Below, piece by piece: positions 1 through 64,000 of a stretch of DNA of 64,000 nt; the stretch's first letter is position 1; every line of letters starts with the position of its first letter. The position numbers and the translations under genes were made by a program. Source of the stretch: an uncultured bacterium (lineage in GTDB: Bacteria > UBP14 > UBA6098). The stretch is taken from positions 22,239 through 86,238 of the forward strand of contig CAZSHG010000001.1 of the NCBI GenBank assembly GCA_964606695.1, given 5' to 3'. The notes below the pieces were generated by a model that was not told where the DNA came from, searched no databases, and saw only the letters and a list, made by a program, of their open reading frames with translations.

Positions 1-1
1 C

Positions 2-379
2 GAAAACGATTTCGCGCGCCACGGTCTTTTATCGGCGGAACTGCTCGAAGCCGAGGGAATCGAGCCGGAGATAGTTCACGCGGTCAAAGCGCATCCCGCC
101 CACGAATCCTGCCCGCCGGAAAACAAGATGGACTGGGCACTTCACGCGGTCGATGGACTGACAGGGCTCGTCGTGTCTGCCACCTTAATGCACCCCGAAC
201 GCAAACTCAAAGCCGTCGATAAAGATTTCGTCCTGCGCCGTTTCGACGAGAAACGCTTTTCCGCCAACGTCGATCGCGACCAGATCCGCAAATGCGCCAA
301 TCTCGGCCTCGACCTCGACGAATTCGTCGAAATAACCCTCGGCGCAATGCAGTCCATCGATAAGGACTTGGGGCTGTAA
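2..379 (+). CDS. HD-domain phosphohydrolase-like protein, C-terminal fragment (gene begins upstream of window)
   Basis: Open frame runs from position 2 with no stop until 379. The translation (...IVHAVKAHPAHES...MDWALHAVDGLTGLV...) resembles the C-terminal region of HD/HDIG metal-dependent phosphohydrolases. Partial gene, so family assignment is tentative. Confidence 0.4.
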   Translation, partial: ENDFARHGLLSAELLEAEGIEPEIVHAVKAHPAHESCPPENKMDWALHAVDGLTGLVVSATLMHPERKLKAVDKDFVLRRFDEKRFSANVDRDQIRKCANLGLDLDEFVEITLGAMQSIDKDLGL

Positions 380-382
380 AAC

Positions 383-1642
383 ATGCCGGAGCGCACGCCG
401 AAAGGGGGAATCTTCGCATGGGCGATGTTCGATTTCGCCAACACGATATTTTCCATGAATGTCGTGTCGCTCTATTTCGCGGTTTTCATAGTTGATAATC
501 TGGGCGGCAAACCCATATATTACAGCATCGCAACCAGCGCCTCGATGATACTGGTAGTGTTCCTGTCTCCGCTTCTCGGCCATTGGACAGACATCGTGGG
601 CAGGCGAAAACCATCGTTATTAATTTCGACAATAATCTGTTGCGCCGCTACCGTCGCTATAGGTTTCTCCGCGAAGTTCGGTTCCGGCGCTTTCTTTTTA
701 TTGGCGATGTTCGTCGTTGCGAATACAGCCTTCCAACTCGGCCTCGTTTTTTACAATTCACTCCTGCCCGATATCGCTCCAACCGGTAAAATCGGGCTGG
801 TCAGCGGCATCGGAGTGGCACTTGGTTATCTTGGGGCAATATTCGGAATGCTGATGGTGATGCCATTCAACGAGGGAACGTTACTCGGCTGGAACATCCC
901 CTTTATAGAGGGCGGAGGCCGTTCCGCGACATTCATTCCCACGGCGATTCTTTTCTTCGTTTTCTCGATACCGACTTTCATCTGGGTGAAAGAAAAGTGC
1001 CGTCCTCAACCGTTATCGTGTGACGAGAAACCTTACGATAAAATAATCGAGACACTACGCGACTCGAAAAAATATCCCGGCATTCGGAGGTTTCTGGTCG
1101 CAACTTTCCTTTTCCAGGAGGGAATTCAGACCGCAATCGTGTTCATGGCGGTTTATGCGGACAAAGCTATGGGCATGCCCGATTCTGCCAAAGTCCCGTT
1201 TTTCATTGTATCGACAATAGGCGCGGCCGTGGGATCATGGATTTTCGGGAGATTAACCGACAGCTTCTCGCCGAAAAGAATCCTGTCCCTGGTGCTCATC
1301 GGCTGGGTCATTTCACTACTGCTACTCCTGCCGATTACGACGGAATTGCCGTTCTATGTCCTCGGCGTTGTTATCGGCGCGCTTCTGGGCGGCGTCCCCA
1401 CCGCCGCGCGACCGCTTCTACTGGAACTGACTCCTCCGGAAGCCGTGGGCAGGTTTTTCGGATTATATTCGCTCTCCGGCAAAGCCGCCGCGATAATCGG
1501 CCCCCTTATATGGGGAGCAGTAGTCCTGATACTCGAACCTCTTGGTGAAAATTTCGCATACCGGAGTGCTGTTGTAAGCTTGATAATCCTGATTATCTCC
1601 GGTTATTTTGTGCTACTACCGCTCAAACATAGGGCAAAATAA
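383..1642 (+). CDS. MFS transporter, UMF1/Atg22-like family
   Basis: 419-aa ORF with about 12 hydrophobic helices. N-terminus WAMFDFANTIF matches the Atg22/UMF1 MFS signature (YDFANSAF-like). ATG at 383 follows the upstream gene stop. Confidence 0.75.
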   Translation: MPERTPKGGIFAWAMFDFANTIFSMNVVSLYFAVFIVDNLGGKPIYYSIATSASMILVVFLSPLLGHWTDIVGRRKPSLLISTIICCAATVAIGFSAKFGSGAFFLLAMFVVANTAFQLGLVFYNSLLPDIAPTGKIGLVSGIGVALGYLGAIFGMLMVMPFNEGTLLGWNIPFIEGGGRSATFIPTAILFFVFSIPTFIWVKEKCRPQPLSCDEKPYDKIIETLRDSKKYPGIRRFLVATFLFQEGIQTAIVFMAVYADKAMGMPDSAKVPFFIVSTIGAAVGSWIFGRLTDSFSPKRILSLVLIGWVISLLLLLPITTELPFYVLGVVIGALLGGVPTAARPLLLELTPPEAVGRFFGLYSLSGKAAAIIGPLIWGAVVLILEPLGENFAYRSAVVSLIILIISGYFVLLPLKHRAK

Positions 1643-1669
1643 AAAAGCGCCGCGATAGCGGCGCTAATC
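1641..1669. terminator. Bidirectional rho-independent terminator hairpin (AGCGCCGC-GATA-GCGGCGCT) flanked by an A-run on + and a T-run on -
   Basis: Perfect 8-bp GC-rich stem with 4-nt loop at 1646-1665. It is preceded by AAAAA on the + strand and followed by TTTTTT when read on the - strand. It sits between convergent genes 383..1642(+) and 1695..2216(-). Confidence 0.7.
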
Positions 1670-1694
1670 TAAACAACACGGATTAAGAGTTAAC

Positions 1695-2216
1695 CTACTT
1701 GAGAAGTATTACTTTCCCGCTAAATTTCTGGTTGCCCATTGAGATGTTGTATAGATAGGTTCCGCTGGGTAATTCGCCAGCGTCGAAATCGAGGTTATAT
1801 GTTCCACGATTAACCTCTTTATTCTCTCCGTAAACCAATCTGCCATTGACATCGTAAAACCGCGCTAATAATAATCCCTGCTCAGGAACGCTAATTTCGA
1901 ATCGCGTAACGGCATTGAAGGGATTCGGATACGCCGATCCAATCTCGAGTTTGTCAGGCAGTTTCTGGTCCTCGGGGGGTTTTTCTTCGATGGCCATCGA
2001 ACTGCCCATCAATGCTCCGATGAAACCCGCGTAATTATTGAATGAACCTCCTGAAGACATGCAGATTACCGCCTGCCCGATCGAAGCGAGATTGCTATAT
2101 CCGCCGCCGGTTATTGTCCCGCCGCCATTATCCTGAACGTGGGCTTTCTCTTCCTGCGCGAAAACCGACGCACAGGTAAGAAAGAAAATAATCGTAATTG
2201 TTATAATAACCTTCAT
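1695..2216 (-). CDS. Small secreted Gly/Ser-rich protein with T9SS C-terminal sorting domain
   Basis: Signal peptide (MKVIITITIIFFLTCASVFAQ). Gly-rich central segment. C-terminal ~85 aa (AYPNPFNAVTRF...GRLVYGE...SGTYLYNISMGNQKFSGKVILLK) matches the Por_Secre_tail / T9SS CTD pattern. Confidence 0.7.
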   Translation of the reverse strand: MKVIITITIIFFLTCASVFAQEEKAHVQDNGGGTITGGGYSNLASIGQAVICMSSGGSFNNYAGFIGALMGSSMAIEEKPPEDQKLPDKLEIGSAYPNPFNAVTRFEISVPEQGLLLARFYDVNGRLVYGENKEVNRGTYNLDFDAGELPSGTYLYNISMGNQKFSGKVILLK

Positions 2217-2289
2217 AGAGATCTCCTTTATTTCAATTCATATAACAATATAAGATATGAGTTTTCAAAGGCAAGTTATTTTTAGAGAG

Positions 2290-2318
2290 AAAAAAGCCCC
2301 AAAAAACGGGAGGCTTTC
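2290..2318 (-). terminator. Rho-independent terminator downstream of the BNR-repeat lipoprotein gene
   Basis: Read on the - strand: AAAGCCTCCCGTTTTTTGGGGCTTTTTTCTC. This is an imperfect GC stem followed by a T-run, immediately after the stop at 2337. Confidence 0.55.
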
Positions 2319-2336
2319 TAAGCGAATTCTCTTTTC

Positions 2337-4352
2337 CTAACTTTTACCCAACTCGAGCACGATACTGCCGTTGCCGACAATCCAGGCATGCGATGAATCG
2401 AGTATGAAAATATCGTTCAGTGTTTCCTCGCTGAAACCTTCTAACTGTCGATACCAGGTCTCGCCACCATCGGCGGTATGCAATATATAACCGAATACGC
2501 CTGCAATCCAGCCCGTTTCGGTATCCGAAAAGGCCACCGATTTATATACACTCGAACTATGCATGGGCAAATCGAGAAGAGCCCAATTGTTACCGCCGTC
2601 GGTTGTTTTAATAACAGTTCCCAGATTCCCGCAAGCATACCCCACACTGGAATTGACCATGTCGATCGACATCAAGGTCTGATCCGTTCCGGAATCGAGC
2701 TGGCTCCATGTTTCGCCACCGTCGGTGGTTTTAATTATCACGCCGGTCTGGCCACTGGCAAAAGCGGTAGTTGCATTGACCACGTCCAAACCGAACAACT
2801 CTACCAAAACACCAGATTCTTTTGGCGTCTCCCAGTCTGTAGATTTAAGGACGATACCATTACTTCCCACGGCCAGTCCAGCAGAAGCGTCCAGAAATTC
2901 TATCTTGTTCAAACGGTATCCATAGAGACTGTCAACCGCAATCCATTCGCCTCCGCCGTCGGTTGTTTCCAGAATAGTAGCGAAGGTATCTATTGCTCCG
3001 TTGTAAGAGAATCCCACCGTCCAGCCGTTATTCTCGTCGGTGAAATAAATATCCTGCAATGACCGCGAGGTGTTGGCGTCCTGATGAAGCCAGGTTAATC
3101 CGCCATCCGTGGAATGAGCAATACGACCGGATTTGCCAACAAGCCAGCCCTCCATATTTGAAATGAAATAAATCCCGTTCAGGTTAACTCCACCGAGACC
3201 GTAACTTCTGAAATTCCAGGTTTCTCCTCCGTCGTATGTGACTTTTATCGCTCCGGAATTTCTCGAAGCATCGTTTCCGACAAGCCAGCCTTCGTCTTCA
3301 TCCAGGAAATTAAGATCGTTAATAACACCGGTAACATCGACATCGATTTCGTCCCAACTCGCTCCTCCATCGATGCTCTTCATAACTAACCCGTCATCGC
3401 CGATAATCCAGCCCAAACTTGGGGAAACGAAATTTATCTCTCCGGGAGTCTTATCTCCCTCAATATCGTCTGTAGGCGAGATATTGACCGTAAAATCGCC
3501 AATCGCGATATCAAAAATACTCCCGTCGGATATTATTATCCCGTTCTCCTCGTCGAAAGTATATATATCATACCACTTTACGGCGGATTCGATTACCAGC
3601 ATTTCCCAGCTTCCCGGATCCCCCCCTGCGTCTGAACGGAAAACGTAGAATTCTTCGTCCGTCTGGAGTGTATCGCAGAGAATATAAATTAAATCCTCAT
3701 CCGGTGCCCATCCACCGTAAAAATGCATTTTCTCCTGAGTAGCGTAAAGAGTTGTATCCACAACGCGAAGAGTCTCGCCGGTTTCGAGGTCTATTACGGC
3801 GTAATCTTCTATAAACGTATCGATAAGGACTTCTATATATTCCCAACTCACCCCTTGATCCAACGATCTTAGCAACGTTCCTTCATCGCCGCAAATAAAT
3901 AGAGGATTATCACCTCCGGTGACGGGCGTAATTATATCTTCAAGATCCCCTGAAGGAGCGCCGGCAGGGAAAGCATCAGTCCAACTCTGACCGTCATTGG
4001 TGGTCGTATATAACATCCCGCGTAAACCTATCATAATTCCGCGACTGCCCGCAAAATACATATCCGTAGCGTTTCTTTCAGATGAGGGATTCAGGGTTAC
4101 AATATCCCAGCTGTGTCCCCCGTCGTCCGTCAGATAGACATGTTCGTTATCGGCGCCAATCACCGCTTTATTATGCCCCAATGGCCAGATAGCTCCGGGC
4201 ACTTCAATTTCATTCACATCTACAAGCGACCAATATGTATTATCGGTTACTACGTCGTCGCCGTTATCCTCCGAACATCCGGCGAAGATGAAAATTGAAC
4301 TCACTATAAGGACGGATATTGCGAGTTTAAGCTTGTGCCAATTCTGAGTCAT
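2337..4352 (-). CDS. BNR/Asp-box repeat beta-propeller lipoprotein (Ycf48-like / sialidase-like fold)
   Basis: Lipoprotein signal (..IFIFAGCSEDNG). At least 9 Asp-box repeats of form S/T-x-D-G-G-x-T/S-W (TTNDGQSW, SLDQGVSW, SIDGGASW, TYDGGETW, STDGGLTW, TTDGGGEW, KTTDGGETW, KTTDGGNNW, HTADGGETW). Confidence 0.75.
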   Translation of the reverse strand: MTQNWHKLKLAISVLIVSSIFIFAGCSEDNGDDVVTDNTYWSLVDVNEIEVPGAIWPLGHNKAVIGADNEHVYLTDDGGHSWDIVTLNPSSERNATDMYFAGSRGIMIGLRGMLYTTTNDGQSWTDAFPAGAPSGDLEDIITPVTGGDNPLFICGDEGTLLRSLDQGVSWEYIEVLIDTFIEDYAVIDLETGETLRVVDTTLYATQEKMHFYGGWAPDEDLIYILCDTLQTDEEFYVFRSDAGGDPGSWEMLVIESAVKWYDIYTFDEENGIIISDGSIFDIAIGDFTVNISPTDDIEGDKTPGEINFVSPSLGWIIGDDGLVMKSIDGGASWDEIDVDVTGVINDLNFLDEDEGWLVGNDASRNSGAIKVTYDGGETWNFRSYGLGGVNLNGIYFISNMEGWLVGKSGRIAHSTDGGLTWLHQDANTSRSLQDIYFTDENNGWTVGFSYNGAIDTFATILETTDGGGEWIAVDSLYGYRLNKIEFLDASAGLAVGSNGIVLKSTDWETPKESGVLVELFGLDVVNATTAFASGQTGVIIKTTDGGETWSQLDSGTDQTLMSIDMVNSSVGYACGNLGTVIKTTDGGNNWALLDLPMHSSSVYKSVAFSDTETGWIAGVFGYILHTADGGETWYRQLEGFSEETLNDIFILDSSHAWIVGNGSIVLELGKS

Positions 4353-4548
4353 GTTATCTCCTTACTAAGAAGCCGTTCAAACATAGTCAATATATCAATA
4401 TATACCTCCGTATCCTGGTAGTCAATGTTTTTTTGTGTTTTATATGAACGGTAAAGAAAAGAGCGTTTTTTCAAAATTCAATCGTTCTTCGAAACTAATT
4501 ATTCCATTTAACGATATGTCCTTACGCAATTTTTCCGGGCGATAGGGC

Positions 4549-4587
4549 TTGACAAACAGGTGTGTTATTCGTTTATTATTTATATTG
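4549..4587 (+). promoter_or_regulatory. Candidate sigma70-like promoter (TTGACA -35) upstream of dapA
   Basis: TTGACA at 4549-4554, followed by AT-rich TATTAT/TATATT candidates 17-27 nt downstream. It lies in the divergent intergenic region between 4352 and 4622. The -10 assignment is ambiguous. Confidence 0.25.
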
Positions 4588-4621
4588 TATTTTGGGATTA
4601 AATGGAATTAGGTGTTATTCA

Positions 4622-5491
4622 ATGTTTAACGGCACAACAGTAGCGTTAGTTACGCCCTTCAAATCGAACGGCGAAATCGATTATGAGACGCTTCGATCTC
4701 TGGCGCAATTTCACCAAAAATCAGGAACCGATTGTATTCTGCTTGCGGGTTGCACCGGTGAGAGCTTTACGCTCGGCGACGAAGAGAGAATCGATATGTT
4801 GAAATCCGTCCGGGATAAAATCGGCGATTCCATGCCGCTTATTCTGGGAACCGGGGCATCATCGACGAAAGTGGCGGTTCGAAGGACGACGGAGGCCCTC
4901 GAAGCCGGCGCGGACGGCGCACTCGTTATTACTCCCTTCGGCAACAAACCGAGCCAGCACGCCCTTGTCGATTACTTCCGCGAGGTTGCCGATATAGGAT
5001 TGCCAATTATTCTTTATAACGTCCCGGGGCGGACGGGAACGACTATTTTACCTCAGACGGCCATCAAGCTTGCCAAACACCCAAATATCGTGGCGATTAA
5101 GGAGGCTTCGGGTTCATTGGATGCAGTCGCGGAAATCATCGCCGGATCGAACCTTGTAGTCCTTTCAGGCGACGATTCCCTTACCGTCCCAATGATATCT
5201 ATCGGCGCAAAGGGAGTCATTTCGACAACGGCTAATCTGCTCCCCCGATACTTTTCGGAAATGGTATCCGCCGCGTTGCAAGGCGATTTCAAAAAGGCCG
5301 CCATACTCCATCTTAAGCTTTTTCCCATTATGAAAGCGCTTTTCATCGAAGGCAATCCCGTTCCATTGAAAACCGCGATGGCGTTTGCGCAACTTATTCC
5401 AGAACCTATCTTCAGACCTCCTTTGGCCGGCATTTCTGAATCCAACTTAACCAAATTGAAAATTAAATTAGAAGAATACGGTGCGATTTGA
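4622..5491 (+). CDS. dapA: 4-hydroxy-tetrahydrodipicolinate synthase
   Basis: MFNGTTVALVTPF...GTTGE-type N-terminus (CTGESFTL here) and the active-site Lys context AIKEASG. DHDPS/NAL family. The ORF track begins at a GTG at 4562; the ATG at 4622 fits the family N-terminus better. Confidence 0.9.
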   Translation: MFNGTTVALVTPFKSNGEIDYETLRSLAQFHQKSGTDCILLAGCTGESFTLGDEERIDMLKSVRDKIGDSMPLILGTGASSTKVAVRRTTEALEAGADGALVITPFGNKPSQHALVDYFREVADIGLPIILYNVPGRTGTTILPQTAIKLAKHPNIVAIKEASGSLDAVAEIIAGSNLVVLSGDDSLTVPMISIGAKGVISTTANLLPRYFSEMVSAALQGDFKKAAILHLKLFPIMKALFIEGNPVPLKTAMAFAQLIPEPIFRPPLAGISESNLTKLKIKLEEYGAI

Positions 5492-6273
5492 GTATCAAAC
5501 TTGCAATTAACGGTTCAGCTGGAAGAATGGGCAAGATGCTGGTAACACTTGCTCAAAAAGACGAGAGATTCTCGATTACGGCGGCTCTGGAAAAGGAAGC
5601 TAATCTATTCCTTGGTTCCGACGCTGGATTAACGGCCGGAATTAGCCAGATAGGCATTAATATTACGAAAGAGGCTTCCGATTTCGACGTCATAATAGAT
5701 TTCAGCGATCCCTACGGGACTCTCACCGCCCTGGATTTAGCTCTGGATAAAGGCTCTGCGCTTGTTGTCGGGACTACAGGTCTCGACGATTCGACAATCG
5801 AAATATTAAAAACCGTTTCCGAAGAAATCGGCATTTTTATTGCGAGTAATTTCTCTCGCGGAATTGCACTGTGCAAAGAAATTTCCGCCAGAACAGCTAC
5901 CGGACTTCCCAATGCCGACATCGAACTTGTCGAAGCCCATCACAGAAACAAGATCGATGCCCCCAGCGGAACCGCCCTGGATTTAGCTCGTGGACTTGCC
6001 GCGACCCGCAAACTCGATTTCGATGAGCAGGTTATTTACGGAAGAAAAGGCCGCACCGGACCCCGGGAAGCTGACGAAATAGCGATAAATACAATCCGTG
6101 GCGGTGGAATCGTCGGCGAACACAGAATTATATTTGCTTCGCCTTTTGAGACCGTTGTTATCGAACACCGGGCTATTTCGCGAGCGCTATTTGCCGCGGG
6201 TGCATTGGACGCCGCTGAATTCGTTTACGGCAAAAAAGGCTTTTTTGATATGAATGATCTTATAAACAATTAA
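5488..6273 (+). CDS. dapB: 4-hydroxy-tetrahydrodipicolinate reductase
   Basis: N-terminal NAD(P)-binding motif INGSAGRMGK. Signature E(L/I)VEAHHRNKIDAPSGTAL present. TTG start overlaps the dapA stop (TTGA), consistent with an operon. Confidence 0.9.
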   Translation: MSIKLAINGSAGRMGKMLVTLAQKDERFSITAALEKEANLFLGSDAGLTAGISQIGINITKEASDFDVIIDFSDPYGTLTALDLALDKGSALVVGTTGLDDSTIEILKTVSEEIGIFIASNFSRGIALCKEISARTATGLPNADIELVEAHHRNKIDAPSGTALDLARGLAATRKLDFDEQVIYGRKGRTGPREADEIAINTIRGGGIVGEHRIIFASPFETVVIEHRAISRALFAAGALDAAEFVYGKKGFFDMNDLINN

Positions 6274-6287
6274 TATTCAGGAGCATT

Positions 6288-8138
6288 GTGAAAAAACAAA
6301 GTATGTTACTACTATTTTTAATCGCGGGCGCGATACTGGCGCAATGGCCTGCCCCAAGCGGGCTTGTTGCTTATTCATTTTTCGAGGATCACATCACACT
6401 CGAATGGACACCTCCCCCGCCGATCATCATCTCCGATACCCTCATATACGACACCGGCCCCGGTGGAGGTGGGATAGATCTGGACAGCGGAATGTGCGCA
6501 GTGAGATTCACTCCAGCCGAAGAATGTAGTATCCTCTCAGTTCAGTTCAGACTCCAAGCAATGCTGGGAATAAGGGCGATTAACCTGAATATGTATGGCG
6601 TCAACGCCCTCGGATTGCCCGATTATTCCGACGTCGTTCTACCCACCAGATACACTTCAGCGACCGTCGGCTGGAACATAAGCGACGTCAGCGATGCGGG
6701 AATAGTCGTTGACGACGAATTCTTTGTAAGGATTTCCAAAGGCGATACGCTCCCAGAGATGCTCCTTATCGCCGATGACGAGATTAATCCCTCCGATCCG
6801 AGATCGTATCAATACCATTACATGTATGGATGGAGACAGCTTGCGGGGGATCTCCTGGTTCGCATCGAAGTCCTGTATAGGGATTCCGGCACCAGAGCAA
6901 CTCTCGTCGGCACGCCTGTAAAATCTACGTTTGAACTCGCACCAGAACATCTCGGCGGTTTCTCCGAACCATACCATCCCGCTCCAACGCCACGGTTAAG
7001 GCCGACGGAATCGACTTCACTGATTACGCCCTGCACCTACAGCATTTATAAATCGGGCACTTACGGCCCCCCGCTACCCTTTTATGCTACGGTTCCCGGA
7101 AGCGTCACAACCTTCGATGATTATTCCGTTACTCCCGGCCACACGTATTATTATACGATCAAAGCCGATTACGACAGCGGAGCCGCGCATAGCCCCCCAT
7201 GCGATACCGTCGCGGGGACGGCCTACGAAAGCGTCGCTTCTCTGGTTTACGATACGCTACGCTACGACGACGGCGTTCCATCGGCGGGAGTTACATTCCC
7301 CGGCGCCGTTATAGCCAACAAATTTCACGTCGATAATAGATGCAAACTCCTCGCCCTGGATTATCATGTCAACGCGGCCGGCTTCGGTTCGCCTAAATTC
7401 TATTGGGACGAGGGCGACGAACCGGGCGAAGACATCCTCGACTACGGTGATTACCTTCTCGGTTCAACCGGTTGGGCGAGAATAAACGTCGCCATGGAGA
7501 ATATCATCCTCGACGGCGATTTCTACATTGGAATCGAGATGGACGCTATGCTCGGAATATCCCTGGAAAACTATCATACCGGATATGCATGGGACTACCC
7601 GCCCGGCGGCCCCTGGAGTCAAATCCCCGATACTATTTATTACATCCGAGCTTTGATTCAATACGCCGACAGCAATGCATATTATCATCTTTATCCCGGC
7701 TGGAATGCGGTAAGTCTGCCGATAATCCCTCATGGAGGATTATCGCCTTCGGTCGCCTTCCCGACTGCGGAATTCATATTCGACTGGAACGCCGATTCGA
7801 TGGGCTATATCGTGCCGGAAAACCTCGCGCCGGGACAGGGCTATTTCATTTATGTCCCGGAAGAAGTCAGTTATTCTGTTACCGGCGTCCCCATCCATTT
7901 ATATACCCTGATGAATGCCGGACCGGGATGGGAATTCATCGGCAGTCTATCAAAATACGACGGTGTCGATACTACGGGAATATCCGAAACACCGGACGAT
8001 ATAATTAGCCATAGGATATTCTATTATTACGATAGGTCTTCGGGTTCCGGGAATTATCAAATAAAAAGGAAATTCATGCCCGGCGAAGCTTACTGGATAC
8101 TATTCGACGACGAAGGCCTGTTTGAACTAAGAGAATAA
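6288..8138 (+). CDS. Secreted protein with internally duplicated ~150-aa N-terminal domains, a fibronectin-III-like segment and a C-terminal 'GWN' module
   Basis: GTG start with AGGAG 7 nt upstream. Signal peptide MKKQSMLLLFLIAGAILAQ. Two homologous segments (...LIYDTGPGGGGIDLDSGMCAVRF... / ...LVYDTLRYDDGVPSAGVTFPGAVIANKF...). C-terminal 148 aa share the GWNxVSLP...PGQGYF...GPGWEFIG pattern with the S8 peptidase and the 3109-aa protein. No T9SS CTD. Confidence 0.7.
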   Translation: MKKQSMLLLFLIAGAILAQWPAPSGLVAYSFFEDHITLEWTPPPPIIISDTLIYDTGPGGGGIDLDSGMCAVRFTPAEECSILSVQFRLQAMLGIRAINLNMYGVNALGLPDYSDVVLPTRYTSATVGWNISDVSDAGIVVDDEFFVRISKGDTLPEMLLIADDEINPSDPRSYQYHYMYGWRQLAGDLLVRIEVLYRDSGTRATLVGTPVKSTFELAPEHLGGFSEPYHPAPTPRLRPTESTSLITPCTYSIYKSGTYGPPLPFYATVPGSVTTFDDYSVTPGHTYYYTIKADYDSGAAHSPPCDTVAGTAYESVASLVYDTLRYDDGVPSAGVTFPGAVIANKFHVDNRCKLLALDYHVNAAGFGSPKFYWDEGDEPGEDILDYGDYLLGSTGWARINVAMENIILDGDFYIGIEMDAMLGISLENYHTGYAWDYPPGGPWSQIPDTIYYIRALIQYADSNAYYHLYPGWNAVSLPIIPHGGLSPSVAFPTAEFIFDWNADSMGYIVPENLAPGQGYFIYVPEEVSYSVTGVPIHLYTLMNAGPGWEFIGSLSKYDGVDTTGISETPDDIISHRIFYYYDRSSGSGNYQIKRKFMPGEAYWILFDDEGLFELRE

Positions 8139-8150
8139 AAAGGGAGAAAT

Positions 8151-9119
8151 ATGAGAAAAATAACATTCCTGATTGCGATATCCTTGATTGCAAATGCCGC
8201 GTTCGCAGGAATGATAATGGGCACCCTCATCGCCCCTGGGACACCGACGGATACGGCCTATGTCTTCGTCTTCCACGATTTCTCAACGCTGATGGATACC
8301 GCTTTCTTCTGGACTACGACGGTTCCCCCCGACTATGATTTCGTCTTCGATGACCCGGCGATAATAGACGACTACGATTATAATGTCATGGGATTGATCC
8401 CCTCGGGCTTGATGCCGGAAAGCGGAGACCCCGCCGGACAGTATCCGGATAATCCATTCAGAATTAGCGGCGGTCTGATAACAGGCGTGGACGTCGAATT
8501 AGCCGAAACCGGCGGTGTCGATGGACGGATTACCTACAGCGGCGGTTCGGATTCACTCAAGATCGATTTCTATAACCAATATCCAGTGTTATTCGGAGGT
8601 TCGCCCTCTCTCGATGGAACCTGGCCGGTAACCGATACCGGATTTACTCTGGATAGTATCCCCTCAGGTACCAAAACCGCCATCGCGTGGTCGGATGTGA
8701 ACGGAAACGACATGTGCGATACAACAGGCTTCGTGGATGAACCACATGCCTGGTTTAGTAACGACATGGAGGGAATTTTCATTGTCGGCGGCGGAGTAAA
8801 TATGGAAATCGACTTTAACCTCGATCTCGGTGAGGTAGCTGAAAGCGAAAGACAACCTACCGACTTTGGAATAAGATGTTTCCCAAATCCGTTTAATTCC
8901 ACCGTTTCAATTCTGGTAGCCAGTAACGGTAAACCGTTAGAAATTGAAATATACGACGCCCTGGGTAAACTGGTCGATAGAGTCGCAGAGAGGGAGGCTT
9001 TCACCGGGTTTTCACTGTTGCGCTATAATCCGCCCGAAAATATGGCTTCGGGTGTTTATCTGGTCAAAGCCACAAGTGGCAAAATAACAAAAACGCAAAA
9101 TATAGTTTACACGAAGTAG
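8151..9119 (+). CDS. Secreted protein with T9SS C-terminal sorting domain
   Basis: Signal peptide MRKITFLIAISLIANAAFA. C-terminus CFPNPFNSTVSIL...IEIYDALGKLVDR...SGVYLVKATSGKITKTQNIVYTK matches Por_Secre_tail. RBS AAGGGAG upstream of ATG at 8151. Confidence 0.7.
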   Translation: MRKITFLIAISLIANAAFAGMIMGTLIAPGTPTDTAYVFVFHDFSTLMDTAFFWTTTVPPDYDFVFDDPAIIDDYDYNVMGLIPSGLMPESGDPAGQYPDNPFRISGGLITGVDVELAETGGVDGRITYSGGSDSLKIDFYNQYPVLFGGSPSLDGTWPVTDTGFTLDSIPSGTKTAIAWSDVNGNDMCDTTGFVDEPHAWFSNDMEGIFIVGGGVNMEIDFNLDLGEVAESERQPTDFGIRCFPNPFNSTVSILVASNGKPLEIEIYDALGKLVDRVAEREAFTGFSLLRYNPPENMASGVYLVKATSGKITKTQNIVYTK

Positions 9120-9128
9120 AGGTCGATT

Positions 9129-9581
9129 ATGTTCACAAAAATCCTTTATCCAACCGACTTTTCGGAAAAATCGAAGCACGCTCTCGAGATGGTTAAAAAA
9201 CTCAAAGAGGCCGGAGCCGGAGAAATCGTTCTGGTTCATTGTGTAGATATTCGAGAAATAAATACCATGGCCGAGATGGAGGGATTCTCCTCACTGCAAT
9301 ACGACAATATCCTCGACGAAGTCCGTGAAGAACTCCACAGAAAAGCCTCTAACAGTATCGAGAAAATATCGAATGACTTAAAAAGCAACGGATTCAAGGT
9401 TGAAGAGCGTCTCGTAGATGGCATTCCATATAAAGAAATCCTGCGAATTGCCGAAAAAGAAAATGTGGACCTTATCGTAATGGGTTCTTCCGGGAAGGGC
9501 TTATTAGCCGAGGTTGTACTTGGATCGACTACCGATAAGGTTGTTAGAGAAGCCAAAGTCCCGGTAATTATCGTAAAATGA
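9129..9581 (+). CDS. Universal stress protein (UspA family)
   Basis: 150 aa. MFTKILYPTDFSEKSKHALE...VLVHCVD...DLIVMGSSGKGLLAEVVLGSTTDKVVREAKVPVIIVK is the canonical USP ATP-binding fold motif (G-2x-G-9x-G(S/T)). Confidence 0.85.
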   Translation: MFTKILYPTDFSEKSKHALEMVKKLKEAGAGEIVLVHCVDIREINTMAEMEGFSSLQYDNILDEVREELHRKASNSIEKISNDLKSNGFKVEERLVDGIPYKEILRIAEKENVDLIVMGSSGKGLLAEVVLGSTTDKVVREAKVPVIIVK

Positions 9582-9613
9582 TCCTCTCACAAAATTTCTA
9601 AGGGAGCATAACA

Positions 9614-11497
9614 ATGAAGAAAATCGAAGCTATCTTTGTCTTCGACAAAGATAAAGCGAGGATTAATAAGGTCAAAAAGGCGATTGGAGATAGATATGAA
9701 ATTAAAGTTATCTCCAAATCCACCGATATTCCTGAAGAACTCGAGGATTTAGCCGGTATAATCGTCGATCCGGAAACCAAAGAGGAACTTTCCGCCCTTG
9801 TTATAGATATCCTCAAACAAAAAAGGACGCCCGTTTTCGTTTGGGCACCCATTGGTAAACCGCCTTCGGCATGGGAATATAGCCTGCCGGTAAAGGTTCT
9901 ACAGGCTCCTCCTTCCGTTCGTAGTATTACTGAAGGAATACTACCGGTGCTGGAATCGGATAGATATAAACTCATTATCCTGGCAACCACAGACGACAGA
10001 CTCACTAACGAACTCGCTTCGGGATTGATAGAAAAGGGCTACGAAGTGAAAAGAGCCCTCGATAGAAACAGGCTTGAAGAGCAAATTAAAGAATACCGCG
10101 ATGAAGCGGCACTGATATTCGCCGATCTCAAATTTGCCCAAAATCTGGCTGAAAAAGGCGATACCGGCCCAAAAATTCCTCTCGTTATTAACGTTCCCGG
10201 TAGTCTCGGATCATCCTCCAACCCCATTAAAATCGAACCTTACGTTACGCTGGTAAATTCAGGTATGCGACCGAACTCTATAGTGGATACAATCGAAAAC
10301 GCTCTCATCAGTGGCGAGAAGGAAATCCTAAAAGAAGCCGCAATCATGATAAGGCAAAAGGAAGCGCTTCTATCGAATCAAATGATAGAACGATTACTGA
10401 GCCTTCTCGTCGAAGAAACCGAGAGGGAGATTAACGAGATCCGAACCGAGGAATTCAATGTCCTCAACGCGCGCACGATGGGATTGATCGACGAATTCTT
10501 CGATCTACTCACGGAAGCCGGAGAGAAAGCCCACATACTTTTCGAAGCGCTCGATACCCCGGAGTTGGAGGAAGAGGTTTTCGAAATCAAGCATAAAATG
10601 AGTTCCGCGCGCGAAATCCTGGACGCCCTTCAATCCGTGGATTGGTATAGATCCTACAGCGCCCCGGAACCCATCGCCGTTAGAAAACTGGTAGCGCAGG
10701 CTATCACCGTTATGAAAGCTAATCGGCGCCGAAAAAACATCGAATATGTCGTTAACACGAAAGATAGCAGTATAACGGTCTGTTCGAAAAGCCAGCTTAT
10801 CGAAGTTCTGGTAAACATATTCACCAATTCCTATGAGGCCTTCGACAGGGGAGGCAAAATCGAGGTAACGACCAGCTCCGATCCCCAATGGAACTATATC
10901 GAAATACACGACAACGGACCTGGAATACCGAAAAAAGCTATCGATAATATCACAAAACCCTTCTTCACGACCAAATCTGCGGCGCATAACGGTATTGGGC
11001 TTACCGTGGCGAGAGGAGTCATAGAAATGCACGGCGGCGAACTCGAAATCGAGTCCGATGAAGATGGAACCACGGTCAGGTTCTCGTTGCCACGAGTCAG
11101 GGAGGGTAAAGCGCTAATAGACAAATCCGAGAATCCCGATATCATGCTTATCGCGCCCAAAAAGAGCCTTAGCTTCCTTCAGTCTATGCTCGCAAAATAC
11201 GCCTTATCCGTCGTGGCCTACGACAACGTGGGTGAAGCTATCCACGCGGCAAAACGTATGTCGCCGGGACTGATTTTAATCCAGGCAGGACTCAAATATA
11301 TGGACACCAGCGCGGTGAGAATGCTGGCGGGAGTTAAGGGCGAAGCTCAACTCGTTCTACTCGACCCACAGGGCAAATTGCCACCGGGAATCAACGGACT
11401 CGATTCAGTCATCAGGGGCACATATCCCGCACATCATCTGATATCGATAATAAGCGAATTCCTGAAAGAAGAATCTCCCGTCGCGTCTGTTACCTGA
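9614..11497 (+). CDS. Atypical sensor histidine-kinase-like protein with multiple degenerate receiver-like domains and an HATPase_c domain
   Basis: HATPase_c motifs are present: N-box (NIFTNSYEAF), G1 (IHDNGPGIP), G2 (GIGLTVARGVIEMHGG). Two N-terminal and one C-terminal CheY-like segments are present, but canonical Asp pockets are partly missing. The candidate H-box (EIKHKMSSAREIL) deviates from HE(L/M)RTPL. Confidence 0.7.
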   Translation: MKKIEAIFVFDKDKARINKVKKAIGDRYEIKVISKSTDIPEELEDLAGIIVDPETKEELSALVIDILKQKRTPVFVWAPIGKPPSAWEYSLPVKVLQAPPSVRSITEGILPVLESDRYKLIILATTDDRLTNELASGLIEKGYEVKRALDRNRLEEQIKEYRDEAALIFADLKFAQNLAEKGDTGPKIPLVINVPGSLGSSSNPIKIEPYVTLVNSGMRPNSIVDTIENALISGEKEILKEAAIMIRQKEALLSNQMIERLLSLLVEETEREINEIRTEEFNVLNARTMGLIDEFFDLLTEAGEKAHILFEALDTPELEEEVFEIKHKMSSAREILDALQSVDWYRSYSAPEPIAVRKLVAQAITVMKANRRRKNIEYVVNTKDSSITVCSKSQLIEVLVNIFTNSYEAFDRGGKIEVTTSSDPQWNYIEIHDNGPGIPKKAIDNITKPFFTTKSAAHNGIGLTVARGVIEMHGGELEIESDEDGTTVRFSLPRVREGKALIDKSENPDIMLIAPKKSLSFLQSMLAKYALSVVAYDNVGEAIHAAKRMSPGLILIQAGLKYMDTSAVRMLAGVKGEAQLVLLDPQGKLPPGINGLDSVIRGTYPAHHLISIISEFLKEESPVASVT

Positions 11498-11519
11498 TAA
11501 AAAAAGTCGGTTAGAAACA

Positions 11520-11551
11520 AGGCGGCCCTTTTCGGGGCCGCCTTTTGTATT
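11520..11551. terminator. Rho-independent terminator (AGGCGGCCC-loop-GGGCCGCCT followed by TTTGTATTT)
   Basis: 9-bp perfect GC stem at 11520-11543 followed by a T-rich tract. It sits between convergent genes 9614..11497(+) and 11569..11937(-). Confidence 0.7.
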
Positions 11552-11568
11552 TATGCGGTTACATACAT

Positions 11569-11937
11569 TTAACTGAGTATCTTCTTCTGGCGGAAATATC
11601 CCAGAAGAAAGAAAAAGGCGGCAAACAGGTGGCCGAATGAAATAAGAAGCTGGGGAACCGTCCAGAATTCCGCCATACCCCCCACTTCGATTACCTTAAT
11701 CAAAGCGAATACAATGACCGCGCCAGAGAGCCACCCCCAGCTCATAGCCAGTTCCCCGCCCTTCATCATCTTGTTCAATTCCAGTGCAAGATACACGCCC
11801 AAAAGCAGGAACAGAACCGTAACGATATCCACGACTATCTGGAAGTTCTCGCTATCTTCCTGCGTGGGTTTTATCTGCGCGAAACAACTCCCGATAATGA
11901 GAATCGCCGCAATTAGAAAAATCCTTCTAGTTCTCAT
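11569..11937 (-). CDS. Small membrane protein (hypothetical), 3-4 TM helices
   Basis: 122-aa ORF with N-terminal signal/TM (MRTRRIFLIAAILIIGSCFAQ) and two further hydrophobic helices. It lies immediately downstream of the DUF4388 gene on the same strand. Confidence 0.5.
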   Translation of the reverse strand: MRTRRIFLIAAILIIGSCFAQIKPTQEDSENFQIVVDIVTVLFLLLGVYLALELNKMMKGGELAMSWGWLSGAVIVFALIKVIEVGGMAEFWTVPQLLISFGHLFAAFFFLLGYFRQKKILS

Positions 11938-11955
11938 CTATCCTCCTATGGTTGA

Positions 11956-13122
11956 TTATTCCCTTAAAGTCCTGTGTAAATCGGAATATACTCCGTATTT
12001 TTTCAATAACTCTATCTTGCCGGATATTATATCCTCGGTTTTGCTTAGAGCCATCGAGATAATCTGCTTTTTCTGTCTGGAACCGACTATCGACTGCACC
12101 GATTCCATTGTCTTATCGAGAAAAGCGGCCAATCCGCTCGATACTTCGTGAATCCTGCTCGATTCCGGCATTTTCTCTATCATCGTAAGGAAATTAACGA
12201 AATCGAGTTCACCCTTGTCCGATATGTTAATGTGTTTGAGGACTTCGTAATCCTCCTGCGTTTCTGCGAAATTCTTCCTGACTCTCTTGACACCGGCTTT
12301 ACCGAGCTTCTTCTGCAATACTTCGCGCACTACCTCCAGAATGGCCGAGTAAACCTTGACCAGAATCTGTAAAACTTCCTTTTTCTCGGTAATAGCCGCT
12401 TTTCTGCTTTCCTTGACTCCGGTTTTACGTATTATGCCCGCCATTTTCAAACTGTATAGCGCGCGAGACGTATCCAACTCGGCATAAGGCGATTTCTCCA
12501 TTATCTCCTCTATCGACCTCTCGCCGTCGATAAGGCTCAAAATCTGCGCCTCCATGGGAGACATCCGAATCTCTTCCTTATCCTTAAGTTGAGATTGGAC
12601 GACCTGCATCACCGTATTCAAGGTGGGCAGTGCGCCGCGGATTTTACTCCACTCGTCGATGCGGCGCGTGCCTTCCATAAGGATGTTCATAGTATTCAAC
12701 GCATTGATGATATGCAGGGAATCCGCAAGCTCGTTATCCTTGAAAACAAAACGTCCTTTATCCCAGGCGAATATCCCAAAGACTATCGATTCGACGTGCC
12801 CCAGGACAATTTCGGAGACTTCTTCCTTATTGAACAGCCCCAGGAACACGAGCGTGCTGGGCAAATCCCGACTCGTCAAATCCATTATTTCTTTGGCCTT
12901 CACGAGGTCTTCCTTGCTCAAACGCCCCTGTTTCAACAGCTGGTTTTCAAGCATATCGCCCTCGTCGTTCGACGATGCCCAGATTATCGAACCGCTCTTG
13001 AAGCTCACTTCTTTGTGGATATTATCCTTCTCGATATGGAGCGTGCCCGTTTTCTTGCCCATAGCGAGCAACTGCAAAATATCCGCAAAACTTACACTAT
13101 CTAAATTTCCCTGAAAGCCCAT
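11956..13122 (-). CDS. DUF4388 (PatA-like N-terminal domain) protein
   Basis: N-terminus GNLDSVSFADILQLLAMGKKTGTLHIE is the hallmark of DUF4388 (GxLxDxxLxDLLQLLxxxxKTGxL). Confidence 0.7.
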   Translation of the reverse strand: MGFQGNLDSVSFADILQLLAMGKKTGTLHIEKDNIHKEVSFKSGSIIWASSNDEGDMLENQLLKQGRLSKEDLVKAKEIMDLTSRDLPSTLVFLGLFNKEEVSEIVLGHVESIVFGIFAWDKGRFVFKDNELADSLHIINALNTMNILMEGTRRIDEWSKIRGALPTLNTVMQVVQSQLKDKEEIRMSPMEAQILSLIDGERSIEEIMEKSPYAELDTSRALYSLKMAGIIRKTGVKESRKAAITEKKEVLQILVKVYSAILEVVREVLQKKLGKAGVKRVRKNFAETQEDYEVLKHINISDKGELDFVNFLTMIEKMPESSRIHEVSSGLAAFLDKTMESVQSIVGSRQKKQIISMALSKTEDIISGKIELLKKYGVYSDLHRTLRE

Positions 13123-13201
13123 AAGAACCTTCCCGTATTAGTGTTGTTTTATAAAATACCATATCATGGAAATTATCGCAAGTGCAAATTAAAATTACTA
13201 T

Positions 13202-13236
13202 AAAAAACCCCCCGCTTTTTTGCGGAGGGTTTTTGT
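13202..13236 (-). terminator. Rho-independent terminator downstream of the 1590-aa gene
   Basis: Read on the - strand: CCCTCCGC-AAAAAA-GCGGGGGG followed by TTTTTTATAG. Read on the +, the same hairpin is followed by GTTTTTG. Located 20-55 nt after the stop at 13258. Confidence 0.6.
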
Positions 13237-13257
13237 GGCTCATTAAGCGCCTTTATC

Positions 13258-16200
13258 TTACTTGATCAGCATTACCTTGTGTGTCGCGTTGAATTCTCCC
13301 GCAACCATACGGGCGAAGTAAACGCCGCTCGGCATCGAAGAAGCGTTCCAGGTGACGTTGTAAACGCCGCCGTCAAGCCTCTCGCTGACCAGAGTTTCCA
13401 CCCTCTTACCGGTAATATCGTATATCGCCAGCTCGACGTCGGAGTCCTTCGGGAGCTGGAACTCGATAGTGGTTACCGGGTTGAACGGGTTCGGGTAGTT
13501 GCCCGCAAGCGCGTAATCCTTCGGCAGTTTCGCATCGACTTCGTAGATTCCGGTATTCGGAATACCGATCTTCCAGAGGTAACCGGAAGCGGCGCGATAC
13601 TGCACATACGGATACGTGCCATCGACGATGCCGCCGAGATAAATCGCGGAGATAATCGTCTGGCAAGGCCCGTTATAGAAGAACGTCCTGAACGTCGTGT
13701 CCTGATCCCAGCCTACAGGGTTAGTTAATCCGCCGGAAGCCGAGAGAATGTCCACGAAATGATCGGCGGAACTGCTGTCATCGTAGTCGAAGGTATGCCC
13801 GACTGTGCTGTGCATCAGGTCGGCATTGCCAAAGAACCAATCGACGTTGAAGTCCGCCGCGCCGTCGTCCAGGAAGGAGAGACCCAGGTTATCGAAGAGA
13901 TCCTCGTCGTTGTAGTCCGCACCGAAGTCCGGGCCTTCGATAATCATCTTCTTACCAGAAGTCGCTCTGTAAGCCTCCAGTTTGGCTAACGCCGCCGAGG
14001 GCAGTTCCGTGTTGTCCGCATCGTTGATACCGAGCGCGACAACGACCAGCATATAATCGCCAAGGTTGTATCCGTCCAGCGGATCCGATTCGGAATCGTC
14101 GGTCGTAGCTACAACCGCGCTAAGTCCAAGATCGGTGGATTCGAGCATATCTACCCACCATTCGCCGACACCCATGGTGCCGCCGTTGCATGGCGTCGCG
14201 CCGTTATCCCAGTCGAGAACAAGGATGTCCGCGGGGTCGGGCGTATAAACGCTCGTCGCGCTTACGTTACCCGCGAGAACCGAATAGTAGCTTTCGCAAC
14301 CATACTCCACGACCACATCGTAATAATACGTTACGCCGTCTTCGACGGTTTCATCGTCGAAGGTAGCTGTGCCGTAAGAAGCGGAGCCAATTAGTGTAAC
14401 ACCGGGTGCGGTAACATCGATAAACGGCGTCTCGGAACGATAAACTCTATATGAATCCGGCATACAGCAATCTGTATCCGGTTCCGTCCAGGTCAGCGTA
14501 ATCGCCAGCGGATCGGAAGCAGGACGCGCAACGCTGTCGCCTTCAGCCGCGAGATCCGTTACCGGATCAAGACAGCAGAGCGAAACCGAGATCGTCGTGT
14601 CCGCGCTGACGTAGATACTATCAACCATCGCGGTCTTGTGATAGTCCGCGACGACTTCGACACTATACCAGCCGTGATCGACGTCGTCGAAAGTAACATT
14701 GCCACTTGCAGGCGTAGTTTCCATGCCGACGCCGGAAAGCGTAACTTCCGCACCGGACTCGTCGGACGCCTCGCAACCGAGATCGACCGAAACCGTTACC
14801 TCGACAGGTATCGTCTCCAGGTCGAAGTCCAGGTCGTCAAGGCCGTCTTCCGGAACTTCGAGAGTCGTGCAAGCCTCGGCGTAACCGGTATAGCTCGCGC
14901 AAATAGTTCCGTAGCCGATATTGGCGAAAACACAGTAAGCGCCAAGAGAATCTGTGGTTCCTGAAACAGCAACTCCAGGACCGTCGATTTCGATGCCCTC
15001 GGCTGGAACGCCATCGAGCATAGCGGTGCCACAAACCATAACGGTGGTTTCGCTCAGGTTGAAATCGACGTTGACATCGACCAACGCGACAGTAACCGTT
15101 TCCACAACAGAGCGATAACCCGTATGAGAGGCTATGAGAATATAGGTGCCCGGGATTATACCTACGAATTCGTAGTAACCCAGCGGGGAAGTAGCCGTAT
15201 TAACCCAGTCGAGAAGCGTAGTTCCAGTCGAATCGTAGAGTTCAATGTCTATATTATCGTCAGGCGATCCCATAAGTGAACCCGTTCCATAGATCATACG
15301 GCTATCGCACGGAACCATATCGTATGTCGGAACAGTGATAGTGGTATCGGCAATATCGCAGTCAACAATAACTACACTATCTTCGTCGGGATGCGGACAA
15401 TAATCATCTTCGGGATCCCAGAATGTAAGTTCGTGGGTTCCTAACGGTATATTGGCGAAGGAATAGAATCCGGAGCTATTTGTCGTGCGGAAAGAACCGC
15501 CGTCCAGATAAACGCGAATTCCGCTGTGATCGTCCGCGCCGTAGAGCATAACGTCGCCCTCGATATTGAATATTTCAAGTTCTTCGCCGACGAAACCGAG
15601 ACCAATATACAGTAAATCCGTGTTCGCATTGTAAACGATCGAATCGCCAACGTCCATGAGTGTCCAGGAATCATCGACCGCAGTCGGTTCCGGTGTCGCA
15701 AGTGGGAGCGAAATGTAATACAGATGCCACGCAGTATCCGCGAATACCGGCGATGTTGGCCAGGTAACCGTCACAGTGGGTGAACCAAGCGGATCTCTCT
15801 TAGCGATCTGCCATATATTCGGACGATCGCATGGGCCGCGCATATCTTTGATAAGCTTATCCGCCGGAGGATCGTCGTCGCAGGTGAAGTAGAATCCGGC
15901 ATCCGTAATGGGCGGAGGCTGAATCTGGTCAACACCGGCGTCGTAACCGGGCGAAGCGCCCTCGATCGTTCCGAAGGTAATGGTTTCCATCGATTCCGGA
16001 GTAGAACCCCAGGCCAATGTAATCGGAAGCTCGAATTCGGGCGAGCAACCTGCGGGGCCGGTGGTGAAAGTCCAGATTTCCGGATCCATTTCATTTGCCG
16101 GAAGCGCGTTGTCAGCCGCGTTAACTTCGACCGTGAATTCCGTATTCGGCGCCCAGGAAGGATCAGGCGTATAGCAGTAGCGATAACCGTTGGATAGAGT

Positions 16201-18030
16201 CGTAGAAGTAAACTCATCCGTTAAATCGACGTAATCGACCGAAATAGTTACCGAAGTAGGATCTACGCCGGTTCCGTAATCTATTACCTCGAAGCAAAGC
16301 GGGGTAGTCGGATCGTAACCGCCGCCACCAGTGCCCGTGCCTTCCATGGATATTTCGCGGACGATCGGAGGCATAGTATCTTCGAAAGCCGGCAGGAATC
16401 GGATTATGACCTGCTGATCGGAAGTGAATTCCGTCTCGTCGTAGGATTCCATGGAAACCCAGCTTGTCGGCGTAGTTCCTCTATCGACTACCGCATAGTG
16501 GAATTGGCCGGCATAGGGCAGTGCGCTATTATCCCAGGTTACGAATAAATCGCCCTCGGGTTCGAAAACATCTACTGTCCACTGCTTTAAACCGCTTTCC
16601 GTGCTACGAATATCTCTCGAAAGAGCGGGCACTTCGGGATGGGTTGGATCCATCAACGGGAAGTAGCCGCGCGGAGCGCCCGGGAACAGGAACTGCGGAA
16701 CGTCGAGCCCGCTATCGTAACCGTCCGTGCCCAGGTTATCTAGGCCGAGATAAAGGTTAGTTGCCGCTGTATCGGAACCTGAAATCGATAGAACTCGAAT
16801 GTTATAGGTAAATTCGGCTAGCGATTCCGCTTCTTCCGTAGTGAACGACCACTCGATCGTCTCGTCATTTCCCCAACCATCCTCGGCGTAAACGCTGACA
16901 TCGTATATTCCGCCGTAATTGAGGTTTTCGGGGGGGCAATACTGGACTGAAAACCAATCTGAACCGACACCTAATTCGCTAATGCTCAGATCGTCGTGGG
17001 AAACCTCTTCCCCGTCGAATTCGAAGACAATTGTGCTACTATCCACACCGCTTTCGGAATCTTTGATTATCACGCTTACGCAGGAAGTTACATCGACTCC
17101 TGTTGCGCCGTTAGCGGGATTGGGGTTCTCGAAATAGGGCGGGTAAACATCTGGAGGAATAACCTGCGTGAAGAAAGATACGACCGTATCTGCCACCATA
17201 CAATTCGCGGGATCGGCTAAATCACAGGCATTAACCGAATAAGTGATCATCGTGGAATCCGGCCATTCGCCGCCGGCGATAGCAGGATCGATAGTTACGC
17301 GATAACCGCCGACGATTGGATCCAGAACCATATCTCCGGCATCGACTCCCATCGAGTCTCCATCCCACCAAATACTAACCGTAATACTGGCGTCGTCCAC
17401 ACCTCTGTTGTCATCTTTGACGTTGAATTGAATCGGCAGATCGACGTCCACGCCGGCCTCGCCTGGGACAGGATCGAAACCATTAACATACGGCGCGATA
17501 GTATCGACCATACCCGACGGCATGAAACGGAATGCCACGTCTTCCATAACTCCAAATACGAATTCCGTGGTGGTTTCCATTGGCACCCAAAGAGTGTCGT
17601 CGAGGGTAGCAGGATCTATACCGTAAGTTATCGGAGCAACCCAGAAATATCCGGCTGATACCGGATCTGGTATTTCCAGTGTATCCCAAACTACGAAACG
17701 GTCATCCAGCCCGAAGTAACCCTCGTCCATAGCGACCCAGTATGTGTAATCGCCGGTCTCTATACCCCGCACATCGGTTTGTAGCTTGGTATATGCCGGA
17801 TGTAACGGATCGACAAGAGGAAAATACGCTCCCTTACCGTCGGGAGGCGAAAAATAAGGGACGTCTAAGAAGGCGTCGTAACCTGCGGTGGCTCCCGCAG
17901 TCATAGCCATTGTCAGATCGAAAGTATCTCCCGGAACGGGAACGATCTGAAAAGTAAAACTCCAGCTCTGGGCAAATGCTAAACTGACCAGCGCGAGAGC
18001 TACTACTAAGGTAATTTTGCCTTTTGACAT
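13258..18030 (-). CDS. Giant secreted multi-domain surface protein (1590 aa) with T9SS C-terminal sorting domain
   Basis: Signal peptide MSKGKITLVVALALVSLAFAQ. Three copies of a ~100-aa N-terminal domain (GYD.g.DVP.F..P....YFPL.DP.HP...). Ig-like (Big_5-like) repeats with GVD motifs. Carboxypeptidase-regulatory-like segments (GTYILIASHTGYRSVVETVTV). One FN3-like domain. C-terminus YPNPFNPVTTIEF...IYDITGKRVETL...SGVYFARMVAGEFNATHKVMLIK matches the T9SS CTD. Confidence 0.8.
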   Translation of the reverse strand: MSKGKITLVVALALVSLAFAQSWSFTFQIVPVPGDTFDLTMAMTAGATAGYDAFLDVPYFSPPDGKGAYFPLVDPLHPAYTKLQTDVRGIETGDYTYWVAMDEGYFGLDDRFVVWDTLEIPDPVSAGYFWVAPITYGIDPATLDDTLWVPMETTTEFVFGVMEDVAFRFMPSGMVDTIAPYVNGFDPVPGEAGVDVDLPIQFNVKDDNRGVDDASITVSIWWDGDSMGVDAGDMVLDPIVGGYRVTIDPAIAGGEWPDSTMITYSVNACDLADPANCMVADTVVSFFTQVIPPDVYPPYFENPNPANGATGVDVTSCVSVIIKDSESGVDSSTIVFEFDGEEVSHDDLSISELGVGSDWFSVQYCPPENLNYGGIYDVSVYAEDGWGNDETIEWSFTTEEAESLAEFTYNIRVLSISGSDTAATNLYLGLDNLGTDGYDSGLDVPQFLFPGAPRGYFPLMDPTHPEVPALSRDIRSTESGLKQWTVDVFEPEGDLFVTWDNSALPYAGQFHYAVVDRGTTPTSWVSMESYDETEFTSDQQVIIRFLPAFEDTMPPIVREISMEGTGTGGGGYDPTTPLCFEVIDYGTGVDPTSVTISVDYVDLTDEFTSTTLSNGYRYCYTPDPSWAPNTEFTVEVNAADNALPANEMDPEIWTFTTGPAGCSPEFELPITLAWGSTPESMETITFGTIEGASPGYDAGVDQIQPPPITDAGFYFTCDDDPPADKLIKDMRGPCDRPNIWQIAKRDPLGSPTVTVTWPTSPVFADTAWHLYYISLPLATPEPTAVDDSWTLMDVGDSIVYNANTDLLYIGLGFVGEELEIFNIEGDVMLYGADDHSGIRVYLDGGSFRTTNSSGFYSFANIPLGTHELTFWDPEDDYCPHPDEDSVVIVDCDIADTTITVPTYDMVPCDSRMIYGTGSLMGSPDDNIDIELYDSTGTTLLDWVNTATSPLGYYEFVGIIPGTYILIASHTGYRSVVETVTVALVDVNVDFNLSETTVMVCGTAMLDGVPAEGIEIDGPGVAVSGTTDSLGAYCVFANIGYGTICASYTGYAEACTTLEVPEDGLDDLDFDLETIPVEVTVSVDLGCEASDESGAEVTLSGVGMETTPASGNVTFDDVDHGWYSVEVVADYHKTAMVDSIYVSADTTISVSLCCLDPVTDLAAEGDSVARPASDPLAITLTWTEPDTDCCMPDSYRVYRSETPFIDVTAPGVTLIGSASYGTATFDDETVEDGVTYYYDVVVEYGCESYYSVLAGNVSATSVYTPDPADILVLDWDNGATPCNGGTMGVGEWWVDMLESTDLGLSAVVATTDDSESDPLDGYNLGDYMLVVVALGINDADNTELPSAALAKLEAYRATSGKKMIIEGPDFGADYNDEDLFDNLGLSFLDDGAADFNVDWFFGNADLMHSTVGHTFDYDDSSSADHFVDILSASGGLTNPVGWDQDTTFRTFFYNGPCQTIISAIYLGGIVDGTYPYVQYRAASGYLWKIGIPNTGIYEVDAKLPKDYALAGNYPNPFNPVTTIEFQLPKDSDVELAIYDITGKRVETLVSERLDGGVYNVTWNASSMPSGVYFARMVAGEFNATHKVMLIK

Positions 18031-18104
18031 ATGGCTTACCCCTTTCTTTGAAAATAAGTTTTAGATAAACGATACAATTTCAAAATCGCTAATTTTAACA
18101 ATCA

Positions 18105-18168
18105 AAACCCCTAAAAGGGGTAAGTTTTAGTTTCTTCCGGCGGCGGGGCGTCGAAGCCCCGCCGCCAG
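18105..18168 (-). terminator. Tandem terminator hairpins downstream of the 3109-aa gene
   Basis: Hairpin 1 at 18138-18167 (CGGCGGCGGGGC / GCCCCGCCGCCA, 11-12 bp). Hairpin 2 at 18107-18121 (ACCCCTTTTTAGGGGT on the - strand) followed by TTTGATTG. Both lie within 80 nt of the stop at 18185. Confidence 0.5.
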
Positions 18169-18184
18169 TTGAAGTCTGGTTGTT

Positions 18185-21100
18185 TTACTTCATGAGGGTC
18201 ATCTTACGAGTGGCCTTGAAGTCTCCTGCGGAAATCTTGTAGAAGTAGATTCCGCTCGGAACAGGCCTGCCCTCGTCGTCGCTTCCATCCCAGACGACGG
18301 AGCGATAACCGGCTTCCTGCTCGCCGTTTATCAGCGTGGCAACCTTCTGACCGAGGACACTGTAAACCTCGAGGGTTACTCTCGTGTCGGTCGGCAGTTC
18401 GTATTTGATTGCCGTAACTGCATTGAACGGGTTCGGCAGGTTCTGGCCGAGAGCGAAGGCGTCGGGGATAGCCACGCGGTCGGCAACCAGCTTGTGCGAA
18501 CCTGGAGTGATCTCGACGACGTCGCCGTCACCGTAAGTCGCTCCGTTGAGGGAGACGATCCAGTCGCCTTCCACCTCGAGGGTCGCTCTGTAGTTGCTTG
18601 TTGCATTGACTGTCCACTCGATCTTGCTGTCGGTAGTGCGGTAGTCGGTGTCGTAGCCGCCGCCGAGAACGAACTCGCTCTGTCCGACATGCGCCGGAAC
18701 CGCGTAGTGGTCGATGCCACGGTCGAAGTTCTCGGTAGCGATATCGGCCGCGCCGAATGTCAGCGTGCGACTATCCGTAACCAGCTTGCCGGTGAACAGC
18801 GGGGCGAACTGACCGTCTTTGACGGTATAGACGACCTTGCCGCCACGGGCACCCGGAACGTGAAGCACACATCCGCTTGGATCGGTAACCATGACAAGAT
18901 GTCCGCGACAATGTTCCAGAGTAGTGGTTAGATGGTAGTCGACACCACATTCATACCAGCGCGTTTCTGTCGGATCGATAGCACCTGCGGGATCGGTGTC
19001 CGGTGCGGTGAACAGAACGTCCGTCCAGGTCGCGCCTATCAGGTTCCAACCGGCCTCTAAGGTCACATCGAAGGACTCGACAGGTGCGCCGCAAAGCGTA
19101 ACTTCCATATCACTCGACGGATAGACCGCGTATCCCATACCGGCTTCGAGAGGTGTTCCAGCAGAAACCGGAATGTAGGTTCCGCCGATCATCTCGTAAA
19201 CTGGAGCGCCGCCGAACACGTCAACCGTAGTATCGGGTTCGACGCTGATCGCGATCAGGTTCCAATCCGTGCAGAGTTCGTAGGTGCAACAATGCTCTTC
19301 CGGAACCACATCGACATCGATGCAGGTCTCGTTGCCCGCAAGGTCGTAAGCGCAAACTTCGACAACGTCGCCCGGTGTAGGAGCAACCGGACCCCATGGA
19401 GTGGTAGCTACCGCGCCAGTCTCATCAACCCAGAACGGGCCGATTTCGACAAAGCCGCCAACTGTATCTACCGTTACCATCACGTAAACATACCCGTCGC
19501 CGAGTTCGTTCGTGAAGTTATCCTCGAGGAAGTTATCCCAGATAGCATCGACGTAAGCGGTGAAGTTTTCGCCGGTGGCGAGAACCAGAGCGCTATCGAT
19601 GGTCGGGGCTTCGATGTCGACCAGAGCGAGCTTACCTTCGGAAGTGCTAAGCCTGGCTTCTGAGTAATCGAGAACATTACCCGCGGCGTCGCGAGCTTTA
19701 CCGAGTAAGTAAGCAATACCCTGTGCGTCAAGTCCTTCGGGTAGTCCGGCGACATCCCACTCGTAAGTGTAAACGTCGTCGCCGAAGAACGCGAGCTGAT
19801 TGCCGAATGTATAGATCGGATCCGCATCTTCGTAGGAAGATGGAGTCATCGCACCATTCATGTAGTCCGGCTGACGCCAGAACGGATGATGGATGTCCCA
19901 CGCATCGAGATCGTCGTCCCACAGCCTGGCTTCGAGGTGATCGTTCGGATCGTCGAAGTCGTCGCCGTAGTGCGGCATACCGTCGATGGTGATTCTCCAG
20001 TGATCCCACATGCGGGTGTAGATGTAATTACCGTAGTTCCAGTAGGAAACCGGATCGCCTGCGGTTGCCGGATCAAAGACCGTTTCATCCCAATCGATGT
20101 CGATGAGGAACTCGTCCGCATTGACAACCCAGATGTAAACTTCATCCGGATAATCGATCGGGTTGATAGCCTTATACGGAACCGTCAGATCGTCAGATCT
20201 CAGCATGGAAACCTCGTAAGTCGGATCGTAAGTATCCAGTAAGATGTATGCGAGGTGATCCCAGTCGTGATAAACACTATCTGCAATGCTGAAAGTATGC
20301 TCGGTAGCGGTGATCGTGACCAGACCGTCGTAACGGTTATCCTGATCATCGACATCCCACTTATAGACCCAGTAGGTTCTACCTTCGACCATTACCGTAT
20401 CGTCGTCATCGAGCCTGACGTTGATTTCCAGGTTAGAACCGGAGATGTTGCCACCCCAGTAATCCTGAATATTCAGGTCGATGTATTCGACGTAGATATC
20501 GGTCGGGAGTTTCTCGAGCAATACATAGAGGCTATCGCCCGGGTAACCGCCGGATTCGACATACGGATGCATGAGCGGATCCGGATCGCCGGAGCTATAG
20601 TCCGGGTTATTGAAGGTTGTGAGTTGAACAACCGGCATAATCTGCGGAACTCTATGCAGTGAATCGACTCTCCAGAGGTCGGGCATACCGGCGGCCGCAA
20701 TAGCCGCAGTATCGATCCAGCCCCAGGTCGGCCAATCCGGCCACATATCTTCCATTGCGGAATCCCACCACGGGAAGATGTCGTCCGACTCCATAACCGC
20801 GGGATAATTGGCGGATACGCTGTTGAGCGCGTCCATCAGATTGTCGCCACGAGCGAGGAACGGAGGCCTGAGAATGGTCAGCGTATCCTCGTCGAAGAAG
20901 TCGAATTCGCAATCGGGGTGGTAATATTGCCAGTAGTCGCCAATCACACCTGATTCGGCAGTATCCACAACATGAATACCGTCGAAGGCTTGCCAGCTAA
21001 GCGTCCACATACCGGCCGGCAATCCTGACGGATCGCTGTATTCGAGGCAAATAACCTCGTCAACAGGATCGTAGTAAAGCGGCGACGTGGCATCGACGAT

Positions 21101-24100
21101 ACCGAAATCGAGGCCGGGGGCACCACCAGCAGGATAGAGCATGTAGTTAGAATCGTCTATCAGGCTGTGTAGCCAGATGGACATCTTATCTACCTGCTCT
21201 GACTGGTTGGTTTCCCAGCAAACCTTGAGATCGGTCGAACCGAAAGGCAGAACGGTGTGCATACCGTGAATCATCTGACCGCCGGATGAGGTGGTCATCT
21301 GAGGATCCGGCCTTTCGTTGTCGATGAGCACGTTAAGCAGAGTATCGGCGATATACGGGTTGGTCGGACGGAACCTGCTGAACGCCTCGAATAGAATCGT
21401 AGCGTAAAGCTCGTTATTCGAGTAGTCAACCGGCGCGCCGCCAAGCGTCGTATAGTATTCGTGTAACAGGTCAAGTTCATCATACGGCATCGATACCCAG
21501 GTGGTATTGCCGTAAATCGAGATGTTACCGGAATACATATCGTCTTCGAGCCAGTAGAACGTATGGTCGTAAGTGAATGTCGTTCCTGCTGGCCACGGTT
21601 CTTCGTGCCACCAGACGAGGAAGCGGACTGAATCCGTCTCGGCCAGTTCGTTATCCCAGTAAGCCGTTATCGGATGCATTCTGTCTTCGTCTTCGTAGAA
21701 CGAACAACGCGTAGAATCTGCTAAGACCGGGTCTGAAATGCTCCAACCGGAAAGGGTTAGAATATCGTCCGGCTCGCCACTCCAGGGATCTACGTGAGCG
21801 TCATCGAGAGTATCGATGCGCGGCCAGTAGATCATGCGGTATTCGGGATCGCCGGTTACTATGCGGATCGGGTATTCGATCGGGAGCATGTGATTGCCCG
21901 CATTGTCGTCGAATCCCTGAACGCGTAGTTTGCCGATACCGTCCATCGCGCCGTCGCCGGCGATAACCAAGTAACCGATCCATTCGCGATCGCTGTTCCA
22001 GCCGTAGTCGAGAGACTCGACACCGCCAGGAACCATCGGGGAATCGTCGGTTTCAGATAGACCAGGACGCGCACTCGGCATAACACCGGTAATATCCCTG
22101 TAATCTACGTAACGTTGCGCGAGCGGATAATGGAGACCACCCGGGCCGCCGCCGACCGTTTCAACCGGAAGAACCGGGAACCAGTGCGTCCAACCGTGCG
22201 GCTGGAACCTGACGATGTGACCGTAAAGGTGATCAGCTTCGCGCATGTCCATATTATCGTTGAACCACAGCCTCACATAAACAGTGCAAACATCAGTGAA
22301 GTTGTAGATGCCAACGATGCTATCCTGATCCGGAACGTCCCATGGGAGCTTGAATACGTTAATATCCCAGTCGTGCATGTAGGGATCGCCCAGAATCGGA
22401 ACGCCAAGAGAGTCGTAACCGATTGTATCCATTCCCCAGGTCGAGAGGGCAAAGCCCTTGACCTCAGGGAGACCGTTGTCCAGACCCACCTTGCGGCTGG
22501 TCTTCATAGCATAGTTGCCCAAACGGTCCTGAATGATAGCTTCGGCGTAAACGCTATCGGCGATAAAGATTGTATCTCTATCGAGATGTGTTTCGACCGG
22601 AACCGGAATACCGGGACCACTGCGGTCAAGGCCGTGGTATATCTCTATGCCGGGGGTTCCGATAGTCATTGTATCGGCAACCGAAAGTTCCTCGGCACAG
22701 TTAGCTATAACAAACGCCTCGTTAGACCACAGATAATGTGTAGCCGGATTCCAGACCATACCCGCGTTCACCGGAGGCATCGTGCCAAAGTCATAGATGA
22801 CGAAGTCCGATGTAGGATCGACAGCCGGAATCGGCCACTGGGTAGTCCAGTTCGGAGCCATCAGTGTGCCCGGAGCACAACCGACATGTCCGTCGACTAT
22901 GTCTTCGAGACGTAGCCTGATGGTATGGTTTGAATCGTGAATGAGTTCGCAGTTGACCTCATTGTAGCCGGTGGTAGCGTCCGGATCGCGGAAAACCGCG
23001 GTCGGAGCCTGCATATCGACTACATAGTCCCAACGGAATACATACTTCGTGAAGAACGTATCCGAAGCGAAATCATTCGGCTCACGAACGTTGAACTCGA
23101 ACCTGATTGCGATGCTATCCAGATGTTGCCATCCAATGATAGTATCGGTCACAAGCGCGGGATCAGTTTCGAGAGTATCGATTCTACGAATGGTGTATAG
23201 CCACTCTTCGGTCTGATCGATCGGTCCAATATGGAGTCTACCCCAGTCCACACATGCGGTGCGGGAAGGATAGTAGCTCATGAAGCACGGATCGCAGTGG
23301 CAGTCGTAGTATTCGTCGACAGTCCACACAAGCGCGCCGTCAACGTCATACAGATCGATAGTGATATGCGGAACGCGGAACGGCAGGGTATCCTCATCCG
23401 GATCGGTGCCAACGAGACATTCCCAGATGATGGAGTCTGTGCAGGTATAGATATCGGCGACGATGAAGTTCAGATCGTTAACCCAGAAATCGACGTAAGG
23501 ATCCCGGCTCTCCATAAGCGAGGACATACTGCTGTCGCCCTCTTCCCACTCGAGCTCCGGATCCATGCCGAGAGGATCGTGATTGATATATCTGCCCATC
23601 CATGCGTGCCAAACATTCGTATAATCACCCTTCAAGTCCGGAGGATAATTATAGGTATGAGGCGGATACATGAAGGCATCGTAGGCTTCATCGTTATACC
23701 AACCGACATTAGCAAGCCACGTCTGAGGGAATATCTGAAGACTATCGACTTGAATGAGATCCCAGTTCGGGTTCTCGTAGTTGTCGTAAGTGGTATCCAA
23801 CCAGAAGGTCACATCCATAGTATCGACGTTGATGTCGGTATAGTCGTGGATTCCGTAACGCCAGCTCATGAACCATGTGCCGGGATTACTCCACGAATCG
23901 TAGGTGTGCCACCAACGATAGGTGATACCACTGTTAACCGTGCGCTGGGTTGCGGGATACCACGGAACGTCCGGGCTATCGCCTGCGTAAAGCTCCCAGC
24001 GAACCTGATCGTAGGGCTGGAAGAAGTGGCAGGTAGCCTCGGAGCCGTCGCCGTAAAGCTGGACATAGGCACCACGGTCATCGTCCGGATCCTTGATGAG

Positions 24101-27100
24101 TTCAGCATAATAATACTGATACCCACGGCCGGGGATGTCGTGATAGGCCATGTGAATATCCAGCGGATAAGCGCCGCCGCTAAGCTTCATATCCTGGAAG
24201 ATGATCGTATCGACGTAAGTAACGCCGGGAGTGGTCATCGTATCCGTGAAGATAAGAAGCAGGTCGGCACCTTCGACGAGTTCCGTGTGCTGGATACCGA
24301 TATTGGCGACCCACTCGTCGCAATACATACCATGAACGTTGGCGGATACATCGTGAAAATACAGATACATAGTATCATTACATACCTGCGACATGTCAGC
24401 GCCGGTGAATATCGGCGGATGACAATCCACGAAGAAGTTCCAACGCGCAATGTGCGATACTTCGTAGTATAGATAATCCGGATCGAGTCTGTCGTAACCG
24501 CTGTTGCGACTCGGGACTTCGCAGTCCACGAAATGGGCAAGCGAACCATCCGAGCAGAAGAGCGAGTAGCTGGCAGAGTCGAATTCGGCCGGTGTCCAGG
24601 GATCGTTATCGTCGTCCCAACCCGTTACCGGACCGGCCACGCCATCCTCGGCCTGACAATCGGTGATTGCGTTGTCCCAGGCGTAAACGGTTACACAAAC
24701 CTTATCGCCCGGACGGAAGTGAGCTTCGTCTGTATCTGTCCTATAAGGATCCCAGGTTACTCTGAGTCCCCACTCGTTATACTTCTTGGTCAGGTTGAGT
24801 CCGACAGCGTCGGGTTCGCCCACGCAGAAGTTACGGCCGTCAGGAATAGATCCTGCGCCGGTATGATAGTAGGGGTGCCAGCTTCCATCACAGCCACGAA
24901 CCTTTAGATTAACGCAGAGGCGAGCTTCCTCATCGAGACTACCGGAATAAACACCGGAAGTTCGATTATATAGCATATCCTCGACATCGAGGTCATACAT
25001 GCTACATGCAATCTGATCGTAGATGTTAAGAGTGATGATCTGGAAACTGTCCGAGGTAACCCACTGATCCGGAGGATAGTAGAAAGTATCCGGTGCAGTC
25101 GGGCCTTCGAGGTCGATACGAATTATACCAAGAGTGTCGTAGGCATACTCGGTATAATAGGAACAGATACCAACGGCTTCCCACATAACAGGAACATGAT
25201 TGTCCTGAGTATTGCGGGTTCCATAGTTACCGTCGGCACCATTTGCGATACCCCAGGAACCGGACGGATGCGGGTCGATAACCCAGGCAGGCTCGTTCCA
25301 GTATGGCGGAACGAGCGTCCAGTCACCTATCATGCAGGTATCCCAGCGTTGTCCGTAATCGGGATCGTCAACGAGCTCGGTAAGGAGCACATAGACGAAA
25401 TCGCCGGAAGCAAACGGGACAAGGCCCGCCCAGCCGGGATGGTAAGTGATCAATTCCTCGAAATTGATCCACATCCTGGCATCGTAGCCGTTGTTTTCCT
25501 CGTCGATCCAAACACCATAGTTAACATCGTTTTCATTAACGATAATGGTGTCCCAATCGCCGGTGCAATGCTCGATAGCGAAGGTGATCTCGAAGTCGCG
25601 CCAGTTGATACCGGCACCACCCATACCACCAGGCCAGATATCGATTCCGTGGTTCGTGCGGTCATGAACGGCGTGATAATCATCATAGACGTCCAGTAAA
25701 AGCGTGGGCAGGCTGTCTGCAACCCAGCGCCAATACACATAGGAGCCTTCGATGTAGTCGCGTCGAACGTTAGAACCGGCAAACTCCATAGTCTCGTTGT
25801 CGTGTCCTTCGGGAGACGGACAATTGAGCTCGGCGTTCGGACCCGAAAGGTCAACCTTGAAGGTCCAGATAGTGTCGTTAACTACGCCGGGTGAGAAGGT
25901 AAAACCATAGTCATACCTGAAGTTGTTGGTTCTGCTGAAGCAACGGAACAGCACCTGAACGTAAGCGCCGTCGTCGAACATCGGAAGAACGACTGTGCCA
26001 GTCCTGGTTGTGTCGTTACCAACCATAACCACGAATGAGTCGGTTCCACATGCCGGATGAATCCAGGTCGCGAAAGCCTCGCTGTGGATATTATCCATAG
26101 TAGTCCAGCCTGAAGTGCTCCAGGGGCCACTACCGGAATTTCGCCAGCTGTGCTTAAGTTGCCAGAGCCAACCGGTTTCGTTGCCGCCGTTTGTGTCGTC
26201 GTAAGCGTATTCGAGAGGATTACGCCAGATAATCGAGTCTATACGACCCGGGAACTGACTACCCGGTGATGTTCCGAGGAATTCATCATTAATATAACGA
26301 ATCTCCATGAACGCTGAGTCAACACAAGTTCCGAAATCCTGAGTGGTAACAGAAATCGGCTGTTCTTCGTCCGCGGTGAAGATCGAATCGTTGATCTCCT
26401 CGCAGAGAACGCTGTCCGAATACCAGTCGTTGGTGGAAATCAGATTTCTCGGCCACAACTGCTGAATGAACGGCGGAATTTCATCCCAACCCTTGATCAT
26501 TTCACTGCGAGCCCAACGGCTTGCATCTGCAGGATCCGGGTAAGGATTACCATGAAGAACATCGGTGAGCGTGGAGGTCATATCGACCAGGTCGATGATC
26601 GGTGCGTTGTAGCGATAGCAGATCAGGTCTTCACGATCAGCGATTTCAACATAGAATGAGTCTGAATTAGAAATACCCTCGATACCACCGATTACATCGC
26701 CACACTCGTGGCATCCAGCCATCTGAAGAGCAACCCAGATACGATAGAACGGCAATCCATAGAGTGCGCTATTGAACGTTCCCTCATAAGGAATATTGAT
26801 AGCGTCCTCGAAATAGAAAGTCGTGCTCCACCATTTCCAGCCATTGGCCGCGGTAGAATCGAGGCTCCACTTGTTGGCTTCCAACAGTGTGTCCTCAGTA
26901 TGCGACGGACTGGAAGGATCATAGGTGTCCCTCGGCTGAATGAGGGTGTCGATGATCAATTGCTCGGCAATACCCATAATATCAATACGATCGAGAATAT
27001 CAACATCGGAAAGCGCGGTTACGCCCTTGTCGATGTAGAACTGGACACCGGTGAGAGTGTCCGACTCGGTCACGTCGACACTATAATGTATCGCCGTTGA

Positions 27101-27514
27101 CTCGGGATGAATCGGGGTTAAGTCTTCGTTCGGATCGAAGTCACGCGATCCAAACAACGTCAATTTGACGCCCCGGAGTTCAACGTTCTCAGTTCCTGAG
27201 AGTAAATCCAGGCGAAGAACCACGTTCTCGTGGCTCATACGAACGGGAACTTCCTCCCCGGTCGGGCTTAGCTCAAAGCTCGCACGTCTCCACGTGCTTG
27301 CTGGAGTATAGCTGGACACGGTCGAATAATCGGTCGTGTACCAGGAAGGAATATTGTCACCGTAATCGGGTCCACCTGGTGTCCCCTCTGGTGTAACAAC
27401 GTTGAAGGCGTTGCAGTACTGCCAGTCACTTCCACTCCCTCCTTGCGCGAATATCGCGCCGGCGGTCAAAAGAAAACTTAGCAGTAGGGCTGCAAATACG
27501 GTTTTTTTACCCAT
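18185..27514 (-). CDS. Giant secreted surface protein (3109 aa), Trp/Tyr/Asp-rich, with T9SS C-terminal sorting domain
   Basis: Uninterrupted 9.3-kb ORF. Signal peptide MGKKTVFAALLLSFLLTAGAIFAQ with AGGAGA RBS. No catalytic motif is recognisable. It contains a 'GWN' module near the C-terminus and ends with LPNPFNAVTAIKYELP...LEVYSVLGQKVATL...SGIYFYKISAGDFKATRKMTLMK (Por_Secre_tail). Confidence 0.8.
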   Translation of the reverse strand: MGKKTVFAALLLSFLLTAGAIFAQGGSGSDWQYCNAFNVVTPEGTPGGPDYGDNIPSWYTTDYSTVSSYTPASTWRRASFELSPTGEEVPVRMSHENVVLRLDLLSGTENVELRGVKLTLFGSRDFDPNEDLTPIHPESTAIHYSVDVTESDTLTGVQFYIDKGVTALSDVDILDRIDIMGIAEQLIIDTLIQPRDTYDPSSPSHTEDTLLEANKWSLDSTAANGWKWWSTTFYFEDAINIPYEGTFNSALYGLPFYRIWVALQMAGCHECGDVIGGIEGISNSDSFYVEIADREDLICYRYNAPIIDLVDMTSTLTDVLHGNPYPDPADASRWARSEMIKGWDEIPPFIQQLWPRNLISTNDWYSDSVLCEEINDSIFTADEEQPISVTTQDFGTCVDSAFMEIRYINDEFLGTSPGSQFPGRIDSIIWRNPLEYAYDDTNGGNETGWLWQLKHSWRNSGSGPWSTSGWTTMDNIHSEAFATWIHPACGTDSFVVMVGNDTTRTGTVVLPMFDDGAYVQVLFRCFSRTNNFRYDYGFTFSPGVVNDTIWTFKVDLSGPNAELNCPSPEGHDNETMEFAGSNVRRDYIEGSYVYWRWVADSLPTLLLDVYDDYHAVHDRTNHGIDIWPGGMGGAGINWRDFEITFAIEHCTGDWDTIIVNENDVNYGVWIDEENNGYDARMWINFEELITYHPGWAGLVPFASGDFVYVLLTELVDDPDYGQRWDTCMIGDWTLVPPYWNEPAWVIDPHPSGSWGIANGADGNYGTRNTQDNHVPVMWEAVGICSYYTEYAYDTLGIIRIDLEGPTAPDTFYYPPDQWVTSDSFQIITLNIYDQIACSMYDLDVEDMLYNRTSGVYSGSLDEEARLCVNLKVRGCDGSWHPYYHTGAGSIPDGRNFCVGEPDAVGLNLTKKYNEWGLRVTWDPYRTDTDEAHFRPGDKVCVTVYAWDNAITDCQAEDGVAGPVTGWDDDNDPWTPAEFDSASYSLFCSDGSLAHFVDCEVPSRNSGYDRLDPDYLYYEVSHIARWNFFVDCHPPIFTGADMSQVCNDTMYLYFHDVSANVHGMYCDEWVANIGIQHTELVEGADLLLIFTDTMTTPGVTYVDTIIFQDMKLSGGAYPLDIHMAYHDIPGRGYQYYYAELIKDPDDDRGAYVQLYGDGSEATCHFFQPYDQVRWELYAGDSPDVPWYPATQRTVNSGITYRWWHTYDSWSNPGTWFMSWRYGIHDYTDINVDTMDVTFWLDTTYDNYENPNWDLIQVDSLQIFPQTWLANVGWYNDEAYDAFMYPPHTYNYPPDLKGDYTNVWHAWMGRYINHDPLGMDPELEWEEGDSSMSSLMESRDPYVDFWVNDLNFIVADIYTCTDSIIWECLVGTDPDEDTLPFRVPHITIDLYDVDGALVWTVDEYYDCHCDPCFMSYYPSRTACVDWGRLHIGPIDQTEEWLYTIRRIDTLETDPALVTDTIIGWQHLDSIAIRFEFNVREPNDFASDTFFTKYVFRWDYVVDMQAPTAVFRDPDATTGYNEVNCELIHDSNHTIRLRLEDIVDGHVGCAPGTLMAPNWTTQWPIPAVDPTSDFVIYDFGTMPPVNAGMVWNPATHYLWSNEAFVIANCAEELSVADTMTIGTPGIEIYHGLDRSGPGIPVPVETHLDRDTIFIADSVYAEAIIQDRLGNYAMKTSRKVGLDNGLPEVKGFALSTWGMDTIGYDSLGVPILGDPYMHDWDINVFKLPWDVPDQDSIVGIYNFTDVCTVYVRLWFNDNMDMREADHLYGHIVRFQPHGWTHWFPVLPVETVGGGPGGLHYPLAQRYVDYRDITGVMPSARPGLSETDDSPMVPGGVESLDYGWNSDREWIGYLVIAGDGAMDGIGKLRVQGFDDNAGNHMLPIEYPIRIVTGDPEYRMIYWPRIDTLDDAHVDPWSGEPDDILTLSGWSISDPVLADSTRCSFYEDEDRMHPITAYWDNELAETDSVRFLVWWHEEPWPAGTTFTYDHTFYWLEDDMYSGNISIYGNTTWVSMPYDELDLLHEYYTTLGGAPVDYSNNELYATILFEAFSRFRPTNPYIADTLLNVLIDNERPDPQMTTSSGGQMIHGMHTVLPFGSTDLKVCWETNQSEQVDKMSIWLHSLIDDSNYMLYPAGGAPGLDFGIVDATSPLYYDPVDEVICLEYSDPSGLPAGMWTLSWQAFDGIHVVDTAESGVIGDYWQYYHPDCEFDFFDEDTLTILRPPFLARGDNLMDALNSVSANYPAVMESDDIFPWWDSAMEDMWPDWPTWGWIDTAAIAAAGMPDLWRVDSLHRVPQIMPVVQLTTFNNPDYSSGDPDPLMHPYVESGGYPGDSLYVLLEKLPTDIYVEYIDLNIQDYWGGNISGSNLEINVRLDDDDTVMVEGRTYWVYKWDVDDQDNRYDGLVTITATEHTFSIADSVYHDWDHLAYILLDTYDPTYEVSMLRSDDLTVPYKAINPIDYPDEVYIWVVNADEFLIDIDWDETVFDPATAGDPVSYWNYGNYIYTRMWDHWRITIDGMPHYGDDFDDPNDHLEARLWDDDLDAWDIHHPFWRQPDYMNGAMTPSSYEDADPIYTFGNQLAFFGDDVYTYEWDVAGLPEGLDAQGIAYLLGKARDAAGNVLDYSEARLSTSEGKLALVDIEAPTIDSALVLATGENFTAYVDAIWDNFLEDNFTNELGDGYVYVMVTVDTVGGFVEIGPFWVDETGAVATTPWGPVAPTPGDVVEVCAYDLAGNETCIDVDVVPEEHCCTYELCTDWNLIAISVEPDTTVDVFGGAPVYEMIGGTYIPVSAGTPLEAGMGYAVYPSSDMEVTLCGAPVESFDVTLEAGWNLIGATWTDVLFTAPDTDPAGAIDPTETRWYECGVDYHLTTTLEHCRGHLVMVTDPSGCVLHVPGARGGKVVYTVKDGQFAPLFTGKLVTDSRTLTFGAADIATENFDRGIDHYAVPAHVGQSEFVLGGGYDTDYRTTDSKIEWTVNATSNYRATLEVEGDWIVSLNGATYGDGDVVEITPGSHKLVADRVAIPDAFALGQNLPNPFNAVTAIKYELPTDTRVTLEVYSVLGQKVATLINGEQEAGYRSVVWDGSDDEGRPVPSGIYFYKISAGDFKATRKMTLMK

Positions 27515-27684
27515 AACGCCCTTCTCCTTTCCTTGTTTTAAGTGTTTTTAGAAACCCTAACACGTAATGTGCGATTTGGAATTTCCATTTACAGTTACCT
27601 AATTTTCTCAAAAGCATCTGTTCTTTTGCCTTTCGATTAATAAATAGCAAACATACCTCGCCGACCTTTCGGCAGGTTTGGTCT

Positions 27685-27713
27685 AAAATAATTCTGTAAC
27701 CCTATACTGTCAA
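27685..27713 (-). promoter_or_regulatory. Candidate sigma70-like promoter for the 3109-aa gene (TTGACA-17 nt-TATTTT on - strand)
   Basis: Reverse complement of 27685-27713 reads TTGACAgtatagggttacagaatTATTTT. It would give a ~165-nt 5' leader. Sequence only; no expression data. Confidence 0.3.
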
Positions 27714-28011
27714 GACCTTTTTTGTTCTCCTTCTATGCCCTTATTAAAAGGCGGTTGCGGACATGGCCTCTCTTATCTCCGTCGAAATCGAGGTTGCGAG
27801 TCCGGTTATTTTTTGAGAGCCATATAGCTTCAATTCGACGGATACGTTACTCAAATATACTTTTCAAATCGCACAAGTCAACCAAAAAATTTGTTTTTTT
27901 TGATTTTTTTTATTGGCCTAATTCGTTGATATAAACCACGATTACCCCGCTATCCTTATTAATCAGTTTAAGTAAATTGTCCGCATCTTGTTTAATATCA
28001 ATAAATTACAG

Positions 28012-29559
28012 CTATAGCGTAATCGACGGATAAAACGTAAAGTCAAACTGCAAATCGAGTTGCCAGTAATCGCCCGTTTTTCCCTCGATGTGGTTTTTGT
28101 TCTCCTGATGACCATATTCCAGTCCGAAATTCCAAAATCCATATTTTCGGTAAAATCCGCTCCAGTCGATTTGAAAACCGGTCGTTTTTTCGACTACCCC
28201 GGTGGGGAACGGTTCGGAGTAAGGCCCTTCCACGTCCATCCAGGGCTCAGTCCATATAGCGGTTACCCTACCCGTCCCCTTGCGGAAATAGAAACACTCG
28301 ATATCCAAAAGAAGTTCCGGCATCACGAAGAAATCGATACCAAAACTGCTTCTATCGTAGTCGTTGCCGTATTCACTGCCGAGGTATCGATCCATGAACA
28401 GGTATCGATTCCATATCTCGTTCTGGTTATATGTCCAGTTTGTAACACCCTCGTATCTCGCCCTGAAGGTAACCCATTTCGAAAAAATCGCCGCTCCCCA
28501 ATCGAGTTGGCCGGCAATTCCAATTTCCGGCGGTTCCTGGTCGCCCTGCGTTTTCGCTTCCACCTGGATATCGTCCACCAACACTTCGCCGGAAAACCTG
28601 ACCGGCGGGAAAAGCACCTGGAAATCTCCGCCAAGCAATGTGTTGTCGTCCAGGCCGCGATTCAACTGCTCCGCGTGGAACCAGTAGAACGGCACCAGAT
28701 AAATCACCTCCGGCGACCGCCCCGGCCCGCCGTAGAGAACCTCCTCATGAAGCGCTACAGTGACGTGTTTCGATATAAATTCAATACGATGGCCGCTTAA
28801 GTATCGATTTGCGTTTCGAGATATATAGATATCTTCCGCAAGATATTCGTAGTAACGCATAGGGTCGAGGAATCCGCTGAATCCGGTGAGTCGGAAGGGG
28901 CCGAACCAGATTTCATAGTCCAGCCTTTCAAATGGGTCGTGCGCCTTGCCCAGGATTAATCCCTCGCCCCATAAAAGGTAATCCTTACCGAACTGAACAC
29001 GCCAGTCGTCTCCCGACGTGCCGATATAAACCTGGTCGGGACGCCCGGCAAATCCAGCCCATTGCCGGCCTCGATAATTCTCCTGGTGCGCCCACCTGAG
29101 GTTGACTATATAAGAAACGTATCCCTCGACAATCCCTTTCTTCATACCGCCGCCGAGTCTGAGGGTGGGATACAGCCTGTCGTCGGGGTCTCCTGGATTA
29201 TTGAGAATGCCATTAACTCCAGGTTCGATAAAAAAACTTATCGTATCACGTTTTGTGGCGGTTCTCATAAGTTGATACCGCAGTTTCTCCGCCCAGAATC
29301 CGGACGCACCTTCGAGGTTGTCCGGCAGTGTTTCCAGGATAACTCCGGATCTATCCGGCCAGGTGTTGGGTTGCGTCTCGATTTTCCCTCGTAGTTCCAA
29401 TTCGCGATATACGTCGATAATAGGCCACCTGTCGCCGAGATTCCTGCCGCTTATCGAAAAAAGGCTGTTTACCAAAAACAATAAGGCTAAAAGGGTAGAT
29501 ATTTTTCGGATTCGACAGGCGTTCATTTTCTTGGATTCTTTCCTTATACTATATAACAT
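28012..29559 (-). CDS. Putative outer-membrane beta-barrel protein (capsule-assembly Wzi-like?)
   Basis: 515-aa ORF with hydrophobic N-terminal signal (ISTLLALLFLVNSLFS). Rich in alternating aromatic/Gly beta-strand-like segments. Ends ...FDFTFYPSITL. Located at the edge of a polysaccharide export locus. A second ATG at 29526 with better RBS spacing is an alternative start. Confidence 0.4.
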   Translation of the reverse strand: MLYSIRKESKKMNACRIRKISTLLALLFLVNSLFSISGRNLGDRWPIIDVYRELELRGKIETQPNTWPDRSGVILETLPDNLEGASGFWAEKLRYQLMRTATKRDTISFFIEPGVNGILNNPGDPDDRLYPTLRLGGGMKKGIVEGYVSYIVNLRWAHQENYRGRQWAGFAGRPDQVYIGTSGDDWRVQFGKDYLLWGEGLILGKAHDPFERLDYEIWFGPFRLTGFSGFLDPMRYYEYLAEDIYISRNANRYLSGHRIEFISKHVTVALHEEVLYGGPGRSPEVIYLVPFYWFHAEQLNRGLDDNTLLGGDFQVLFPPVRFSGEVLVDDIQVEAKTQGDQEPPEIGIAGQLDWGAAIFSKWVTFRARYEGVTNWTYNQNEIWNRYLFMDRYLGSEYGNDYDRSSFGIDFFVMPELLLDIECFYFRKGTGRVTAIWTEPWMDVEGPYSEPFPTGVVEKTTGFQIDWSGFYRKYGFWNFGLEYGHQENKNHIEGKTGDYWQLDLQFDFTFYPSITL

Positions 29560-29579
29560 TCCAGATGGTGTTTTTTTGA

Positions 29580-30758
29580 TTATAGCGGGTGGGAAGTCGT
29601 AGCGGGTTTTCTTTTCGATTCCGCCAATTCCAGTCCGATCTTGTAGTTATCCTGGCTATCCTTGACGCCGGCGACTTCTTTGAGGAGTATTTCATACCGA
29701 TTTATCACGTCTTCCCAGCGATAATACTTCTCGACACGTTTCTGTGTTCGACGCGCGTAGTAATCTCTCAGTTGGGGATTATCTATCAGTTCCTGGACTT
29801 TTTGCTTGAGGTCTTCGAGATCGTTCATCCGATAATGAACCCCCGAGTCGCCTATAGTTTCCAACTGCTCCGGGATTCCATTCACTACCACGCAAGTTCC
29901 CGCTCCCATAGCTTCAAGGAGGGCGGGGCTTGTTCCCTCGAGCTCGCTGGGACTGACGAAAAGATACGCCTGCTTGTAGAGCTGTTTCACTCCGACACCA
30001 TAGATTGCTCCCGGAAATATTGCCCCTGGAGGCGCTATCCGTTTCAGGTATTCCGTGTATTCGCGGTCGTATGGATTATCCCCGACTACGACCAGAGGCA
30101 TATCGGTTCTGACCTCGCCATAGGCTTTAAGTAGTTTGTCGATTCCCTTTTCGGGGATAAATCTTCCGACAAAAAGCAAATACCTTTTCGGTTCCAGACC
30201 GAATTTTACGAGAAAATTGGGTTCGGGTTCATCCTCTAAAATGGCACTACCATAGGGGATATAGACGGTTTCCGAATCATACTGGTTTTTATAGTATTCG
30301 CCGACCTTAAGGGAATCCACGACAATCCGATTGGAAAACAGCGTCGCAAAACGCTCCGACATGTGCATCCACATGCTTCCAAAAACCCCGAATTTTTTTC
30401 TACGCCATTCCACGCCGTCAACGGACGTGATTATCTTCTTACCAAAAAGCCTCATCAGGGGTATAAGATGCGAATTGCCGACGTTATAAAGGTGAATGAC
30501 ATCGAACTTTCTAAATATGGCATGGAGAGCGGAAAGCGTTGTGTGGCTGATCGTAGAGAGGTTGCGCGATTCTACCGAGGGCAAATAGCTTAACTTTACC
30601 CCATTCCAGATTTTGGGACGTCCCTTACGCCAGCCCCGGCAGTAAACAACGACTTCGTGCCCCCTATCGGCGAGAGCTTTAGCCGTAATCTCCGCGTTGG
30701 TCTCAAAACCGCCGTAGGAGGCGGGTATTCCCCTTATGCCTAATATCGCAATTCGCAT
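29580..30758 (-). CDS. Glycosyltransferase family 4 (GT4, GT-B fold)
   Basis: MRIAILGIRGIPASYGGFET... N-terminus and the E-x7-E region (SPSELEGTSPALLEAMGAGTCVV) are typical of GT4 retaining glycosyltransferases. Confidence 0.85.
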   Translation of the reverse strand: MRIAILGIRGIPASYGGFETNAEITAKALADRGHEVVVYCRGWRKGRPKIWNGVKLSYLPSVESRNLSTISHTTLSALHAIFRKFDVIHLYNVGNSHLIPLMRLFGKKIITSVDGVEWRRKKFGVFGSMWMHMSERFATLFSNRIVVDSLKVGEYYKNQYDSETVYIPYGSAILEDEPEPNFLVKFGLEPKRYLLFVGRFIPEKGIDKLLKAYGEVRTDMPLVVVGDNPYDREYTEYLKRIAPPGAIFPGAIYGVGVKQLYKQAYLFVSPSELEGTSPALLEAMGAGTCVVVNGIPEQLETIGDSGVHYRMNDLEDLKQKVQELIDNPQLRDYYARRTQKRVEKYYRWEDVINRYEILLKEVAGVKDSQDNYKIGLELAESKRKPATTSHPL

Positions 30759-31627
30759 TTAAGTCGATTTATATATTCTTCCAGAGCCACTTTCCAGGAT
30801 CGCATTTTATATCCGATTTTATCCAGGTTATCGTTCCTAATAGCTTCCATCGGGGGTCTTTGTGCTTTCGTCGGAAAAGCCGTCGAAGGCACAGGTTTTA
30901 CCTCGCATTGAATATTACCAACTTCAACGATCTCTCGGGCAATGTCGTATCGTGTCGCTATGCCGTTATTACCCACATGGAACACCCCTCGATGTCCATT
31001 ATTAATAAGATATGTTATTAAATGACCGATGTCCAGTGTATAATTAGGAGAACCAAAAATATCGTTGACCGCAAGAAGCTCGCTTCTTTCATGTGCCAGC
31101 TTATAAATCTTGCCGACGAATTTTATATCCTTAACGCCCCCGCCGAACAACCACCCGGCGCGCAGTATCAACCATCTGTCTTCCGGCAGGATCTCATTAA
31201 TAGCCAGTTCACCTTTGTATTTGCTGACTCCGTAAACATTCTGGGGTTTCGGCAAATCGACCTCGCCATAGGGCATTTTCTTTTTACCGGAAAATATCCC
31301 CGACGTCGATATGTAAATCAGGTTGATGTCATTCTTCCGGCAAACTTCCGCGATATTTCTCGTGCCGTTATGATTTACCGTATCAGCAACTTCCTCGTGT
31401 TCTTCGCAATAATCAAGATCGGTCAGTGCCGCCATGTGTATTACCCAGTCCGGCGATATATCTTCTAAAACTCTTTCGACTTCCACGATATCCGTAACGT
31501 CCAAATTCGGCTTATCTGTGGGTATCACCGCGTATTCTTCCCGTAGTTGCGGGACGATATCGGATCCCATCATTCCATAAGCGCCGGTTACGAGGACTTT
31601 CGATTCTTTGTTATCCGTCGATTTCAC
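30740..31627 (-). CDS. SDR-family NAD(P)-dependent sugar epimerase/reductase (dTDP-4-dehydrorhamnose reductase RmlD-like)
   Basis: Rossmann motif VLVTGAYGMMGSD. Catalytic YxxxK (YGVSKYKGE). Size ~295 aa is typical of RmlD. Confidence 0.7.
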   Translation of the reverse strand: MKSTDNKESKVLVTGAYGMMGSDIVPQLREEYAVIPTDKPNLDVTDIVEVERVLEDISPDWVIHMAALTDLDYCEEHEEVADTVNHNGTRNIAEVCRKNDINLIYISTSGIFSGKKKMPYGEVDLPKPQNVYGVSKYKGELAINEILPEDRWLILRAGWLFGGGVKDIKFVGKIYKLAHERSELLAVNDIFGSPNYTLDIGHLITYLINNGHRGVFHVGNNGIATRYDIAREIVEVGNIQCEVKPVPSTAFPTKAQRPPMEAIRNDNLDKIGYKMRSWKVALEEYINRLKCELRY

Positions 31628-31638
31628 TTTTCCGTGGT

Positions 31639-33210
31639 TCAGCTCCCATTCTTTTTCTTATCTTTGAAATTCTTTTTATCGGCATTTTCCCGGCCGATTT
31701 TACTTCTGCTCCTAAAACTTTTCCACATCTCTAAAATAACTTCCCTATTATAAGGCGGATTGAAATAAGTCATTATAAGATAAAAGGAACCCCCGGCCAG
31801 AAAAGAACCGATTACCCATACCAGGTTCTGGACGTATCCTTTTATAAAAATGAAGAAAAGACCCATCAATAAGGTGTTCACGGTTAACTTAATGAGCGGC
31901 CCGCTTTCAACGCTTAATTTCAGAGACCTTGATAATACTATCCAGATTGACGCGATGAGAAACAACGTGGCCGTCCCGGTTGCCAGAACGGCACCCCACA
32001 GGCCAATATATTTCACTAAAATGATATCCGCAACGAGATTATAAATTGCGAATGTCGTTTGGGCGAAAAATAACAATTTCACTTTCTCCTGAGCCGTAGC
32101 CACAATCGACAGGGGAAATCTGAGCGACGCAATCGCAAAAGTTACGGCTAATCCGCCCAATATCCCCGAAGCCGGCAGAAATTTGGGATCGAAAATATGA
32201 CGGATTACGGGTTCGCTGAAGGTCAAAATGAAGATCGTTGTCGGAAGAACGAAAAAAGCCTGTAAGGTTATAATTTTAGAAAATTTCCTCGATAACGTCT
32301 CCTCAGTGTTTTCACGGATGTATTTCCTGTAAACAAACGGCTCTATAACTGTGCCGATAAGGTTATGAGGCATCCATCGCGTCGCCGCATAACCAAGTTT
32401 GGTAGCAAATGAATAATAACCCAGCGCGGCTTTTTCCAACATGGCCGAGATTACGAACTTGTCCGTCGTAGTGTTGAAAAGAATATTGCCGAGATTATTC
32501 AAATACATGAAAAAGCCGTATTTGGCCATTCTTTTGACCGGCATTCGCCGGATTCCCCCCGTGTCTTCGATTTTGTATTCCGCGGATAAAGGTCCGTAAA
32601 GACCAAAAAAGAGAATCAAACTGCTTGCGCCTTCGATAACAAATGCGCCCGCCAGGCCTTCTCCGGCACTCAATACCAGGTAGAACGCCACCACTCTGAA
32701 TATATTGTAAAACGTGAAAACGAAAACGTATCGCACCTGTTTCAGCAGTGCGGAATAACAGAACGTCATCATCATAGCTTCAGTGGTAAACAACGCACCG
32801 ATGGCAAATAATCCGAAAATATCCCGATATTCCTCGATATTGAAAAACGGACCGACTTTGTCGTAGAAGACGTAGCTAAGAAGAAGAACTATCGCACAGA
32901 CAATAAAACGAATTAGCAAAACCAACCGAAGGGTAATTGCGATGAAATTGTCTTCGTCCTTCTCGGCGAATTCCGGCAAGAACCGCCGGGCTATATCCGA
33001 AACCCCGACGTTCCCCAAAGTGTTGATTATTACCACCGTTCCGAGGAAAAGTTCAAACACGCCGTAAGCCCAAACCGATAGATAGTGCGCCTGGAACCAT
33101 ACAACTCCAAGACCGATGAATTGATTGACCACCCGACTCATTATCAGGGCCGTTCCGCCCCGGGCGGCGCGACGATCTAAATCGGTTTCTATGTTGGTTT
33201 TTTCCTCCAT
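31639..33210 (-). CDS. Oligosaccharide flippase (Wzx / polysaccharide biosynthesis protein, MOP superfamily)
   Basis: 523 aa with ~12-14 TM helices. N-terminus RRAARGGTALIMSRVVNQFIGLGVVWFQAHYL is typical of Wzx-like flippases. Confidence 0.7.
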   Translation of the reverse strand: MEEKTNIETDLDRRAARGGTALIMSRVVNQFIGLGVVWFQAHYLSVWAYGVFELFLGTVVIINTLGNVGVSDIARRFLPEFAEKDEDNFIAITLRLVLLIRFIVCAIVLLLSYVFYDKVGPFFNIEEYRDIFGLFAIGALFTTEAMMMTFCYSALLKQVRYVFVFTFYNIFRVVAFYLVLSAGEGLAGAFVIEGASSLILFFGLYGPLSAEYKIEDTGGIRRMPVKRMAKYGFFMYLNNLGNILFNTTTDKFVISAMLEKAALGYYSFATKLGYAATRWMPHNLIGTVIEPFVYRKYIRENTEETLSRKFSKIITLQAFFVLPTTIFILTFSEPVIRHIFDPKFLPASGILGGLAVTFAIASLRFPLSIVATAQEKVKLLFFAQTTFAIYNLVADIILVKYIGLWGAVLATGTATLFLIASIWIVLSRSLKLSVESGPLIKLTVNTLLMGLFFIFIKGYVQNLVWVIGSFLAGGSFYLIMTYFNPPYNREVILEMWKSFRSRSKIGRENADKKNFKDKKKNGS

Positions 33211-33230
33211 TACTATTATCGGGGAATTTT

Positions 33231-34670
33231 TTATTGTTGGGCGGGTTCCAGTTCAGCTGTGCCGTCTGATCTACCGCGAGTCTTCACATAGAGATATTCG
33301 GTAATCGCAATCCAGAACACCAATATAGTGATGTTAGAAGTCGTATATACGAATCCCGGACCAGCAAATCCTGATACTAAAACGGATGCAAGAACAACCG
33401 GCTGACTAACAACGAACGCCTTTTTCATATAACTATCCAATAGGACGCGATGTCTAATAAGCCAGATACTCCTCTTCAACCAGAAGAAGCAAATCGAAAA
33501 GAAAATAGCAAGGCCGACAATACCTTGATGAACTAAAAGAGAAAAGTAGAAATTATCCACTCTCGCGATCCTCTGGAAAGAACTCCATTGGATACCTATA
33601 CCTCTCCCGAATAACCAATGCCCTTTTAAGAAGCGCAATGACTCCCATATCTGCCATCGTCTTGCCCCAAGGGAAATGTCTTTCCTCGCCCTGAGAAGCG
33701 ATTCAAGACGATCGGAATATAATTTTAACAGAACTTCAAACTTACTTCCCATAGTTATTCTTAAAGTCAAAGCGGCAAAAAATAGGATAGCGATGGTAAT
33801 TATTAAAAGTTTAATTGCATACGACATTCTATTACCTTTTTTCTGGATAGAAATCAAGATAACCGCAAGTAACATACATTCCATTAGAAGATTAGCAATT
33901 AGCATTCTCGATTGACTCGGAATTATAGGAGTAAGAGTCGCTATAAGTAACAGAAGGTAATAAACTCGATCCCTGCTCTTCTCTACTTTCTCGAAGGGTA
34001 TAAGTAGTAAAATTATGAATGGAAAGAAAACAGTTATACTCCCAATTGCCGGCCAGAAAGGTCTTCCTAACATGTCGAATCCGGAAAAAGAAAATACTCC
34101 TACGTAGTTCAACATGTATGCACCTGCACAAATCGCGCTTCCGAAAAGAAAATACTTAAGAATTCTGTCAACTCTTTCCGTATTCTGTAGGTAGAACATC
34201 ATCGGGAAAAAAGCGGCCCAAAACATCATATTTCTCGAAACTGTCCTTAGAAAAGAATGAGAATACTCGAGTGTATATCCTCGCGCTACCTGAAGGAAAG
34301 TGCTAACGAGAAATATGATTATCAGAACGGATAAGGTTGTCAGTTTGAATTTTTTATTGCTTATGATAATTTCGAGTAAAATCAAACATAGAACGAAAAA
34401 GAAGAGCAATTCCACGAGATTAACTGAATATCCGCCAATTTTCAGCGTAACCATAAAGGAGGGGAAAGCAAAAGAGAATACGGCGAATATCGGGAAAACT
34501 ACACGAAAAGGAAACAGAAAAAGGAAAAGTAGATTTAACGTGAGAAAAGGAAGGATTATTCTCGGAGAGGGCTTGAACTGAATAAATGTTGCCAGATATG
34601 CCCACGCGATAATCGTAATAATTATGAGGAATCGATCGGTCCCTACGATCCCCTTCTCTGAAGACCTCAT
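33231..34670 (-). CDS. O-antigen ligase/polymerase-like membrane protein (Wzy-like)
   Basis: Polytopic membrane protein with a large periplasmic loop. The start was chosen at the ATG that overlaps the Wzz stop (ATGA) rather than the ORF-track start at 34739. Confidence 0.55.
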   Translation of the reverse strand: MRSSEKGIVGTDRFLIIITIIAWAYLATFIQFKPSPRIILPFLTLNLLFLFLFPFRVVFPIFAVFSFAFPSFMVTLKIGGYSVNLVELLFFFVLCLILLEIIISNKKFKLTTLSVLIIIFLVSTFLQVARGYTLEYSHSFLRTVSRNMMFWAAFFPMMFYLQNTERVDRILKYFLFGSAICAGAYMLNYVGVFSFSGFDMLGRPFWPAIGSITVFFPFIILLLIPFEKVEKSRDRVYYLLLLIATLTPIIPSQSRMLIANLLMECMLLAVILISIQKKGNRMSYAIKLLIITIAILFFAALTLRITMGSKFEVLLKLYSDRLESLLRARKDISLGARRWQIWESLRFLKGHWLFGRGIGIQWSSFQRIARVDNFYFSLLVHQGIVGLAIFFSICFFWLKRSIWLIRHRVLLDSYMKKAFVVSQPVVLASVLVSGFAGPGFVYTTSNITILVFWIAITEYLYVKTRGRSDGTAELEPAQQ

Positions 34671-35698
34671 CTTTTTCTCCGAAATATAGCCCCTAACTTG
34701 TTTAGGTCCGTCTTCAGAGGATTTACTATTTCTGGCCATGTAATAGTTTTCTCGATTGCGGTCGGATCGTCCGCTTCGAGGAACATAATCCAGAAGAACG
34801 CTATAAAAAGCGTGAATATCAACGAAAAGAGGAATGTCGATATTTTTTTAGGATAGGATTTTTCTACGGGAACTGAAGCCGAGTCCAAAACCGATACTAC
34901 GGGAGTTTCTTTGGCTTTGGTGAGCCTCGCCATTTCATATTCTTCGTATAAAGCCTGGTAAATCTTTCGCTTGTTTTCTTTTCTGAGCTCGAGTTTTTCT
35001 GCCCTTGCCTGGACTTCTGGATTCCTGATTGCCGGATAACCCCTATTCGATTCCTGGAATTCCACGAAAGTATCCTGAACGGCCTGATATTCTATGTAAG
35101 AATCTTTAATCCTATTTTCGAGGTATTCCAGATTCGTTTTAGCCCTTGTAATTCGGATATTCTTATTAAAGTTATCCAGCTCGATTATCATGTTATTAAC
35201 GACCTGATTTGCTAACTCCGGGCCGGGAGCCATAGCTCGAACCGTTATAATCCCGGTTTCGAAGTCAGATTTCACGGTAAGTTTATCTTTGAAAAACACG
35301 TAACCTTCATAATTCCTATTGAGATTGAGAATGGAGTAAAGGTCTTCGCGCACGAGTTTGTTGTTTTTATAATACTCGTATTCGGTACTCAGAACGTTTT
35401 CCAGTATCGATCTTGATTTGAGAATATCGACATATAGGAATGAGGCCGGAATTCCCTCCGAAGTAGCTCCGGATTTACCGAGAACCCCAACGAGAATACC
35501 GAGAACACCGATGTCGGTCGAACCTTCGGACGGCAACAATATGGCCTCCGATTCATACATCGAAGTGGCAATCGACGTGAAAATAAGCGTGAAAACGAGC
35601 GGCGTAAAAACGGCCAGATAGACAATATGCCGTCTCCTGATAAGAATTCTCAGATAGAGATTGAACCTTTTGAATATTTCGTTTTTAATCGAATCCAT
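34667..35698 (-). CDS. Polysaccharide chain-length determinant protein (Wzz-type, no kinase domain)
   Basis: N-terminal TM after a basic stretch (RRRHIVYLAVFTPLVFTLIFTSIATSMYESEAILLP). Long coiled periplasmic region. C-terminal TM (FLFSLIFTLFIAFFWIMFL). No Walker motifs. Confidence 0.7.
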   Translation of the reverse strand: MDSIKNEIFKRFNLYLRILIRRRHIVYLAVFTPLVFTLIFTSIATSMYESEAILLPSEGSTDIGVLGILVGVLGKSGATSEGIPASFLYVDILKSRSILENVLSTEYEYYKNNKLVREDLYSILNLNRNYEGYVFFKDKLTVKSDFETGIITVRAMAPGPELANQVVNNMIIELDNFNKNIRITRAKTNLEYLENRIKDSYIEYQAVQDTFVEFQESNRGYPAIRNPEVQARAEKLELRKENKRKIYQALYEEYEMARLTKAKETPVVSVLDSASVPVEKSYPKKISTFLFSLIFTLFIAFFWIMFLEADDPTAIEKTITWPEIVNPLKTDLNKLGAIFRRKR

Positions 35699-38064
35699 TA
35701 CAACCTGAAGAGGATATAAATAGTAGTCGCCATTCCGCTCAAGATCGAAACGGTTTGTTCGACAATAGAGAAGAGATCGGTTTGTTTCTTGATCCTTTGC
35801 GGTATTATAATAACGTCCCCCGGCGCGACTTTGCTGAACTTTGAAGACACTTTTTCGACCTTACCGTTAGCTCTGACGAGTCGTATTCCGCTTTTGTCCG
35901 CGTTCCGCGTATATCCTCCAGCTCTTTCAATATAGTAATTCACGTTCTTCTTTGGAACCCAATGTATAGTCCCGCTGGAAGCCACCATTCCAACTACGGT
36001 AACGCCCGTGGGCGTTTTTGGCACGTGAATCGAATCTCCGGATTCCAGCACAATATCATCCTCGGGAAGACCTTTTGTAACCTTTTCGATGTCGATAATT
36101 ATCCTTGCAAGCTGGTCGCCCGAATATTTAAAAAGCAATGGTGGTCTTATTATTGCTCCGCTGGTGTCGAGTATGGCTTCTTGAGTTTGTTGGACTATGC
36201 TTATCAAGTTCTTGTTTTCAATATCCAGGGCTAATTTAGGCCTGAGGAAAACTACGCCCGGTAGAAAGGCGTCATCGGTGAAACCGCCGGCTCTTTCGAT
36301 TAGATCGGATAATCTCTCCTTGTTTTTGTGAAGTGCGTATTTTCCGGGGAATTCCAACTCGCCAGTAATTACTACTACATCCTGAAGCTTCCACCCGGGG
36401 ATTTCCCTGATGAAAACAGCATCATACGGCTCTAATAAAAGGTCATCAGCGCCACCGGGATTGTTCAATATTTCCTCTAAATCCAGGTAGATAATTTCCG
36501 ACATAGCCCCGGGATTTACTCTTGCGAGTTCGGCCTGTCTGAGATATGCACTCTCGAGCACACCTCCCGATTCGAAAATTAGATCGGAAACTCTCATATT
36601 GGTAAAATATTCATAAGCCGCGGGTTTCCTGACAGCGCCTGAAATCGTAACCTCTCTCTTCTCTTCGATATCCCAGATGCTATATATTACTAACTCGTCT
36701 TCGTTTTTCAGGAAAACATCATACTTGCTTCCCGGAAAGGCCAGAGCGGAATCTATCATAACGCGATAAATGCTCTTCCTTCTGTCGGACAATGTCCGAA
36801 TCAAATCCCCTCGTTTGGTGTAGGCGTCGGGCAAAAGCTGATCGCCGTAGTTAAGTAAGTCCGAAACGCGCATAGAATCGTAAAGCCCATGGGGGCCGGA
36901 TTGGACAACTTGCCCTTTTAGAAATACTATTTCACTTCGATATTTTTCGATGGGAAATATTGAGAAATCGTCCCCATCGGAAGCCATTCGCGCTGTTTCA
37001 CTGCTATCGCCTAAATCGAATGTGTGTATCTGGTGCTCACAGCCGGAAATCCCGTCTATCATTATCGAACTAATATTGGCCTCGGGGAGAACTCCACCCG
37101 CAAGTTCGATAACATCGCCTATCGTCGTCGAATCCTCTATTTCATAAATAGCCGGCCTTCGCACCAAACCCCGGACTTTCACTTTGGGCCCCAACCTGGG
37201 CACGGTAATTACGTCCCCGTTTACAAGCTGAATATTGGAGGACGTTTTGCCTTTGAGGATGAACTCGTAAATATCGAGGTTTGCGGCGAGTTTTCCCCTT
37301 CTATATATATTAATCTTACGATATGAACCGTATTCATTCGGACCGCCGGCTATCGCCAGGGCATCGATAGCTCGCGATAAACCGGGGATAGCGTAAACGC
37401 CGGGTTCCTCGACTTCGCCGACAATGAAAACGCTTATTCCACGGATTTTGGCTATCGATATATCGACCTCGAAATCGGTATATATGCCAGACAATGCGTT
37501 TATGATGACATCGGACGCCCTGTCGAGTGAATATCCCGCTATCGTAACGGTTCCGGCTTTTGGGATAAATACCTTGCCTTCGCGATCCACAGTCAGATTA
37601 TATTGATAATCTACACTGCCCCAAAGGTTCAACAGGATATTATCGCCCTGGCCGATTACATAACTACTCGGCATCGGCGCTTCGGGGATAGTCTTTACGA
37701 TATCGCCCGCAAATAAGTCGGCGCCGAAAAAGTCCAATTTGCGGGGAGTAGCTTTTGTGAGAACCTGAACCGTATCGTTATTTACAACGATATACTCGTT
37801 GAAATAAGCCCTCTCTTCCTTATCGGCCGCCTTAACGGGCTCTTCCCTGGTTACTTTCTCGAAAAGCGCCGTATCGACTTCTTCAAATATCGATGGGGTT
37901 TCATATTTAGGCGTTTGAGTATCCGGAGTCCTCCCTCTGGCCTTGGCTTCGTCGATATAATCCTCGTATTCCCGCATAAGCTCCGAAGGCATCTCCTGAG
38001 CAAGAATTGTAATCGCTCCAAGAGTAATTACGAAAATGGCAAATTTCCCATAGTTCCTTTGCAT
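35698..38064 (-). CDS. Polysaccharide export protein (Wza/KpsD family) with multiple SLBB domains
   Basis: Poly_export signature YVIGQGDNILLNLWGSVDYQYNLTVDREGKVFIPKAGTVTIAGYSL. Several repeated soluble-ligand-binding beta-grasp segments (...GAVRKPAAYEY..., ...GELEFPGKYAL...). Signal peptide. Confidence 0.8.
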   Translation of the reverse strand: MQRNYGKFAIFVITLGAITILAQEMPSELMREYEDYIDEAKARGRTPDTQTPKYETPSIFEEVDTALFEKVTREEPVKAADKEERAYFNEYIVVNNDTVQVLTKATPRKLDFFGADLFAGDIVKTIPEAPMPSSYVIGQGDNILLNLWGSVDYQYNLTVDREGKVFIPKAGTVTIAGYSLDRASDVIINALSGIYTDFEVDISIAKIRGISVFIVGEVEEPGVYAIPGLSRAIDALAIAGGPNEYGSYRKINIYRRGKLAANLDIYEFILKGKTSSNIQLVNGDVITVPRLGPKVKVRGLVRRPAIYEIEDSTTIGDVIELAGGVLPEANISSIMIDGISGCEHQIHTFDLGDSSETARMASDGDDFSIFPIEKYRSEIVFLKGQVVQSGPHGLYDSMRVSDLLNYGDQLLPDAYTKRGDLIRTLSDRRKSIYRVMIDSALAFPGSKYDVFLKNEDELVIYSIWDIEEKREVTISGAVRKPAAYEYFTNMRVSDLIFESGGVLESAYLRQAELARVNPGAMSEIIYLDLEEILNNPGGADDLLLEPYDAVFIREIPGWKLQDVVVITGELEFPGKYALHKNKERLSDLIERAGGFTDDAFLPGVVFLRPKLALDIENKNLISIVQQTQEAILDTSGAIIRPPLLFKYSGDQLARIIIDIEKVTKGLPEDDIVLESGDSIHVPKTPTGVTVVGMVASSGTIHWVPKKNVNYYIERAGGYTRNADKSGIRLVRANGKVEKVSSKFSKVAPGDVIIIPQRIKKQTDLFSIVEQTVSILSGMATTIYILFRL

Positions 38065-38069
38065 CTTGA

Positions 38070-38759
38070 CTAGGCTTCCTCTGTTTCTTCCTTTTTTTTC
38101 GTTTCGGCTTCGCCTTCCGCCTCTTCGCCCTCGACCGCTTCACCTTCCTCGACACCTTCGACTTCGAGTTCCTCTTCTTCCACTTCCTCTTCGACTTCGA
38201 TAATGGCCTTAGGTTTGATGATAGAAGCTACTGTAAGATCCGGGTCGTCCACTATTTCTACATCTTCGGGAACTATGATATCCCGGACGTGGATCGCCTT
38301 ATCTTCCGTTAGCTCAGTAATATCAACCTGGATCGACGGCGGCATGTCAGTCGGAGTAGCTTTAACAGTAATTTGATGGACGTTTGCCATAAACAAGCCC
38401 TCTGCGGAGGCCCCCACAGCCTCTCCAACGAACTCTAACGGAACCGGGACTTCGATAACCTGTCCCTTTTCGATTGCTTTGAAGTCTATATGCAATATCC
38501 GATCGGTAACCGGATGATGTTGGACTTCGGCTATAAGACTGAGTTGAGGTTTTCTGTCCTCGATCTCCAGCTGAATCAACGAATGTTCTCCAGCTGTTCT
38601 AATCAAATTCGTAACGATTAGCTCAGGTAGAACGATATGGCTGGTCTCAAGATTAGCTCCGTATAGGACTCCGGGAATAAGGTCATTAGCCCTGTCTATT
38701 TTAGAAGCTCCTTTGCCTTTGTCCACCCGGTCTTGAGCTTTTAGTGTCAGGATTTCCAT
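38070..38759 (-). CDS. rplY: 50S ribosomal protein L25 / general stress protein Ctc, with acidic C-terminal tail
   Basis: N-terminus LKAQDRVDKGKGASKIDRANDLIPGVLYG and the ...HIDF... motif match L25/Ctc. Glu-rich C-terminal extension. Confidence 0.9.
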   Translation of the reverse strand: MEILTLKAQDRVDKGKGASKIDRANDLIPGVLYGANLETSHIVLPELIVTNLIRTAGEHSLIQLEIEDRKPQLSLIAEVQHHPVTDRILHIDFKAIEKGQVIEVPVPLEFVGEAVGASAEGLFMANVHQITVKATPTDMPPSIQVDITELTEDKAIHVRDIIVPEDVEIVDDPDLTVASIIKPKAIIEVEEEVEEEELEVEGVEEGEAVEGEEAEGEAETKKKEETEEA

Positions 38760-38783
38760 TCTATCTCCTTGATTAACAATTAA

Positions 38784-39767
38784 TTACCATAATTCAACGG
38801 AGGCATTCTCGTCAAGGAGAATAGCCACCGATTTCTCGAAATGTATGTTATGAATAGCCATAGCAAAAAAGCTGCCGGTTGGGATAACTTTGATATAATC
38901 CCTTTTCTTATCCTCGGTTAGCGGGATCGAGTCGGTTACAGTTAATAAATCCAACGGCGTGTCATCGAGCCGCTCCATTGCCGGGCCGGAAAGCAGGGGA
39001 TGAGTCGCGCAAATAAATATTTTCTCCGTGCCCTCTTTTCGAAGCATTTTACAGGCTTCGCGCATTGTCCCGGCCGTATCGATAATATCATCGAGCAAAA
39101 TTGCTATCTTCCCTTTGACATCGCCGACTATTTTCAGTGCTTCAGGTTGAAGAGAACCCCTCTTCCTCCTCTTGTAAATCGCCGCTATTTCCATATCCAG
39201 CCTTCTGGCAAGGGTTTCGACCCTTTTCACTCCCCCGATATCCGGGCTGACGATTACTACCCTATCTCTATTATCGCCACCAACAATCGGCAGAATCTCG
39301 CTTTCTATATACCTTTTAAATAACAGATCGGAAACGAGCTGATCCGTCGGAATATCGAAGAAGCCTTGAATTTGGGGCGCGTGCAAGTCCATCGTCAATA
39401 CGCGATGCGCCCCCGCACTGACGATCAGATTCGCTATCAATTTGCTCGATATCGCTACGCGAGGTTCATCCTTTCTGTCCTGTCGGGCGTATCCGTAATA
39501 TGGGATTACCGCCGTTACTCGTTTTGCGCTTGCCCTTCGGGCCGCGTCTATCATAATCAACAGTTCAAAGATGTTATCCGACGGCGGAAACGTCGGCTGG
39601 ACGATGAATACATCCATACCGCGGACGTTCTCCTCGATTTTAAACCTGATTTCACCGTCGTTGAAATTAGTCAACAGCGTTTTACAGGGGTCTAACCCCA
39701 GATGATGGGCTATATCGAGCCCGAGCTGTGGATTGGCTCTACCGATAATGAGTTTCAGATTCTTCAA
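38784..39767 (-). CDS. prs: Ribose-phosphate pyrophosphokinase (PRPP synthetase)
   Basis: Motifs NFNDGEIRFKIEENVRGMDVFIVQ, YYGYARQDRK and the PRPP-binding loop DDIIDTAGT. TTG start at 39767 (MKNLKLIIG...) has GAGG 5 nt upstream. The ORF-track extension upstream would overlap the tRNA. Confidence 0.85.
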   Translation of the reverse strand: MKNLKLIIGRANPQLGLDIAHHLGLDPCKTLLTNFNDGEIRFKIEENVRGMDVFIVQPTFPPSDNIFELLIMIDAARRASAKRVTAVIPYYGYARQDRKDEPRVAISSKLIANLIVSAGAHRVLTMDLHAPQIQGFFDIPTDQLVSDLLFKRYIESEILPIVGGDNRDRVVIVSPDIGGVKRVETLARRLDMEIAAIYKRRKRGSLQPEALKIVGDVKGKIAILLDDIIDTAGTMREACKMLRKEGTEKIFICATHPLLSGPAMERLDDTPLDLLTVTDSIPLTEDKKRDYIKVIPTGSFFAMAIHNIHFEKSVAILLDENASVELW

Positions 39768-39784
39768 TTTGACCTCATATTTAT

Positions 39785-39855
39785 TCTGGGGTGGGAGGAT
39801 TCGAACCTCCGATAACGGGTCCAAAGCCCGTTGGCTTGCCACTTGCCGACACCCC
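39785..39855 (-). tRNA. tRNA-Gln (anticodon UUG)
   Basis: Manually folded cloverleaf: 7-bp acceptor stem with U1-A72 pair and G73 discriminator (as in E. coli tRNA-Gln). 3-bp D-stem with GG in the D-loop. Anticodon stem ACGGG/CCCGU with loop CUUUGGA. T-loop UUCGAAU. CCA not encoded. Confidence 0.8.
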
Positions 39856-39897
39856 ATCGATTAGTTGAAGATGCGGCTGATTGCTAACACCCTTAAA

Positions 39898-40749
39898 TCA
39901 ATTATCCAGTTTTATTGGCGTAACAACTTCGCACCACATATCATTGAACTTATCCAGCGCAATTTGCGCGGTTTCGATATTTTCAAAAAATCCAAACAAA
40001 GCACTACCACTCCCGGTTAAAGCCGCGTGTAGTGCTCCATTCGAGATAAGCCTATCCAATATCCTTTTTGCCGCCGGATAATCATCAAAAAACACGGTTT
40101 GCAGGTCGTTACCTATCCTGCAGGCCTTCAATGCGGAATCCGGCAGGCGTAAACGTGAAATAATATTCTCCCTGCCGCCTTTTGTCAAGCCTTTTTTGGC
40201 GATATTATATGCCCGCGCGGTGGACATACCATAAAGCGGTTTGACAAGGAGAAAAGCGTAATCTTTATCGACATCGATATCCCGAACTATTTCGCCCCTG
40301 CCCGTAATCAAACTCGAACCGCTTCCGAAAAAGAACGGGACGTCACTGCCGACGATTCCCCCGATTTTGGCGAGGGTGGCACTATCCAGATCGAGATTGT
40401 AAATATCTCGAAGCCCCATTAATACCGTAGCCGCGTCGGAACTGCCTCCGCCGAGCCCGCTCTGGACGGGAATTCTCTTCCCTAAGTGAATTCCGGCACC
40501 CAATTCCGAACCGACAACCTGACATAAGGCCGCCCAGACTTTGGCAACCGTATTGCTTTCATCGAGTGGCAGAGAAGGATCGTTGGAAGATAATGCGAGA
40601 CCGGAATCCGTTTTTTCGATATCGATTCGGTCGAAAAGCGAAACGGCCTGGACTATCGACCAGATGTCGGTGTAACCGTCGGGACGTTCGCCAACAAGGC
40701 GTAAGCATAAATTAACTTTAGCGGGCGCTTTGAGACTCAGGCTTTTCAT
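39898..40749 (-). CDS. ispE: 4-diphosphocytidyl-2-C-methyl-D-erythritol kinase
   Basis: GHMP-kinase motifs APAKVNLCLRLVGERPDGY and IPVQSGLGGGSSDAATVL. Confidence 0.9.
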   Translation of the reverse strand: MKSLSLKAPAKVNLCLRLVGERPDGYTDIWSIVQAVSLFDRIDIEKTDSGLALSSNDPSLPLDESNTVAKVWAALCQVVGSELGAGIHLGKRIPVQSGLGGGSSDAATVLMGLRDIYNLDLDSATLAKIGGIVGSDVPFFFGSGSSLITGRGEIVRDIDVDKDYAFLLVKPLYGMSTARAYNIAKKGLTKGGRENIISRLRLPDSALKACRIGNDLQTVFFDDYPAAKRILDRLISNGALHAALTGSGSALFGFFENIETAQIALDKFNDMWCEVVTPIKLDN

Positions 40750-40839
40750 ACGTATAATATATATTGAGAACTCGCGATTTCAAGTGAATTAGCTTCGAGT
40801 TTGCTTGCGATAAATCCTCAGTTGAGTTATATTGGAATT

Positions 40840-41397
40840 ATGAAAAAACTTATCTCGATATTATTAATTATCCTCACATGCTTCCCAGGTTTCGAGGAGC
40901 GAATAATCGAAACCTGGGAAGAAAGAGATTTCTTTTCCGCAGATATCACCCGTCTCGATATCACGCCTATCGACACGGTTACCGATACCGGGAATTTCAT
41001 TCTGGCGAACCAGAATTTCCTTTTCGATACGGAAACCGAGTTAATCGCGTTCGCCAACGACACGCTTTACACCTATTCACAGGGCTCGGATGTCGGAGTC
41101 AAATCACCGGTCGAGGAATTCGTTTACGCCGATATAAGTGTTCTCATCAGTCGATTACGAGAAGATTTCGAGTTAGGATATATCCCCTCCGATAGCGGTT
41201 TATCTGTAGTCGGCAATGGCGGCAAAGGCAATGTTGTTCGTTTCAGAGCTATTCTCGACGATGATTTTCTGCCCGAGAGAGTTTCCTGGGTCGATATTTT
41301 CGATAACGAGGTAGTCTTGATCTTCGACAACATATCGACTGAAAACAAAGACGCGAAAATCAAACCTCCGCAGGGAATAGAATTTATTCTGGAGTAA
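40840..41397 (+). CDS. Hypothetical secreted/lipoprotein-like protein (about 185 aa)
   Basis: Signal peptide MKKLISILLIILTCF. No recognisable motif. Located directly upstream of kdsB. Start moved to the internal ATG that precedes the signal peptide. Confidence 0.45.
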   Translation: MKKLISILLIILTCFPGFEERIIETWEERDFFSADITRLDITPIDTVTDTGNFILANQNFLFDTETELIAFANDTLYTYSQGSDVGVKSPVEEFVYADISVLISRLREDFELGYIPSDSGLSVVGNGGKGNVVRFRAILDDDFLPERVSWVDIFDNEVVLIFDNISTENKDAKIKPPQGIEFILE

Positions 41398-41403
41398 TAA
41401 CTC

Positions 41404-42165
41404 ATGAGTATCCTGGCGGTCATTCCCGCACGATATAATTCCACACGCTTACCGGGCAAGGCTATCGTAGATATCGCCGACAAGCCGATGATTCAATGGG
41501 TTTGGGAAGCAGTAACCGCATCACATGCCATAGATACCGTTTTTTTAGCGACGGACGATGACCGCATTCGGAAGGTAGCGGTAGATTTCGGCGCGAATGT
41601 CGTAATGACATCGGCGGATTGTGCCAGCGGCACGGAAAGGGTATGCGAGGTCATCGGTCAAATCCCTCATGCCGAACAGAACGAATGGGTAATCAACATC
41701 CAGGGAGACGAACCGCTGATCGAACCTCCAATCCTGGATAAATTCGTCTATTCACTCGAAAACACGGAAGCCCCTATGGCGACAATCATCGCGGAGTGCG
41801 AGAATACTGAAATCTCAGATCCCGCTACGGTAAAAGTGGTTATCGACAGGAATTCCAATGCACTCTATTTTTCCCGAAGCGCAATACCTCATTTCACGGG
41901 AGATATCCCGCCGCGGCTCTATAAACATATCGGAATCTACGCTTACCGTCCCGGGTTTCTAACCGAATTTCGCCGTTTACAACCGTCTCCCCTCGAACTT
42001 GCGGAAAAACTCGAACAACTCCGCGCCCTGGAAAACGGCTACGATATACATTGTATCAATATACCCGAAACGAAAAAACTTATAGGGGTCGATACCGAAC
42101 CCGACCTGGAAAAAATCCGCTCTATATTGCAAAATCCGGGCGCCGAGCACGACCCCCACAACTAA
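41404..42165 (+). CDS. kdsB: 3-deoxy-manno-octulosonate cytidylyltransferase (CMP-KDO synthetase)
   Basis: N-terminus ILAVIPARYNSTRLPGKAIVDIADKPMIQWVWE is canonical for KdsB. Confidence 0.9.
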   Translation: MSILAVIPARYNSTRLPGKAIVDIADKPMIQWVWEAVTASHAIDTVFLATDDDRIRKVAVDFGANVVMTSADCASGTERVCEVIGQIPHAEQNEWVINIQGDEPLIEPPILDKFVYSLENTEAPMATIIAECENTEISDPATVKVVIDRNSNALYFSRSAIPHFTGDIPPRLYKHIGIYAYRPGFLTEFRRLQPSPLELAEKLEQLRALENGYDIHCINIPETKKLIGVDTEPDLEKIRSILQNPGAEHDPHN

Positions 42166-42399
42166 ACGACCTATGATTTCATTCAACATCACCAGACCTC
42201 CCCGAATATCTCACCTCAACCACAACCGGGTCGTGCAGGGCAAATCGTTTCCCCGTAGAGATCTTAAATACTTTGAGTATAGTTCAATACGACATAAATA
42301 GAAACAATTCAAAAGGTAGCGCCGATTTGCCCGCCTTCGGCGAAGACCATATTATTATAATGTAACCGCCGAAGGCCGGCGCCCGGAAAGCCGCGAATT

Positions 42400-43653
42400 A
42401 TGAGAAAATTCCTATTAATCCTGACGATCTCCACCACTATACTTTTCGCCCAGATCGATTCCGTCCGTTTTTTCGCGTATCAGATACAGATGCTCGACGA
42501 ACCGGGCGCGATAGATTCCATAGTAGAATCGAGATACGATATGGTCATCCTCGAACCTACTCGCACGGAACGGGGGATGGAGGATTTCGACGCACGCGGT
42601 ATGGTCGCAACGATAGAATCCTCACCGGGAAGTTATCTGGAAAATAAAATTACTCTCGCCTATATCGATATCGGCGAAGCGGAGGACTGGCGATACTACT
42701 GGGAACCCTGGTGGGTGCCGCCAACAGAAACGGAACCCGGAATACCGGATTTTATGGTAACAGCCGATCCAGACGGTTGGGAGGGAAATTATCCGGTGGC
42801 TTATTGGGACATTAGATGGCAAAATATAATGGTCAATGACGATTCGAGTATGCTCCGTAGGATCATCGCGGACGGATTCGACGGTATCTATATTGATTGG
42901 GTAGAGGCTTACGACGAAACAAGTGTATTAGCACGAGCCGATAGTCTCGGTATAGATGCGGAAAGTGAGATGATAAATTTCATCCGGTCGATCAGAGATA
43001 CAGCACAGTTACTCGACCCGGATTTCATTTTGGTAGCTCAAAATGGAGCCGACCTCAAAGACGGCCATCCCGAATATTTCGATATCATCGATGGCATCGC
43101 GCAGGAGGACCTTTCTTTTTACGGCGAGGCCGACGTCGATTGGGGCGATCCCCTCGGCGGAGATATTCCGCAGGATTCGGAATATCAAACTTACCTGCTC
43201 GGCCTTCTCGACGATTATCTTGCGCACGATATCCCGGTTTTCACCGTAGATTACTGCCTGATACCAGCAAACATAGATTCCGCTTATAATTTCGCCATCT
43301 CCCACGGTTATATCCCCTTCGTTTCGCAGACCTCCCTTTCCCGCCTTCCGAACTATTACCCTCCAGGTTATACCCAAATTTATGAATCGATAAGGTTTCC
43401 GAACAGGCAAAAAATATTCGCGCATCCGAATCCCTTTAATTCAACCGTTCGAATATCTGTTCCGGGCGATAATTTCGATAATCCAGCTATCGAAATTTAC
43501 GATTTATTCGGAAAAATAATCGCCCGCCTTTCGATAAAAAATAACTCCATGGAATTAACCTGGCATCCCGATAACAACGTTGGGTCGGGGTTGTATTTAA
43601 TCAAAACTCCCTCATCGCCCACCTTCCAGGGAAAGATAATTTATCTGAAATAA
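42400..43653 (+). CDS. GH114/TM1410-like TIM-barrel glycoside hydrolase domain fused to T9SS C-terminal sorting domain
   Basis: Signal peptide. Motif LAYIDIGEAEDWRYYW plus DGIYIDWVEAYDE resembles the GH114 (endo-alpha-1,4-polygalactosaminidase/PelA-hydrolase) family. C-terminus AHPNPFNSTVRISVP...IEIYDLFGKIIARL...SGLYLIKTPSSPTFQGKIIYLK is a T9SS CTD. Confidence 0.6.
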   Translation: MRKFLLILTISTTILFAQIDSVRFFAYQIQMLDEPGAIDSIVESRYDMVILEPTRTERGMEDFDARGMVATIESSPGSYLENKITLAYIDIGEAEDWRYYWEPWWVPPTETEPGIPDFMVTADPDGWEGNYPVAYWDIRWQNIMVNDDSSMLRRIIADGFDGIYIDWVEAYDETSVLARADSLGIDAESEMINFIRSIRDTAQLLDPDFILVAQNGADLKDGHPEYFDIIDGIAQEDLSFYGEADVDWGDPLGGDIPQDSEYQTYLLGLLDDYLAHDIPVFTVDYCLIPANIDSAYNFAISHGYIPFVSQTSLSRLPNYYPPGYTQIYESIRFPNRQKIFAHPNPFNSTVRISVPGDNFDNPAIEIYDLFGKIIARLSIKNNSMELTWHPDNNVGSGLYLIKTPSSPTFQGKIIYLK

Positions 43654-43688
43654 CATATTGACTTTATTCGCTATATCTTTATACTCGA

Positions 43689-44402
43689 ATGCATGATTAT
43701 TCGATGTATAATATCATTCTTATTATAGCCATGATAGTTCAATGCGTATCTTGCAAGGACGTCGAGAAAGGTGAAAAAGAAGAAATGAGTAAACTCAAAC
43801 AGATGAATACCCCAATTTTCTGGGCGGAAGGCCATCCGGGAAAACTGGAAAGAGAAAATTGGGAAATAAAAGTAACCGGATTATGCGATAATCCCCGTAT
43901 TTTCACCTGGGACTATTTGATGAGTATGCCAAAAAGTTACGCCGACGCTCGCCTCACCAGTGTTACCAGATGGTCTGTCGGCGGCAAATGGAGCGGCGTT
44001 AAGCTATCCGACATATTTGATGCAGTCGGCGCCAGCCCGGATGTGAAATACGTTCGATTTTGGTCCTATCGAAAGATCTACGACACAAGCATCCCAATCG
44101 AAATAGCTCGTAAAGAACTAACTCTGCTGGCATGGGAATTCGACGGCGAATACCTGACCGAGAACTACGGCGGTCCGGTGCGGGCATTCGTGCCATATTT
44201 ATGGGGATATAAATCCGCTAAAAGCGTTGTTAAAATCGAGTTGATGGATCACTATGTCCCCGGATATTGGGAAAAGAGAGGTTATTCTGACGAAGCCCAT
44301 ATCGAAGCCGGCAATATCCTGGATGTCAACACTGGCAAACGCCGTCCGATACCCTCGGGCGAAGTTAGGGAGTTCCTGGACGAGAAACCCGATTCCCAAT
44401 AG
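43689..44402 (+). CDS. Molybdopterin-dependent oxidoreductase, sulfite-oxidase family (YedY/MsrP-like catalytic domain)
   Basis: Oxidored_molyb signature TSVTRWSVGGKWSGVKLSDIF...GGPVRAFVPYLWGYKSAKSVVKIEL. Lipoprotein-like N-terminus. Confidence 0.7.
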   Translation: MHDYSMYNIILIIAMIVQCVSCKDVEKGEKEEMSKLKQMNTPIFWAEGHPGKLERENWEIKVTGLCDNPRIFTWDYLMSMPKSYADARLTSVTRWSVGGKWSGVKLSDIFDAVGASPDVKYVRFWSYRKIYDTSIPIEIARKELTLLAWEFDGEYLTENYGGPVRAFVPYLWGYKSAKSVVKIELMDHYVPGYWEKRGYSDEAHIEAGNILDVNTGKRRPIPSGEVREFLDEKPDSQ

Positions 44403-44405
44403 GAT

Positions 44406-44819
44406 ATGAAAATGAAAGTTTTATTTTTATGCACCGGAAATTCCGCTCGTAGCCAGATGGCAGAAGCTATCCTGCGAGACCGCGCTGGAGATAGATTTTA
44501 CGTGCGAAGCGCCGGAATCCAACCGACGGAAGTTAAACCAATGGCAATTAGAGTCCTCCGTGAGAAGAATATCGATACATTGGATCTTCAATCGGAGCAT
44601 ATCGAAAAATATATCGAGGACGATTTCGATTACGTAATTACATTATGCGATCACGCGGCGGAAAACTGCCCGATATTCCCCGGCGACGCAACCCGTTTGC
44701 ACTGGGGATTAGAAGATCCCGCTGAAATCGAAGATCCAGTTCTGCGATTGAGAAAATTCAGGGAAATAAGAGATAAAATCGGGGAAAGAATCGACCACTG
44801 GCTCGCCGAAAGCGATTAA
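44406..44819 (+). CDS. arsC: Arsenate reductase, low-molecular-weight phosphatase family (thioredoxin-coupled ArsC)
   Basis: P-loop CTGNSARS (CX5R) near the N-terminus. Downstream Cys residues (LCDHAAENCP) typical of LMW-PTP-type ArsC. Confidence 0.8.
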   Translation: MKMKVLFLCTGNSARSQMAEAILRDRAGDRFYVRSAGIQPTEVKPMAIRVLREKNIDTLDLQSEHIEKYIEDDFDYVITLCDHAAENCPIFPGDATRLHWGLEDPAEIEDPVLRLRKFREIRDKIGERIDHWLAESD

Positions 44820-45676
44820 TAGGAACGTTCCAGGATAAAATCGGCAATAGTATTGAATGCGGAATTGTCCTTATCCGGCGGCAACGCTTTTTTGGCCTGG
44901 TCTATTAAATCTCTTGCTATCTCGCGGCTCTTCTCGACTCCATAAATCGCCGGATATGTTGTCTTCTGCCGTTCCTGGTCAGACCCGACCGGCTTGCCCA
45001 ACTCCTCCTGATCCGCGACGATATCCAGAATATCATCAACAACCTGGAATGCCAGCCCCATTTTGCGTCCGTATTGCGTAATCGCCATCAAATCCCGTTT
45101 CGAAGCGTCCGCCATAATAGCGCCTACTCGAAGACTTGCGGTTAATAGAATGGCCGTTTTTTTTAGATGGATTTTCTCGACCATTTCCGGCGTAGGCGTT
45201 CTTCCCTCGGCCTCCAGGTCATAAACCTGGCCCCCGACAAGTCCTCCCGTCCCAATTGCCTTAGCGACGTCGGAGATAATTTCAATACGCCCGCCCATCG
45301 CGAGAAATTCAAAAGCCATAGCGTGAAGCGCGTCGCCGGCAAGAATCGCCATAGCGTCGCCGAAAACAACGTGATTGGTCGGTTTCCCGCGTCTTAATTC
45401 GTCGTTGTCCATGCTCGGTAAATCATCGTGAATAAGACTATAAGTGTGAATCAATTCCAATCCACAGGCGGGAGCGTAAATAACGTCCTGATCGCCGCCC
45501 GCCCATCTATATGCCAATACCGCCAGAACCGGCCTTAACCGTTTGCCGCCCGCAAAAACCGAATATCTCATCGCGCGGTGAAGTTCTACTGGCTCCAGAT
45601 CCTCTCCGGGCATAAGGCGATACAACCACTCTTCGACTTTTTCGGCTTCTTTTTTCAGGATTTCGGATGCATCCAT
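44816..45676 (-). CDS. ispA: Polyprenyl diphosphate synthase (farnesyl/geranylgeranyl diphosphate synthase)
   Basis: First Asp-rich motif LIHDDLPSMDNDELRRGKPT and second motif FQVVDDILD. GGKRLRPVL N-terminal motif. Confidence 0.9.
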   Translation of the reverse strand: MDASEILKKEAEKVEEWLYRLMPGEDLEPVELHRAMRYSVFAGGKRLRPVLAVLAYRWAGGDQDVIYAPACGLELIHTYSLIHDDLPSMDNDELRRGKPTNHVVFGDAMAILAGDALHAMAFEFLAMGGRIEIISDVAKAIGTGGLVGGQVYDLEAEGRTPTPEMVEKIHLKKTAILLTASLRVGAIMADASKRDLMAITQYGRKMGLAFQVVDDILDIVADQEELGKPVGSDQERQKTTYPAIYGVEKSREIARDLIDQAKKALPPDKDNSAFNTIADFILERSY

Positions 45677-45763
45677 TTTCTTCTCCTCACGAATTCAATA
45701 TATAATATCCTGGGAAATGAGCAAGACAAATCGCAAAATAACATCGATTAAAAATAGCCCCTG

Positions 45764-45791
45764 TTGACATTTAATTCCCCGCGACTATAAT
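45764..45791 (+). promoter_or_regulatory. Near-consensus sigma70 promoter (TTGACA-16 nt-TATAAT) immediately upstream of hypE
   Basis: TTGACA at 45764-45769 and TATAAT at 45786-45791. The ATG at 45795 lies only 3 nt after the -10, implying a leaderless or near-leaderless transcript. Confidence 0.45.
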
Positions 45792-45794
45792 AAG

Positions 45795-46814
45795 ATGATT
45801 ATGAGATATAAAAAACACGACAGAATCAGACTCATCGACGGCGAAGGCGGCAGAGCGACATCCCGGCTGGTAAGGGAGCTATTTCTCGAAAAATTCGATA
45901 ACCCGTTACTCGCCAAACTCAACGATTCTGCGGTCTGTGATATCGAATCGAACCGAATTGCGTTTACCACGGACGGTTTCGTTATCGATCCGCTGGAATT
46001 CCCCGGCGGAGACATCGGCAAGCTGGCGATATGCGGCACGGTTAATGATCTCGCGACTTCCGGCGCGAAACCCGTGATGCTGTCAGCTTCCTTTATATTA
46101 GAAGAAGGCCTCGAAATCGACCTTCTCGAAAGGGTCGTGAAATCGATGGCGAAAACTGCCGCGGAAGCCGATGTCAAAATAGCCTGCGGCGACACCAAGG
46201 TCGTCCAGAAAGGCAAAGGCGATGGGATTTATATCACTACGACCGGCGTGGGCGTCCTACCGGTAAACCTGACAATCGAACCGTCGCGAATCCGCCCGGG
46301 CGACTCCATTATCGTCAGCGGGCCGATAGCCCAACACGCATCCGCAATAATAGCTCTCCGCGAAGGCCTGAAAGCCGCCCCGCCTATTGAAAGCGACTGC
46401 GCGCCCCTGGGCAAAATGGTTCAGAACGCACTCGAAGACGTCCCCGAAATCCACGCCATGCGCGACCCCACCAGAGGCGGCCTGGGCGGTATCATCCTCG
46501 AACTGGCTACCCAGTCGGGCACTAAAATAATCCTCGAAGAAACAGAAATCCCTATCGAAAATAGAATTCACAACCTATGCGAACTCTACGGCTACGAACC
46601 GCTCTCCATGGCCTGCGAAGGTAGAATGGTGTTCATTCTGCCTGCCGATTCGGCAAGCGAAATGCTAAAATCTTTGCGTGAAAGCCCTTACGGCAAAAGC
46701 GCGAAAATTATCGGGCATGTCGAAAAGGGCGAAGGCGTGACACTCGAAACAAAATCCGGCGGCAGACGCAAGCTGGTTCCCCCGGAAGGTTCCCCTCTGC
46801 CGAGGATTTGCTAA
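45795..46814 (+). CDS. hypE: [NiFe]-hydrogenase maturation protein HypE (AIR-synthase-related)
   Basis: Strong similarity to the HypE N-terminus (DGEGGRATSRLVRELF...FTTDGFVIDPLEFPGGDIGKLAICGTVNDLATSGAKP) and the conserved C-terminal PRIC (the carbamoylated Cys). Confidence 0.85.
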   Translation: MIMRYKKHDRIRLIDGEGGRATSRLVRELFLEKFDNPLLAKLNDSAVCDIESNRIAFTTDGFVIDPLEFPGGDIGKLAICGTVNDLATSGAKPVMLSASFILEEGLEIDLLERVVKSMAKTAAEADVKIACGDTKVVQKGKGDGIYITTTGVGVLPVNLTIEPSRIRPGDSIIVSGPIAQHASAIIALREGLKAAPPIESDCAPLGKMVQNALEDVPEIHAMRDPTRGGLGGIILELATQSGTKIILEETEIPIENRIHNLCELYGYEPLSMACEGRMVFILPADSASEMLKSLRESPYGKSAKIIGHVEKGEGVTLETKSGGRRKLVPPEGSPLPRIC

Positions 46815-46817
46815 ATT

Positions 46818-47306
46818 ATGAAAAAACAAATCATAATATGGTTGATAGTCATTTTAATAGGCTTTGCAAACGCACACAGTCCTATTTCATATTTCAAAAT
46901 CGACCACGATAAATGTATCGGTTGCGGGAAATGTGTTATCCATTGCCCTGTCGATGCCATCGAATTGATAGATGGCAAGGCCGTTATCGATGCCGACAAA
47001 TGCATCAAATGTGGGATGTGCTACAAAATTTGCCCCATAGATGCCATCGATCCAGTTTACCAGAGTGACACCACCACTACCAGAGTCGATTCGGTCGGAA
47101 CCGACAGTCCAACGGGAAAAAACCCCTCCATTGGTCCAGTTACAACCAATTCCTGTTATGGTTGCACTCAAATATGCCCGGCAAATACTATCCAGATAGA
47201 CGATATAAAAGACATCGATCTGATAAAATGCTTGCTTTATGGTAATTCCATCCTTAACTGTCCATCGCAAATCATAATACGCTCTTCTGCCGAAAAGGAT
47301 AGCTGA
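46818..47306 (+). CDS. Membrane-anchored 2x[4Fe-4S] ferredoxin-domain protein with an additional Cys cluster
   Basis: N-terminal hydrophobic helix (IIIWLIVILIGFANA). CIGCGKCVIHCP and CIKCGMCYKICP motifs (two 4Fe-4S clusters). Further CYGCTQICP motif. Confidence 0.75.
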   Translation: MKKQIIIWLIVILIGFANAHSPISYFKIDHDKCIGCGKCVIHCPVDAIELIDGKAVIDADKCIKCGMCYKICPIDAIDPVYQSDTTTTRVDSVGTDSPTGKNPSIGPVTTNSCYGCTQICPANTIQIDDIKDIDLIKCLLYGNSILNCPSQIIIRSSAEKDS

Positions 47307-48253
47307 TGTTCGGTTACGCCGGGGAAGGCTTTTTTCTGGGGCTATCTCTCGGCGTAACATGTCTTGGAACCTGCCTGCCGGTTCTGCTACCCTACCTTTT
47401 TGTCGAGAAGAGAAAATTTCGTAAGAACATAACCGGGGTATTATGGTTTCTGGCGGGGAGGTTAATCGGTTATATATCTTTCGGTGTAATCGCCGGGGCT
47501 TTAGGCGGTCAGGTTCCGGAATCATACCGTGAACCGATAACCGGCGCGGCCTATATTGTCCTCGCTACGCTGATGGTATATACGGCCTTCCGCAGACGCA
47601 ATCTGGAACCCAATTGCCCGGTTAAAAAACACAAGAAACTTTTAACCCATCCGATTATTTTCGGTCTTATTCTCGGTTTTAATCCCTGCCCTGCGTTTCT
47701 GATTGCCGCCGGGCGAGCATTCGAGAGCGGCGGTGCGCTATCCGGGGCGATATTCTTTACCGGTTTTTTTGGAGGAACATCGGTGTTCTTCCTTCCATTC
47801 AGTATCTTTGGCGAACTGGGAAGGATGAAGTTCTTCCGAATCATGGCGAAAATCCTGGCGGTTGCAGTTGCTATTTGGTTCATATGGATAGGTGGAAATT
47901 CAATAGCCCATTCGATTAAATCCGCTAACCGTCCCGAATACAGCGTCGTCGATCCATTACAGCTGGACACGATTTACGTTTCCGGCGATTCCAGCGCTAC
48001 GGCTTATTTTAATTCTCTGGTTGACAAAAGTATCGATGCGGAATTATTATATATAGTTATTGATTCGATTCCGGACGGTGCATTCGTAGTTAATTTTGGC
48101 GAAATGCCCGACACGTCGTCATTGTTGGCCAGGGATATCGGAATCGTTCATTCGGCGCCGGATTCCAACTCGGTGAAATCGAGTGCGGAAATCATTAAAA
48201 CCTATGGTTTCAAGAGTGAACCCGGCAAGGGTTTCTACTTCGGACCGAAATGA
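47306..48253 (+). CDS. CcdA/DsbD-like transmembrane thiol-disulfide transporter domain fused to a C-terminal soluble domain
   Basis: TM1 motif GVTCLGTCLPVLLPYL and a later FNPCPAFLIAAG resemble the two conserved Cys-containing helices of CcdA/DsbD-beta. About 6 TM helices, then a ~110-aa hydrophilic domain. Start overlaps the upstream stop. Confidence 0.5.
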   Translation: MFGYAGEGFFLGLSLGVTCLGTCLPVLLPYLFVEKRKFRKNITGVLWFLAGRLIGYISFGVIAGALGGQVPESYREPITGAAYIVLATLMVYTAFRRRNLEPNCPVKKHKKLLTHPIIFGLILGFNPCPAFLIAAGRAFESGGALSGAIFFTGFFGGTSVFFLPFSIFGELGRMKFFRIMAKILAVAVAIWFIWIGGNSIAHSIKSANRPEYSVVDPLQLDTIYVSGDSSATAYFNSLVDKSIDAELLYIVIDSIPDGAFVVNFGEMPDTSSLLARDIGIVHSAPDSNSVKSSAEIIKTYGFKSEPGKGFYFGPK

Positions 48254-48259
48254 GTTAAA

Positions 48260-49531
48260 ATGCCTGATACTCTACATCGAAAACGTCGCAAAACGCGAAA
48301 AACATCGCGCCCTATCGGTATCGGTCTAACTATTTTTTTCGCATTAGTAATTTTCATTGCTATAGCCTATATACTTATCAGAGGTTTGCCCGGAGACAAC
48401 TCCTCCATACCGGAAACCCCGCCTCCACCGCTTCCAACCGCCGACAGCGAAAGCACATCTTCAGTAGAATATCAGGATTACAGCGAGACATCGAACCAGA
48501 TCGAATCTCGCCCGACGGCAACGGAGGCTTCGCTGGATTCCGCTCTATATAGGGCATTAGCAAGATTAGGAGCACCTAAAAATAAGCTTCGAGTTCGAAA
48601 GGGCGAGGAACAGGAAGGTATCGGCGGAAATGTTTTCATAATCACTGCCAATATCAGCAAGGCATTTCCGATGGCAATGGCGAATCACAATGTTCAGGAA
48701 GCCTGGCGTGGTGCGGGAGGCGATATAATCGACGCCGTCGAAACCCGTTATGGCCGCGAAGTCGAGATTTCCGTGGGAATCGGCGGAATTGTCATGAGAA
48801 GAATCACTCTTCGACGCGAAATCTCCGACAAGCCTCTAACCGGCACGGTCGCGCTTATTATCGACGATTTTGGCGACATCGAATTCGAGCAGGTTGAAGG
48901 TTTCCTCGACCTGCCAATCGAATACACAGCCGCGGTAATTCCCTTCGAGAAATACACGACCGAGTCCGCGTCAGCCCTTGCGGAAGAGGGCATCGAAATT
49001 ATCGTCCATATGCCTATGGAACCTGAAAACACACAGAAATTCGACCCCGGTCCAAAGGCCATTTATGTGAAACTGCCGGAAGATGAGATCAACAAGCGAA
49101 TTCGCCAGGCTATCGAACAGATACCCACCGCGGTCGGCATGAACAACCACATGGGTAGCAAGGCCACAGCCGACAAACCCACAATGAAAACCGTCGCCGA
49201 TGCGCTCAAGGATTCCGGGCTGTTTTTCATCGACAGCAGGACTTCCCGATACACCTGCGCGATGAAAGTCATGGGCGAATACAGCATTCCGACGACGTGC
49301 CAGAACGGCAATATCGATCTCGTTGATGACACTTCCGCTATTGCGCAGAGGTTTATCGAGCTGGCGTTATCCAGCAGGGAAACCGAGGATGGCGTCATGA
49401 TTGTCGGGCACGCTCGCCCGAAAACCCTTGCCGCAATCGAACGAGTCCTGCCCGACCTGGAAAAATGGGGAATCGAGTTCATCCCGGCAAGCGAACTGGT
49501 AGCGAGACGCCAGAAGAAATCCGATGGCTAA
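48260..49531 (+). CDS. Divergent polysaccharide deacetylase family protein (YibQ-like)
   Basis: N-terminal TM plus Pro/Ser-rich linker. C-terminal region ALIIDDFGD...AAVIPFEKYT...IIVHMPMEP...NNHMGSKAT...FFIDSRTS matches the YibQ / divergent polysaccharide deacetylase family. Confidence 0.75.
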   Translation: MPDTLHRKRRKTRKTSRPIGIGLTIFFALVIFIAIAYILIRGLPGDNSSIPETPPPPLPTADSESTSSVEYQDYSETSNQIESRPTATEASLDSALYRALARLGAPKNKLRVRKGEEQEGIGGNVFIITANISKAFPMAMANHNVQEAWRGAGGDIIDAVETRYGREVEISVGIGGIVMRRITLRREISDKPLTGTVALIIDDFGDIEFEQVEGFLDLPIEYTAAVIPFEKYTTESASALAEEGIEIIVHMPMEPENTQKFDPGPKAIYVKLPEDEINKRIRQAIEQIPTAVGMNNHMGSKATADKPTMKTVADALKDSGLFFIDSRTSRYTCAMKVMGEYSIPTTCQNGNIDLVDDTSAIAQRFIELALSSRETEDGVMIVGHARPKTLAAIERVLPDLEKWGIEFIPASELVARRQKKSDG

Positions 49532-50060
49532 AGTATCGAAAATATCGCGCATAATCACGGTCGATAATATCCGACTGCATCTTGAATCACCTGAGGCGTG
49601 GCGGGAAATTATTGAACACACCCCTCCCGACGAGGAACCCGAACTACCTTCGACACAGGAGATGCGCGAGCAGATAATCGCGGAGTTGGTGGAATTGCTG
49701 TTACCCTCGGAGGCTGTCCAGCATCAGGGGCGTCTTTGCCAGGATTTAATTTTCCGCGAACGACGCGCGCCGACGGCTTTAGGACACGGCATCGCGGTGC
49801 CGCACGTCCGCACCGACCATGTCCGCGATATAGCGATAGGTTTCGGGCGCACGGATTATCCGGTCGATTGGGATTCGCCGGACGGTAAGCCGGTTGACCT
49901 CTTTTTCATCATGGTCGCGCCCACCTACGACGACACGATTTACAACCGCCTCTGGCCGAAAATGGCCTCCATCCTTCAATTCGAACAAACCCGCGAACAG
50001 TTGCGTTCCGCGGAAGAGCCGGGCGAGATTATCGCGATAATCAAATATTCCGAAATGTGA
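49524..50060 (+). CDS. PTS EIIA type-2 domain protein (nitrogen-regulatory PtsN-like)
   Basis: RERRAPTALGHGIAVPHVRTD (active-site His context) and ...DLFFIMVAP... are characteristic of EIIA-Ntr/fructose-type domains. Start overlaps the YibQ gene end. Confidence 0.65.
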   Translation: MAKVSKISRIITVDNIRLHLESPEAWREIIEHTPPDEEPELPSTQEMREQIIAELVELLLPSEAVQHQGRLCQDLIFRERRAPTALGHGIAVPHVRTDHVRDIAIGFGRTDYPVDWDSPDGKPVDLFFIMVAPTYDDTIYNRLWPKMASILQFEQTREQLRSAEEPGEIIAIIKYSEM

Positions 50061-50101
50061 TCCGATTCAGGATTTATGATTTATAATTGGTGACTGTCAG
50101 C

Positions 50102-50139
50102 ATTTCCCTGCAAACCCGGCGGGACGCCGGGGCTATTAG
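50102..50139. repeat. 38-nt intergenic direct repeat, copy 1 (ATTTCCCTGCAAACCCGGCGGGACGCCGGGGCTATTAG), contains a 7-bp GC hairpin
   Basis: Near-identical second copy at 50227..50265 (one indel, one mismatch). Each copy contains the palindrome CCCGGCG-GGAC-CGCCGGG. Confidence 0.6.
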
Positions 50140-50165
50140 CTTTTGAGTAAGTTTCACCTAAAAGA

Positions 50166-50188
50166 CCGACCGTCCCCGGTCGGGTTTC
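50166..50188. terminator. Hairpin CCGACCG-TCCC-CGGTCGG with flanking T-runs on both strands (bidirectional terminator between ptsN-like and ftsX)
   Basis: Perfect 7-bp stem, followed by GTTTCGG on the + strand and by TCTTTTAGG on the - strand. It lies between convergent genes. Confidence 0.5.
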
Positions 50189-50226
50189 GGAGAATATTGT
50201 CATTTGATGATCGATGACCTTTGGCG

Positions 50227-50265
50227 ATTTCCCCTGCAAACCCGGCGGGACGCCGGGGTTATTAG
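50227..50265. repeat. 38/39-nt intergenic direct repeat, copy 2
   Basis: ATTTCCCCTGCAAACCCGGCGGGACGCCGGGGTTATTAG. Matches copy 1 at 50102..50139 with 1 indel and 1 mismatch. Confidence 0.6.
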
Positions 50266-50340
50266 GTTGAAACGCGAACCATTATTTAATCTATTTTTGT
50301 TGTTATTATCGCCGACGAGGATTTCCTTTCGGGAAAAATG

Positions 50341-51198
50341 CTAATACCTGAGGTATTTGCGGAGAGCTATTACGCTACCGACTCCGCCGAATGCTCCCCC
50401 GATAATAACTATTGCGATGTGAATCAAGATTGGCAGGGAAATCAGGCCGGGTATTACGTATGCGGACACTTCCGTCAGTCCCCATGTGATGAGCCATGCG
50501 AGACCGCCGGAAAACGAACCGTGCAGGACGCCCTCGAAGATGAAGGGCAGGCGGATGAAACCGTTGGACGCGCCTACCAGTTGCATTATCGATATGCTGT
50601 CCGCGCGCTGTGCGATTGCGAGACGAACGGTGTTCGTGATTATCACGGTGGCGGAGAAAAGGAGTATGACTCCCCATCCGATAGTTAATATAAGGAAGAT
50701 GCCGCTTAGTTTCGCCAGCCGATATGCGATTTTATTTGGGGCGGAGAGTTCGACTACCAGGTCGTTTTCTCGGTATTTATCCGCGAGTTCGGTTACGGCC
50801 TCACCCATCGACAGCGCCTGCGAAAGCCTTACTCTTATCGACGGCGGGAAGGGGTTCGAGGGCAGACCGCGCAGGAGTTCGTCGCCATATTCGTCTATGA
50901 ATTCGATGCGTGCGCGTTCGGCTGTAACGAATTCCACGGACTCGACGCCCTTTTCGCCCTCCAATTTCGATATGAGATCCGACGCGTGGGCTTTGGTTGC
51001 GGAATTCTGCAGGTAAAATTCCAGATGGACCTTGCGTTTGAGCGTGCCGAGGGCGCTTCGGAGGTTCAATGTAACTATTGCGAAAGCTCCCAGAATTACC
51101 AGCGCGATGGTTATCGTGGTAATCGACAGAAACGTGACGAAACTCCGCCGCCAGAACGACGAAATAGCCTGGCCTATCGCGTAGAAGAAGGCTCTCAT
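50341..51198 (-). CDS. ftsX: Cell division permease FtsX
   Basis: 285 aa, 4 TM helices, large periplasmic loop between TM1 and TM2. Gene start overlaps the ftsE stop. Conserved ftsE-ftsX order. Confidence 0.85.
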   Translation of the reverse strand: MRAFFYAIGQAISSFWRRSFVTFLSITTITIALVILGAFAIVTLNLRSALGTLKRKVHLEFYLQNSATKAHASDLISKLEGEKGVESVEFVTAERARIEFIDEYGDELLRGLPSNPFPPSIRVRLSQALSMGEAVTELADKYRENDLVVELSAPNKIAYRLAKLSGIFLILTIGWGVILLFSATVIITNTVRLAIAQRADSISIMQLVGASNGFIRLPFIFEGVLHGSFSGGLAWLITWGLTEVSAYVIPGLISLPILIHIAIVIIGGAFGGVGSVIALRKYLRY

Positions 51199-51878
51199 GC
51201 CATCGCCCCCGCCGGTCTGTCCCCGATTAGGACGCCGTTTTCCAGTTCCAGAACGCGTTTGGGAACGGTGTCTATTAGCGCGGTGTCGTGGGTTGCCATA
51301 AGCACTGCGGTGCCTCTGGCGTTTATTTCGAAGAATAATTCGAGAAGCTCGTCGGTGGCGCGGGGGTCGAGGTTTCCGGTCGGTTCGTCCGCGAGGAGGA
51401 GGACTGGATTGTTCGCCAACGCCCTGGCCACGGCAATTCTCTGCTTTTCGCCGCCGGAAAGTTCATGCGGATAGGATTTCGATTTATGCGTCAGGCCGAC
51501 CATCGCCAGAAGTTCCAGCACGCGCTTTTTGATGTATTTGCGTGGCTGTCCGGTAACTTTCAGCGCGAAGGCGACGTTCTCCCAGGCGGTCATTTCTTTC
51601 AGCAATCGAAAATCCTGGAAGACTACCCCGATTTTTCTGCGCATTTTCGGGATTTCCTCTCGCTCGATAGAGACGGAATCGAATCCGGCCACGACAATAT
51701 TCCCCTCGTCGGGTCGCTCCTCCATGAAGATCAATGAGAGAAGAGTGCTTTTCCCGGCGCCGGAAGATCCTACCAGAAATGCAAATTCGCCCTCCGTCAT
51801 TTTGAAATCCACGCGGGAAAGCGCCGTCCAATTTTTGCCGAAAGATTTCGTAACGTTATTTACTTCGAGAATCGCCAT
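51195..51878 (-). CDS. ftsE: Cell division ATP-binding protein FtsE
   Basis: Walker A GSSGAGKST. ABC signature LSGGEKQRIAVARAL. Walker B LLLADEPTGNLD. Typical FtsE N-terminus. Confidence 0.9.
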   Translation of the reverse strand: MAILEVNNVTKSFGKNWTALSRVDFKMTEGEFAFLVGSSGAGKSTLLSLIFMEERPDEGNIVVAGFDSVSIEREEIPKMRRKIGVVFQDFRLLKEMTAWENVAFALKVTGQPRKYIKKRVLELLAMVGLTHKSKSYPHELSGGEKQRIAVARALANNPVLLLADEPTGNLDPRATDELLELFFEINARGTAVLMATHDTALIDTVPKRVLELENGVLIGDRPAGAMA

Positions 51879-52008
51879 AAACGAATATTAATACGAATGA
51901 ACCTATTGGTCAAGCGAATCATTTGTTAATTTCAAATTAAAAAATTTGCGACCGATAGGGTTTTTTATACCGATTGGCATTATCATTGCGTTTTTTTCAT
52001 AAAACTCC

Positions 52009-52049
52009 TTGACTTTTGGAAATATGTTCCTATAATTGCAAATAGGAAC
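52009..52049 (+). promoter_or_regulatory. Sigma70-type promoter (TTGACT-16 nt-TATAAT) embedded in a 24-bp perfect palindrome (GTTCCTAT-aattgcaa-ATAGGAAC), the candidate Fur/PerR-family operator
   Basis: -35 at 52009-52014 and -10 at 52031-52036. The palindrome at 52026-52049 has 8-bp perfect arms straddling the -10 and the predicted TSS, 24 nt upstream of the regulator gene start. This is the classic autoregulatory arrangement. Confidence 0.5.
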
Positions 52050-52072
52050 TATTATTATTCTCATTTAGAAAA

Positions 52073-52477
52073 ATGAAAACCAAATACAGACGGACGAAAC
52101 AACGCAAAATCATCCTGGATTTCCTCGATAAAAATCGATTCCACCCCACTGCGGATGACATATACGATGAAGTTCGCAAGGAACTTCCGCATATCAGCCT
52201 GAGCACGGTATATCGTAATCTTGATTTTCTTCACAGAGAAGGGCTGATAAAAGTTATCGATGCGGGTGGCGGACGACGCAGGTTCGATTACAACACAGAC
52301 GATCACCTCCATATACGGTGCGTGGAATGTGGCAGGGTTGAGGATATCGAACTGGATTTGAGCGACGATATTGCCGAGGAATGTTTCGGGAAAACGGATT
52401 TCGAGATACTCGGTTACGATATCGATATCTACGGCCTTTGTCCCGAATGTAAATCTCATAAAAAGGAGGAGAAATAA
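52073..52477 (+). CDS. Fur-family metalloregulator (PerR-like, by context)
   Basis: Winged-helix N-terminus (KQRKIILDFLDKNRFHPTADDIYDEV). Metal sites HLHIRCVECGRVEDI...LCPECK. Located immediately upstream of peroxiredoxin, desulfoferrodoxin, ferritin and rubrerythrin genes. Confidence 0.85.
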   Translation: MKTKYRRTKQRKIILDFLDKNRFHPTADDIYDEVRKELPHISLSTVYRNLDFLHREGLIKVIDAGGGRRRFDYNTDDHLHIRCVECGRVEDIELDLSDDIAEECFGKTDFEILGYDIDIYGLCPECKSHKKEEK

Positions 52478-52702
52478 CACCGGAATCGAATATCGATTCT
52501 ACGTCCGGCAGGATACGAAAATTCCTGGCCGAAAGCGCTGTTCCGATGCGTTCGGTAGATATCGCGAAAGCTCTGAAGCTTGATAGTGAAGAAATTTCAA
52601 CAAGGATAAAAAACCTCAAAAAAAGCCTAATCGAAAGCCCCGTTCGGTGCAAATATTCAATCACCGAAGAGGGAAAAATCATTAATCCTATAGGAGGAAA
52701 AA

Positions 52703-53368
52703 ATGTGTGAAGATTACGAATGCGAATGTTATTCGATGCCATTAATCGGCGACAAGATGCCGGAGTTCGAGGTTCAGACGACTCACGGCAAGATGACGAT
52801 TCCCGATGTGTTCGAGGGAAAATGGTTCATTCTGTTCAGCCATCCGGGGGATTTCACCCCGGTATGCACGACGGAGTTCGTGGCCTTCCAGAAAATGAAA
52901 GACGAATTCGACGAACTGAATTGCGAGCTTCTCGGTCTATCTATAGACCAGGTCTATGCTCACATGAAATGGATGGAATGGATCAAAGATAATCTCGATG
53001 TCGAGATTCAATTCCCGATTATTGCTGACGACGGCGCTGTCGCAGAAGAGCTGGGACTAATCCATCCAGGAAAAGGATCGAACACGGTTCGTGCGGTGTT
53101 CATCGTCGATCCAAAGGGTATAATCCGGGCAATTCTCTTCTATCCACAGGAACTCGGCAGGAATATGGCTGAAATAGTCCGTATGCTCCGCGGATTACAA
53201 ATTTCCGATAACGAAAAGGTTGCCATGCCCGCTGATTGGCCGAATAATGGTATAGTCAAAGACCACGTGATCATGCCTCCACCAAAGAGTGAAGAAGCGC
53301 GGAAGAAACGTATGGAACAGTCGGACGTCGAATGCGAAGATTGGTGGTTCTGCCACAAAAGATTATAA
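52703..53368 (+). CDS. Peroxiredoxin (1-Cys/Prx6-type, AhpC/TSA family), possibly with an 11-aa Cys-rich N-terminal extension
   Basis: [14 protein letters not shown] peroxidatic-Cys motif. Prx6-like N-terminus [18 protein letters not shown] begins at 52736. The ATG at 52703 has a strong AGGAGG RBS 7 nt upstream and would add [11 protein letters not shown]. Confidence 0.85.
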
Positions 53369-53467
53369 AAGAATCGAACGACTCCCCGTCGAAATCGGTG
53401 GGGAGTTAAGAAAAATAACATTAAACGGCTTTTGATAGCCGTTTCAAAACGAAAAAAAGGAGAAGAA

Positions 53468-53857
53468 ATGGCTGAAAAATACGAAATCTACAAATGCGAA
53501 ATTTGCGGGAATATAGTGGAAGTCCTTCACGGCGGCAAGGGGCAACTCGTGTGTTGCAACCAGCCGATGGTAAAAATGGAAGAACAAACCGAGGAAATGT
53601 TGAAAGAAAAACATGTCCCGATGGTCGAAAAGAACGGGACGGATATCACCGTTCGTGTGGGAAGTGTCCAGCACCCGATGGAGGAAAAACACTACATCGA
53701 GTGGATTCAGGTTATCACAAAAGACGGGGAACTTTCGTTGCGCAAGTTCCTCCAGCCCGGCGACGATCCCTCGGCAATTTTCCATCTTTGCGAAAATTGT
53801 ATTGACGAGGTCAAGGCGAGGGAGTATTGTAACATACATAAACTCTGGAAGGGTTAA
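53468..53857 (+). CDS. dfx: Desulfoferrodoxin (2Fe superoxide reductase)
   Basis: N-terminal desulforedoxin-type Cys motifs CEICGN...CC. Centre II ligands around EKHVP / H...H...C..H (HLCENC). AAGGAG RBS upstream of ATG at 53468. Confidence 0.9.
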
Positions 53858-53860
53858 CCG

Positions 53861-54376
53861 ATGATAGATAAAAAGATGGAAAAGGCGATTAACGATCAGA
53901 TAAACGCCGAACTTTATTCCGCTTATCTATATCTTTCTATGGTTGCCTATTTCGAGGACGAGAATCTTCCCGGAATGGCGACCTGGATGACCGCTCAGGC
54001 GCAGGAAGAAGTCGCCCACGCTATGAAATTCTTCGATTATATCAACGAACGCGGCGGTAGGGTGATACTCGAAGCCATCGAGAAGCCTGATATCGAGTGG
54101 GGTTCGCCCTTGGCTGTTTTCGAAGCGGCATATAAACACGAACAGTATGTTACCGGCAGAATCAACGACCTCGTCGATATTGCGGAAGAAGTTAAAGACA
54201 GAGCCACTTTCAACTTCCTTCAATGGTATGTCGAAGAACAGGTCGAAGAAGAATCATCGGCGGACGAAATAGTTCAGAAATTGAAACGAATTGGAGATAA
54301 ATCCGGTATGTTATATATGCTGGATAAAGAATTGGGGGGACGAATATTTACGCCTCCCACATCGGAAGGAGAATAG
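53861..54376 (+). CDS. ftn: Ferritin (non-haem, Ftn-type)
   Basis: Ferroxidase-centre residues in [24 protein letters not shown], ...EQ... Size 171 aa. Confidence 0.85.
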
Positions 54377-54378
54377 GT

Positions 54379-54864
54379 ATGGCGATCAACTACAACGCCG
54401 ACGAGATTTTCGAGATGGCGATCAAAGCGGAAAAAAACGCCGCAAAAATGTATGGCGACCTTGCCGAAAAACACAATGACCCGGAAGTTAAAGAGGAATT
54501 GAAAAAGCTCGCACAAATGGAGAGAGATCATAAAGCTATCTTCACGAAAATGCGCGAGGAACTTCCCGAAGACCAGCGCAACGCAATCTTCGATCCATAC
54601 GACGATGCCGCGAAATACCTCCAGGCAATCGCTGACGCAGAAGTTGCTGAGGGAAGCCCGGATGTTGCGGCTAAGATGACCGGCGAAGAGTCCTTCAAGG
54701 ACATAATCAAGCTCGCTATTCAGCTCGAAAAGCAGGCGATATTGTTCTACCTGGGCATCCGCGACATGGTTCCGGAAAGACTCGGTAAGGATAAGGTCGA
54801 GGGTGTTATTCGTGAAGAGCAAAGCCACGTGATTTCGCTTTCGGAAAGGCTTAAGAGCCTGTAA
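54379..54864 (+). CDS. Rubrerythrin-family diiron protein (ferritin-like four-helix bundle; no rubredoxin domain, erythrin-like)
   Basis: Paired E...ExxH motifs (EIFEMAIKAEKNA / QMERDH and AIQLEKQA / REEQSH). No C-terminal CxxC...CxxC. Confidence 0.7.
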   Translation: MAINYNADEIFEMAIKAEKNAAKMYGDLAEKHNDPEVKEELKKLAQMERDHKAIFTKMREELPEDQRNAIFDPYDDAAKYLQAIADAEVAEGSPDVAAKMTGEESFKDIIKLAIQLEKQAILFYLGIRDMVPERLGKDKVEGVIREEQSHVISLSERLKSL

Positions 54865-54998
54865 ATACAATATCTTCGTCAAAAAACTCAAGGGGCGGTT
54901 CTCCGCCCTTTTTTTTCTTTCGTATCACGAGACCGGCATATTATTGATTGACAATCGTGGTTTGAAGGCCTATTATTATGGTTATTCGAGGAGTATCG

Positions 54999-56279
54999 AT
55001 GAGAAAATATATCTTCGCTACCATACTTGTTTTAGCAACGATTACCCTCGGCGCAACACCCGATTCTTGCGTCCGAATAGGGCAGTCGGTTCTATTCTGC
55101 CTGACGGCTTCGGAGGGGAATCTTTCTCCCCCTCAAAGAGCCGCGATCGCGACCAGCGCACTCGAAGACATAATGACGGATCCCGACGGCGAACTGGATT
55201 CTCTCTGTATCGAGGAGGGAGACAGCCTTTATTCGATAGTCTATCACGGGATTCTCAGTGGCGAAGAAGGGCAATCGTTGCGAGTAATCAACATCGTGCC
55301 TCAGGATACATTCGGAACCGGACAGTCGCCGGCGGAACTCGCAGACAAATGGTATTGGGACATCCGCAAGGGGATTTCCTCCGAAAGACAACGTTCCTGG
55401 AGTTTCGACAATCTTGCCAAACTCGCATTGGGCGTTCTGTTCCCGTTTCTCGTCTTGCTTCTTTATTATTTGATAGATAAGGCCTACCGCACGATGTCCA
55501 AATCGGTGGTGCGGCGCGAAGGCGGCACGTTCCGCGGCATCAGAATAGGCAAAATGGAGATTCTCCCGCCGCGATTGCAGATTAGCATCATCCTTAAATT
55601 CCTGTTGGTGTTAAAATGGGTTATTATCGCCCTCGCTTTATACGCGATGATATTTGTTTTCTTCACACTGTTCCCGACCACACAGCAATATTCGCAAATT
55701 CTTCTCGAAACGAGTCTCGACTGGTTGAAGAAAATCGGAGAAATCCTGGTAGATGTTCTCAAATTCGCGATTGCCGGTTTAGTCCTATATCTTATTGCAC
55801 GAATACTCTGGGCAATCGTTGATATGGTTTTCCGGCATTATGAGGAAGCCCCTGAAACGACGAAAATCCCCGATGCCGCCATATCGCCGCTTAAGAGGCT
55901 TTTCAAAGCGATAATTGTTACAATTTTCATCATCTCGCTTGTGGCAATAATTCCCGGGCCAGGGGAGTATCTGGCCTTTGGATTATTCATCCTTACCGGG
56001 GTTTTCCTGGGGATAGCTTCATTGCCGTATATCGGTAGCGTTTTTGCGGGACTCGCGATGCTGTTAGCTCGTAAAATTCAAATCGGCGACAGAATAAGAG
56101 TCGGTGGACTCGAAGGTGAAGTTGAAATGGTTGGGATAGTCTGGACGAGAATACTCACCGACAGTTTCGAAGAACTTGTGTTGTTCAACACCAAGGTCGT
56201 TCAGGCAACAATAGTCGTCGAAAAGAAGGAACCGACATCGGCAACAGAAAAAAACGACACTCAAGAATCGAATGTGTAA
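54999..56279 (+). CDS. Small-conductance mechanosensitive channel (MscS family) with an N-terminal periplasmic domain
   Basis: Signal peptide, several TM helices, then the MscS beta-domain signature KIQIGDRIRVGGLEGEVEMVGIVWTRILTDSFEELVLFNTKVV. GAGGAG RBS before ATG at 54999. Confidence 0.7.
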   Translation: MRKYIFATILVLATITLGATPDSCVRIGQSVLFCLTASEGNLSPPQRAAIATSALEDIMTDPDGELDSLCIEEGDSLYSIVYHGILSGEEGQSLRVINIVPQDTFGTGQSPAELADKWYWDIRKGISSERQRSWSFDNLAKLALGVLFPFLVLLLYYLIDKAYRTMSKSVVRREGGTFRGIRIGKMEILPPRLQISIILKFLLVLKWVIIALALYAMIFVFFTLFPTTQQYSQILLETSLDWLKKIGEILVDVLKFAIAGLVLYLIARILWAIVDMVFRHYEEAPETTKIPDAAISPLKRLFKAIIVTIFIISLVAIIPGPGEYLAFGLFILTGVFLGIASLPYIGSVFAGLAMLLARKIQIGDRIRVGGLEGEVEMVGIVWTRILTDSFEELVLFNTKVVQATIVVEKKEPTSATEKNDTQESNV

Positions 56280-58059
56280 TCTTAAATATATTTTTATTCT
56301 ATTTATTATTTCGTTTTCTTATGCAAAACCGCATTGGGTGTGGTTTGCAGATAAAGGAATCGAACCCGGTTCTATAGAAGAATCTATCGCTCTTCGAGAG
56401 GCTGAAAAGAGTTTATCTGATAGATGTATTTCGAGACGAATCAAAGCACGCGGCATAGACAACATCGTCGATTATGAGGATATCCCACCGCCGGAAGAAT
56501 ACATCACCGAAATACTGCAAACCGGCGCGGAGATAAGAATGATCAGTAAATGGCTGAACGCCGTGAGCGTTTCGGCAACCGCCGATGAACTTGATAGAAT
56601 TAGATCTTTACCTTTCGTGGATAAGATATCGCCGGTGGCTTCGCGGGAATTCTCGCCGGAACCGTCCGGCTATAGGATTACAACCGAAAGCGATTATTAC
56701 GGCAACAGTTTGATCCAGAACGAAATGGTCAGGGCTAATTTCGCGCACCGTGCCGGCATAAACGGCGAAGGTGTCCTCATTTGCGTTACGGATACAGGTT
56801 TCAAGTTCGACCACGAGGCTATGGCTGGGACGGATCTGATCACGTCTTACGATTTCGTGGACGACGATTCGGTAGTCAGTTACGAACCGGGCGACCCCTC
56901 GGCTTCCGAGACGCATGGGACAAAAGTCTGGTCGATAATCGCCGGTTTCGACGAGGGCAATCTTATCGGGATAGCCACCGGAGCAAGCTTCATTCTCGCC
57001 CGCACTGAAAATTACGACGAAGAATACCCCGGCGAGGAAGACCACTGGATAGCGTCGGCGGAGTGGGCGGACAGCATAGGCGCGGATATTATTACGCTAA
57101 GCCTCGGCTACGACGATTGGTACACACCCGATTCGATGAACGGCGATATCGCGCCGATTTCCAGGGCGGCGGACAGGATGGCCGAAATCGGTATGGTCGT
57201 TACCGCCGCCGCGGGTAACAACGGTTACGGTGTTACAACCATCACCGCTCCCGGCGACGCGGATTCCATCCTGACGATCGGAGCCGTTACTTCGACCGGT
57301 GCAGTCGCTTCCTTTTCGTCACGCGGCCCGACCGCCGACGGCAGAACTAAACCGGAAATCTGCACCCTGGGGATGGGGACATGGTGCGCTACGTCCTACG
57401 GGATAGATTCATACGGCACTAGCTATGGCACCAGCGCGGCCACCCCGATTGCCGCGGGTTTAGCCGCTCTGATGCTACAAGCCAGACCCTATCTTTTGCC
57501 GATGGAAATCCGCGAGGCCTTGATGAACACGGCATCCAACAGCGCATCCCCGAATAACGATATCGGGTGGGGCGTCCCGGATATAGCCGCCGCCCTGTCT
57601 TATCCAATTGCAGGACAAATCGAACTGCCGCTTTTCCGCGGCTGGAACTTCGTTTCGATACCCATTACAAGCTCGCTCCCGGCGGATTCCGCTTTCCCGG
57701 ATAGAATCGGCGACGTGTGGAAATGGAATCCGGATTCCCTCGATTATGCGACCGCGACAACAATCGAACCGGGTGAATCCTATTTCGTATTCTTCGGTCA
57801 CGATACTATTATTTCGATAAGCGGTGCGCCGTTGACTTCGACCTCGAAAACGGTCGAGCCGGGTTGGAACTCGATCGGAGGCGTGAGGTCGAATTGTTAC
57901 CTGCCGACTATGGCTACCGCTTCCACAGCAGGCTTAGATATCTTTTTGTATAACTGGAATCCAATCGAGCAGGATTACCGTCAATCGAAAACCCTCTCGC
58001 CCGGCTCGGGAGCTTTCCTGCTCGTTCTCGAACCCGGCGATATCAATATCATAGAATAA
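56272..58059 (+). CDS. S8 family serine peptidase (subtilisin-like) with a C-terminal 'GWN' module
   Basis: Catalytic triad contexts: Asp (VLICVTDTGF), His (HGTKVWSII), Ser (GTSYGTSAATPIAAG). Signal peptide. C-terminal 144 aa (GWNFVSIP...PGESYFVFF...PGWNSIGG...) are homologous to the C-termini of the 6288..8138 and 3109-aa proteins. Confidence 0.85.
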   Translation: MCNLKYIFILFIISFSYAKPHWVWFADKGIEPGSIEESIALREAEKSLSDRCISRRIKARGIDNIVDYEDIPPPEEYITEILQTGAEIRMISKWLNAVSVSATADELDRIRSLPFVDKISPVASREFSPEPSGYRITTESDYYGNSLIQNEMVRANFAHRAGINGEGVLICVTDTGFKFDHEAMAGTDLITSYDFVDDDSVVSYEPGDPSASETHGTKVWSIIAGFDEGNLIGIATGASFILARTENYDEEYPGEEDHWIASAEWADSIGADIITLSLGYDDWYTPDSMNGDIAPISRAADRMAEIGMVVTAAAGNNGYGVTTITAPGDADSILTIGAVTSTGAVASFSSRGPTADGRTKPEICTLGMGTWCATSYGIDSYGTSYGTSAATPIAAGLAALMLQARPYLLPMEIREALMNTASNSASPNNDIGWGVPDIAAALSYPIAGQIELPLFRGWNFVSIPITSSLPADSAFPDRIGDVWKWNPDSLDYATATTIEPGESYFVFFGHDTIISISGAPLTSTSKTVEPGWNSIGGVRSNCYLPTMATASTAGLDIFLYNWNPIEQDYRQSKTLSPGSGAFLLVLEPGDINIIE

Positions 58060-58064
58060 TTATC

Positions 58065-59363
58065 ATGCGAAAAACAGAATTACTCATTGCCATTGTCCTG
58101 TTAGCGCTTTCCTGTAGCGGCAATCCTCAATTAACTGTCGAATCGGAAACATATACGGCCGGCACCTTGATGCCCAAAGCGAAAATCGAGGTCTGGTTCG
58201 TCCTCAAAAATACCGGCGACGCGCCTCTGGTCATCGAGAATATTCGTTCCATGTGCGATTGTATCACGATACAGGCCGCACCGGACACCATAGCGGTGGA
58301 CACCGGCGATAGTATCATGGTCGAATATATCGCCCCGGAAGAACCCGGCAGGGACGAAAGCAGTATTATGGTGCGCACCAACACCGAACCAAAGAACACC
58401 AAATTGACCATCGTTTCGAATGTTTTAGAAAGTAAGCTCGAAAAGGACGATTCGTCTATCGTTATCGTGCCCTTCCAGAATAAAGGAGTTCCGGGAGGCA
58501 ACGAGTTCTCTCTGGAGATTTTCCGTTACCTGACCGAAAACCTACCGGAGAGTTTTCGCCCGATGAATCCCAACACATATACCGAAGCCATTCAGGCGGA
58601 TCCCGGTTACGGAACCCAACCTATCCACGACGTTGCGCGGAAACTGAACCACGCGCTCGGTATCCGTTACGGGGTTTTCGGCGAGGTTAGACCTAATCCC
58701 CGGGGCGGCATCGACGCGAATATTATGCTCGTTGACGGATTCTTCCATCTTCCCATCGGAAGGATTCTCCAGGGAGTCCCGGAGGAGCGGTTATTAGCCG
58801 CATTATCCGACACGCTCAATTCATTCCTGACCAATCCCCGCGAATATATCAAACAGGCGTTGATGGTGGAATTACAACAGAAATGGGCCGAACAACGCCA
58901 AAAACTTATCAACAATCCCGCGCCGGAAATAACCGCCAAAGACATCAGGACGGGCGAGGAAATTTCATTAAGCGATTTCCGGGGTAAACCACTCGTTCTG
59001 CAATTTTTCTCCACCGACTGCGAACACTGCGAGGAGGAAATGGATTGGCTTTCCGGAATGGTTACCGAACATGAAGATATCGCCGCATTGGGTATCTCCG
59101 TTAATGTGGGTGAACGCGATTCCGTAATAGAATATATCCAGGATAAGAATTTAAAATATCCTGTAATTTTACCGGACGAAGAGGGCGAAAAACAACTCGA
59201 TCCATATTATGGCGGTGCGACGCCTCAGACGGTCATTATAACGCCGCAGGGCGTCGTCGCGCAGTCGTTCGTAGGCTTCTCGCACGGGGTCATGGATAAC
59301 TTCGAGAAGCTACTCATCGCGATGATAAAACAAAAAGAACCTACCGCACCCAAAACGGAGTAG
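58065..59363 (+). CDS. Lipoprotein with DUF1573 domain fused to a TlpA/ResA-like thioredoxin-fold (redoxin) domain
   Basis: Lipobox LALSCSG. DUF1573 signature (...FVLKNTGDAPLVIENIRSMCDCITIQ...). C-terminal redoxin domain with FRGKPLVLQFFSTDCEHCEEEM (CxxC). Confidence 0.7.
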   Translation: MRKTELLIAIVLLALSCSGNPQLTVESETYTAGTLMPKAKIEVWFVLKNTGDAPLVIENIRSMCDCITIQAAPDTIAVDTGDSIMVEYIAPEEPGRDESSIMVRTNTEPKNTKLTIVSNVLESKLEKDDSSIVIVPFQNKGVPGGNEFSLEIFRYLTENLPESFRPMNPNTYTEAIQADPGYGTQPIHDVARKLNHALGIRYGVFGEVRPNPRGGIDANIMLVDGFFHLPIGRILQGVPEERLLAALSDTLNSFLTNPREYIKQALMVELQQKWAEQRQKLINNPAPEITAKDIRTGEEISLSDFRGKPLVLQFFSTDCEHCEEEMDWLSGMVTEHEDIAALGISVNVGERDSVIEYIQDKNLKYPVILPDEEGEKQLDPYYGGATPQTVIITPQGVVAQSFVGFSHGVMDNFEKLLIAMIKQKEPTAPKTE

Positions 59364-59366
59364 AAA

Positions 59367-61673
59367 ATGAGGCTCTCAGGCGTTTTTTTCGCGCTATTTA
59401 TTATCCTTGTCTTTTCTGCGATCGCCCAAAATGACGGAGTTTACGTGGTTTCCGGCTATATCACGGATGCCGCTGACGGGGAGGCTATCGCCGGCGCCAA
59501 TCTTAAGATTAAAAACGAGTCATACGGCGCGGCGGCTAATCTGCACGGCTTCTTCTCCATTCCACGAGTTCCCGAAGGAATATACACCCTGGTTATTTCG
59601 GCAATTGGCTACGAATCGGTCGAACGCGAGATAGTCTGTGCCGGCGAACCCCTGCGCCTCGATATCGAACTGAAACAGACCGCGTTGGTCGGCGAAGAAG
59701 TCGTGGTCGAAGCGCAGAGAGTCGGAGGGATGGACGACCCTTACGTCGGCCATTCAATAGTCGAACAGGACATGATACTGCGTTCGCCGGGTATCCTGGA
59801 ACCCGACCTGTTCCGGACAATCCAGAACATGACGGGCGTCCTATCCATCTCGGATTATTCCTCCGGGCTGTATATCTGGGGAAGCACGCCCAGCGGCAAT
59901 CTGGTGCAGTTGGATAACATAGTCGTTTACAATCCAACCCATTTGTTCGGTTTCTCGAGCAGTTTTATCGCGGACGCCATTCGCGAGGTCAATCTGGTGA
60001 AGGGCGGATACCCGGCTAAATGGGGCGGCAGAATGGGAAGCGTCCTCGACATCACGAATAAAGACGGCAACCGAAAAGAGTTTTCCGGCATGGCCGAACT
60101 TTCCGTGTTATCCGGACAATTACTATTGGAAGGCCCGGTCGGCAAAGGAAGCTTCATGGCCGCAGGCAGACGCACATGGATCGACATGGCGACTCAGGCA
60201 TTGCTCGCCGAAGAAGATGAAATGCCCTACCATTTCTACGATTTCCAGAGTCGCATAAATCAGGACTTTTCGCCCCGCGATAAACTAACCCTCAGTTTCT
60301 ATTCCGGCGACGATATCCTCGCATTCGAGGACGAAGAGACTACCGACGACTCTGACGATTTCGAATATCGATGGGGTAATATCACAACGAGTCTCCAGTG
60401 GAAACATATCTTCCACGACCAGCTTTTCGGGCACGTAGCTCTTGCGGGAAGCCGTTTTCGCGCAAGGTTCAACACCGGCGACGGCTATTACGACCGGTTG
60501 AACACAATAGGCGATGTTACGGCTAAGGGCGATTTGACTTATTTCCATTCGGAAAAACACACGATGAATTTCGGCGGAGTTCTCAAATGGCGCGAAGTCC
60601 GCAACAAGGACGAAGTCCTCGCCGAAGAATGGGATTGGGAAGCCGATTCGATGGTGGAAACTACCGTCCGCTGGGACAAGATCACCAACGCCTCGCTCAT
60701 CGCGCTATATGCCGAGGAGGAATATAAGCCGAATACGCTCTGGAAATTCCAGCTCGGCCTGCGTTCCGAATTCGCTTTTAACGGGAACTATTTTCGAGTC
60801 GGCCCGCGCCTTTCCGCACAGCGGAGAATCGACCACAAGAGCGTTCTACGCATGGCGACCGGCCAATATTACCAATACGTCCATCTTTACAACCCGGCGG
60901 AAGAACAGGGATTTGCCTTCCTCGATTTCTGGATTCCGGTGGACGAGAATCTCAAATCCGGCTCGGCGCAACATTTCGTTATAGGATTCGATACCGATCA
61001 TCTGCCCGTCCACGTCGCTACTAACGCCTATGTCAAACACATGGATCATCTGCTCGCCGGACGCGAGCAATTCATCCTTCACCTCGACGATAATATCCAC
61101 ACGCAATTTTACGAGGGAAGCGGCTGGGCTACAGGCTTCGACGTTACATTCGAGGGCGATTGGGGCAAGTTCGGCGGATGGCTCGGTTACAGCCTCGGAT
61201 GGGTGCAATACACGATGGGCGATTCCGCCGACGGCATAAACGATGGCGAACCATACCCTCCCAAATTCGACCGACGGCACAGTATCAATATGTCGATTGG
61301 CTACAATATCTCGCCACGTATAGATTTGACCGCCGTTTACAATTTAGGAACGGGACAACCATGCACTTCTTTAGATCACTGGGAACTCGAATACTGGCAC
61401 GAGGGCGGCGATTCTGTCTATTATCCCGTATATAGCGATAATTACCACGACGACAGATTGCCTTTTTACAACCGCTTCGATCTCGGCATGCGATGGAAAA
61501 TCGTCGATCGCGAAAGCTGGGATATGTATATGTTCGCACAGATAATCAATTTCTTCAATAGCACCAATTACCTATTCAGGGATCCCAAAGAAATGGTCGA
61601 TGGCGAAATCGATTACGACGACATGAAAATGTTCCCCTGGTTCCCCTATCTCGGTTTCCGCGCGGAGTTTTAA
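59367..61673 (+). CDS. TonB-dependent outer-membrane receptor with N-terminal carboxypeptidase-regulatory-like domain
   Basis: Signal peptide. CarboxypepD_reg-like segment (VSGYITDAADGEAIAGANLKIKN...GFFSIP...GIYTLVISAIGYE). Plug-domain motifs. C-terminal ...YLGFRAEF with terminal Phe typical of TBDR barrels. Confidence 0.8.
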   Translation: MRLSGVFFALFIILVFSAIAQNDGVYVVSGYITDAADGEAIAGANLKIKNESYGAAANLHGFFSIPRVPEGIYTLVISAIGYESVEREIVCAGEPLRLDIELKQTALVGEEVVVEAQRVGGMDDPYVGHSIVEQDMILRSPGILEPDLFRTIQNMTGVLSISDYSSGLYIWGSTPSGNLVQLDNIVVYNPTHLFGFSSSFIADAIREVNLVKGGYPAKWGGRMGSVLDITNKDGNRKEFSGMAELSVLSGQLLLEGPVGKGSFMAAGRRTWIDMATQALLAEEDEMPYHFYDFQSRINQDFSPRDKLTLSFYSGDDILAFEDEETTDDSDDFEYRWGNITTSLQWKHIFHDQLFGHVALAGSRFRARFNTGDGYYDRLNTIGDVTAKGDLTYFHSEKHTMNFGGVLKWREVRNKDEVLAEEWDWEADSMVETTVRWDKITNASLIALYAEEEYKPNTLWKFQLGLRSEFAFNGNYFRVGPRLSAQRRIDHKSVLRMATGQYYQYVHLYNPAEEQGFAFLDFWIPVDENLKSGSAQHFVIGFDTDHLPVHVATNAYVKHMDHLLAGREQFILHLDDNIHTQFYEGSGWATGFDVTFEGDWGKFGGWLGYSLGWVQYTMGDSADGINDGEPYPPKFDRRHSINMSIGYNISPRIDLTAVYNLGTGQPCTSLDHWELEYWHEGGDSVYYPVYSDNYHDDRLPFYNRFDLGMRWKIVDRESWDMYMFAQIINFFNSTNYLFRDPKEMVDGEIDYDDMKMFPWFPYLGFRAEF

Positions 61674-61736
61674 CGGATAGTCGTTGTCGGGCATCCGACC
61701 TCCTCAAAATAACATTTTCGCTTAATTCTACTCAAC

Positions 61737-61760
61737 AACCCCGGCGTCTCGCCGGGTTTA
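61737..61760 (+). terminator. Rho-independent terminator after the TonB-dependent receptor gene
   Basis: CCCGGC-gtctc-GCCGGG stem-loop followed by TTTAAG. Located 65 nt downstream of the stop. Confidence 0.5.
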
Positions 61761-61879
61761 AGAGGAGATTTATCGCTCCGACGACAATCGTCAATCATAA
61801 ATCATCGCTTAAAAACCCTTTTCAACTTCGCAATTTCACTTATATTATAGACGACGTCGGAATATCAAAACGGAGACTC

Positions 61880-62728
61880 GTGTCCGATAGAACTGTCGAA
61901 ATAAATGATTTAGCGCGTCGTATCCGCTACGATATCGTTATGTCAATTTACAACGCGGGTAGCGGTCATCCGGGGGGTTCGCTTTCCATCGCGGACGTTC
62001 TCGCGGTGATGTATTCCGATGTCCTCGACCGCGATCCTATCGATCCGCATTGGCCGGACAGAGATCGTATTATTTTATCGAAGGGGCACGCCGCGCCGGC
62101 GTTATATTCCGCTCTCGCCGAGGCCGGTTATTTTGACAGGGATATTTTGTGGACACTGCGAAAATTCGGAAGCCCGCTTCAGGGGCACCCGTGCAGATTA
62201 AAAGGCCCGCCCGGTTTGGAGATGTCCACCGGAAGCCTGGGGCAGGGATTATCGATAGCTGTCGGTCTGGCTCTCGGCGCGAGAATCAAGGGCGAGAAAT
62301 GGCGAACTTACTGTATCCTCGGCGACGGCGAACTGGACGAAGGGTCGGTATGGGAAGCTATAATGGCCGGCGCGCATCACAGATTATCGAATTTATGCGC
62401 GATAATCGATAACAACGGCCTGCAAATCGACGGCGAATGTTGTCAGGTTATGAACCTGGGAAATATCGATTCAAAATTCCGTGCCTTCGGGTGGCATGTT
62501 ATAAGGATCGACGGCCACCATATAGCCTCGATTCGAACGGCTTTCGACAGAACCACGCAATTCGACGATAAACCCACGGCGATTGTCCTTTCGACTGTCA
62601 AGGGCAAGGGCGTAAGTTTTATGGAAAACAAAGTGGAATGGCATAGCAAGCCTTTGACCGAGAAACAGGCGAAAACCGCTATCGGCGAGATCGGTTACTA
62701 TTGGGGCGAGTTGGGAGGTTTGCTGTGA
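61880..62728 (+). CDS. tkt: Transketolase, N-terminal (thiamine-diphosphate-binding) subunit
   Basis: GHPGGSLSIADVLAVMY, LSKGHAAPALYSALAEAGY, ILGDGELDEGSVWEA (TPP-binding GDG...N motif region). Split-gene form. Confidence 0.9.
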   Translation: MSDRTVEINDLARRIRYDIVMSIYNAGSGHPGGSLSIADVLAVMYSDVLDRDPIDPHWPDRDRIILSKGHAAPALYSALAEAGYFDRDILWTLRKFGSPLQGHPCRLKGPPGLEMSTGSLGQGLSIAVGLALGARIKGEKWRTYCILGDGELDEGSVWEAIMAGAHHRLSNLCAIIDNNGLQIDGECCQVMNLGNIDSKFRAFGWHVIRIDGHHIASIRTAFDRTTQFDDKPTAIVLSTVKGKGVSFMENKVEWHSKPLTEKQAKTAIGEIGYYWGELGGLL

Positions 62729-63669
62729 GAATTCCGACTAAACCTTCCAGAGACGGTTTCGGCGAAGGCCTGCTGGACGCCGCCACTGTAAATAAGCGCG
62801 TGGTTGCTATCGGGAGCGATATCTCCGATTCGGTTCGCACCGGGTGGTTCGCGAAAGAGTATCCTGACAGATTCATCAGCCTGGGCATAGCGGAACAGAA
62901 CGCGGCGGGCGTGTCAGCGGGGCTGGCGCTGACCGGATTAATCCCCGTAGTGGCCAATTACGGCGTCTTCGCGTCTGGACGATGTTTCGACCAGATACGG
63001 ACGTCGATATGTTATCCTAATTTGAACGTTAAGATCTGCGGCGCGCACGGGGGAATATCTGTTGGTCCGGACGGCGCAACGCATCAAGCCCTCTCGGAAA
63101 TCGCTCTTATGCGCGTTCTCCCGAACATGACCGTAATCGTCCCATGCGATTCCAATCAGACAAGAAAGGCGACGAAGCGGGCTATTTTAGATATTGGAAC
63201 GCCCGCCTACATTCGAACAGGGCGCGAACCCATCCCCCTGTTCACGGAACCGGACGAACCTTACGAAATCGGCAAGGCTATCCTTCGGCGCAAAGGTAGC
63301 GACGTAGCTATAATAGCTTGCGGAGCGATGGTTTACGAGTCTCTTCTCGCCGGAGAAATCCTCGAAAAGAGTGGAATTTCCGCGCAAGTTATCGACCTTC
63401 ATACGATAAAACCTATCGACAGAGAAGCGATTATCTCAGCGGCTACCTGCGGCGCTATCGTAACAGTCGAGGAACATCAGCGTTACGCCGGTATGGGGAG
63501 CGCCGTCGCGGAGGTCGTAGTAACCGAAGCTCCGGTTCCAATGGATATAATCGGCATCGATGACCGTTTCGGCGAATCCGGACAGCCCGAAGAACTACTC
63601 AAATCCTTCGGCCTGACCGCAGAGAATATTGCCGGAAGAACTTTGGACCTGTTGAAAAGAATAGTATGA
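62724..63669 (+). CDS. tkt: Transketolase, C-terminal (pyrimidine-binding and C-terminal domain) subunit
   Basis: GTG start overlapping the upstream stop (GTGA). Transketolase pyrimidine-domain motifs (GIAEQNAAGVSAGLALTG, VICGAHGGISVGPDGATHQ-like) and the C-terminal domain. Confidence 0.9.
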
Positions 63670-64000
63670 ACTCCCGGACTTCAAAAACCAAATTCGGTCT
63701 AAAAGCCTTTTTCAAGACTTTTATTCTGTTCTTTATTCCGATGGTTTTAATAACGTTGGGCGTTTTCATATTCCTGCCCTACTTCCAGAACAGGTCTATT
63801 GCCACTGGCTGTGAACGCCTGTTTGAACAAAGAGCTCTCGATTTTTTCAGAAAAGGCGGATTGAGTTCCTACATCAACACGGGAGACGATTCGACCCTCG
63901 TCAATTTCCTCTCGGAACGCGAATTCGAGATTATGTGTATCTACGTTTGGGACGGCCACTGGATTGCACTGTATTCTCGAGAGGATTTTATCCATCCGGA
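63666..64000 (+). CDS. Hypothetical membrane-anchored protein, N-terminal fragment (continues beyond window)
   Basis: ATG overlapping the tkt stop (ATGA). N-terminal TM helix (FFKTFILFFIPMVLITLGVFIFLPYF) followed by a soluble region. No stop before the window end. Confidence 0.4.
   Translation, partial: MNSRTSKTKFGLKAFFKTFILFFIPMVLITLGVFIFLPYFQNRSIATGCERLFEQRALDFFRKGGLSSYINTGDDSTLVNFLSEREFEIMCIYVWDGHWIALYSREDFIHP

What the first reader, a model, noticed from the sequence alone, without database searches (positions are those of the whole stretch)
7692..8138. Recurrent ~130-140-aa C-terminal 'GWN' module shared by three otherwise unrelated secreted proteins
The C-termini of the 616-aa secreted protein (7692..8138), the S8 peptidase (57625..58059) and a region just upstream of the CTD in the 3109-aa protein (about 18850..19275, - strand) align convincingly. 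The shared pattern is GWN-x-[VI]-S/A-[IL]-P ... W-x-W-N/D ... PG-x-[GS]-YF-[IV] ... G-[AV]-P ... [PA]GWN/E-x-IG ... Y ... PG-x-G-A/Y-[FW]. The two proteins that carry this module at the extreme C-terminus lack a T9SS CTD. The giant protein has both. This looks like a portable cell-surface-attachment or sorting/recognition module that I cannot assign to a named family.
Basis: seen in the sequence. Interest (0 to 1): 0.65.

Follow-up and report, generated by a model that had tools for sequence, protein, structure and literature searches.

The report
Uncatalogued double-repeat end-domain of secreted proteins
Three unrelated secreted proteins in this window share a real ~145-residue all-beta domain from a large bacterial and archaeal family with no curated model or solved structure; it marks the C-terminal end of the mature protein and most likely keeps that protein attached to the cell surface or to a partner.

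Summary
The three copies align significantly: BLASTP gives 1e-14, 1e-12 and 8e-5. A profile built only from database sequences hits all three end to end, at E 1e-28 to 1e-36.

- **Structure:** the module is a tandem duplication of a ~70-aa unit (hhalign 99.5%, E 6e-23). AlphaFold2 models it confidently as all-beta (pLDDT 94).
- **Known families:** Pfam, NCBIfam and PDB sequences give no match. Foldseek finds no neighbour in PDB or BFVD.
- **Family size:** an exhaustive HMMER scan finds 7,350 clusters at 50% identity. Members come from Chloroflexota, Bathyarchaeia, Methanogenium, Ignavibacteriota and Bacteroidota.
- **Position:** the module is the extreme C-terminus in lineages without T9SS tails. 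In T9SS lineages it usually sits just upstream of the T9SS CTD.
- **Not a T9SS signal:** it is unrelated to the CTD (hhalign 0.1%).

Several Chloroflexota and archaeal genomes keep it 75-93% identical on proteins whose other parts are unrelated. This suggests a shared partner.

My best reading is a retention or docking end-piece (confidence about 0.4). Function is inferred, not shown.

The parts
6288..8138 (+). 616-aa secreted protein (signal-peptide-like N-terminus, no Pfam family, no T9SS CTD) that carries module copy A at its extreme C-terminus
   Evidence: ORF listed. Pfam and NCBIfam give nothing significant. No CTD. Orthologues P0038, P0110, P0125 and P0131 keep the terminal module.
7683..8135 (+). 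Module copy A (aa 466-616). Unit 1 is aa 466-535 (7683..7892) and unit 2 is aa 542-614 (7911..8129).
   Evidence: E 2e-35 against a database-only HMM. AlphaFold2 model of this copy: pLDDT 94.1, pTM 0.87, all-beta.
56272..58059 (+). 595-aa S8 subtilase (Peptidase_S8 at aa 165-434) with module copy B at its extreme C-terminus; no CTD
   Evidence: Orthologue P0001 (same cluster as MCD6501959.1) has the same architecture.
57622..58056 (+). Module copy B (aa 451-595). Unit 1 is aa 451-520 (57622..57831) and unit 2 is aa 527-593 (57850..58050).
   Evidence: E 1.6e-36 against a database-only HMM.
18185..27514 (-). 3109-aa secreted giant protein: about 2740 aa of passenger, then module copy C, a conserved spacer domain and a T9SS type-A CTD
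   Evidence: The syntenic orthologue P0002 (3068 aa) has the same C-terminal cassette.
18854..19285 (-). Module copy C (aa 2744-2887). Unit 1 is aa 2744-2812 and unit 2 is aa 2816-2880.
   Evidence: E 1.8e-28 against a database-only HMM.
18461..18829 (-). Conserved ~125-aa spacer domain (aa 2896-3018) between module and CTD; part of a recurrent module-spacer-CTD cassette
   Evidence: An HMM from 43 other module-spacer-CTD proteins, built without the window sequence, hits it at E 5e-8. No Pfam family.
18188..18451 (-). T9SS type-A C-terminal sorting domain (aa 3022-3109)
   Evidence: PF18962, PF13860 and TIGR04183 hits. Local CTD HMM.

Best explanation
WHAT IT IS (shown). The module is a ~145-residue, all-beta, acidic and aromatic-rich extracytoplasmic domain. 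It was built by tandem duplication of a ~70-residue unit with the pattern L-x-x-GWN-[LM]-[VI]-S-[LV]-P ... FP ... Y-x-W-[ND] ... Y ... [EL]-PG-x-GYW-[VI]. It belongs to a large family found in both Bacteria and Archaea that has no curated model. It is fused to very different secreted proteins (the passengers): S8 and C1 peptidases, a GH13 amylase, GH57, an EEP nuclease/phosphatase, NHL, FG-GAP and Rax2 propellers, and PKD proteins. It almost always forms the last folded domain of the mature protein. In Chloroflexota and Archaea it is the very C-terminus. In T9SS-bearing bacteria it usually lies directly before the cleavable T9SS CTD, with or without a conserved ~130-aa spacer.

HOW IT MOST LIKELY WORKS (inferred). 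It is a retention or docking end-piece, not a secretion signal. After export, the module holds the passenger at the cell envelope by binding a partner common to all module-bearing proteins of that organism. That partner could be a lineage-specific surface glycan, a protein layer, or another copy of the module on an anchored protein. In this window the 3109-aa giant would be covalently anchored through its CTD, with the module next to the membrane. The CTD-less 616-aa protein and the S8 peptidase would rely on the module alone to stay cell-associated.
For: Shown:
- Homology of the three copies.
- Tandem duplication: hhalign 99.5%, E 5.8e-23. Units come only in twos or fours in the top 150 hits.
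- Confident all-beta model: pLDDT 94.1.
- Family size: 7,350 representative clusters at E<=1e-3 and 1,170 at E<=1e-10.
- Taxa: Dehalococcoidia, Chloroflexia, Bathyarchaeia, Methanogenium cariaci, Ignavibacteriota, Bacteroidota.
- Position: 114 of 150 hits are terminal. 24 of 150 carry a CTD, always downstream of the module, and one carries a C-terminal TM anchor. In the genome loci the tail is 0-3 aa in Chloroflexota and archaea, against about 120 or 215-230 aa ending in a CTD in Ignavibacteriota and Bacteroidota.
- Export: 91 of 115 hits have signal-like N-termini.
- Passengers are diverse.

Pointing to a shared partner:
- In five genomes (Dehalococcoidia PFL52 and co334_347, Chloroflexia MFD02416, Methanogenium, ENA contig L001) modules are mostly 75-93% identical within the genome. 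The best match in any other genome is 38-71%. Most of the passengers compared give no BLAST hit to each other.
- A conserved Ignavibacteria operon pairs a CTD-less GH13 amylase ending in the module with a CBM20/CBM53 protein carrying module, spacer and CTD.
Against: - No binding, localisation or interaction data exist; the function is inference from architecture.
- The modules are strongly acidic (median pI 4.2, net charge -10). Classical non-covalent wall anchors such as GW, SLH and LysM are basic.
- In T9SS lineages, and in this window, modules are not homogenised. Within-window identity is 26%, and orthologues in other genomes are closer. In those organisms a common partner is not indicated.
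- In CTD-bearing proteins an extra anchor would be redundant.
- No conserved partner gene was found next to Chloroflexota or archaeal loci.
- The final compartment of the two CTD-less window proteins (periplasm or surface) is unknown.
- The genome loci were selected with two peptide patterns, which may inflate within-genome similarity.
Confidence: 0.4

Rival explanations
1. Lectin- or CBM-like module that binds an external ligand. The module would bind a polymer in the environment or in the organism's own matrix (polysaccharide, detrital particles, EPS), so that secreted enzymes and adhesins stick to substrate rather than to the cell.
For: - The composition is typical of carbohydrate-binding modules: W+Y about 10%, rich in G, S, T and P, acidic.
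- The conserved aromatic motifs (GWN twice, GYW twice) are arranged pseudo-symmetrically.
- The module occurs on a GH13 amylase, on GH57 and next to CBM20/CBM53.
- It occurs on secreted peptidases alongside PKD, CARDB and PPC domains.
Against: - The passengers act on unrelated substrates: proteins, starch, nucleic acids or phosphoesters, and non-enzymatic propellers.
- A substrate-binding role does not explain the strict 'last domain before the C-terminus or CTD' rule.
- It does not explain within-genome homogenisation on unrelated passengers.
- No hit to any Pfam CBM or lectin family.
Confidence: 0.2
2. Module-to-module docking ('piggy-back display'). Modules would associate with each other, so that CTD-less module-terminal proteins are displayed on a CTD-anchored, module-bearing scaffold. 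Here the CTD-less proteins are the S8 peptidase and the 616-aa protein, and in Ignavibacteria the amylase. The scaffolds are the 3109-aa giant here and the CBM20/53 protein there. This would work like cohesin-dockerin.
For: - The window holds exactly this set: two CTD-less terminal copies plus one CTD-anchored copy.
- A conserved two-gene operon occurs in at least four Ignavibacteria genomes: a GH13 amylase with a terminal module, immediately followed by a CBM20/CBM53 protein with module, spacer and CTD (L052, L053, L070, L072).
- The pseudo-symmetric two-unit build always comes in pairs of units.
- Acidity argues against binding to anionic envelope polymers.
Against: - The amylase operon is essentially one evolutionary instance.
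- Other CTD-less terminal copies in T9SS lineages have no anchored partner nearby (L059, L071, L076).
- The window's three genes are not adjacent, and their modules are only about 26% identical.
- Chloroflexota and archaeal genomes show almost only terminal copies. Only one TM-anchored example was seen (P0010).
- The model gives no route for a CTD-less protein across the outer membrane.
Confidence: 0.15
3. Inert structural end-piece or folding aid. The module would be a stable stalk or pedestal, or a C-terminal folding nucleus or protease-resistant cap, with no specific ligand. It would be kept at the C-terminus for folding or spacing reasons.
For: - Positional conservation at the end of the mature chain across very different envelopes.
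- In T9SS lineages it lies between the passenger and the CTD, like the Ig-type linker domains known before CTDs.
- In orthologues it evolves at about the same rate as the passenger: 46-54% against 40-62% identity.
Against: - Within-genome conservation of 75-93% on unrelated passengers, well above between-genome identity, is hard to explain for an inert spacer.
- Small proteins exist that are almost only the module, such as P0048 (164 aa) and L027 6915-7367.
- The aromatic motifs are highly conserved across domains of life.
Confidence: 0.15
4. Novel C-terminal sorting or secretion signal. The module would be an alternative to the T9SS CTD (for example a third CTD type), recognised by a dedicated export or attachment machinery and possibly cleaved.
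For: - Extreme C-terminal position on signal-peptide proteins that lack a CTD, in an organism rich in T9SS cargo.
- Folded beta-domains can act as secretion signals, as the T9SS CTD itself does.
- Within-genome homogenisation is also what sorting signals show.
Against: - No relation to type-A or type-B CTD models: PF18962, TIGR04183 and PF13585 give no hit on the module, and hhalign probability is 0.1-0.2%.
- In T9SS lineages it mostly sits upstream of a bona fide CTD in the same polypeptide.
- It is abundant in Archaea and Chloroflexota, which by established knowledge lack an outer membrane and T9SS (not tested here).
- No conserved processing or partner gene lies nearby.
- At 145 aa it is twice the size of known CTDs.
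Confidence: 0.05

Closest known systems
T9SS type-A C-terminal sorting domain (Por_Secre_tail, PF18962 / TIGR04183)
   Same: A folded beta-domain at the C-terminal end of signal-peptide proteins with unrelated passengers. It is present in the same organism and even in the same protein (the giant).
   Different: No sequence relationship (hhalign 0.1-0.2%). The module is twice as long and is a tandem duplication. It lies upstream of the true CTD when both are present. It also occurs in Archaea and Chloroflexota.
Non-covalent cell-surface anchoring modules shared by many surface proteins of one genome (SLH PF00395, Listeria GW module PF13457, CWB2)
   Same: A repeat-built terminal module fused to many unrelated extracellular passengers. 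In several genomes it is highly similar among paralogues. The Gly-Trp signature and paired ~70-80-aa units recall GW modules; this resemblance is from memory and is a lead only.
   Different: No Pfam hit to any of these families. The module is strongly acidic, whereas those anchors are basic. No ligand is known. It is also found in diderm T9SS bacteria upstream of a covalent anchoring signal.
Cohesin-dockerin display systems
   Same: A possible analogy only: unanchored enzymes and an anchored partner share a dedicated module. Examples are the amylase and CBM-protein operon, and the two CTD-less proteins plus the giant in this window.
   Different: No sequence similarity. Here the same module is on both partners. 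No interaction has been shown.
Accessory C-terminal beta-domains of secreted peptidases (PPC PF04151, PKD PF00801/PF18911, CARDB PF07705, FlgD_ig PF13860)
   Same: A small beta-domain appended to S8 and C1 peptidases and other exoenzymes. It co-occurs with these domains in homologues.
   Different: None of these models matches the module. The strict terminal or pre-CTD position, the double-repeat build and the lack of any Foldseek PDB neighbour set it apart.

Membership tests
T9SS type-A CTD (PF18962 / TIGR04183) | Significant match to the Por_Secre_tail HMMs | tested here: not met
   No hit on any of the three isolated modules, or on 35 family members, at E<=1. The models do hit the real CTD of the giant. 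Profile-profile comparison of module against CTD gives probability 0.1-0.2%.
T9SS type-A CTD (PF18962 / TIGR04183) | Last ~70-100 residues of the protein; restricted to T9SS-bearing (FCB-group) bacteria | tested here: not met
   The module is about 145 aa. In 24 of 24 CTD-bearing homologues it lies upstream of the CTD. It is also present in Chloroflexota, Bathyarchaeia and Methanogenium.
T9SS type-B CTD (TIGR04131 / CHU_C PF13585) | Significant match to the type-B CTD HMMs | tested here: not met
   CHU_C hits only the giant's true CTD region (aa 406-460 of the 471-aa tail). Nothing hits the modules.
PKD / FlgD-Ig / other Ig-like anchor-adjacent domains (PF00801, PF18911, PF13860) | Match to the family HMM; single ~80-90-aa Ig-like sandwich | tested here: not met
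   No Pfam hit on the modules. The module is a duplicated ~70-aa unit. Foldseek finds no Ig-like PDB neighbour: best TM is below 0.25 and no hit reaches E<=1e-3.
Listeria GW module (PF13457) / SH3b | Match to the GW HMM; SH3-like fold; basic surface that binds lipoteichoic acid | tested here: not met
SLH domain (PF00395) | Match to the SLH HMM; helical fold | tested here: not met
   No Pfam hit. The model is all-beta.
Pre-peptidase C-terminal domain (PPC, PF04151) | Match to the PPC HMM | tested here: not met
   No hit on the modules. PPC occurs elsewhere in one homologue (P0026), separate from the module.
The family proposed here (GWN/GYW double-repeat C-terminal domain; no curated model exists) | Full-length match to a family profile built without the window sequences; two tandem units | tested here: met
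   E 1.6e-36, 2e-35 and 1.8e-28 over profile positions 1-144. Two units are detected in each copy.
The family proposed here (GWN/GYW double-repeat C-terminal domain; no curated model exists) | Signal-peptide protein; module is the last domain, or is followed only by a spacer and/or T9SS CTD | tested here: met
   All three window proteins have signal-like N-termini. Copies A and B are terminal. Copy C is followed by the conserved spacer and a CTD.
The family proposed here (GWN/GYW double-repeat C-terminal domain; no curated model exists) | Binding to a cell-envelope component or to another module | not testable with these tools
   This needs biochemistry or multimer structure prediction, and neither was available.

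The most novel reading that the evidence does not exclude
The module is a self-recognising docking device with a new fold. Enzymes that lack a T9SS tail would be displayed on the cell by plugging their terminal module into the module of a CTD-anchored partner. Here those enzymes are the S8 peptidase and the 616-aa protein, and the partner is the 3109-aa giant. In Ignavibacteria the enzyme is a GH13 amylase and the partner is a CBM20/53 protein. This would be a cohesin-dockerin-like display system layered on T9SS. Homogenised versions of the module would organise the surface proteome of S-layer-walled Chloroflexota and Archaea.
Probability: 0.12. Interest if true: 0.8.

Novelty: new variant of a known kind. 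Interest (0 to 1): 0.55.

Why it matters
About 7,000 protein clusters in uncultured Chloroflexota, Archaea, Ignavibacteriota, Bacteroidota and candidate phyla end in this domain, including many extracellular peptidases and glycosidases. Knowing whether it tethers these enzymes to the cell, or docks them onto anchored partners, would change how 'secreted' enzymes are read in sediment and subsurface carbon cycling. It would also add a surface-display principle that spans Bacteria and Archaea.

A curated HMM would have immediate use. It would annotate thousands of 'hypothetical' C-termini, and it would stop CTD-less proteins in T9SS organisms from being taken for truncated genes.

The confident model has no Foldseek neighbour in PDB. 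It is therefore a reasonable target for structure determination.

Tried and rejected
1. **Word-index homology search.** With the 3-sequence and the 35-sequence alignments it found 0 and 5 proteins. This was a sensitivity failure of the index, because exhaustive HMMER found 7,350.
2. **AlphaFold2 with only the three window copies.** pLDDT was 42, which is unusable. It was replaced by the 35-sequence run.
4. **PDB sequence-profile search.** The only result is a weak hit to interpain A (E about 0.1), which I treat as chance.
5. **Genome scan with the diverse alignment.** This biases the loci towards GWNMVSVP-type modules.
6. **Single units elsewhere in the window.** None were found.
7. **Conserved partner or processing gene next to Chloroflexota and archaeal loci.** None were found; the recurring clusters are passenger families.
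8. **Link between the spacer before the giant's CTD and the triplicated module of the neighbouring 1590-aa protein.** The signal is weak (BLASTP 0.017, hhalign 4.6%) and the link is not accepted.
9. **Higher conservation of the module than the passenger between orthologues.** This is not seen; the levels are similar.
10. **Literature.** No paper contains the motif strings, and two keyword searches found nothing relevant.
11. **Source record.** An exact look-up of the 616-aa protein found no record. The host lineage was not determined.
Full report
**1. The observation**

The three regions are real and homologous.

| Copy | Protein | Residues | Window DNA |
|---|---|---|---|
| A | 616-aa ORF 6288..8138 (+) | aa 466-616 | 7683..8135 |
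| B | S8 peptidase 56272..58059 (+) | aa 451-595 | 57622..58056 |
| C | 3109-aa ORF 18185..27514 (-) | aa 2744-2887 | 18854..19285 |

BLASTP on the excised segments gives A-B 1e-14, B-C 1e-12 and A-C 8e-5 at 23-26% identity.

A profile built only from 141 database sequences, with no window sequence in it, matches all three copies over profile positions 1-144. The E-values are 1.6e-36, 2e-35 and 1.8e-28, and nothing else in the six-frame translation is hit. There is no fourth copy and no isolated half-copy in the window.

The parts of the three proteins outside the module (the passengers) are unrelated. All three proteins start with signal-peptide-like sequences.

Only the giant protein has a T9SS CTD (PF18962, PF13860, TIGR04183). 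A local CTD HMM finds five CTD-bearing ORFs in the window, but not the 616-aa protein or the S8 peptidase.

**2. Anatomy**

With the three window copies alone, half 1 against half 2 gives hhalign probability 95% and E 2.7e-8. With a 144-sequence alignment it gives 99.5% and E 5.8e-23.

The unit is about 70 aa. Its pattern is L-x-x-GWN-[LM]-[VI]-S-[LV]-P ... FP ... Y-x-W-[ND] ... Y ... [EL]-PG-x-GYW-[VI] ... G-x-P. In the 150 best homologues the units come only in twos (143 proteins) or fours (7 proteins).

AlphaFold2 with three sequences failed (pLDDT 42). With a 35-sequence alignment it gave a confident all-beta model of copy A: pLDDT 94.1, pTM 0.87 and about 14 strands.

The modules are acidic and aromatic-rich. 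Median pI is 4.2, net charge about -10, W 4.3% and Y 5.7%.

**3. No known family matches**

- Pfam-A (2025) and NCBIfam 20.0 give no hit on the three modules or on 35 diverse family members.
- PDB sequence profiles give only a chance-level hit, interpain A at E about 0.1.
- Foldseek of the confident model finds nothing at E<=1e-3 in PDB or BFVD, and TM stays below 0.3.
- Sources name homologues 'hypothetical protein', or name them after the passenger only.
- A literature search for the motif strings and for related keywords found nothing.

**4. The family**

The word-index search missed the family. An exhaustive HMMER scan of 1.84 billion representatives found 7,350 clusters at E<=1e-3 and 1,170 at E<=1e-10.

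Among the best 150 hits:
- 114 end within 15 aa of the module.
- 24 continue into a T9SS CTD, always downstream of the module.
- One continues into a C-terminal TM anchor.
- The rest have other tails.
- 91 of the 115 hits that start with Met and are at least 250 aa long have a signal-like N-terminus. The others look like truncated gene calls.

Passengers are very diverse: S8 and C1 peptidases, a lectin-like domain, Big_5, NHL, FG-GAP and Rax2 propellers, PKD, CARDB, GEVED, a GH13 amylase, GH57 and an EEP phosphatase/nuclease.

A scan of one genome per GTDB species confirmed 218 matches. They lie in Dehalococcoidia, Chloroflexia, Bathyarchaeia, Methanogenium cariaci JCM 10550, Ignavibacteriota including Melioribacteraceae, Bacteroidota and unclassified MAGs.

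**5. A positional rule**

In the Chloroflexota and archaeal loci the module is nearly always the very end of the protein, with a tail of 0-3 aa and no CTD. In Ignavibacteriota and Bacteroidota it is usually followed by one of two arrangements:
- about 35 aa and a CTD (tail about 120 aa), or
- a ~130-aa spacer and a CTD (tail about 215-230 aa).

A minority of copies in those phyla are terminal and CTD-less. The spacer is itself a conserved, unannotated domain. An HMM from 43 other proteins hits the giant at E 5e-8.

The window thus holds one 'module-spacer-CTD' protein and two of the rarer 'terminal, CTD-less in a T9SS organism' proteins. A syntenic relative keeps the same architectures (L081; P0001, P0002, P0038).

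**6. Clues to function**

(a) **It is not a T9SS signal.** It is unrelated to CTD profiles. It lies upstream of real CTDs. It is common in organisms without T9SS (combined with established knowledge that T9SS is confined to the FCB group).

(b) **Within-genome homogenisation.** In five genomes the modules are mostly 75-93% identical to each other, while the best match in any other genome is 38-71%. These genomes are Dehalococcoidia PFL52 and co334_347, Chloroflexia MFD02416, Methanogenium and ENA contig L001. In four of them most compared passengers give no BLAST hit to each other. SLH, CWB2, dockerins and sorting signals behave this way, and it points to a shared partner. One caveat applies: the loci were selected with two peptide patterns.

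(c) **No homogenisation in T9SS lineages.** In T9SS lineages and in this window the modules are not homogenised (26% identity within the window). They evolve at about the rate of their passengers.

(d) **A conserved operon.** In Ignavibacteria a CTD-less GH13 amylase ending in the module is immediately followed by a CBM20/CBM53 protein with module, spacer and CTD (L052, L053, L070, L072). This hints at module-mediated pairing.

(e) **Acidity.** The acidic charge argues against electrostatic binding to anionic envelope polymers.

(f) **No neighbouring partner.** No conserved partner gene was found near the Chloroflexota and archaeal loci.

**7. Explanation**

With high confidence (about 0.95) this is a genuine, widespread, uncurated extracytoplasmic domain that marks the C-terminal end of the mature protein.

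| Mechanism | Confidence |
|---|---|
| Retention or docking end-piece that binds a partner common to the organism's module-bearing proteins (surface glycan or protein layer, or another module) | about 0.4 |
| Lectin- or CBM-like binding of external polymers | 0.2 |
| Specific module-to-module docking of CTD-less enzymes onto CTD-anchored partners | 0.15 |
| Inert pedestal or folding aid | 0.15 |
| Novel sorting signal | 0.05 |

Every functional statement here is inference from architecture, distribution and composition. No step of binding or localisation has been shown.

**8. Comparison and novelty**

The module behaves like known portable terminal modules of surface proteins (SLH, GW, CWB2, dockerin). 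It sits where Ig-like linker domains sit before T9SS CTDs. It fails every membership test that could be run for those families.

I rate it a new variant of a known kind: a new family, and possibly a new fold, of C-terminal accessory or retention domain. Interest is moderate (0.55). It would be high if the docking reading holds, and ordinary if it turns out to be one more sticky beta-domain.

Noticed in passing
window 18461..18829 (-), aa 2896-3018 of the 3109-aa protein: The ~125-aa stretch between the module and the T9SS CTD is a conserved domain of its own. An HMM built from 43 other module-spacer-CTD proteins, without the window sequence, hits it at E 5e-8. No Pfam family covers it. Module, spacer and CTD together form a recurrent C-terminal cassette in Ignavibacteriota, Bacteroidota and unclassified MAGs.
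   Followed up: partly
window 13258..18030 (-), aa ~19-175, ~399-560, ~656-800 of the 1590-aa CTD protein: There are three copies of another unannotated ~150-aa module, with the motif (T/L)-x-x-G...G-YD-x-G-x-D-x-P...YF-P-L-x-DP-x-HP. BLASTP gives r1-r2 at E 1.6e-20 and r1-r3 at 1.4e-4. A possible link to the giant's spacer is weak and was not accepted.
   Followed up: partly
L070 198..3680 and 3684..6812; also L072, L052, L053: A two-gene operon is conserved in Ignavibacteria. The first gene is a GH13 alpha-amylase ending in the module with no CTD. It is immediately followed by a CBM20/CBM53 starch-binding protein with module, spacer and T9SS CTD. This may be a tethered amylase-binder pair.
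   Followed up: partly
window 28012..38064 (-), next to the giant gene; L081 729..9459: A surface-polysaccharide cluster abuts the two giant CTD-protein genes. It encodes a Wzi-like protein, a GT4/GT1 glycosyltransferase, RmlD, a flippase, a Wzy-like protein, a Wzz/GNVR protein and a Wza/SLBB exporter. The same order is kept in a relative's contig from Logan run SRR5323185.
   Followed up: no
window 18185..27514 (-); orthologue P0002 in L081: About 2,700 aa of the giant's passenger have no Pfam family on record. The 3068-aa orthologue carries only FlgD_ig. It is a very large secreted protein of unknown make-up.
   Followed up: no
window 1695..2216 (-), 8151..9119 (+), 13258..18030 (-), 18185..27514 (-), 42400..43653 (+): Five ORFs in 64 kb end in a T9SS type-A CTD, so the organism is rich in T9SS cargo. 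The CTD protein at 8151..9119 starts 13 nt after the stop of the CTD-less 616-aa module protein. This gene pair is conserved in L081.
   Followed up: partly
L002-L005 (Dehalococcoidia PFL52), L006/L009/L011, L023/L027/L031 (Chloroflexia MFD02416), L035 (Methanogenium cariaci): Genes for large, mutually unrelated surface proteins lie in tandem arrays, each ending in a nearly identical module (75-93% identity). These genomes appear to use the module as a common C-terminal tag.
   Followed up: yes
P0010 (1461 aa), P0114 (3980 aa): Two atypical architectures turned up. In P0010 the module is followed by about 340 aa ending in a hydrophobic TM-like segment and a basic tail. In P0114 the module lies near the N-terminus, at aa 204-353 of 3980.
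   Followed up: no

Follow-up and report, generated by a model that had tools for sequence, protein, structure and literature searches.

The tfsA and tfsB genes of Tannerella forsythia are adjacent and co-oriented. Their products are type IX secretion system (T9SS) cargo with C-terminal sorting domains and make the S-layer of this bacterium, lost in T9SS mutants (PMC4175972); Tannerella T9SS cargo is tethered by a glycolipid anchor (PMC7468200). In the DNA analyzed here, a stretch of 64,000 nucleotides that we call the 64-kb window, two adjacent, co-oriented genes likewise encode large sorting-domain proteins, and we liken them to TfsA and TfsB by gene arrangement and architecture. Gene B (18185..27514, minus strand, stop codon within the coordinates) encodes a non-repetitive giant T9SS cargo protein of 3109 aa, and gene A (13258..18030, minus strand, stop codon within the coordinates) encodes a mosaic T9SS cargo protein of 1590 aa. 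The earlier note on this DNA had given exactly these lengths for two adjacent, co-oriented giant open reading frames (ORFs), and the NCBI gene calls on the record give the same products. However, B is about 2.5 times as large as either Tfs protein, a gene for a Wzi-type barrel belongs to the locus and makes it a trio, the host lies outside the Bacteroidota, and a lattice is something that we infer here.

SprB of Flavobacterium, a highly repetitive protein with a sorting domain of type B, has a PorP/SprF-like partner. The present locus resembles those of SprB and RemA in that a giant T9SS surface protein is encoded beside a gene for a dedicated outer-membrane barrel; however, B lacks repeats and any match to the SprB-repeat Pfam model, its sorting domain is of type A, and its neighbor belongs to the Wzi family. 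A type B sorting domain (TIGR04131/CHU_C) with a PorP/SprF-like neighbor was not found at the locus. Characterized Wzi members are capsule lectins. The first gene of the trio, a Wzi-family outer-membrane beta-barrel gene (28012..29559, minus strand, 515 aa), resembles Wzi of the E. coli and Klebsiella group 1 capsule in that its match to Pfam Caps_assemb_Wzi (PF14052) covers almost all of the profile (positions 70-387 of 392) and in that it ends a Wza/Wzx/Wzy cluster in the window. Nevertheless, the match exceeds the threshold by a narrow margin (30.8 bits against a cut-off of 30.1), and the invariant partner of the gene is the giant protein gene rather than capsule genes. Caps_assemb_Wzi was matched by 12 of 15 family members (best E 6.5e-12), and a profile of the Wzi-like family found no solved Wzi structure by sequence in the PDB.

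Both giant proteins have signal-peptide-like N-termini, read by eye as MGKKTVFAALLLSFLLTAGAIFA and MSKGKITLVVALALVSLAFA, each followed by Q, with AFA or IFA before the predicted cleavage site; these features are kept in the family consensus. In B, the predicted signal peptide (27446..27514, minus strand) covers residues 1-23 with cleavage placed by eye between IFA and QG, and the motif FAQGxGSDWQY is kept in the B family consensus. The C-terminal sorting domains are of type A and exceed the curated TIGR04183 cut-off of 23 bits: that of A (13261..13497, minus strand, residues 1512-1590) scored 46.8 bits, with 43.7 bits for PF18962, and that of B (18188..18436, minus strand, residues 3027-3109) scored 36.3 bits, with 38.8 bits for FlgD_ig. 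In the NCBIfam search, only the type A sorting domain was found in A and B, and CHU_C reached 23.0 bits against a cut-off of 27. The export signals proposed in the earlier note are thus present on both proteins. The 64-kb window encodes four sorting-domain proteins, which lends indirect support to a T9SS in the host, and none of its annotated ORFs is a core T9SS gene (SprA/Sov, PorK-N, PorU or PorV). About 2900 aa of B and over half of A are without a match among Pfam, NCBIfam and PDB sequences, in line with the earlier view that the architecture corresponds to no characterized family. At the sequence level, the reading of A and B as giant T9SS type A cargo of the cell surface, outside any characterized family, is supported.

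Outside the sorting domain, B (about 340 kDa, 47 cysteines) had no match to a named family in Pfam, NCBIfam or PDB in either single-sequence or family-profile searches. Its full-length homologues fall into 26 clusters, with identities of 33-82%; when a profile built from 25 sequences was used as the query, it recovered these 26 over their full length and, beyond them, matches to the sorting domain alone. A BLASTP self-search found no internal repeats, nor did hhalign run all against all on profile windows of 160 aa, which gave no self-match of at least 90% within residues 1-2900. Conservation is uniform along the full ~3100 residues, and divergence tracks that of cytoplasmic enzymes from the same genomes (79/61/40% identity for B against 72/62/48% for RmlD). 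In addition, domain order is invariant in every genome, and B occupies one locus per genome in the relatives examined. Because B has no repeats, is evenly conserved, diverges like an enzyme and is found at one locus per genome, it reads as a constrained structural protein.

The model of B residues 24-1200 is nearly all beta, a chain of beta-sandwiches (mean pLDDT 63.9, poor beyond about residue 690). Structural matches to this part were generic Ig-like folds; an archaeal S-layer protein and Ig modules from cell surfaces were among them, and the best included Ig domains of the giant adhesin SiiE. The top Foldseek matches were multi-MG-domain proteins of the alpha-2-macroglobulin/complement-like type, which are likewise long strings of beta-sandwiches. 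We rejected a relationship, as the TM-score was about 0.1 and B has neither a CxEQ thioester motif nor sequence similarity to these proteins; the resemblance lies in having many beta-sandwiches in a row. Residues 1200-2900 (about 1700 aa), outside the modeled part, could contain a functional domain. A motif scan of A and B (thioester, HExxH, CxxCH, LPxTG and others) gave nothing beyond isolated matches without conservation, and the Pfam, NCBIfam and PDB searches gave no enzyme family for B, which agrees with the earlier statement that no catalytic motif could be recognized. Toward the C-terminus, B carries one copy of a module that we call X (LTFG..A..FD.G.D; 18455..18802, minus strand, residues ~2905-3020), which is also present in A: B 2905-3020 matched A 405-524, 23-108 and 664-772 in hhalign with a probability of 96-97%.

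Protein A (about 170 kDa) has full-length homologues at 26-74% identity, and searches of Pfam, NCBIfam and PDB returned beta-sandwich families only and no enzyme family. Its N-terminal half consists of X modules and Ig-like repeats (15598..17967, minus strand, residues ~22-811, three repeats). The X module is unannotated, spans about 140 aa and occurs in three copies; hhalign aligned residues 22-160, 406-536 and 658-800 with one another and residues 321-462 with 581-720. A Big_5 Ig-like domain lies at residues 296-398 (39.9 bits, Pfam). A run of about four CarboxypepD_reg/prealbumin-like beta-sandwiches follows (14578..15570, minus strand, residues ~821-1151), in which internal repeats were also seen; CarboxypepD_reg scored 67.5 bits in two stretches, SdrD_B, PEGA and SpaA also matched, and the family profile of A matched the tandem domains of NOMO2 at 1.3e-33. 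Of the modules that the earlier note had assigned to this mosaic, the Ig-like and CarboxypepD_reg ones were confirmed, whereas FN3 was not confirmed by Pfam: A has a sub-threshold fn3_3 match only, and PF00041 is present in some relatives.

The same note had pointed to a Cys-containing alpha/beta domain in A. The domain is real: residues ~1265-1500 (13531..14238, minus strand) form a class I glutamine-amidotransferase-like (GATase1-like) domain of the ThuA, GH42-trimerization or GIFT type, and the AF2 model (pLDDT 85.6) shows a flavodoxin-like GATase1 fold. However, the Cys, which lies near the N-terminus of the domain, is not conserved and varies among relatives (ATPxxGG). Strand order read from the model places EG[PA]DFG at the strand-turn that a nucleophile elbow would occupy; the invariant motifs are DxDNG and EGxDFG, and there is no Cys-His-Glu triad. 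As the Cys is not conserved, we rejected a catalytic amidotransferase or cysteine peptidase. The fold matches the non-catalytic accessory or trimerization domains of GH42, IFT52 and OST48 and also PelA and Agd3. The domain of A differs from ThuA-like, GH42-trimerization and IFT52/GldG GIFT domains in sharing only 10-13% identity with them and in lacking the triad. It has no match among Pfam models and recurs as a mobile module: 189 representative proteins carry it, and many of these are T9SS cargo.

The earlier note had asked whether homologues occur as gene pairs, and the answer was strongly positive: the pair is kept wherever a related locus came with sufficient flanking sequence. The conserved unit is nevertheless a trio rather than a pair, as the Wzi-family barrel gene directly upstream of B is equally conserved. 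Gene order ran from the Wzi-like gene to B and then A in all such loci (B identity 33-82%). When the search was started from the Wzi side, B lay directly downstream in 16 of 16 metagenome loci (Wzi identity at least 31%), and more distant Wzi-like proteins at 28-31% identity were without B. Identical gene order with full-length homologues was found in more than 30 independent assemblies. The copy number of A is 1-3; where a genome has two or three A paralogues, B is single and A always lies downstream of it. The reading frames are intact, which speaks against frameshifted pseudogenes, and full-length homologues in no fewer than 20 further genomes show that A and B did not arise as chance ORFs and are not pseudogenes. 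The description of the locus as an island was not borne out in the sense of horizontal transfer: the trio is syntenic and diverges in step with neighboring genes, and we rejected horizontal acquisition on these grounds. The carriers form a small uncultivated group from sediment, labeled UBP14 and Zixibacteria. We propose that the trio is specific to one uncultivated lineage of the FCB group.

Upstream of the trio in the window lies a Wzx/Wzy-type polysaccharide cluster (29580..38064, minus strand), with Pfam matches to a Wza-like exporter, a GNVR/Wzz-like protein, a Wzy-like protein, a Wzx flippase, RmlD and GT4. This cluster is linked in part of the family only. Loci L005-L007, L009, L010, L012, L013 and L022 retain RmlD and/or GT4 on the upstream side, and other genes replace them in L002, L004 and L014-L021, where Wzi-B-A is intact. 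Because the trio stays intact where the polysaccharide genes are absent, the tight linkage of the Wzi-like gene is with B and not with those genes.

Upstream of B, the window and 15 of 15 related loci scanned have a tandem pair of promoter-like sites followed by a leader of 125-450 nt. S-layer genes typically have tandem promoters and long stable leaders. In the window, the putative sites are P1 (27854..27881, minus strand, TTGACT-16-TATATT), which is preceded by a T-run and conserved in six close loci, and P2 (27685..27713, minus strand, TTGACA-17-TATTTT), in which the blocks AAAAAAGgtCTTGACAg and TATTTT do not vary across six loci; each matches 10 of 12 consensus positions. Just past the P2 -10 box is a GC hairpin (CTGCCG-loop-CGGC; 27659..27674, minus strand) within an invariant block, AACCTGCCG...GGC, in alignment A8; its stem is kept despite loop changes, a separate scan also flagged it as a hairpin, and in the close clade it is probably a stem-loop at the 5' end of the mRNA. 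In the B-A spacer (18107..18165, minus strand; terminator-like site 18121-18107), a perfect 11-bp GC hairpin comes first and a second one, with a T-run, comes after it, and another terminator-like hairpin with a T-run, CCCTCCGCAAAAAAGCGGGGGGTTTTTT, lies past A (13202..13229, minus strand). Each gene is therefore followed by a GC-rich hairpin and T-run of its own, as the earlier note had described. We read the spacer hairpins as a partial terminator or 3' stabilizer. Only B has recognizable promoters, despite the B-A hairpin, and therefore A is probably transcribed by read-through from B.

We tentatively propose, by analogy with TfsA and TfsB, that the trio encodes a surface coat that is specific to this lineage, exported by the T9SS and provided with a Wzi-type anchor of its own, and we give this reading a little less than an even chance. 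B and A would be made as one long-leader transcript from strong tandem promoters, and Sec would take them across the inner membrane. The T9SS would then recognize their C-terminal domains of type A; the proteins would cross the outer membrane, the sorting domain would be removed, and the new C-terminus would be tethered to a surface glycolipid. On the cell, B and A might form a permanent S-layer-like protein coat. B would be its invariant single-copy main subunit, a fixed series of unique beta-sandwich domains, and A a stalk-like partner, in which the X and Ig modules are distal, the CarboxypepD_reg run makes a rod and the amidotransferase-like domain, close to the membrane, may serve oligomerization or sugar binding rather than catalysis. 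The Wzi-type barrel could provide the docking or nucleation site in the outer membrane, much as Wzi anchors the group 1 capsule. Against such a coat, 47 cysteines and a non-repetitive chain of 340 kDa are atypical for known S-layer proteins. To our knowledge, B as an S-layer subunit would exceed characterized S-layer proteins in size. It is possible, although doubtful, that the trio represents an undescribed kind of surface layer that combines a 340-kDa subunit of about a dozen unique domains, a T9SS outside the Bacteroidota and a Wzi lectin barrel recruited from capsule assembly. Literature searches gave nothing of relevance on Zixibacteria with T9SS, on UBP14 or on Wzi with T9SS.

The earlier note had offered adhesins, S-layer-like proteins or scaffolds for polymer degradation as candidate functions. 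Among these we prefer the S-layer-like coat; adhesins are the main rival, and the enzyme or scaffold is least favored. As adhesins, B and A would attach to particles, minerals or cells, and the Wzi-like barrel would be an outer-membrane base like SprF/PorP for SprB-type adhesins. Both are large T9SS-delivered surface proteins built of beta-sandwiches, with SiiE and cell-surface modules among the best structural matches; the unannotated X modules lie furthest from the C-terminal anchor and could bind ligands; and the hosts come from sediments and vents. However, such giants normally consist of near-identical repeats and evolve fast, whereas B is repeat-free, evenly conserved at a housekeeping level and single-copy with a fixed domain order, and its sorting domain is of type A, whereas PorP/SprF goes with type B. 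On balance, we regard an adhesin function as unlikely. An enzymatic role is improbable: extracellular polymer-degrading enzymes or scaffolds with very divergent catalytic domains would have to be assumed, when profile searches and motif scans gave no catalytic family or motif in A or B, the GATase1-like domain is of the non-catalytic accessory type without a triad Cys, and the modeled third of B is all beta-sandwich.

A different role would be that of an accessory to the Wzx/Wzy/Wza polysaccharide system, in which B and A organize or cross-link a matrix or capsule and Wzi anchors the polymer. The absence of the polysaccharide genes from about half of the family, with Wzi-B-A intact, argues against this role, which we consider quite unlikely although it overlaps with the surface-coat reading rather than excluding it. 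In its favor, the window has the Wza, Wzz-like, Wzy, Wzx, RmlD and GT4 genes directly upstream of the trio, linkage to RmlD and/or GT4 persists in several distant loci (L010, L012, L013 and L022), characterized Wzi proteins are capsule lectins, and the GATase1-like domain of A resembles accessory domains of the polysaccharide enzymes PelA, Agd3 and GH42. Chance adjacency of A and B, pseudogene decay or an assembly artefact is hardly credible given 3109 and 1590 intact codons, the NCBI gene calls, the full-length homologues and the same gene order in more than 30 independent assemblies, and the synteny data refute it. Nothing was found in its favor; one remote relative at 24% identity (L024) is in fragments and includes a stretch of Ns.

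Next to nothing is known of the cell envelopes of uncultivated FCB-group lineages like UBP14 and Zixibacteria. As a compact unit with sharp limits and strict synteny, the trio is a candidate marker for what may be their dominant surface structure. It adds about 3000 residues of conserved sequence without an annotated domain and two unannotated modules, the X module of A and B and the GATase1-like domain. Moreover, a Wzi-type barrel tied to T9SS cargo could add to the understanding of how the cell retains T9SS substrates. Were B only an adhesin, it would still be a new protein family, of routine interest.

The earlier note had called B extremely rich in Trp, Tyr and Asp. The measured composition was D 10.9%, W 3.9%, Y 5.9% and K 1.3%; however, the acidic, Lys-poor character is common to all secreted proteins in the window (pI 4.05-4.7), and only the Trp content of B stands out among them. 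We therefore rejected a special composition of B. The higher GC content probably goes with the composition rich in Asp, Gly, Trp and Pro and poor in Lys. Codon bias of B was uninformative (ENC 47.7, compared with 57.7 for ribosomal protein L25), and as L25 itself had an ENC of 57.7, we dropped codon bias as a proxy for expression. According to the record titles, the source samples of the relatives were sediments and vents.

Proteins A (13258..18030, minus strand; 1590 aa) and B (18185..27514, minus strand; 3109 aa) were encoded by two adjacent ORFs in the ORF listing, which matched the coordinates of the earlier note exactly, and an exact-sequence look-up returned the same products in the NCBI gene calls on a 219,627-bp contig. 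Both proteins showed the proposed signal peptide, judged by eye to be of the classical type and ending AFA↓Q or IFA↓Q, and the proposed T9SS C-terminal sorting domain, which was of type A (TIGR04183, 46.8 bits in A and 36.3 bits in B; cut-off 23). PF18962 scored 43.7 bits on A, and in Pfam FlgD_ig scored 38.8 bits on B and CHU_C was below threshold on B. Terminator hairpins, also anticipated, were seen 3' of B (a GC hairpin, then a hairpin with a T-run; 18165-18107, minus strand) and 3' of A (a hairpin with a T-run; 13229-13202, minus strand). As judged from sequence features, A and B carry every hallmark of T9SS type A cargo. B had been described as extremely Trp/Tyr/Asp-rich; its composition (W 3.9%, Y 5.9%, D 10.9%, K 1.3%) agreed with this, but every secreted protein encoded in the window is similarly acidic and Lys-poor (pI 4.05-4.7), and only the Trp content is distinctive. 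Gln directly follows the predicted cleavage site in six of the secreted proteins examined (A, B and those at 6288-8138, 42400-43653, 59367-61673 and 35698-38064), recalling the Bacteroidetes 'Q-rule' of pyroglutamate N-termini.

B had homologues over its full length in 26 clusters, with lengths of 2947-3387 aa, identities of 33-82% and 100% coverage. Beyond these, scores fell to 140 bits (from 3131), and all further matches covered the sorting domain only. B was carried by twenty species-level genomes among 185,579, every one a MAG from an anoxic environment (Guaymas, Zodletone and Auka among them); those labelled were 'UBP14' or 'Candidatus Zixiibacteriota'. The check for homologous gene pairs suggested by the earlier note, drawn from recorded gene calls with ORF and BLAST analysis, found the pair in every locus with context, always in the order Wzi-family outer-membrane barrel (~500 aa), B, A homologue. 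The barrel of the window (28012..29559, minus strand) matched the Wzi-family Pfam profile at 30.8 bits (cut-off 30.1) over nearly its whole length; 12 of 15 orthologues also matched (best E 6.5e-12), and by these scores the barrel is a genuine, if marginal, family member. When metagenomes were searched reciprocally from the barrel, B lay immediately downstream in all 16 loci with barrel identity of at least 31% and more than 800 bp of downstream sequence; barrels of 28-31% identity sat in other gene contexts.

Identity to the window at the related loci L005, L006 and L010 was 79, 61 and 40% for B, 72, 62 and 48% for RmlD, and 67, 46 and 30% for A; that is, B divergence keeps pace with cytoplasmic enzymes of the same genomes, and A evolves faster than B. 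The trio is a vertically inherited, lineage-specific three-gene module. B was always single, whereas some genomes held two or three A paralogues, suggesting that these are exchangeable partner subunits. Such tandem paralogues (1438-1576 aa) followed B in Zixibacteria-type loci (L001/L010, 19368-29180; L003/L011, 9339-22041; L013, 19059-30723). A remote B-like gene (24% identity; L024, 10001-23415), fragmented into multiple ORFs on a contig that contains 200 Ns, could be a more distant branch or a broken copy; neither a Wzi-like nor an A-like gene was detected next to it.

Outside the sorting domain, B had no match in Pfam or NCBIfam, nor in PDB sequences when queried alone or as a 25-member profile, in keeping with the earlier impression that it has no recognisable catalytic motif or characterised family. 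Neither BLASTP nor hhalign found internal repeats, the sole exception being one copy of an unannotated ~140-aa X module (residues 2905-3020) just N-terminal of the sorting domain. Conservation stayed level from end to end (0.46-0.70 in blocks of 100 aa), and recurrent 'D.AGN ... [VIL]D...P' junctions point to some ten large Ig-like units that are unrelated to one another. The AF2 model covered residues 24-1200 of 3109, less than half of the chain, and was almost all beta (mean pLDDT 63.9). Its local confidence was good for roughly 290 N-terminal residues, fair as far as ~540 and poor past ~690. An ARGD motif (residues 2221-2224), with Arg and Gly invariant in 25 family members, is probably structural. 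A secreted 616-aa protein (6288-8138, plus strand), without Pfam or NCBIfam match, has a ~120-aa module (residues 466-587) in common with homologues of B; judging from position, we estimate the counterpart in B to be the 'GWNLIG' domain (~2745-2870).

A had been read as a mosaic of Ig-like, CarboxypepD_reg-like and FN3 modules. Pfam bore this out with Big_5 (residues 296-398) and CarboxypepD_reg (two stretches), alongside SdrD_B, PEGA/SpaA and the sorting domain; FN3 was not confirmed. When 160-aa segments were compared profile to profile, three X modules emerged (LTFG..ATDGYD..D.P; residues 22-170, 405-545 and 658-811), the first two followed by Ig-like domains, then about four prealbumin-like sandwiches (821-1151; tandem domains of NOMO2 are hit by the family profile at 1e-33), an FN3-like stretch, an alpha/beta domain (~1265-1500) and the C-terminal sorting domain. 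The Cys singled out earlier in the alpha/beta domain is not conserved across the family, making glutaminase or cysteine-peptidase chemistry unlikely; the invariant residues are DxDNG, EGxDFG, N, Y and D. In an exhaustive profile search, this class I glutamine-amidotransferase-like (GATase1-like) module (13531-14238, minus strand; also in proteins P0124-P0267) was found in 189 representative proteins at E 1e-3 or better, among them many other T9SS sorting-domain proteins and stand-alone proteins of 240-280 aa. Among ten sampled proteins, none had a Pfam match in this region and seven carried T9SS sorting domains. By these profile matches, the module defines a widespread domain without Pfam match.

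B is separated from the Wzi gene by 497 bp, which contain the region's two best promoter-like sites (27881-27854 and 27713-27685, minus strand), both conserved blocks in the alignment of six close loci. Directly after the second -10 box, at the presumed transcript 5' end, a short GC hairpin (CTGCCG-loop-CGGC; 27659-27674, minus strand) was kept in the six loci with a variable loop and is possibly an mRNA-stabilising stem. A tandem pair TTGAC(A/T)-N15-19-TAnnnT preceded B in 15 of 15 related loci scanned (leaders 125-450 nt), far beyond chance given our rough estimate of at most about 0.1 match per spacer; the same scan found none before A. From these sites, we infer that B(-A) would form one strongly expressed transcript, and the hairpin between B and A may set the B:A ratio.

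We tentatively favor a structural surface coat. Wzi nucleates capsule on the cell surface, and by analogy the Wzi-type barrel would be the docking or nucleation site of this coat. B is free of repeats, conserved evenly and to the degree of an enzyme, present once per genome and constant in its domain order; a conserved strong-promoter architecture precedes it, and neither protein shows a catalytic signature. These six features fit such a coat better than an adhesin or enzyme. That A and B are adhesins is the less probable reading, as the lack of repeats, the conservation pattern, the single copy and the constant domain order speak against it, and a cryptic enzyme or scaffold is improbable, no catalytic signature being present. 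Chance adjacency was excluded, as were the pseudogenes considered in the earlier note.

It is rather unlikely that the trio serves the neighbouring polysaccharide system, a reading that partly overlaps the coat. A complete-looking Wzx/Wzy-dependent cluster (29580-38064, minus strand; Wza-like Poly_export+SLBB exporter, GNVR/Wzz-like, Wzy_C, Wzx flippase, RmlD and GT4) is found directly upstream, with the trio at its 3' end, and RmlD and/or GT4 remain linked to the trio in several distant loci. However, in about half of the family LemA, a ferredoxin, a GGDEF regulator and a TPR protein replace these genes while the trio is unchanged, indicating that the conserved core is Wzi-B-A. The proposed coat has its nearest precedent in the S-layer that TfsA and TfsB form in Tannerella forsythia; both proteins are T9SS cargo, and T9SS mutants lack the layer (PMC4175972). 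Surface proteins delivered by T9SS are a kind of system already known, but the databases and papers searched (including Pfam, NCBIfam and PDB) gave no description of this family, of its size and repeat-free build, of the obligatory Wzi-type partner or of the host lineage.

Downstream of A, a block (8151-13122) encoding a DUF4388 protein, a 122-aa ORF, a histidine kinase-like ATPase, Usp and a 322-aa T9SS cargo was mostly or wholly kept in the close clade (L005-L008) and not conserved in distant relatives. A T9SS sorting domain is also carried by a GH114 glycoside hydrolase (42400-43653, plus strand), and a divergent polysaccharide deacetylase (48260-49531, plus strand) is encoded nearby; the two hint at exopolysaccharide remodelling. 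Finally, a tRNA-Gln(TTG) (39786-39856, minus strand) falls within the mechanical ORF 38784..39857, the 5' part of which is therefore probably noncoding.

Follow-up and report, generated by a model that had tools for sequence, protein, structure and literature searches.

A divergent, full-length hypE gene, detached from all other hyp genes, heads an operon-like block of five genes in the window, by which we mean the whole 64-kb stretch of DNA analysed here. The other four genes of the block encode a ferredoxin, a DsbD_2 membrane protein, a YibQ-type protein and an EIIA-Ntr (PtsN)-like protein (Table 1). The explanation we favour, and to which we give about an even chance of being right, is a relocated, variant but canonical HypE that is co-transcribed with an independent envelope redox module; within it, we infer that HypE has its canonical function, that the ferredoxin is exported, what DsbD_2 does, and that no mechanism ties HypE to the genes beside it. 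An earlier reading made from the sequence alone (the sequence-only reading) had seen no other hyp gene within 10 kb of hypE, and tblastn extended this absence to the entire window: no further match was obtained with E. coli HypA, B, C, D, F and HycE, G and I, nor with HypF, C and D from L009, and no hydrogenase genes were found by a Pfam scan of the remaining large ORFs tested. Homologues of hyp or hyc genes are likewise absent within 10 kb of hypE on all contigs of the clade that shares this HypE, a small group of Zixibacteria to which the window genome belongs. That such detachment is unusual, as had been proposed, was borne out by gene-neighbourhood comparison, since hypD lies immediately upstream of hypE in ~72 of 79 canonical loci from diverse phyla. 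Scattered hyp genes are known in cyanobacteria, Aquificae and sulfate reducers, in which hypE located away from hypCD can still serve hydrogenases; the feature of the present case is a detached hypE locked into one operon with four fixed non-hyp genes across a clade.

The five genes are spaced by 3, -1, 6 and -8 nt, the ORF coordinates confirming the short and overlapping spacings first noticed downstream of hypE, and no + strand terminator was found within the block in a scan of positions 44500-50500. Together with a conserved promoter, these sequence features support the interpretation of the block as an operon-like gene set. The YibQ-type deacetylase recognized downstream was corroborated by its Pfam match; this “divergent polysaccharide deacetylase” has an N-terminal membrane helix and is probably located outside the cytoplasm. 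The PTS_EIIA_2 gene, which was absent from the earlier reading, is the fifth and last of the block, and its product scores 56.5 bits against TIGR01419 (PtsN), under the cut-off of 138.7. A possible internal promoter lies inside the DsbD_2 gene, ~210 nt upstream of yibQ. L001 and L105 preserve the nucleotides of both hexamers, L011 preserves them in part and L002 does not; as the hexamers fall in coding sequence (LVDKS...LLYI), this conservation may be incidental.

Table 1. Features of the hypE block, in window positions.
Feature	Positions	Strand	Description
Sigma-70-type promoter	45764-45791	+	TTGACA 45764-45769, 16-nt spacer, TATAAT 45786-45791
hypE	45795-46814	+	ORF, 339 aa, ends PLPRIC
Ferredoxin gene	46818-47306	+	Fer4 protein, 162 aa, hydrophobic N-terminus; 3-nt gap after hypE
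Sec-type signal peptide of ferredoxin	46818-46874	+	MKKQIIIWLIVILIGFANA, then HS; predicted from sequence
Intact 2x[4Fe-4S] domain of ferredoxin	46896-47048	+	C33-x2-C36-x2-C39-x3-C43-P, C62-x2-C65-x2-C68-x3-C72-P
Decayed second di-cluster domain of ferredoxin	47136-47273	+	CYGCTQICP and CLLYGNSILNCP; 5 Cys remain
DsbD_2 gene	47306-48253	+	PF13386, 315 aa; 1-nt overlap (TGATG) with ferredoxin gene
DsbD_2 membrane domain	47306-47914	+	Six helices; PF13386, E = 3.7e-19
DsbD_2 C-terminal domain	47918-48250	+	Cys-free, acidic, alpha/beta, ~110 aa
Possible internal promoter	48021-48050	+	TTGACA-18-TATTAT, 11/12, inside DsbD_2 gene
yibQ-type gene	48260-49531	+	PF04748, E = 5.8e-62; 6-nt gap after DsbD_2 gene
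EIIA-Ntr (PtsN)-like gene	49524-50060	+	PF00359 (PTS_EIIA_2), E = 8.8e-27; overlaps yibQ by 8 nt

Upstream of hypE, the promoter ending 3 nt before ATG 45795 can be read directly from the sequence, as had been described, and it is the sole 12/12 match in the same 6-kb scan. The pattern TTGAC(A/T)-16/17-TAnnnT recurs upstream of hypE in 11/11 clade loci, these being the loci whose recovered DNA includes sequence upstream of the gene, and the intergenic regions around it are otherwise unalignable across the clade. The proposed leaderless start was judged by whether a -10 precedes the start codon by about 6-9 nt and a Shine-Dalgarno motif is lacking, and it stands for one of two paired start codons only. 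The -10 ends too near to ATG 45795 for this codon to be transcribed, and ATG 45801, 9 nt after TATAAT, fits better; a leaderless hypE transcript is plausible from this second codon, from which HypE would have 337 rather than 339 aa. No Shine-Dalgarno-like motif was found upstream of hypE. L097 shares ATGATTATG and the geometry of the -10 (2 and 8 nt to the paired starts), and the spacing between -10 and start is 8-10 nt in L002, L005, L109 and L110 and 16-40 nt in the other clade loci.

The order HypE-ferredoxin-(DsbD_2)-YibQ-EIIA recurs on every clade contig recovered (~20 distinct contigs), with flanks that are unrelated and shuffled between contigs. On all of these the ferredoxin gene directly follows hypE, down to HypE identities of ~51%, the YibQ gene is present wherever the recovered sequence reaches far enough, and the EIIA-Ntr-like gene is conserved. 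The DsbD_2 gene has been lost in L005 and is absent in L007, the rest of the block persisting. Adjacency of hypE and the ferredoxin gene despite different flanks usually indicates a functional link, which counts against the explanation we favour. Literature searches found no description of the HypE-ferredoxin-DsbD_2 arrangement, in agreement, as far as such searches go, with its having been called undescribed. The ferredoxin and DsbD_2 families also occur without hypE: in L095, an FCB-type bacterium, one same-strand cluster encodes a signal-peptide ferredoxin together with a full-length homologue of DsbD_2 (33% identity, E = 6e-53), and further family members without hypE are present in L094 and L096.

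The identification of a full-length HypE with a C-terminal PRIC was upheld by a match to the NCBIfam equivalog TIGR02124 (404.9 bits, cut-off 251.6, model positions 1-332) and by the stop codon directly after PLPRIC. The protein comprises the Pfam domains AIRS (PF00586) and AIRS_C (PF02769), is 44% identical to E. coli HypE and has D. vulgaris HypE as its best solved relative (2z1t, E = 1e-85). Like known HypE (TIGR02124; 2z1t, 2i6r, 2z1e, 3vti), it belongs to the PurM-type two-domain fold family and carries the catalytic Lys (GDTKVV) and Glu as well as the C-terminal PRIC cysteine; unlike known HypE, that of the window clade never adjoins hypC, hypD or hypF and heads a non-hyp operon. Its key residues are D15 and E17 (in DGEGG, not HGSGG), K135, C274-E275-G276-R277 (not NEGK) and C339, of which K135 and E275 (ACEGR) are invariant in the clade and align with E. 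coli K134 and E272. Lys134 and Glu272 are the catalytic bases of HypE, as Tominaga et al. reportedly concluded in 2013. All 17 clade members (17/17) have GDTK135VV, E275, DPTRGG and the terminal PRIC, and of the 88 columns with at least 97% conservation in canonical HypE the clade retains 77. Over 16 clade members, each 56-83% identical to the window HypE, 100 positions are invariant.

Judged by its sequence, the clade HypE is a divergent variant subtype with an acidic/Cys/Arg triad, common to Aquificaceae. Near-invariant residues lost in the clade include His8 (to Asp), Asn271 (to Cys, adjoining the catalytic Glu) and Leu262 (to Tyr/Phe; all E. coli numbering), and a change of Lys274 to Arg accompanies the first two. 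At the motif level the clade has DGEGG for HGSGG, ACEGR for ANEGK, DPTRGGLGG for DPTRGGLAT and the tail PEG(S/A)PLPRIC for GEQLPRIC, and 14 positions are clade-specific. Mean identity is 47% between clade and canonical HypE versus 60% among canonical sequences, E. coli HypE shares 42% identity with the clade versus 50% with other canonical sequences, and scores against TIGR02124 are 381-405 bits versus 447-484 for operon-encoded HypE, about 80 bits lower. The HypE of Aquificaceae (L027, L045) resembles that of the clade in having an acidic residue for His, Cys for Asn271 and Arg for Lys274, and in being unlinked from hypD; it carries 5/16 clade-distinguishing alignment columns. Unlike the clade gene, it lies amid hypA, hypB, hypF and a hydrogenase-like (hycE-like) gene, and the protein is without the other clade-specific residues, with ~46% identity to the clade. 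The triad in these hyp-flanked HypE proteins makes it compatible with real hydrogenase maturation.

The ferredoxin had been described as TM-anchored, a view we could not sustain, as the N-terminus instead resembles a Sec signal peptide of the cleavable kind. In 33/35 family members the n-region has a charge of +2 to +4 and the hydrophobic core is 13-22 aa long, the two exceptions having called starts that look N-terminally truncated. A twin arginine occurs in the n-region of 1/35 family members and not in the window protein, and the L007 ferredoxin has a VAGC lipobox. The ferredoxin is predicted from these signals to be exported and to reside outside the cytoplasm, and with a Sec-type signal or lipobox it is unlikely to serve cytoplasmic HypE or HypCD. 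Of the three Cys clusters originally counted, two are intact CxxCxxCxxxCP motifs (Fer4_21, Fer4_7 and Fer4 matches, E = 2e-19 to 2e-18) and the remainder is a decayed second di-cluster domain; in an alignment, six homologues have two intact CxxCxxCxxxCP motifs where the window domain 2 has decayed. In the family, a long Ser/Thr/Pro/Glu-rich linker connects two di-cluster domains, and the count is normally 16 Cys (four clusters) versus 13 in the window protein. Identity to the nearest relative is 45% for the ferredoxin versus 83% for HypE and 77% for DsbD_2.

The next protein had been likened to CcdA/DsbD, and its six helices and its cysteines in TM1 and TM4 agree with this, the family being DsbD_2 (PF13386) and not DsbD (PF02683). 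No NCBIfam match was obtained and, besides PF13386, there was one below-cut-off chance Pfam match (E = 0.0017). Positive charges are clustered on alternate loops between the six hydrophobic segments, and hydropathy and positive-inside counts place both N- and C-termini outside the cytoplasm. Invariant over 14 homologues are C19-x3-C23 (TM1), P127-C128-P129 (TM4) and, in the cytoplasmic loop that links TM3 to TM4, C104. The protein thus shares six TM helices and conserved Cys in TM1 and TM4 with CcdA/DsbD (5vkv), and differs in its TM1 CxxxC, its invariant cytoplasmic-loop Cys and an extra periplasmic Cys-free domain. A Foldseek comparison with the CcdA NMR structure 5vkv gave a probability of 0.91 and a TM-score of 0.52 with a weak E of 0.22, the membrane part of the model having pLDDT of 34-71. 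The C-terminal domain (residues 211-315, AlphaFold pLDDT 80-92) is predicted to be periplasmic and lineage-specific. It has no significant match among solved structures, and a search of 1.84 billion representative proteins yielded family members alone, apart from matches to short stretches of repetitive giant proteins. A remnant of the domain survives in L005. No thioredoxin-fold partner of the ResA, TlpA or CcmG type was found in the block, the window or the relatives, and a DUF1573-AhpC/TSA-Redoxin protein is encoded at 58065-59363, ~10 kb downstream of the block.

The PRIC-tail Cys of canonical HypE is carbamoylated by HypF (PMC12134894). In the explanation we favour, HypF would likewise hand a carbamoyl group to Cys339 of HypE, which, using ATP, would turn it into thiocyanate and hence the CN ligands of [NiFe] hydrogenases. 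Within one small lineage of Zixibacteria, hypE may have left the hypCDEF neighbourhood and settled permanently at the head of a five-gene operon; the promoter would be strong and of a constitutive type, and the leader often very short or missing. Ferredoxin and DsbD_2 would form a separate cell-envelope module, with a normally four-cluster, 16-Cys ferredoxin outside the cytoplasm and a CcdA-like DsbD_2 that would pass reducing equivalents, or possibly soft metal, across the membrane, an activity that may keep the exported Cys-rich ferredoxin functional; YibQ and EIIA-Ntr would complete a mixed housekeeping operon. The canonical reading of HypE draws on the full-length equivalog match, the 77/88 conserved columns, the Aquificaceae triad and published genomes of Zixibacteria, which at the phylum level are reported to encode a maturation system along with [NiFe] hydrogenases of the Mvh type and of group 4 (PMC3903129; PMC6349859). 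Counting against it are the low identity and bit scores of the clade, its 14 specific positions and the overlap of 5/16 columns with Aquificaceae. The separate-module reading draws on the ferredoxin signal peptides, the loss of DsbD_2 in L005 and L007 and the hypE-free pair in L095. We know of no route that places Fe-S clusters into a Sec-exported protein, which leaves a gap in this part of the explanation.

A possible, clearly less probable alternative is a neofunctionalised HypE paralogue that has kept the ATP-dependent dehydratase chemistry on its C-terminal cysteine but no longer feeds HypCD. Its partners would be the proteins encoded next to it: it might help to make or run the exported Cys-rich ferredoxin, or might release cyanide or thiocyanate via the extra active-site Cys274, and a canonical hypE elsewhere would serve the hydrogenases. 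Such a paralogue would account for the strict hypE-ferredoxin adjacency amid shuffled flanks, for the distance to hyp and hyc genes in the clade as opposed to the adjacent hypD of most canonical loci, for the replacement of residues at least 97% conserved (His to Asp, Asn to Cys, Leu to Tyr/Phe), and for the lower score on the HypE model and lower identity to E. coli HypE. However, the most striking substitutions (acidic/Cys/Arg) are also found in hyp-linked Aquificaceae HypE, all catalytic residues and the PRIC tail are invariant, and L095 has the ferredoxin/DsbD_2 pair without hypE. Furthermore, HypE works in the cytoplasm, and the predicted location of the ferredoxin, of the C-terminal domain of DsbD_2 and probably of YibQ is extracytoplasmic. 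We found no non-hydrogenase HypE in the literature and know of none. Decay of hypE into a functionless, pseudogene-like relic, suggested by its isolation from other hyp genes and by the decaying neighbouring ferredoxin in the window genome, is extremely improbable and effectively refuted by the conservation pattern across the clade, which comprises an intact full-length ORF with its 100 invariant positions, retained catalytic residues and PRIC tail, and a conserved strong promoter.

The sequence-only reading had pointed to a coupling of HypE, as the maker of the CN ligand, to a membrane electron/thiol-transfer pair. In hydrogenase maturation, the ferredoxin and DsbD-like protein would then, for example, provide the electrons that reductive CN transfer or the HypD cluster requires, or import nickel. 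In favour of this proposal, relatives of DsbD_2 in its superfamily include metal transporters, the operon-like genes adjoin one another and are probably transcribed together, and a review has neither the source of the CO ligand nor the donor that reduces HypD as settled (PMC12134894). Against it, DsbD_2 has Cys motifs where nickel permeases typically have His-rich ones, and for E. coli the same review cites unpublished data that rule out ferredoxin as the HypD donor (PMC12134894). A ferredoxin with a Sec-type signal or lipobox should not meet cytoplasmic HypCD or HypE, the window copy has a decayed second domain, some blocks lack DsbD_2 and the pair occurs without hypE in L095. We consider the proposal distinctly unlikely, as predicted export, a dispensable DsbD_2 and the L095 pair leave the mechanistic coupling unsupported.

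If the clade HypE is the only hypE of this lineage, it defines a variant subtype in which a triad co-varies (His/Asn/Lys versus acidic/Cys/Arg) and illustrates a maturation gene firmly embedded in an unrelated operon. The variant triad and the relocated hypE would then aid annotation as well as studies of structure and function in CN-ligand synthesis. Should these genomes instead hold a second, canonical hypE, or have no hypF and hypCD, no HypE-type enzyme before this one would have had a role other than in hydrogenase maturation.

The ferredoxin family resembles the NapG/HybA periplasmic polyferredoxins in being multi-cluster and, here by prediction, extracytoplasmic. NapG/HybA have Tat (twin-arginine) signal peptides and NapH-type membrane partners, whereas the window family has Sec-type or lipoprotein signals without RR and the hypE block encodes no reductase partner. 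Multi-cluster ferredoxins with predicted Sec or lipoprotein signals challenge the rule that cofactor-bearing redox proteins exit via Tat. It is conceivable, though unlikely, that the 16-Cys ferredoxin and DsbD_2 represent a Tat-independent placement of [4Fe-4S] proteins outside the cytoplasm, with a HypE-type enzyme recruited as cytoplasmic partner. DsbD_2 could then act on the exported protein as CcdA acts on apocytochromes c, holding its cysteines in the reduced state, and ATP-dependent cysteine modification of the HypE type would replace, or add to, the hydrogenase maturation role. By analogy, the related clusters of the FCB-type bacteria L095 and L096 could be an iron-sulfur counterpart of porin-cytochrome electron conduits: the family members in both lie near Fer4_5 (NapH-like) membrane proteins, the genes being adjacent in L095, and both clusters also encode a putative outer-membrane barrel.

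The product of the window hypE matches the NCBIfam HypE equivalog (TIGR02124) end to end at 404.9 bits (cut-off 251.6), is 44% identical to E. coli HypE, and has Desulfovibrio vulgaris HypE 2z1t as its nearest solved relative (E = 1e-85). The gene belongs to a five-gene block in which no terminator-like sites were identified on the + strand in a scan, and an Rfam scan of 43500-50600 matched no family. Searches by tblastn with HypA, B, C, D and F and with HycE, G and I returned no further match anywhere in the 64-kb window, and a Pfam scan of the flanking ORFs found unrelated genes only. The sequence-only reading had described an orphan hypE without nearby hyp genes; this is confirmed, and the absence now extends to all 64 kb.

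Genes of the hypE block in the window and ferredoxin clusters on contigs without hypE
Feature	Location	Strand	Description
Five-gene block	45764-50060	+	genes tightly packed
hypE	45795-46814	+	339 aa; AIRS and AIRS_C domains; C-terminal end PLPRIC
Ferredoxin gene	3 nt after hypE	+	162-aa Fer4 protein
DsbD_2 gene	1-nt overlap with ferredoxin gene	+	315 aa; PF13386
yibQ-type gene	6 nt after DsbD_2 gene	+	PF04748
EIIA-Ntr-like gene	8-nt overlap with yibQ-type gene	+	last of block
Farnesyl-diphosphate-synthase-like gene	upstream of hypE, 118-nt gap	opposite to hypE	
L094 cluster	6431-8546		ferredoxin gene after CapC-like gene and gene for unknown 369-aa protein
L095 cluster	71-8660	same strand throughout	eight genes, ferredoxin among them
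Small Fer4 protein	L095 cluster		signal peptide
401-aa protein	L095 cluster		no Pfam match; outer-membrane beta-barrel look (reading from sequence)
DsbD_2 homologue	L095 cluster		full length; 33% identity over 319 aa, E = 6e-53
Regulatory genes	L095 cluster		two sensor-kinase-like genes and sigma-54 response regulator
NapH-like Fer4_5 protein and tandem ferredoxin	L095 cluster		
L096 cluster	8001-13092		ferredoxin near ArsP_1 permease, Fer4_5 protein and another barrel-like protein

The nearest taxon-named proteins in the HypE, DsbD_2 homologue and cluster-member searches come from candidate division Zixibacteria, and the relatives that carry the block are referred to here as the clade. HypE homologues at least 56% identical make up just 17 clusters out of 5.8 billion, and 14 homologues were recovered for the DsbD_2 protein. 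The tail specific to clade HypE (PEG[AS]PLPRIC followed by a stop), searched as a DNA pattern in 241 million metagenome records, matched just 15 contigs. On the clade contigs read (L001, L002-4, L005/6, L007/8, L011/12, L013/14 and L097-L111), hypE is followed directly by the ferredoxin gene, usually then by the DsbD_2, YibQ and EIIA genes, and the flanks of the block are wholly different from contig to contig. The membrane part of DsbD_2 is deleted in L005, leaving a 75-aa ORF that keeps the end of the C-terminal domain (...HDFYFKVD); the stop of this remnant overlaps the yibQ start (L005 11757-12165). L007 has no DsbD_2 and has a 305-aa membrane protein with a GGDEF(-like) domain encoded between hypE and the ferredoxin gene (10984-12323). 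No other Hyp or Hyc homologues were identified within 10 kb of hypE at any clade locus read.

As a control set we used 79 canonical (operon-encoded) hypE loci from many phyla, among the matches listed from a scan of species-representative genomes with the pattern MRDPTRGGL; these listed matches include one clade locus, L014. Among them hypD lies immediately upstream in about 72 of the 79 canonical loci, usually with hypC and hypF, and the hypD-adjacent loci include three from FCB-group genomes (L051, L075, L090). Control loci without adjacent hypD lie at contig edges or belong to Aquificaceae. P0020, the HypE that comes next in similarity to the clade (53% identity), is encoded in a canonical hypF-hypC-hypD-hypE cluster. 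Therefore the detachment of hypE and its fixed new neighbourhood are genuine features of the clade, and the gene-neighbourhood comparison suggested with the sequence-only reading bears out that zero hyp neighbours is unusual. The gene arrangement around this variant HypE is real and conserved, and apparently has not been described before.

Clade HypE proteins are moderately different from canonical ones. Mean clade-to-canonical identity is 47% (maximum 53.8%) versus 60% among canonical sequences, and this comparison set had itself been picked by resemblance to the clade. Identity of E. coli HypE is 42% to the clade against 50% to other canonical sequences, and clade members score 381-405 bits against TIGR02124 compared with 447-484 for operon-encoded HypE. 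Of 88 columns with conservation of at least 97% in canonical HypE, the clade retains 77. Its changes are HGSGG to DGEGG, ANEGK to ACEGR, DPTRGGLAT to DPTRGGLGG, Leu262 to Tyr/Phe, and a distinct tail. K135, E275 (window numbering) and the terminal Cys are invariant in the clade; the Lys and Glu reportedly have catalytic roles in HypE. A pseudogene is excluded by this conservation. Aquificaceae HypE proteins (L027 4952-5941, L045 119-1108) resemble the clade in having an acidic residue for His8, Cys for Asn271 and Arg for Lys274 (E. coli numbering), and their genes neighbour hypB, a hycE-like gene, hypA and hypF. These three positions apparently vary together, giving an alternative configuration of the active site, one compatible with hydrogenase maturation since these Aquificaceae proteins are encoded among hyp genes, and on this comparison the clade triad is not evidence of a new function. 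Cys at the Asn271 position also occurs in two further canonical hits (P0094 and P0105).

Homologues of the ferredoxin begin with a signal sequence and carry two 2x[4Fe-4S] domains, joined by a variable linker of 20-90 residues that is rich in Ser, Thr, Pro and Glu; they have 16 cysteines in total. In 33 of 35 family members the n-region has a charge of +2 to +4 and the hydrophobic core spans 13-22 residues, often with an Ala-x-Ala-like site after it; the called starts of the two exceptions seem N-terminally truncated. A twin arginine is present in only one of the 35. The L007 ferredoxin has a VAGC lipobox and a long polar tether; its first di-cluster domain is missing and the second alone is present. 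The n-region charge, the hydrophobic core, the near-absence of twin arginines and the L007 lipobox suggest that the N-terminus is a Sec or lipoprotein signal, which would place the protein outside the cytoplasm. An RnfB-like N-out/C-in anchor was considered and rejected, since the way charges are distributed, the shortness of the h-regions and the lipobox all speak against it; the earlier view of a TM-anchored ferredoxin is disfavoured accordingly. Known periplasmic Fe-S proteins are exported by Tat, so Sec export of this ferredoxin, as predicted, would be odd. In the window protein the second di-cluster domain (47136-47273, residues 107-152) has decayed in frame to CYGCTQICP and CLLYGNSILNCP, with five of eight Cys left and three residues deleted (13 Cys overall); the domain is intact in six homologues. 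Compared with its nearest relative, the window ferredoxin is only 45% identical, versus 83% for HypE and 77% for DsbD_2.

Hydropathy and positive-inside counts predict six helices in DsbD_2, with both N- and C-termini outside the cytoplasm. This predicted topology agrees with the polytopic protein of the sequence-only reading. Invariant in the 14 homologues are C19-x3-C23 (TM1), C104 (cytoplasmic loop) and P-C128-P (TM4). The model, of low confidence in its membrane part, weakly resembles the CcdA NMR structure 5vkv (probability 0.91, TM-score 0.52, E = 0.22). A nickel-permease role was considered and rejected, as the Cys motifs are present and the His motifs are not. Residues 211-315 form an acidic, Cys-free alpha/beta domain (model pLDDT 80-92) with no significant match among solved structures; outside the family, a search of 1.84 billion representatives returned for it only short-stretch matches to repetitive giant proteins.

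A profile search with the ferredoxin family recovered the block members first and then further signal-peptide tandem ferredoxins, found without hypE in three contexts (L094, L095 and L096), probably of FCB-group bacteria. The ferredoxin thus associates with envelope and membrane redox proteins, in one case with DsbD_2, where hypE is lacking. In the Zixibacteria clade, by contrast, hypE and the ferredoxin gene always stay together. The hypE-free clusters, whose barrel-like proteins are 401-417 aa long, could be an iron-sulfur-based envelope electron conduit.

The account we favour, and regard as an even call, is that the clade protein would be the working HypE of its lineage, a variant subtype seen in Aquificaceae too, whose gene would have been relocated into a mixed operon and then fixed there, and that the ferredoxin and DsbD_2 would make up a redox or thiol module of the envelope that is separate from it. 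Published support for a working HypE is at the phylum level only: for Zixibacteria RBG-1, PMC3903129 describes a [NiFe] hydrogenase of the MvhADG/HdrABC kind 'and its associated maturation system', and group 4 [NiFe] hydrogenases have been reported from Zixibacteria (PMC6349859). A Shark Bay supplement has no hyp entries. The unbroken linkage of hypE to the ferredoxin gene and the divergence of the clade favour the main rival, a HypE paralogue that would have taken on a new role together with its operon partners, which we consider somewhat unlikely. That the membrane pair serves CN-ligand synthesis, the coupling to HypE proposed in the sequence-only reading, is quite improbable because the compartment predicted for the ferredoxin is the wrong one and the block can do without DsbD_2. 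Most likely the chemistry is that of canonical HypE, in a genomic context that is unusual. The hypE arrangement is moderately interesting, and the polyferredoxin family with its Sec signal is the more surprising by-product.

Within the 118-nt gap upstream of hypE, TTGACA-16-TATAAT is the sole 12/12 promoter match in a 6-kb scan, and TTGAC(A/T)-16/17-TAnnnT precedes hypE at each of the 11 clade loci whose sequence extends upstream of the gene. The -10 lies 3 nt from the start codon in the window (9 nt from a second ATG) and 2 nt in L097 (8 nt from a second ATG), which has ATGATTATG in common with the window. At the other loci this distance is 8 nt (L005), 9 nt (L002 and L110), 10 nt (L109), 16 nt (L099 and L108, identical upstream), 19 nt (L001 and L098), 25 nt (L101) and 40 nt (L007). 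Since a transcript usually begins about 7 nt past the -10, the predicted start here is about 45797-45801 and translation should begin at ATG 45801 (MRYKKHD..., 337 aa), a length that agrees with close homologues. The transcript is therefore still predicted to be effectively leaderless as first proposed, with the fitting start at 45801 instead of the ATG 45795 that follows the -10 by 3 nt. This near-leaderless geometry is neither clade-wide nor peculiar to hypE. SD-like motifs precede only about half of the window's 45 genes, and many leaders in this genome may be short or missing. Hexamers resembling a -10 also lie near the gene starts at 43689 (TATACT 3 nt before the ATG), 58065 (TAGAAT 7 nt before), 39898-40749(-) and 51195-51878(-). 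TTGACA-18-TATTAT (11/12) at 48021-48050, within the coding part of the DsbD_2 gene and about 210 nt ahead of yibQ, may serve as an internal promoter of yibQ-ptsN or may simply reflect codon conservation; its hexamers are kept as DNA in L001 and L105, not in L002.

Upstream of the divergent prenyl-diphosphate synthase gene, 43689-44819 encodes an MsrP/sulfite-oxidase-like molybdopterin protein and a thioredoxin-type ArsC/LMW phosphatase; the pair has the same position in L011, and the molybdopterin protein alone is present in L001. About 10 kb from the DsbD_2 gene, and outside the conserved block, 58065-59363 encodes a 432-aa protein with DUF1573, Ig-like and AhpC/TSA-Redoxin (thioredoxin-fold) domains, a type of periplasmic thiol-disulfide oxidoreductase usually found as the partner of a CcdA-type protein. 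Two giant minus-strand ORFs, 13258-18030(-) and 18185-27514(-) (1590 and 3109 aa), are flanked by a region syntenic with the L007 upstream genes (DHDPS, DapB, Usp, histidine-kinase-like) and by a polysaccharide-export cluster, and in L001, L002 and L011, too, giant proteins are encoded beside the block.
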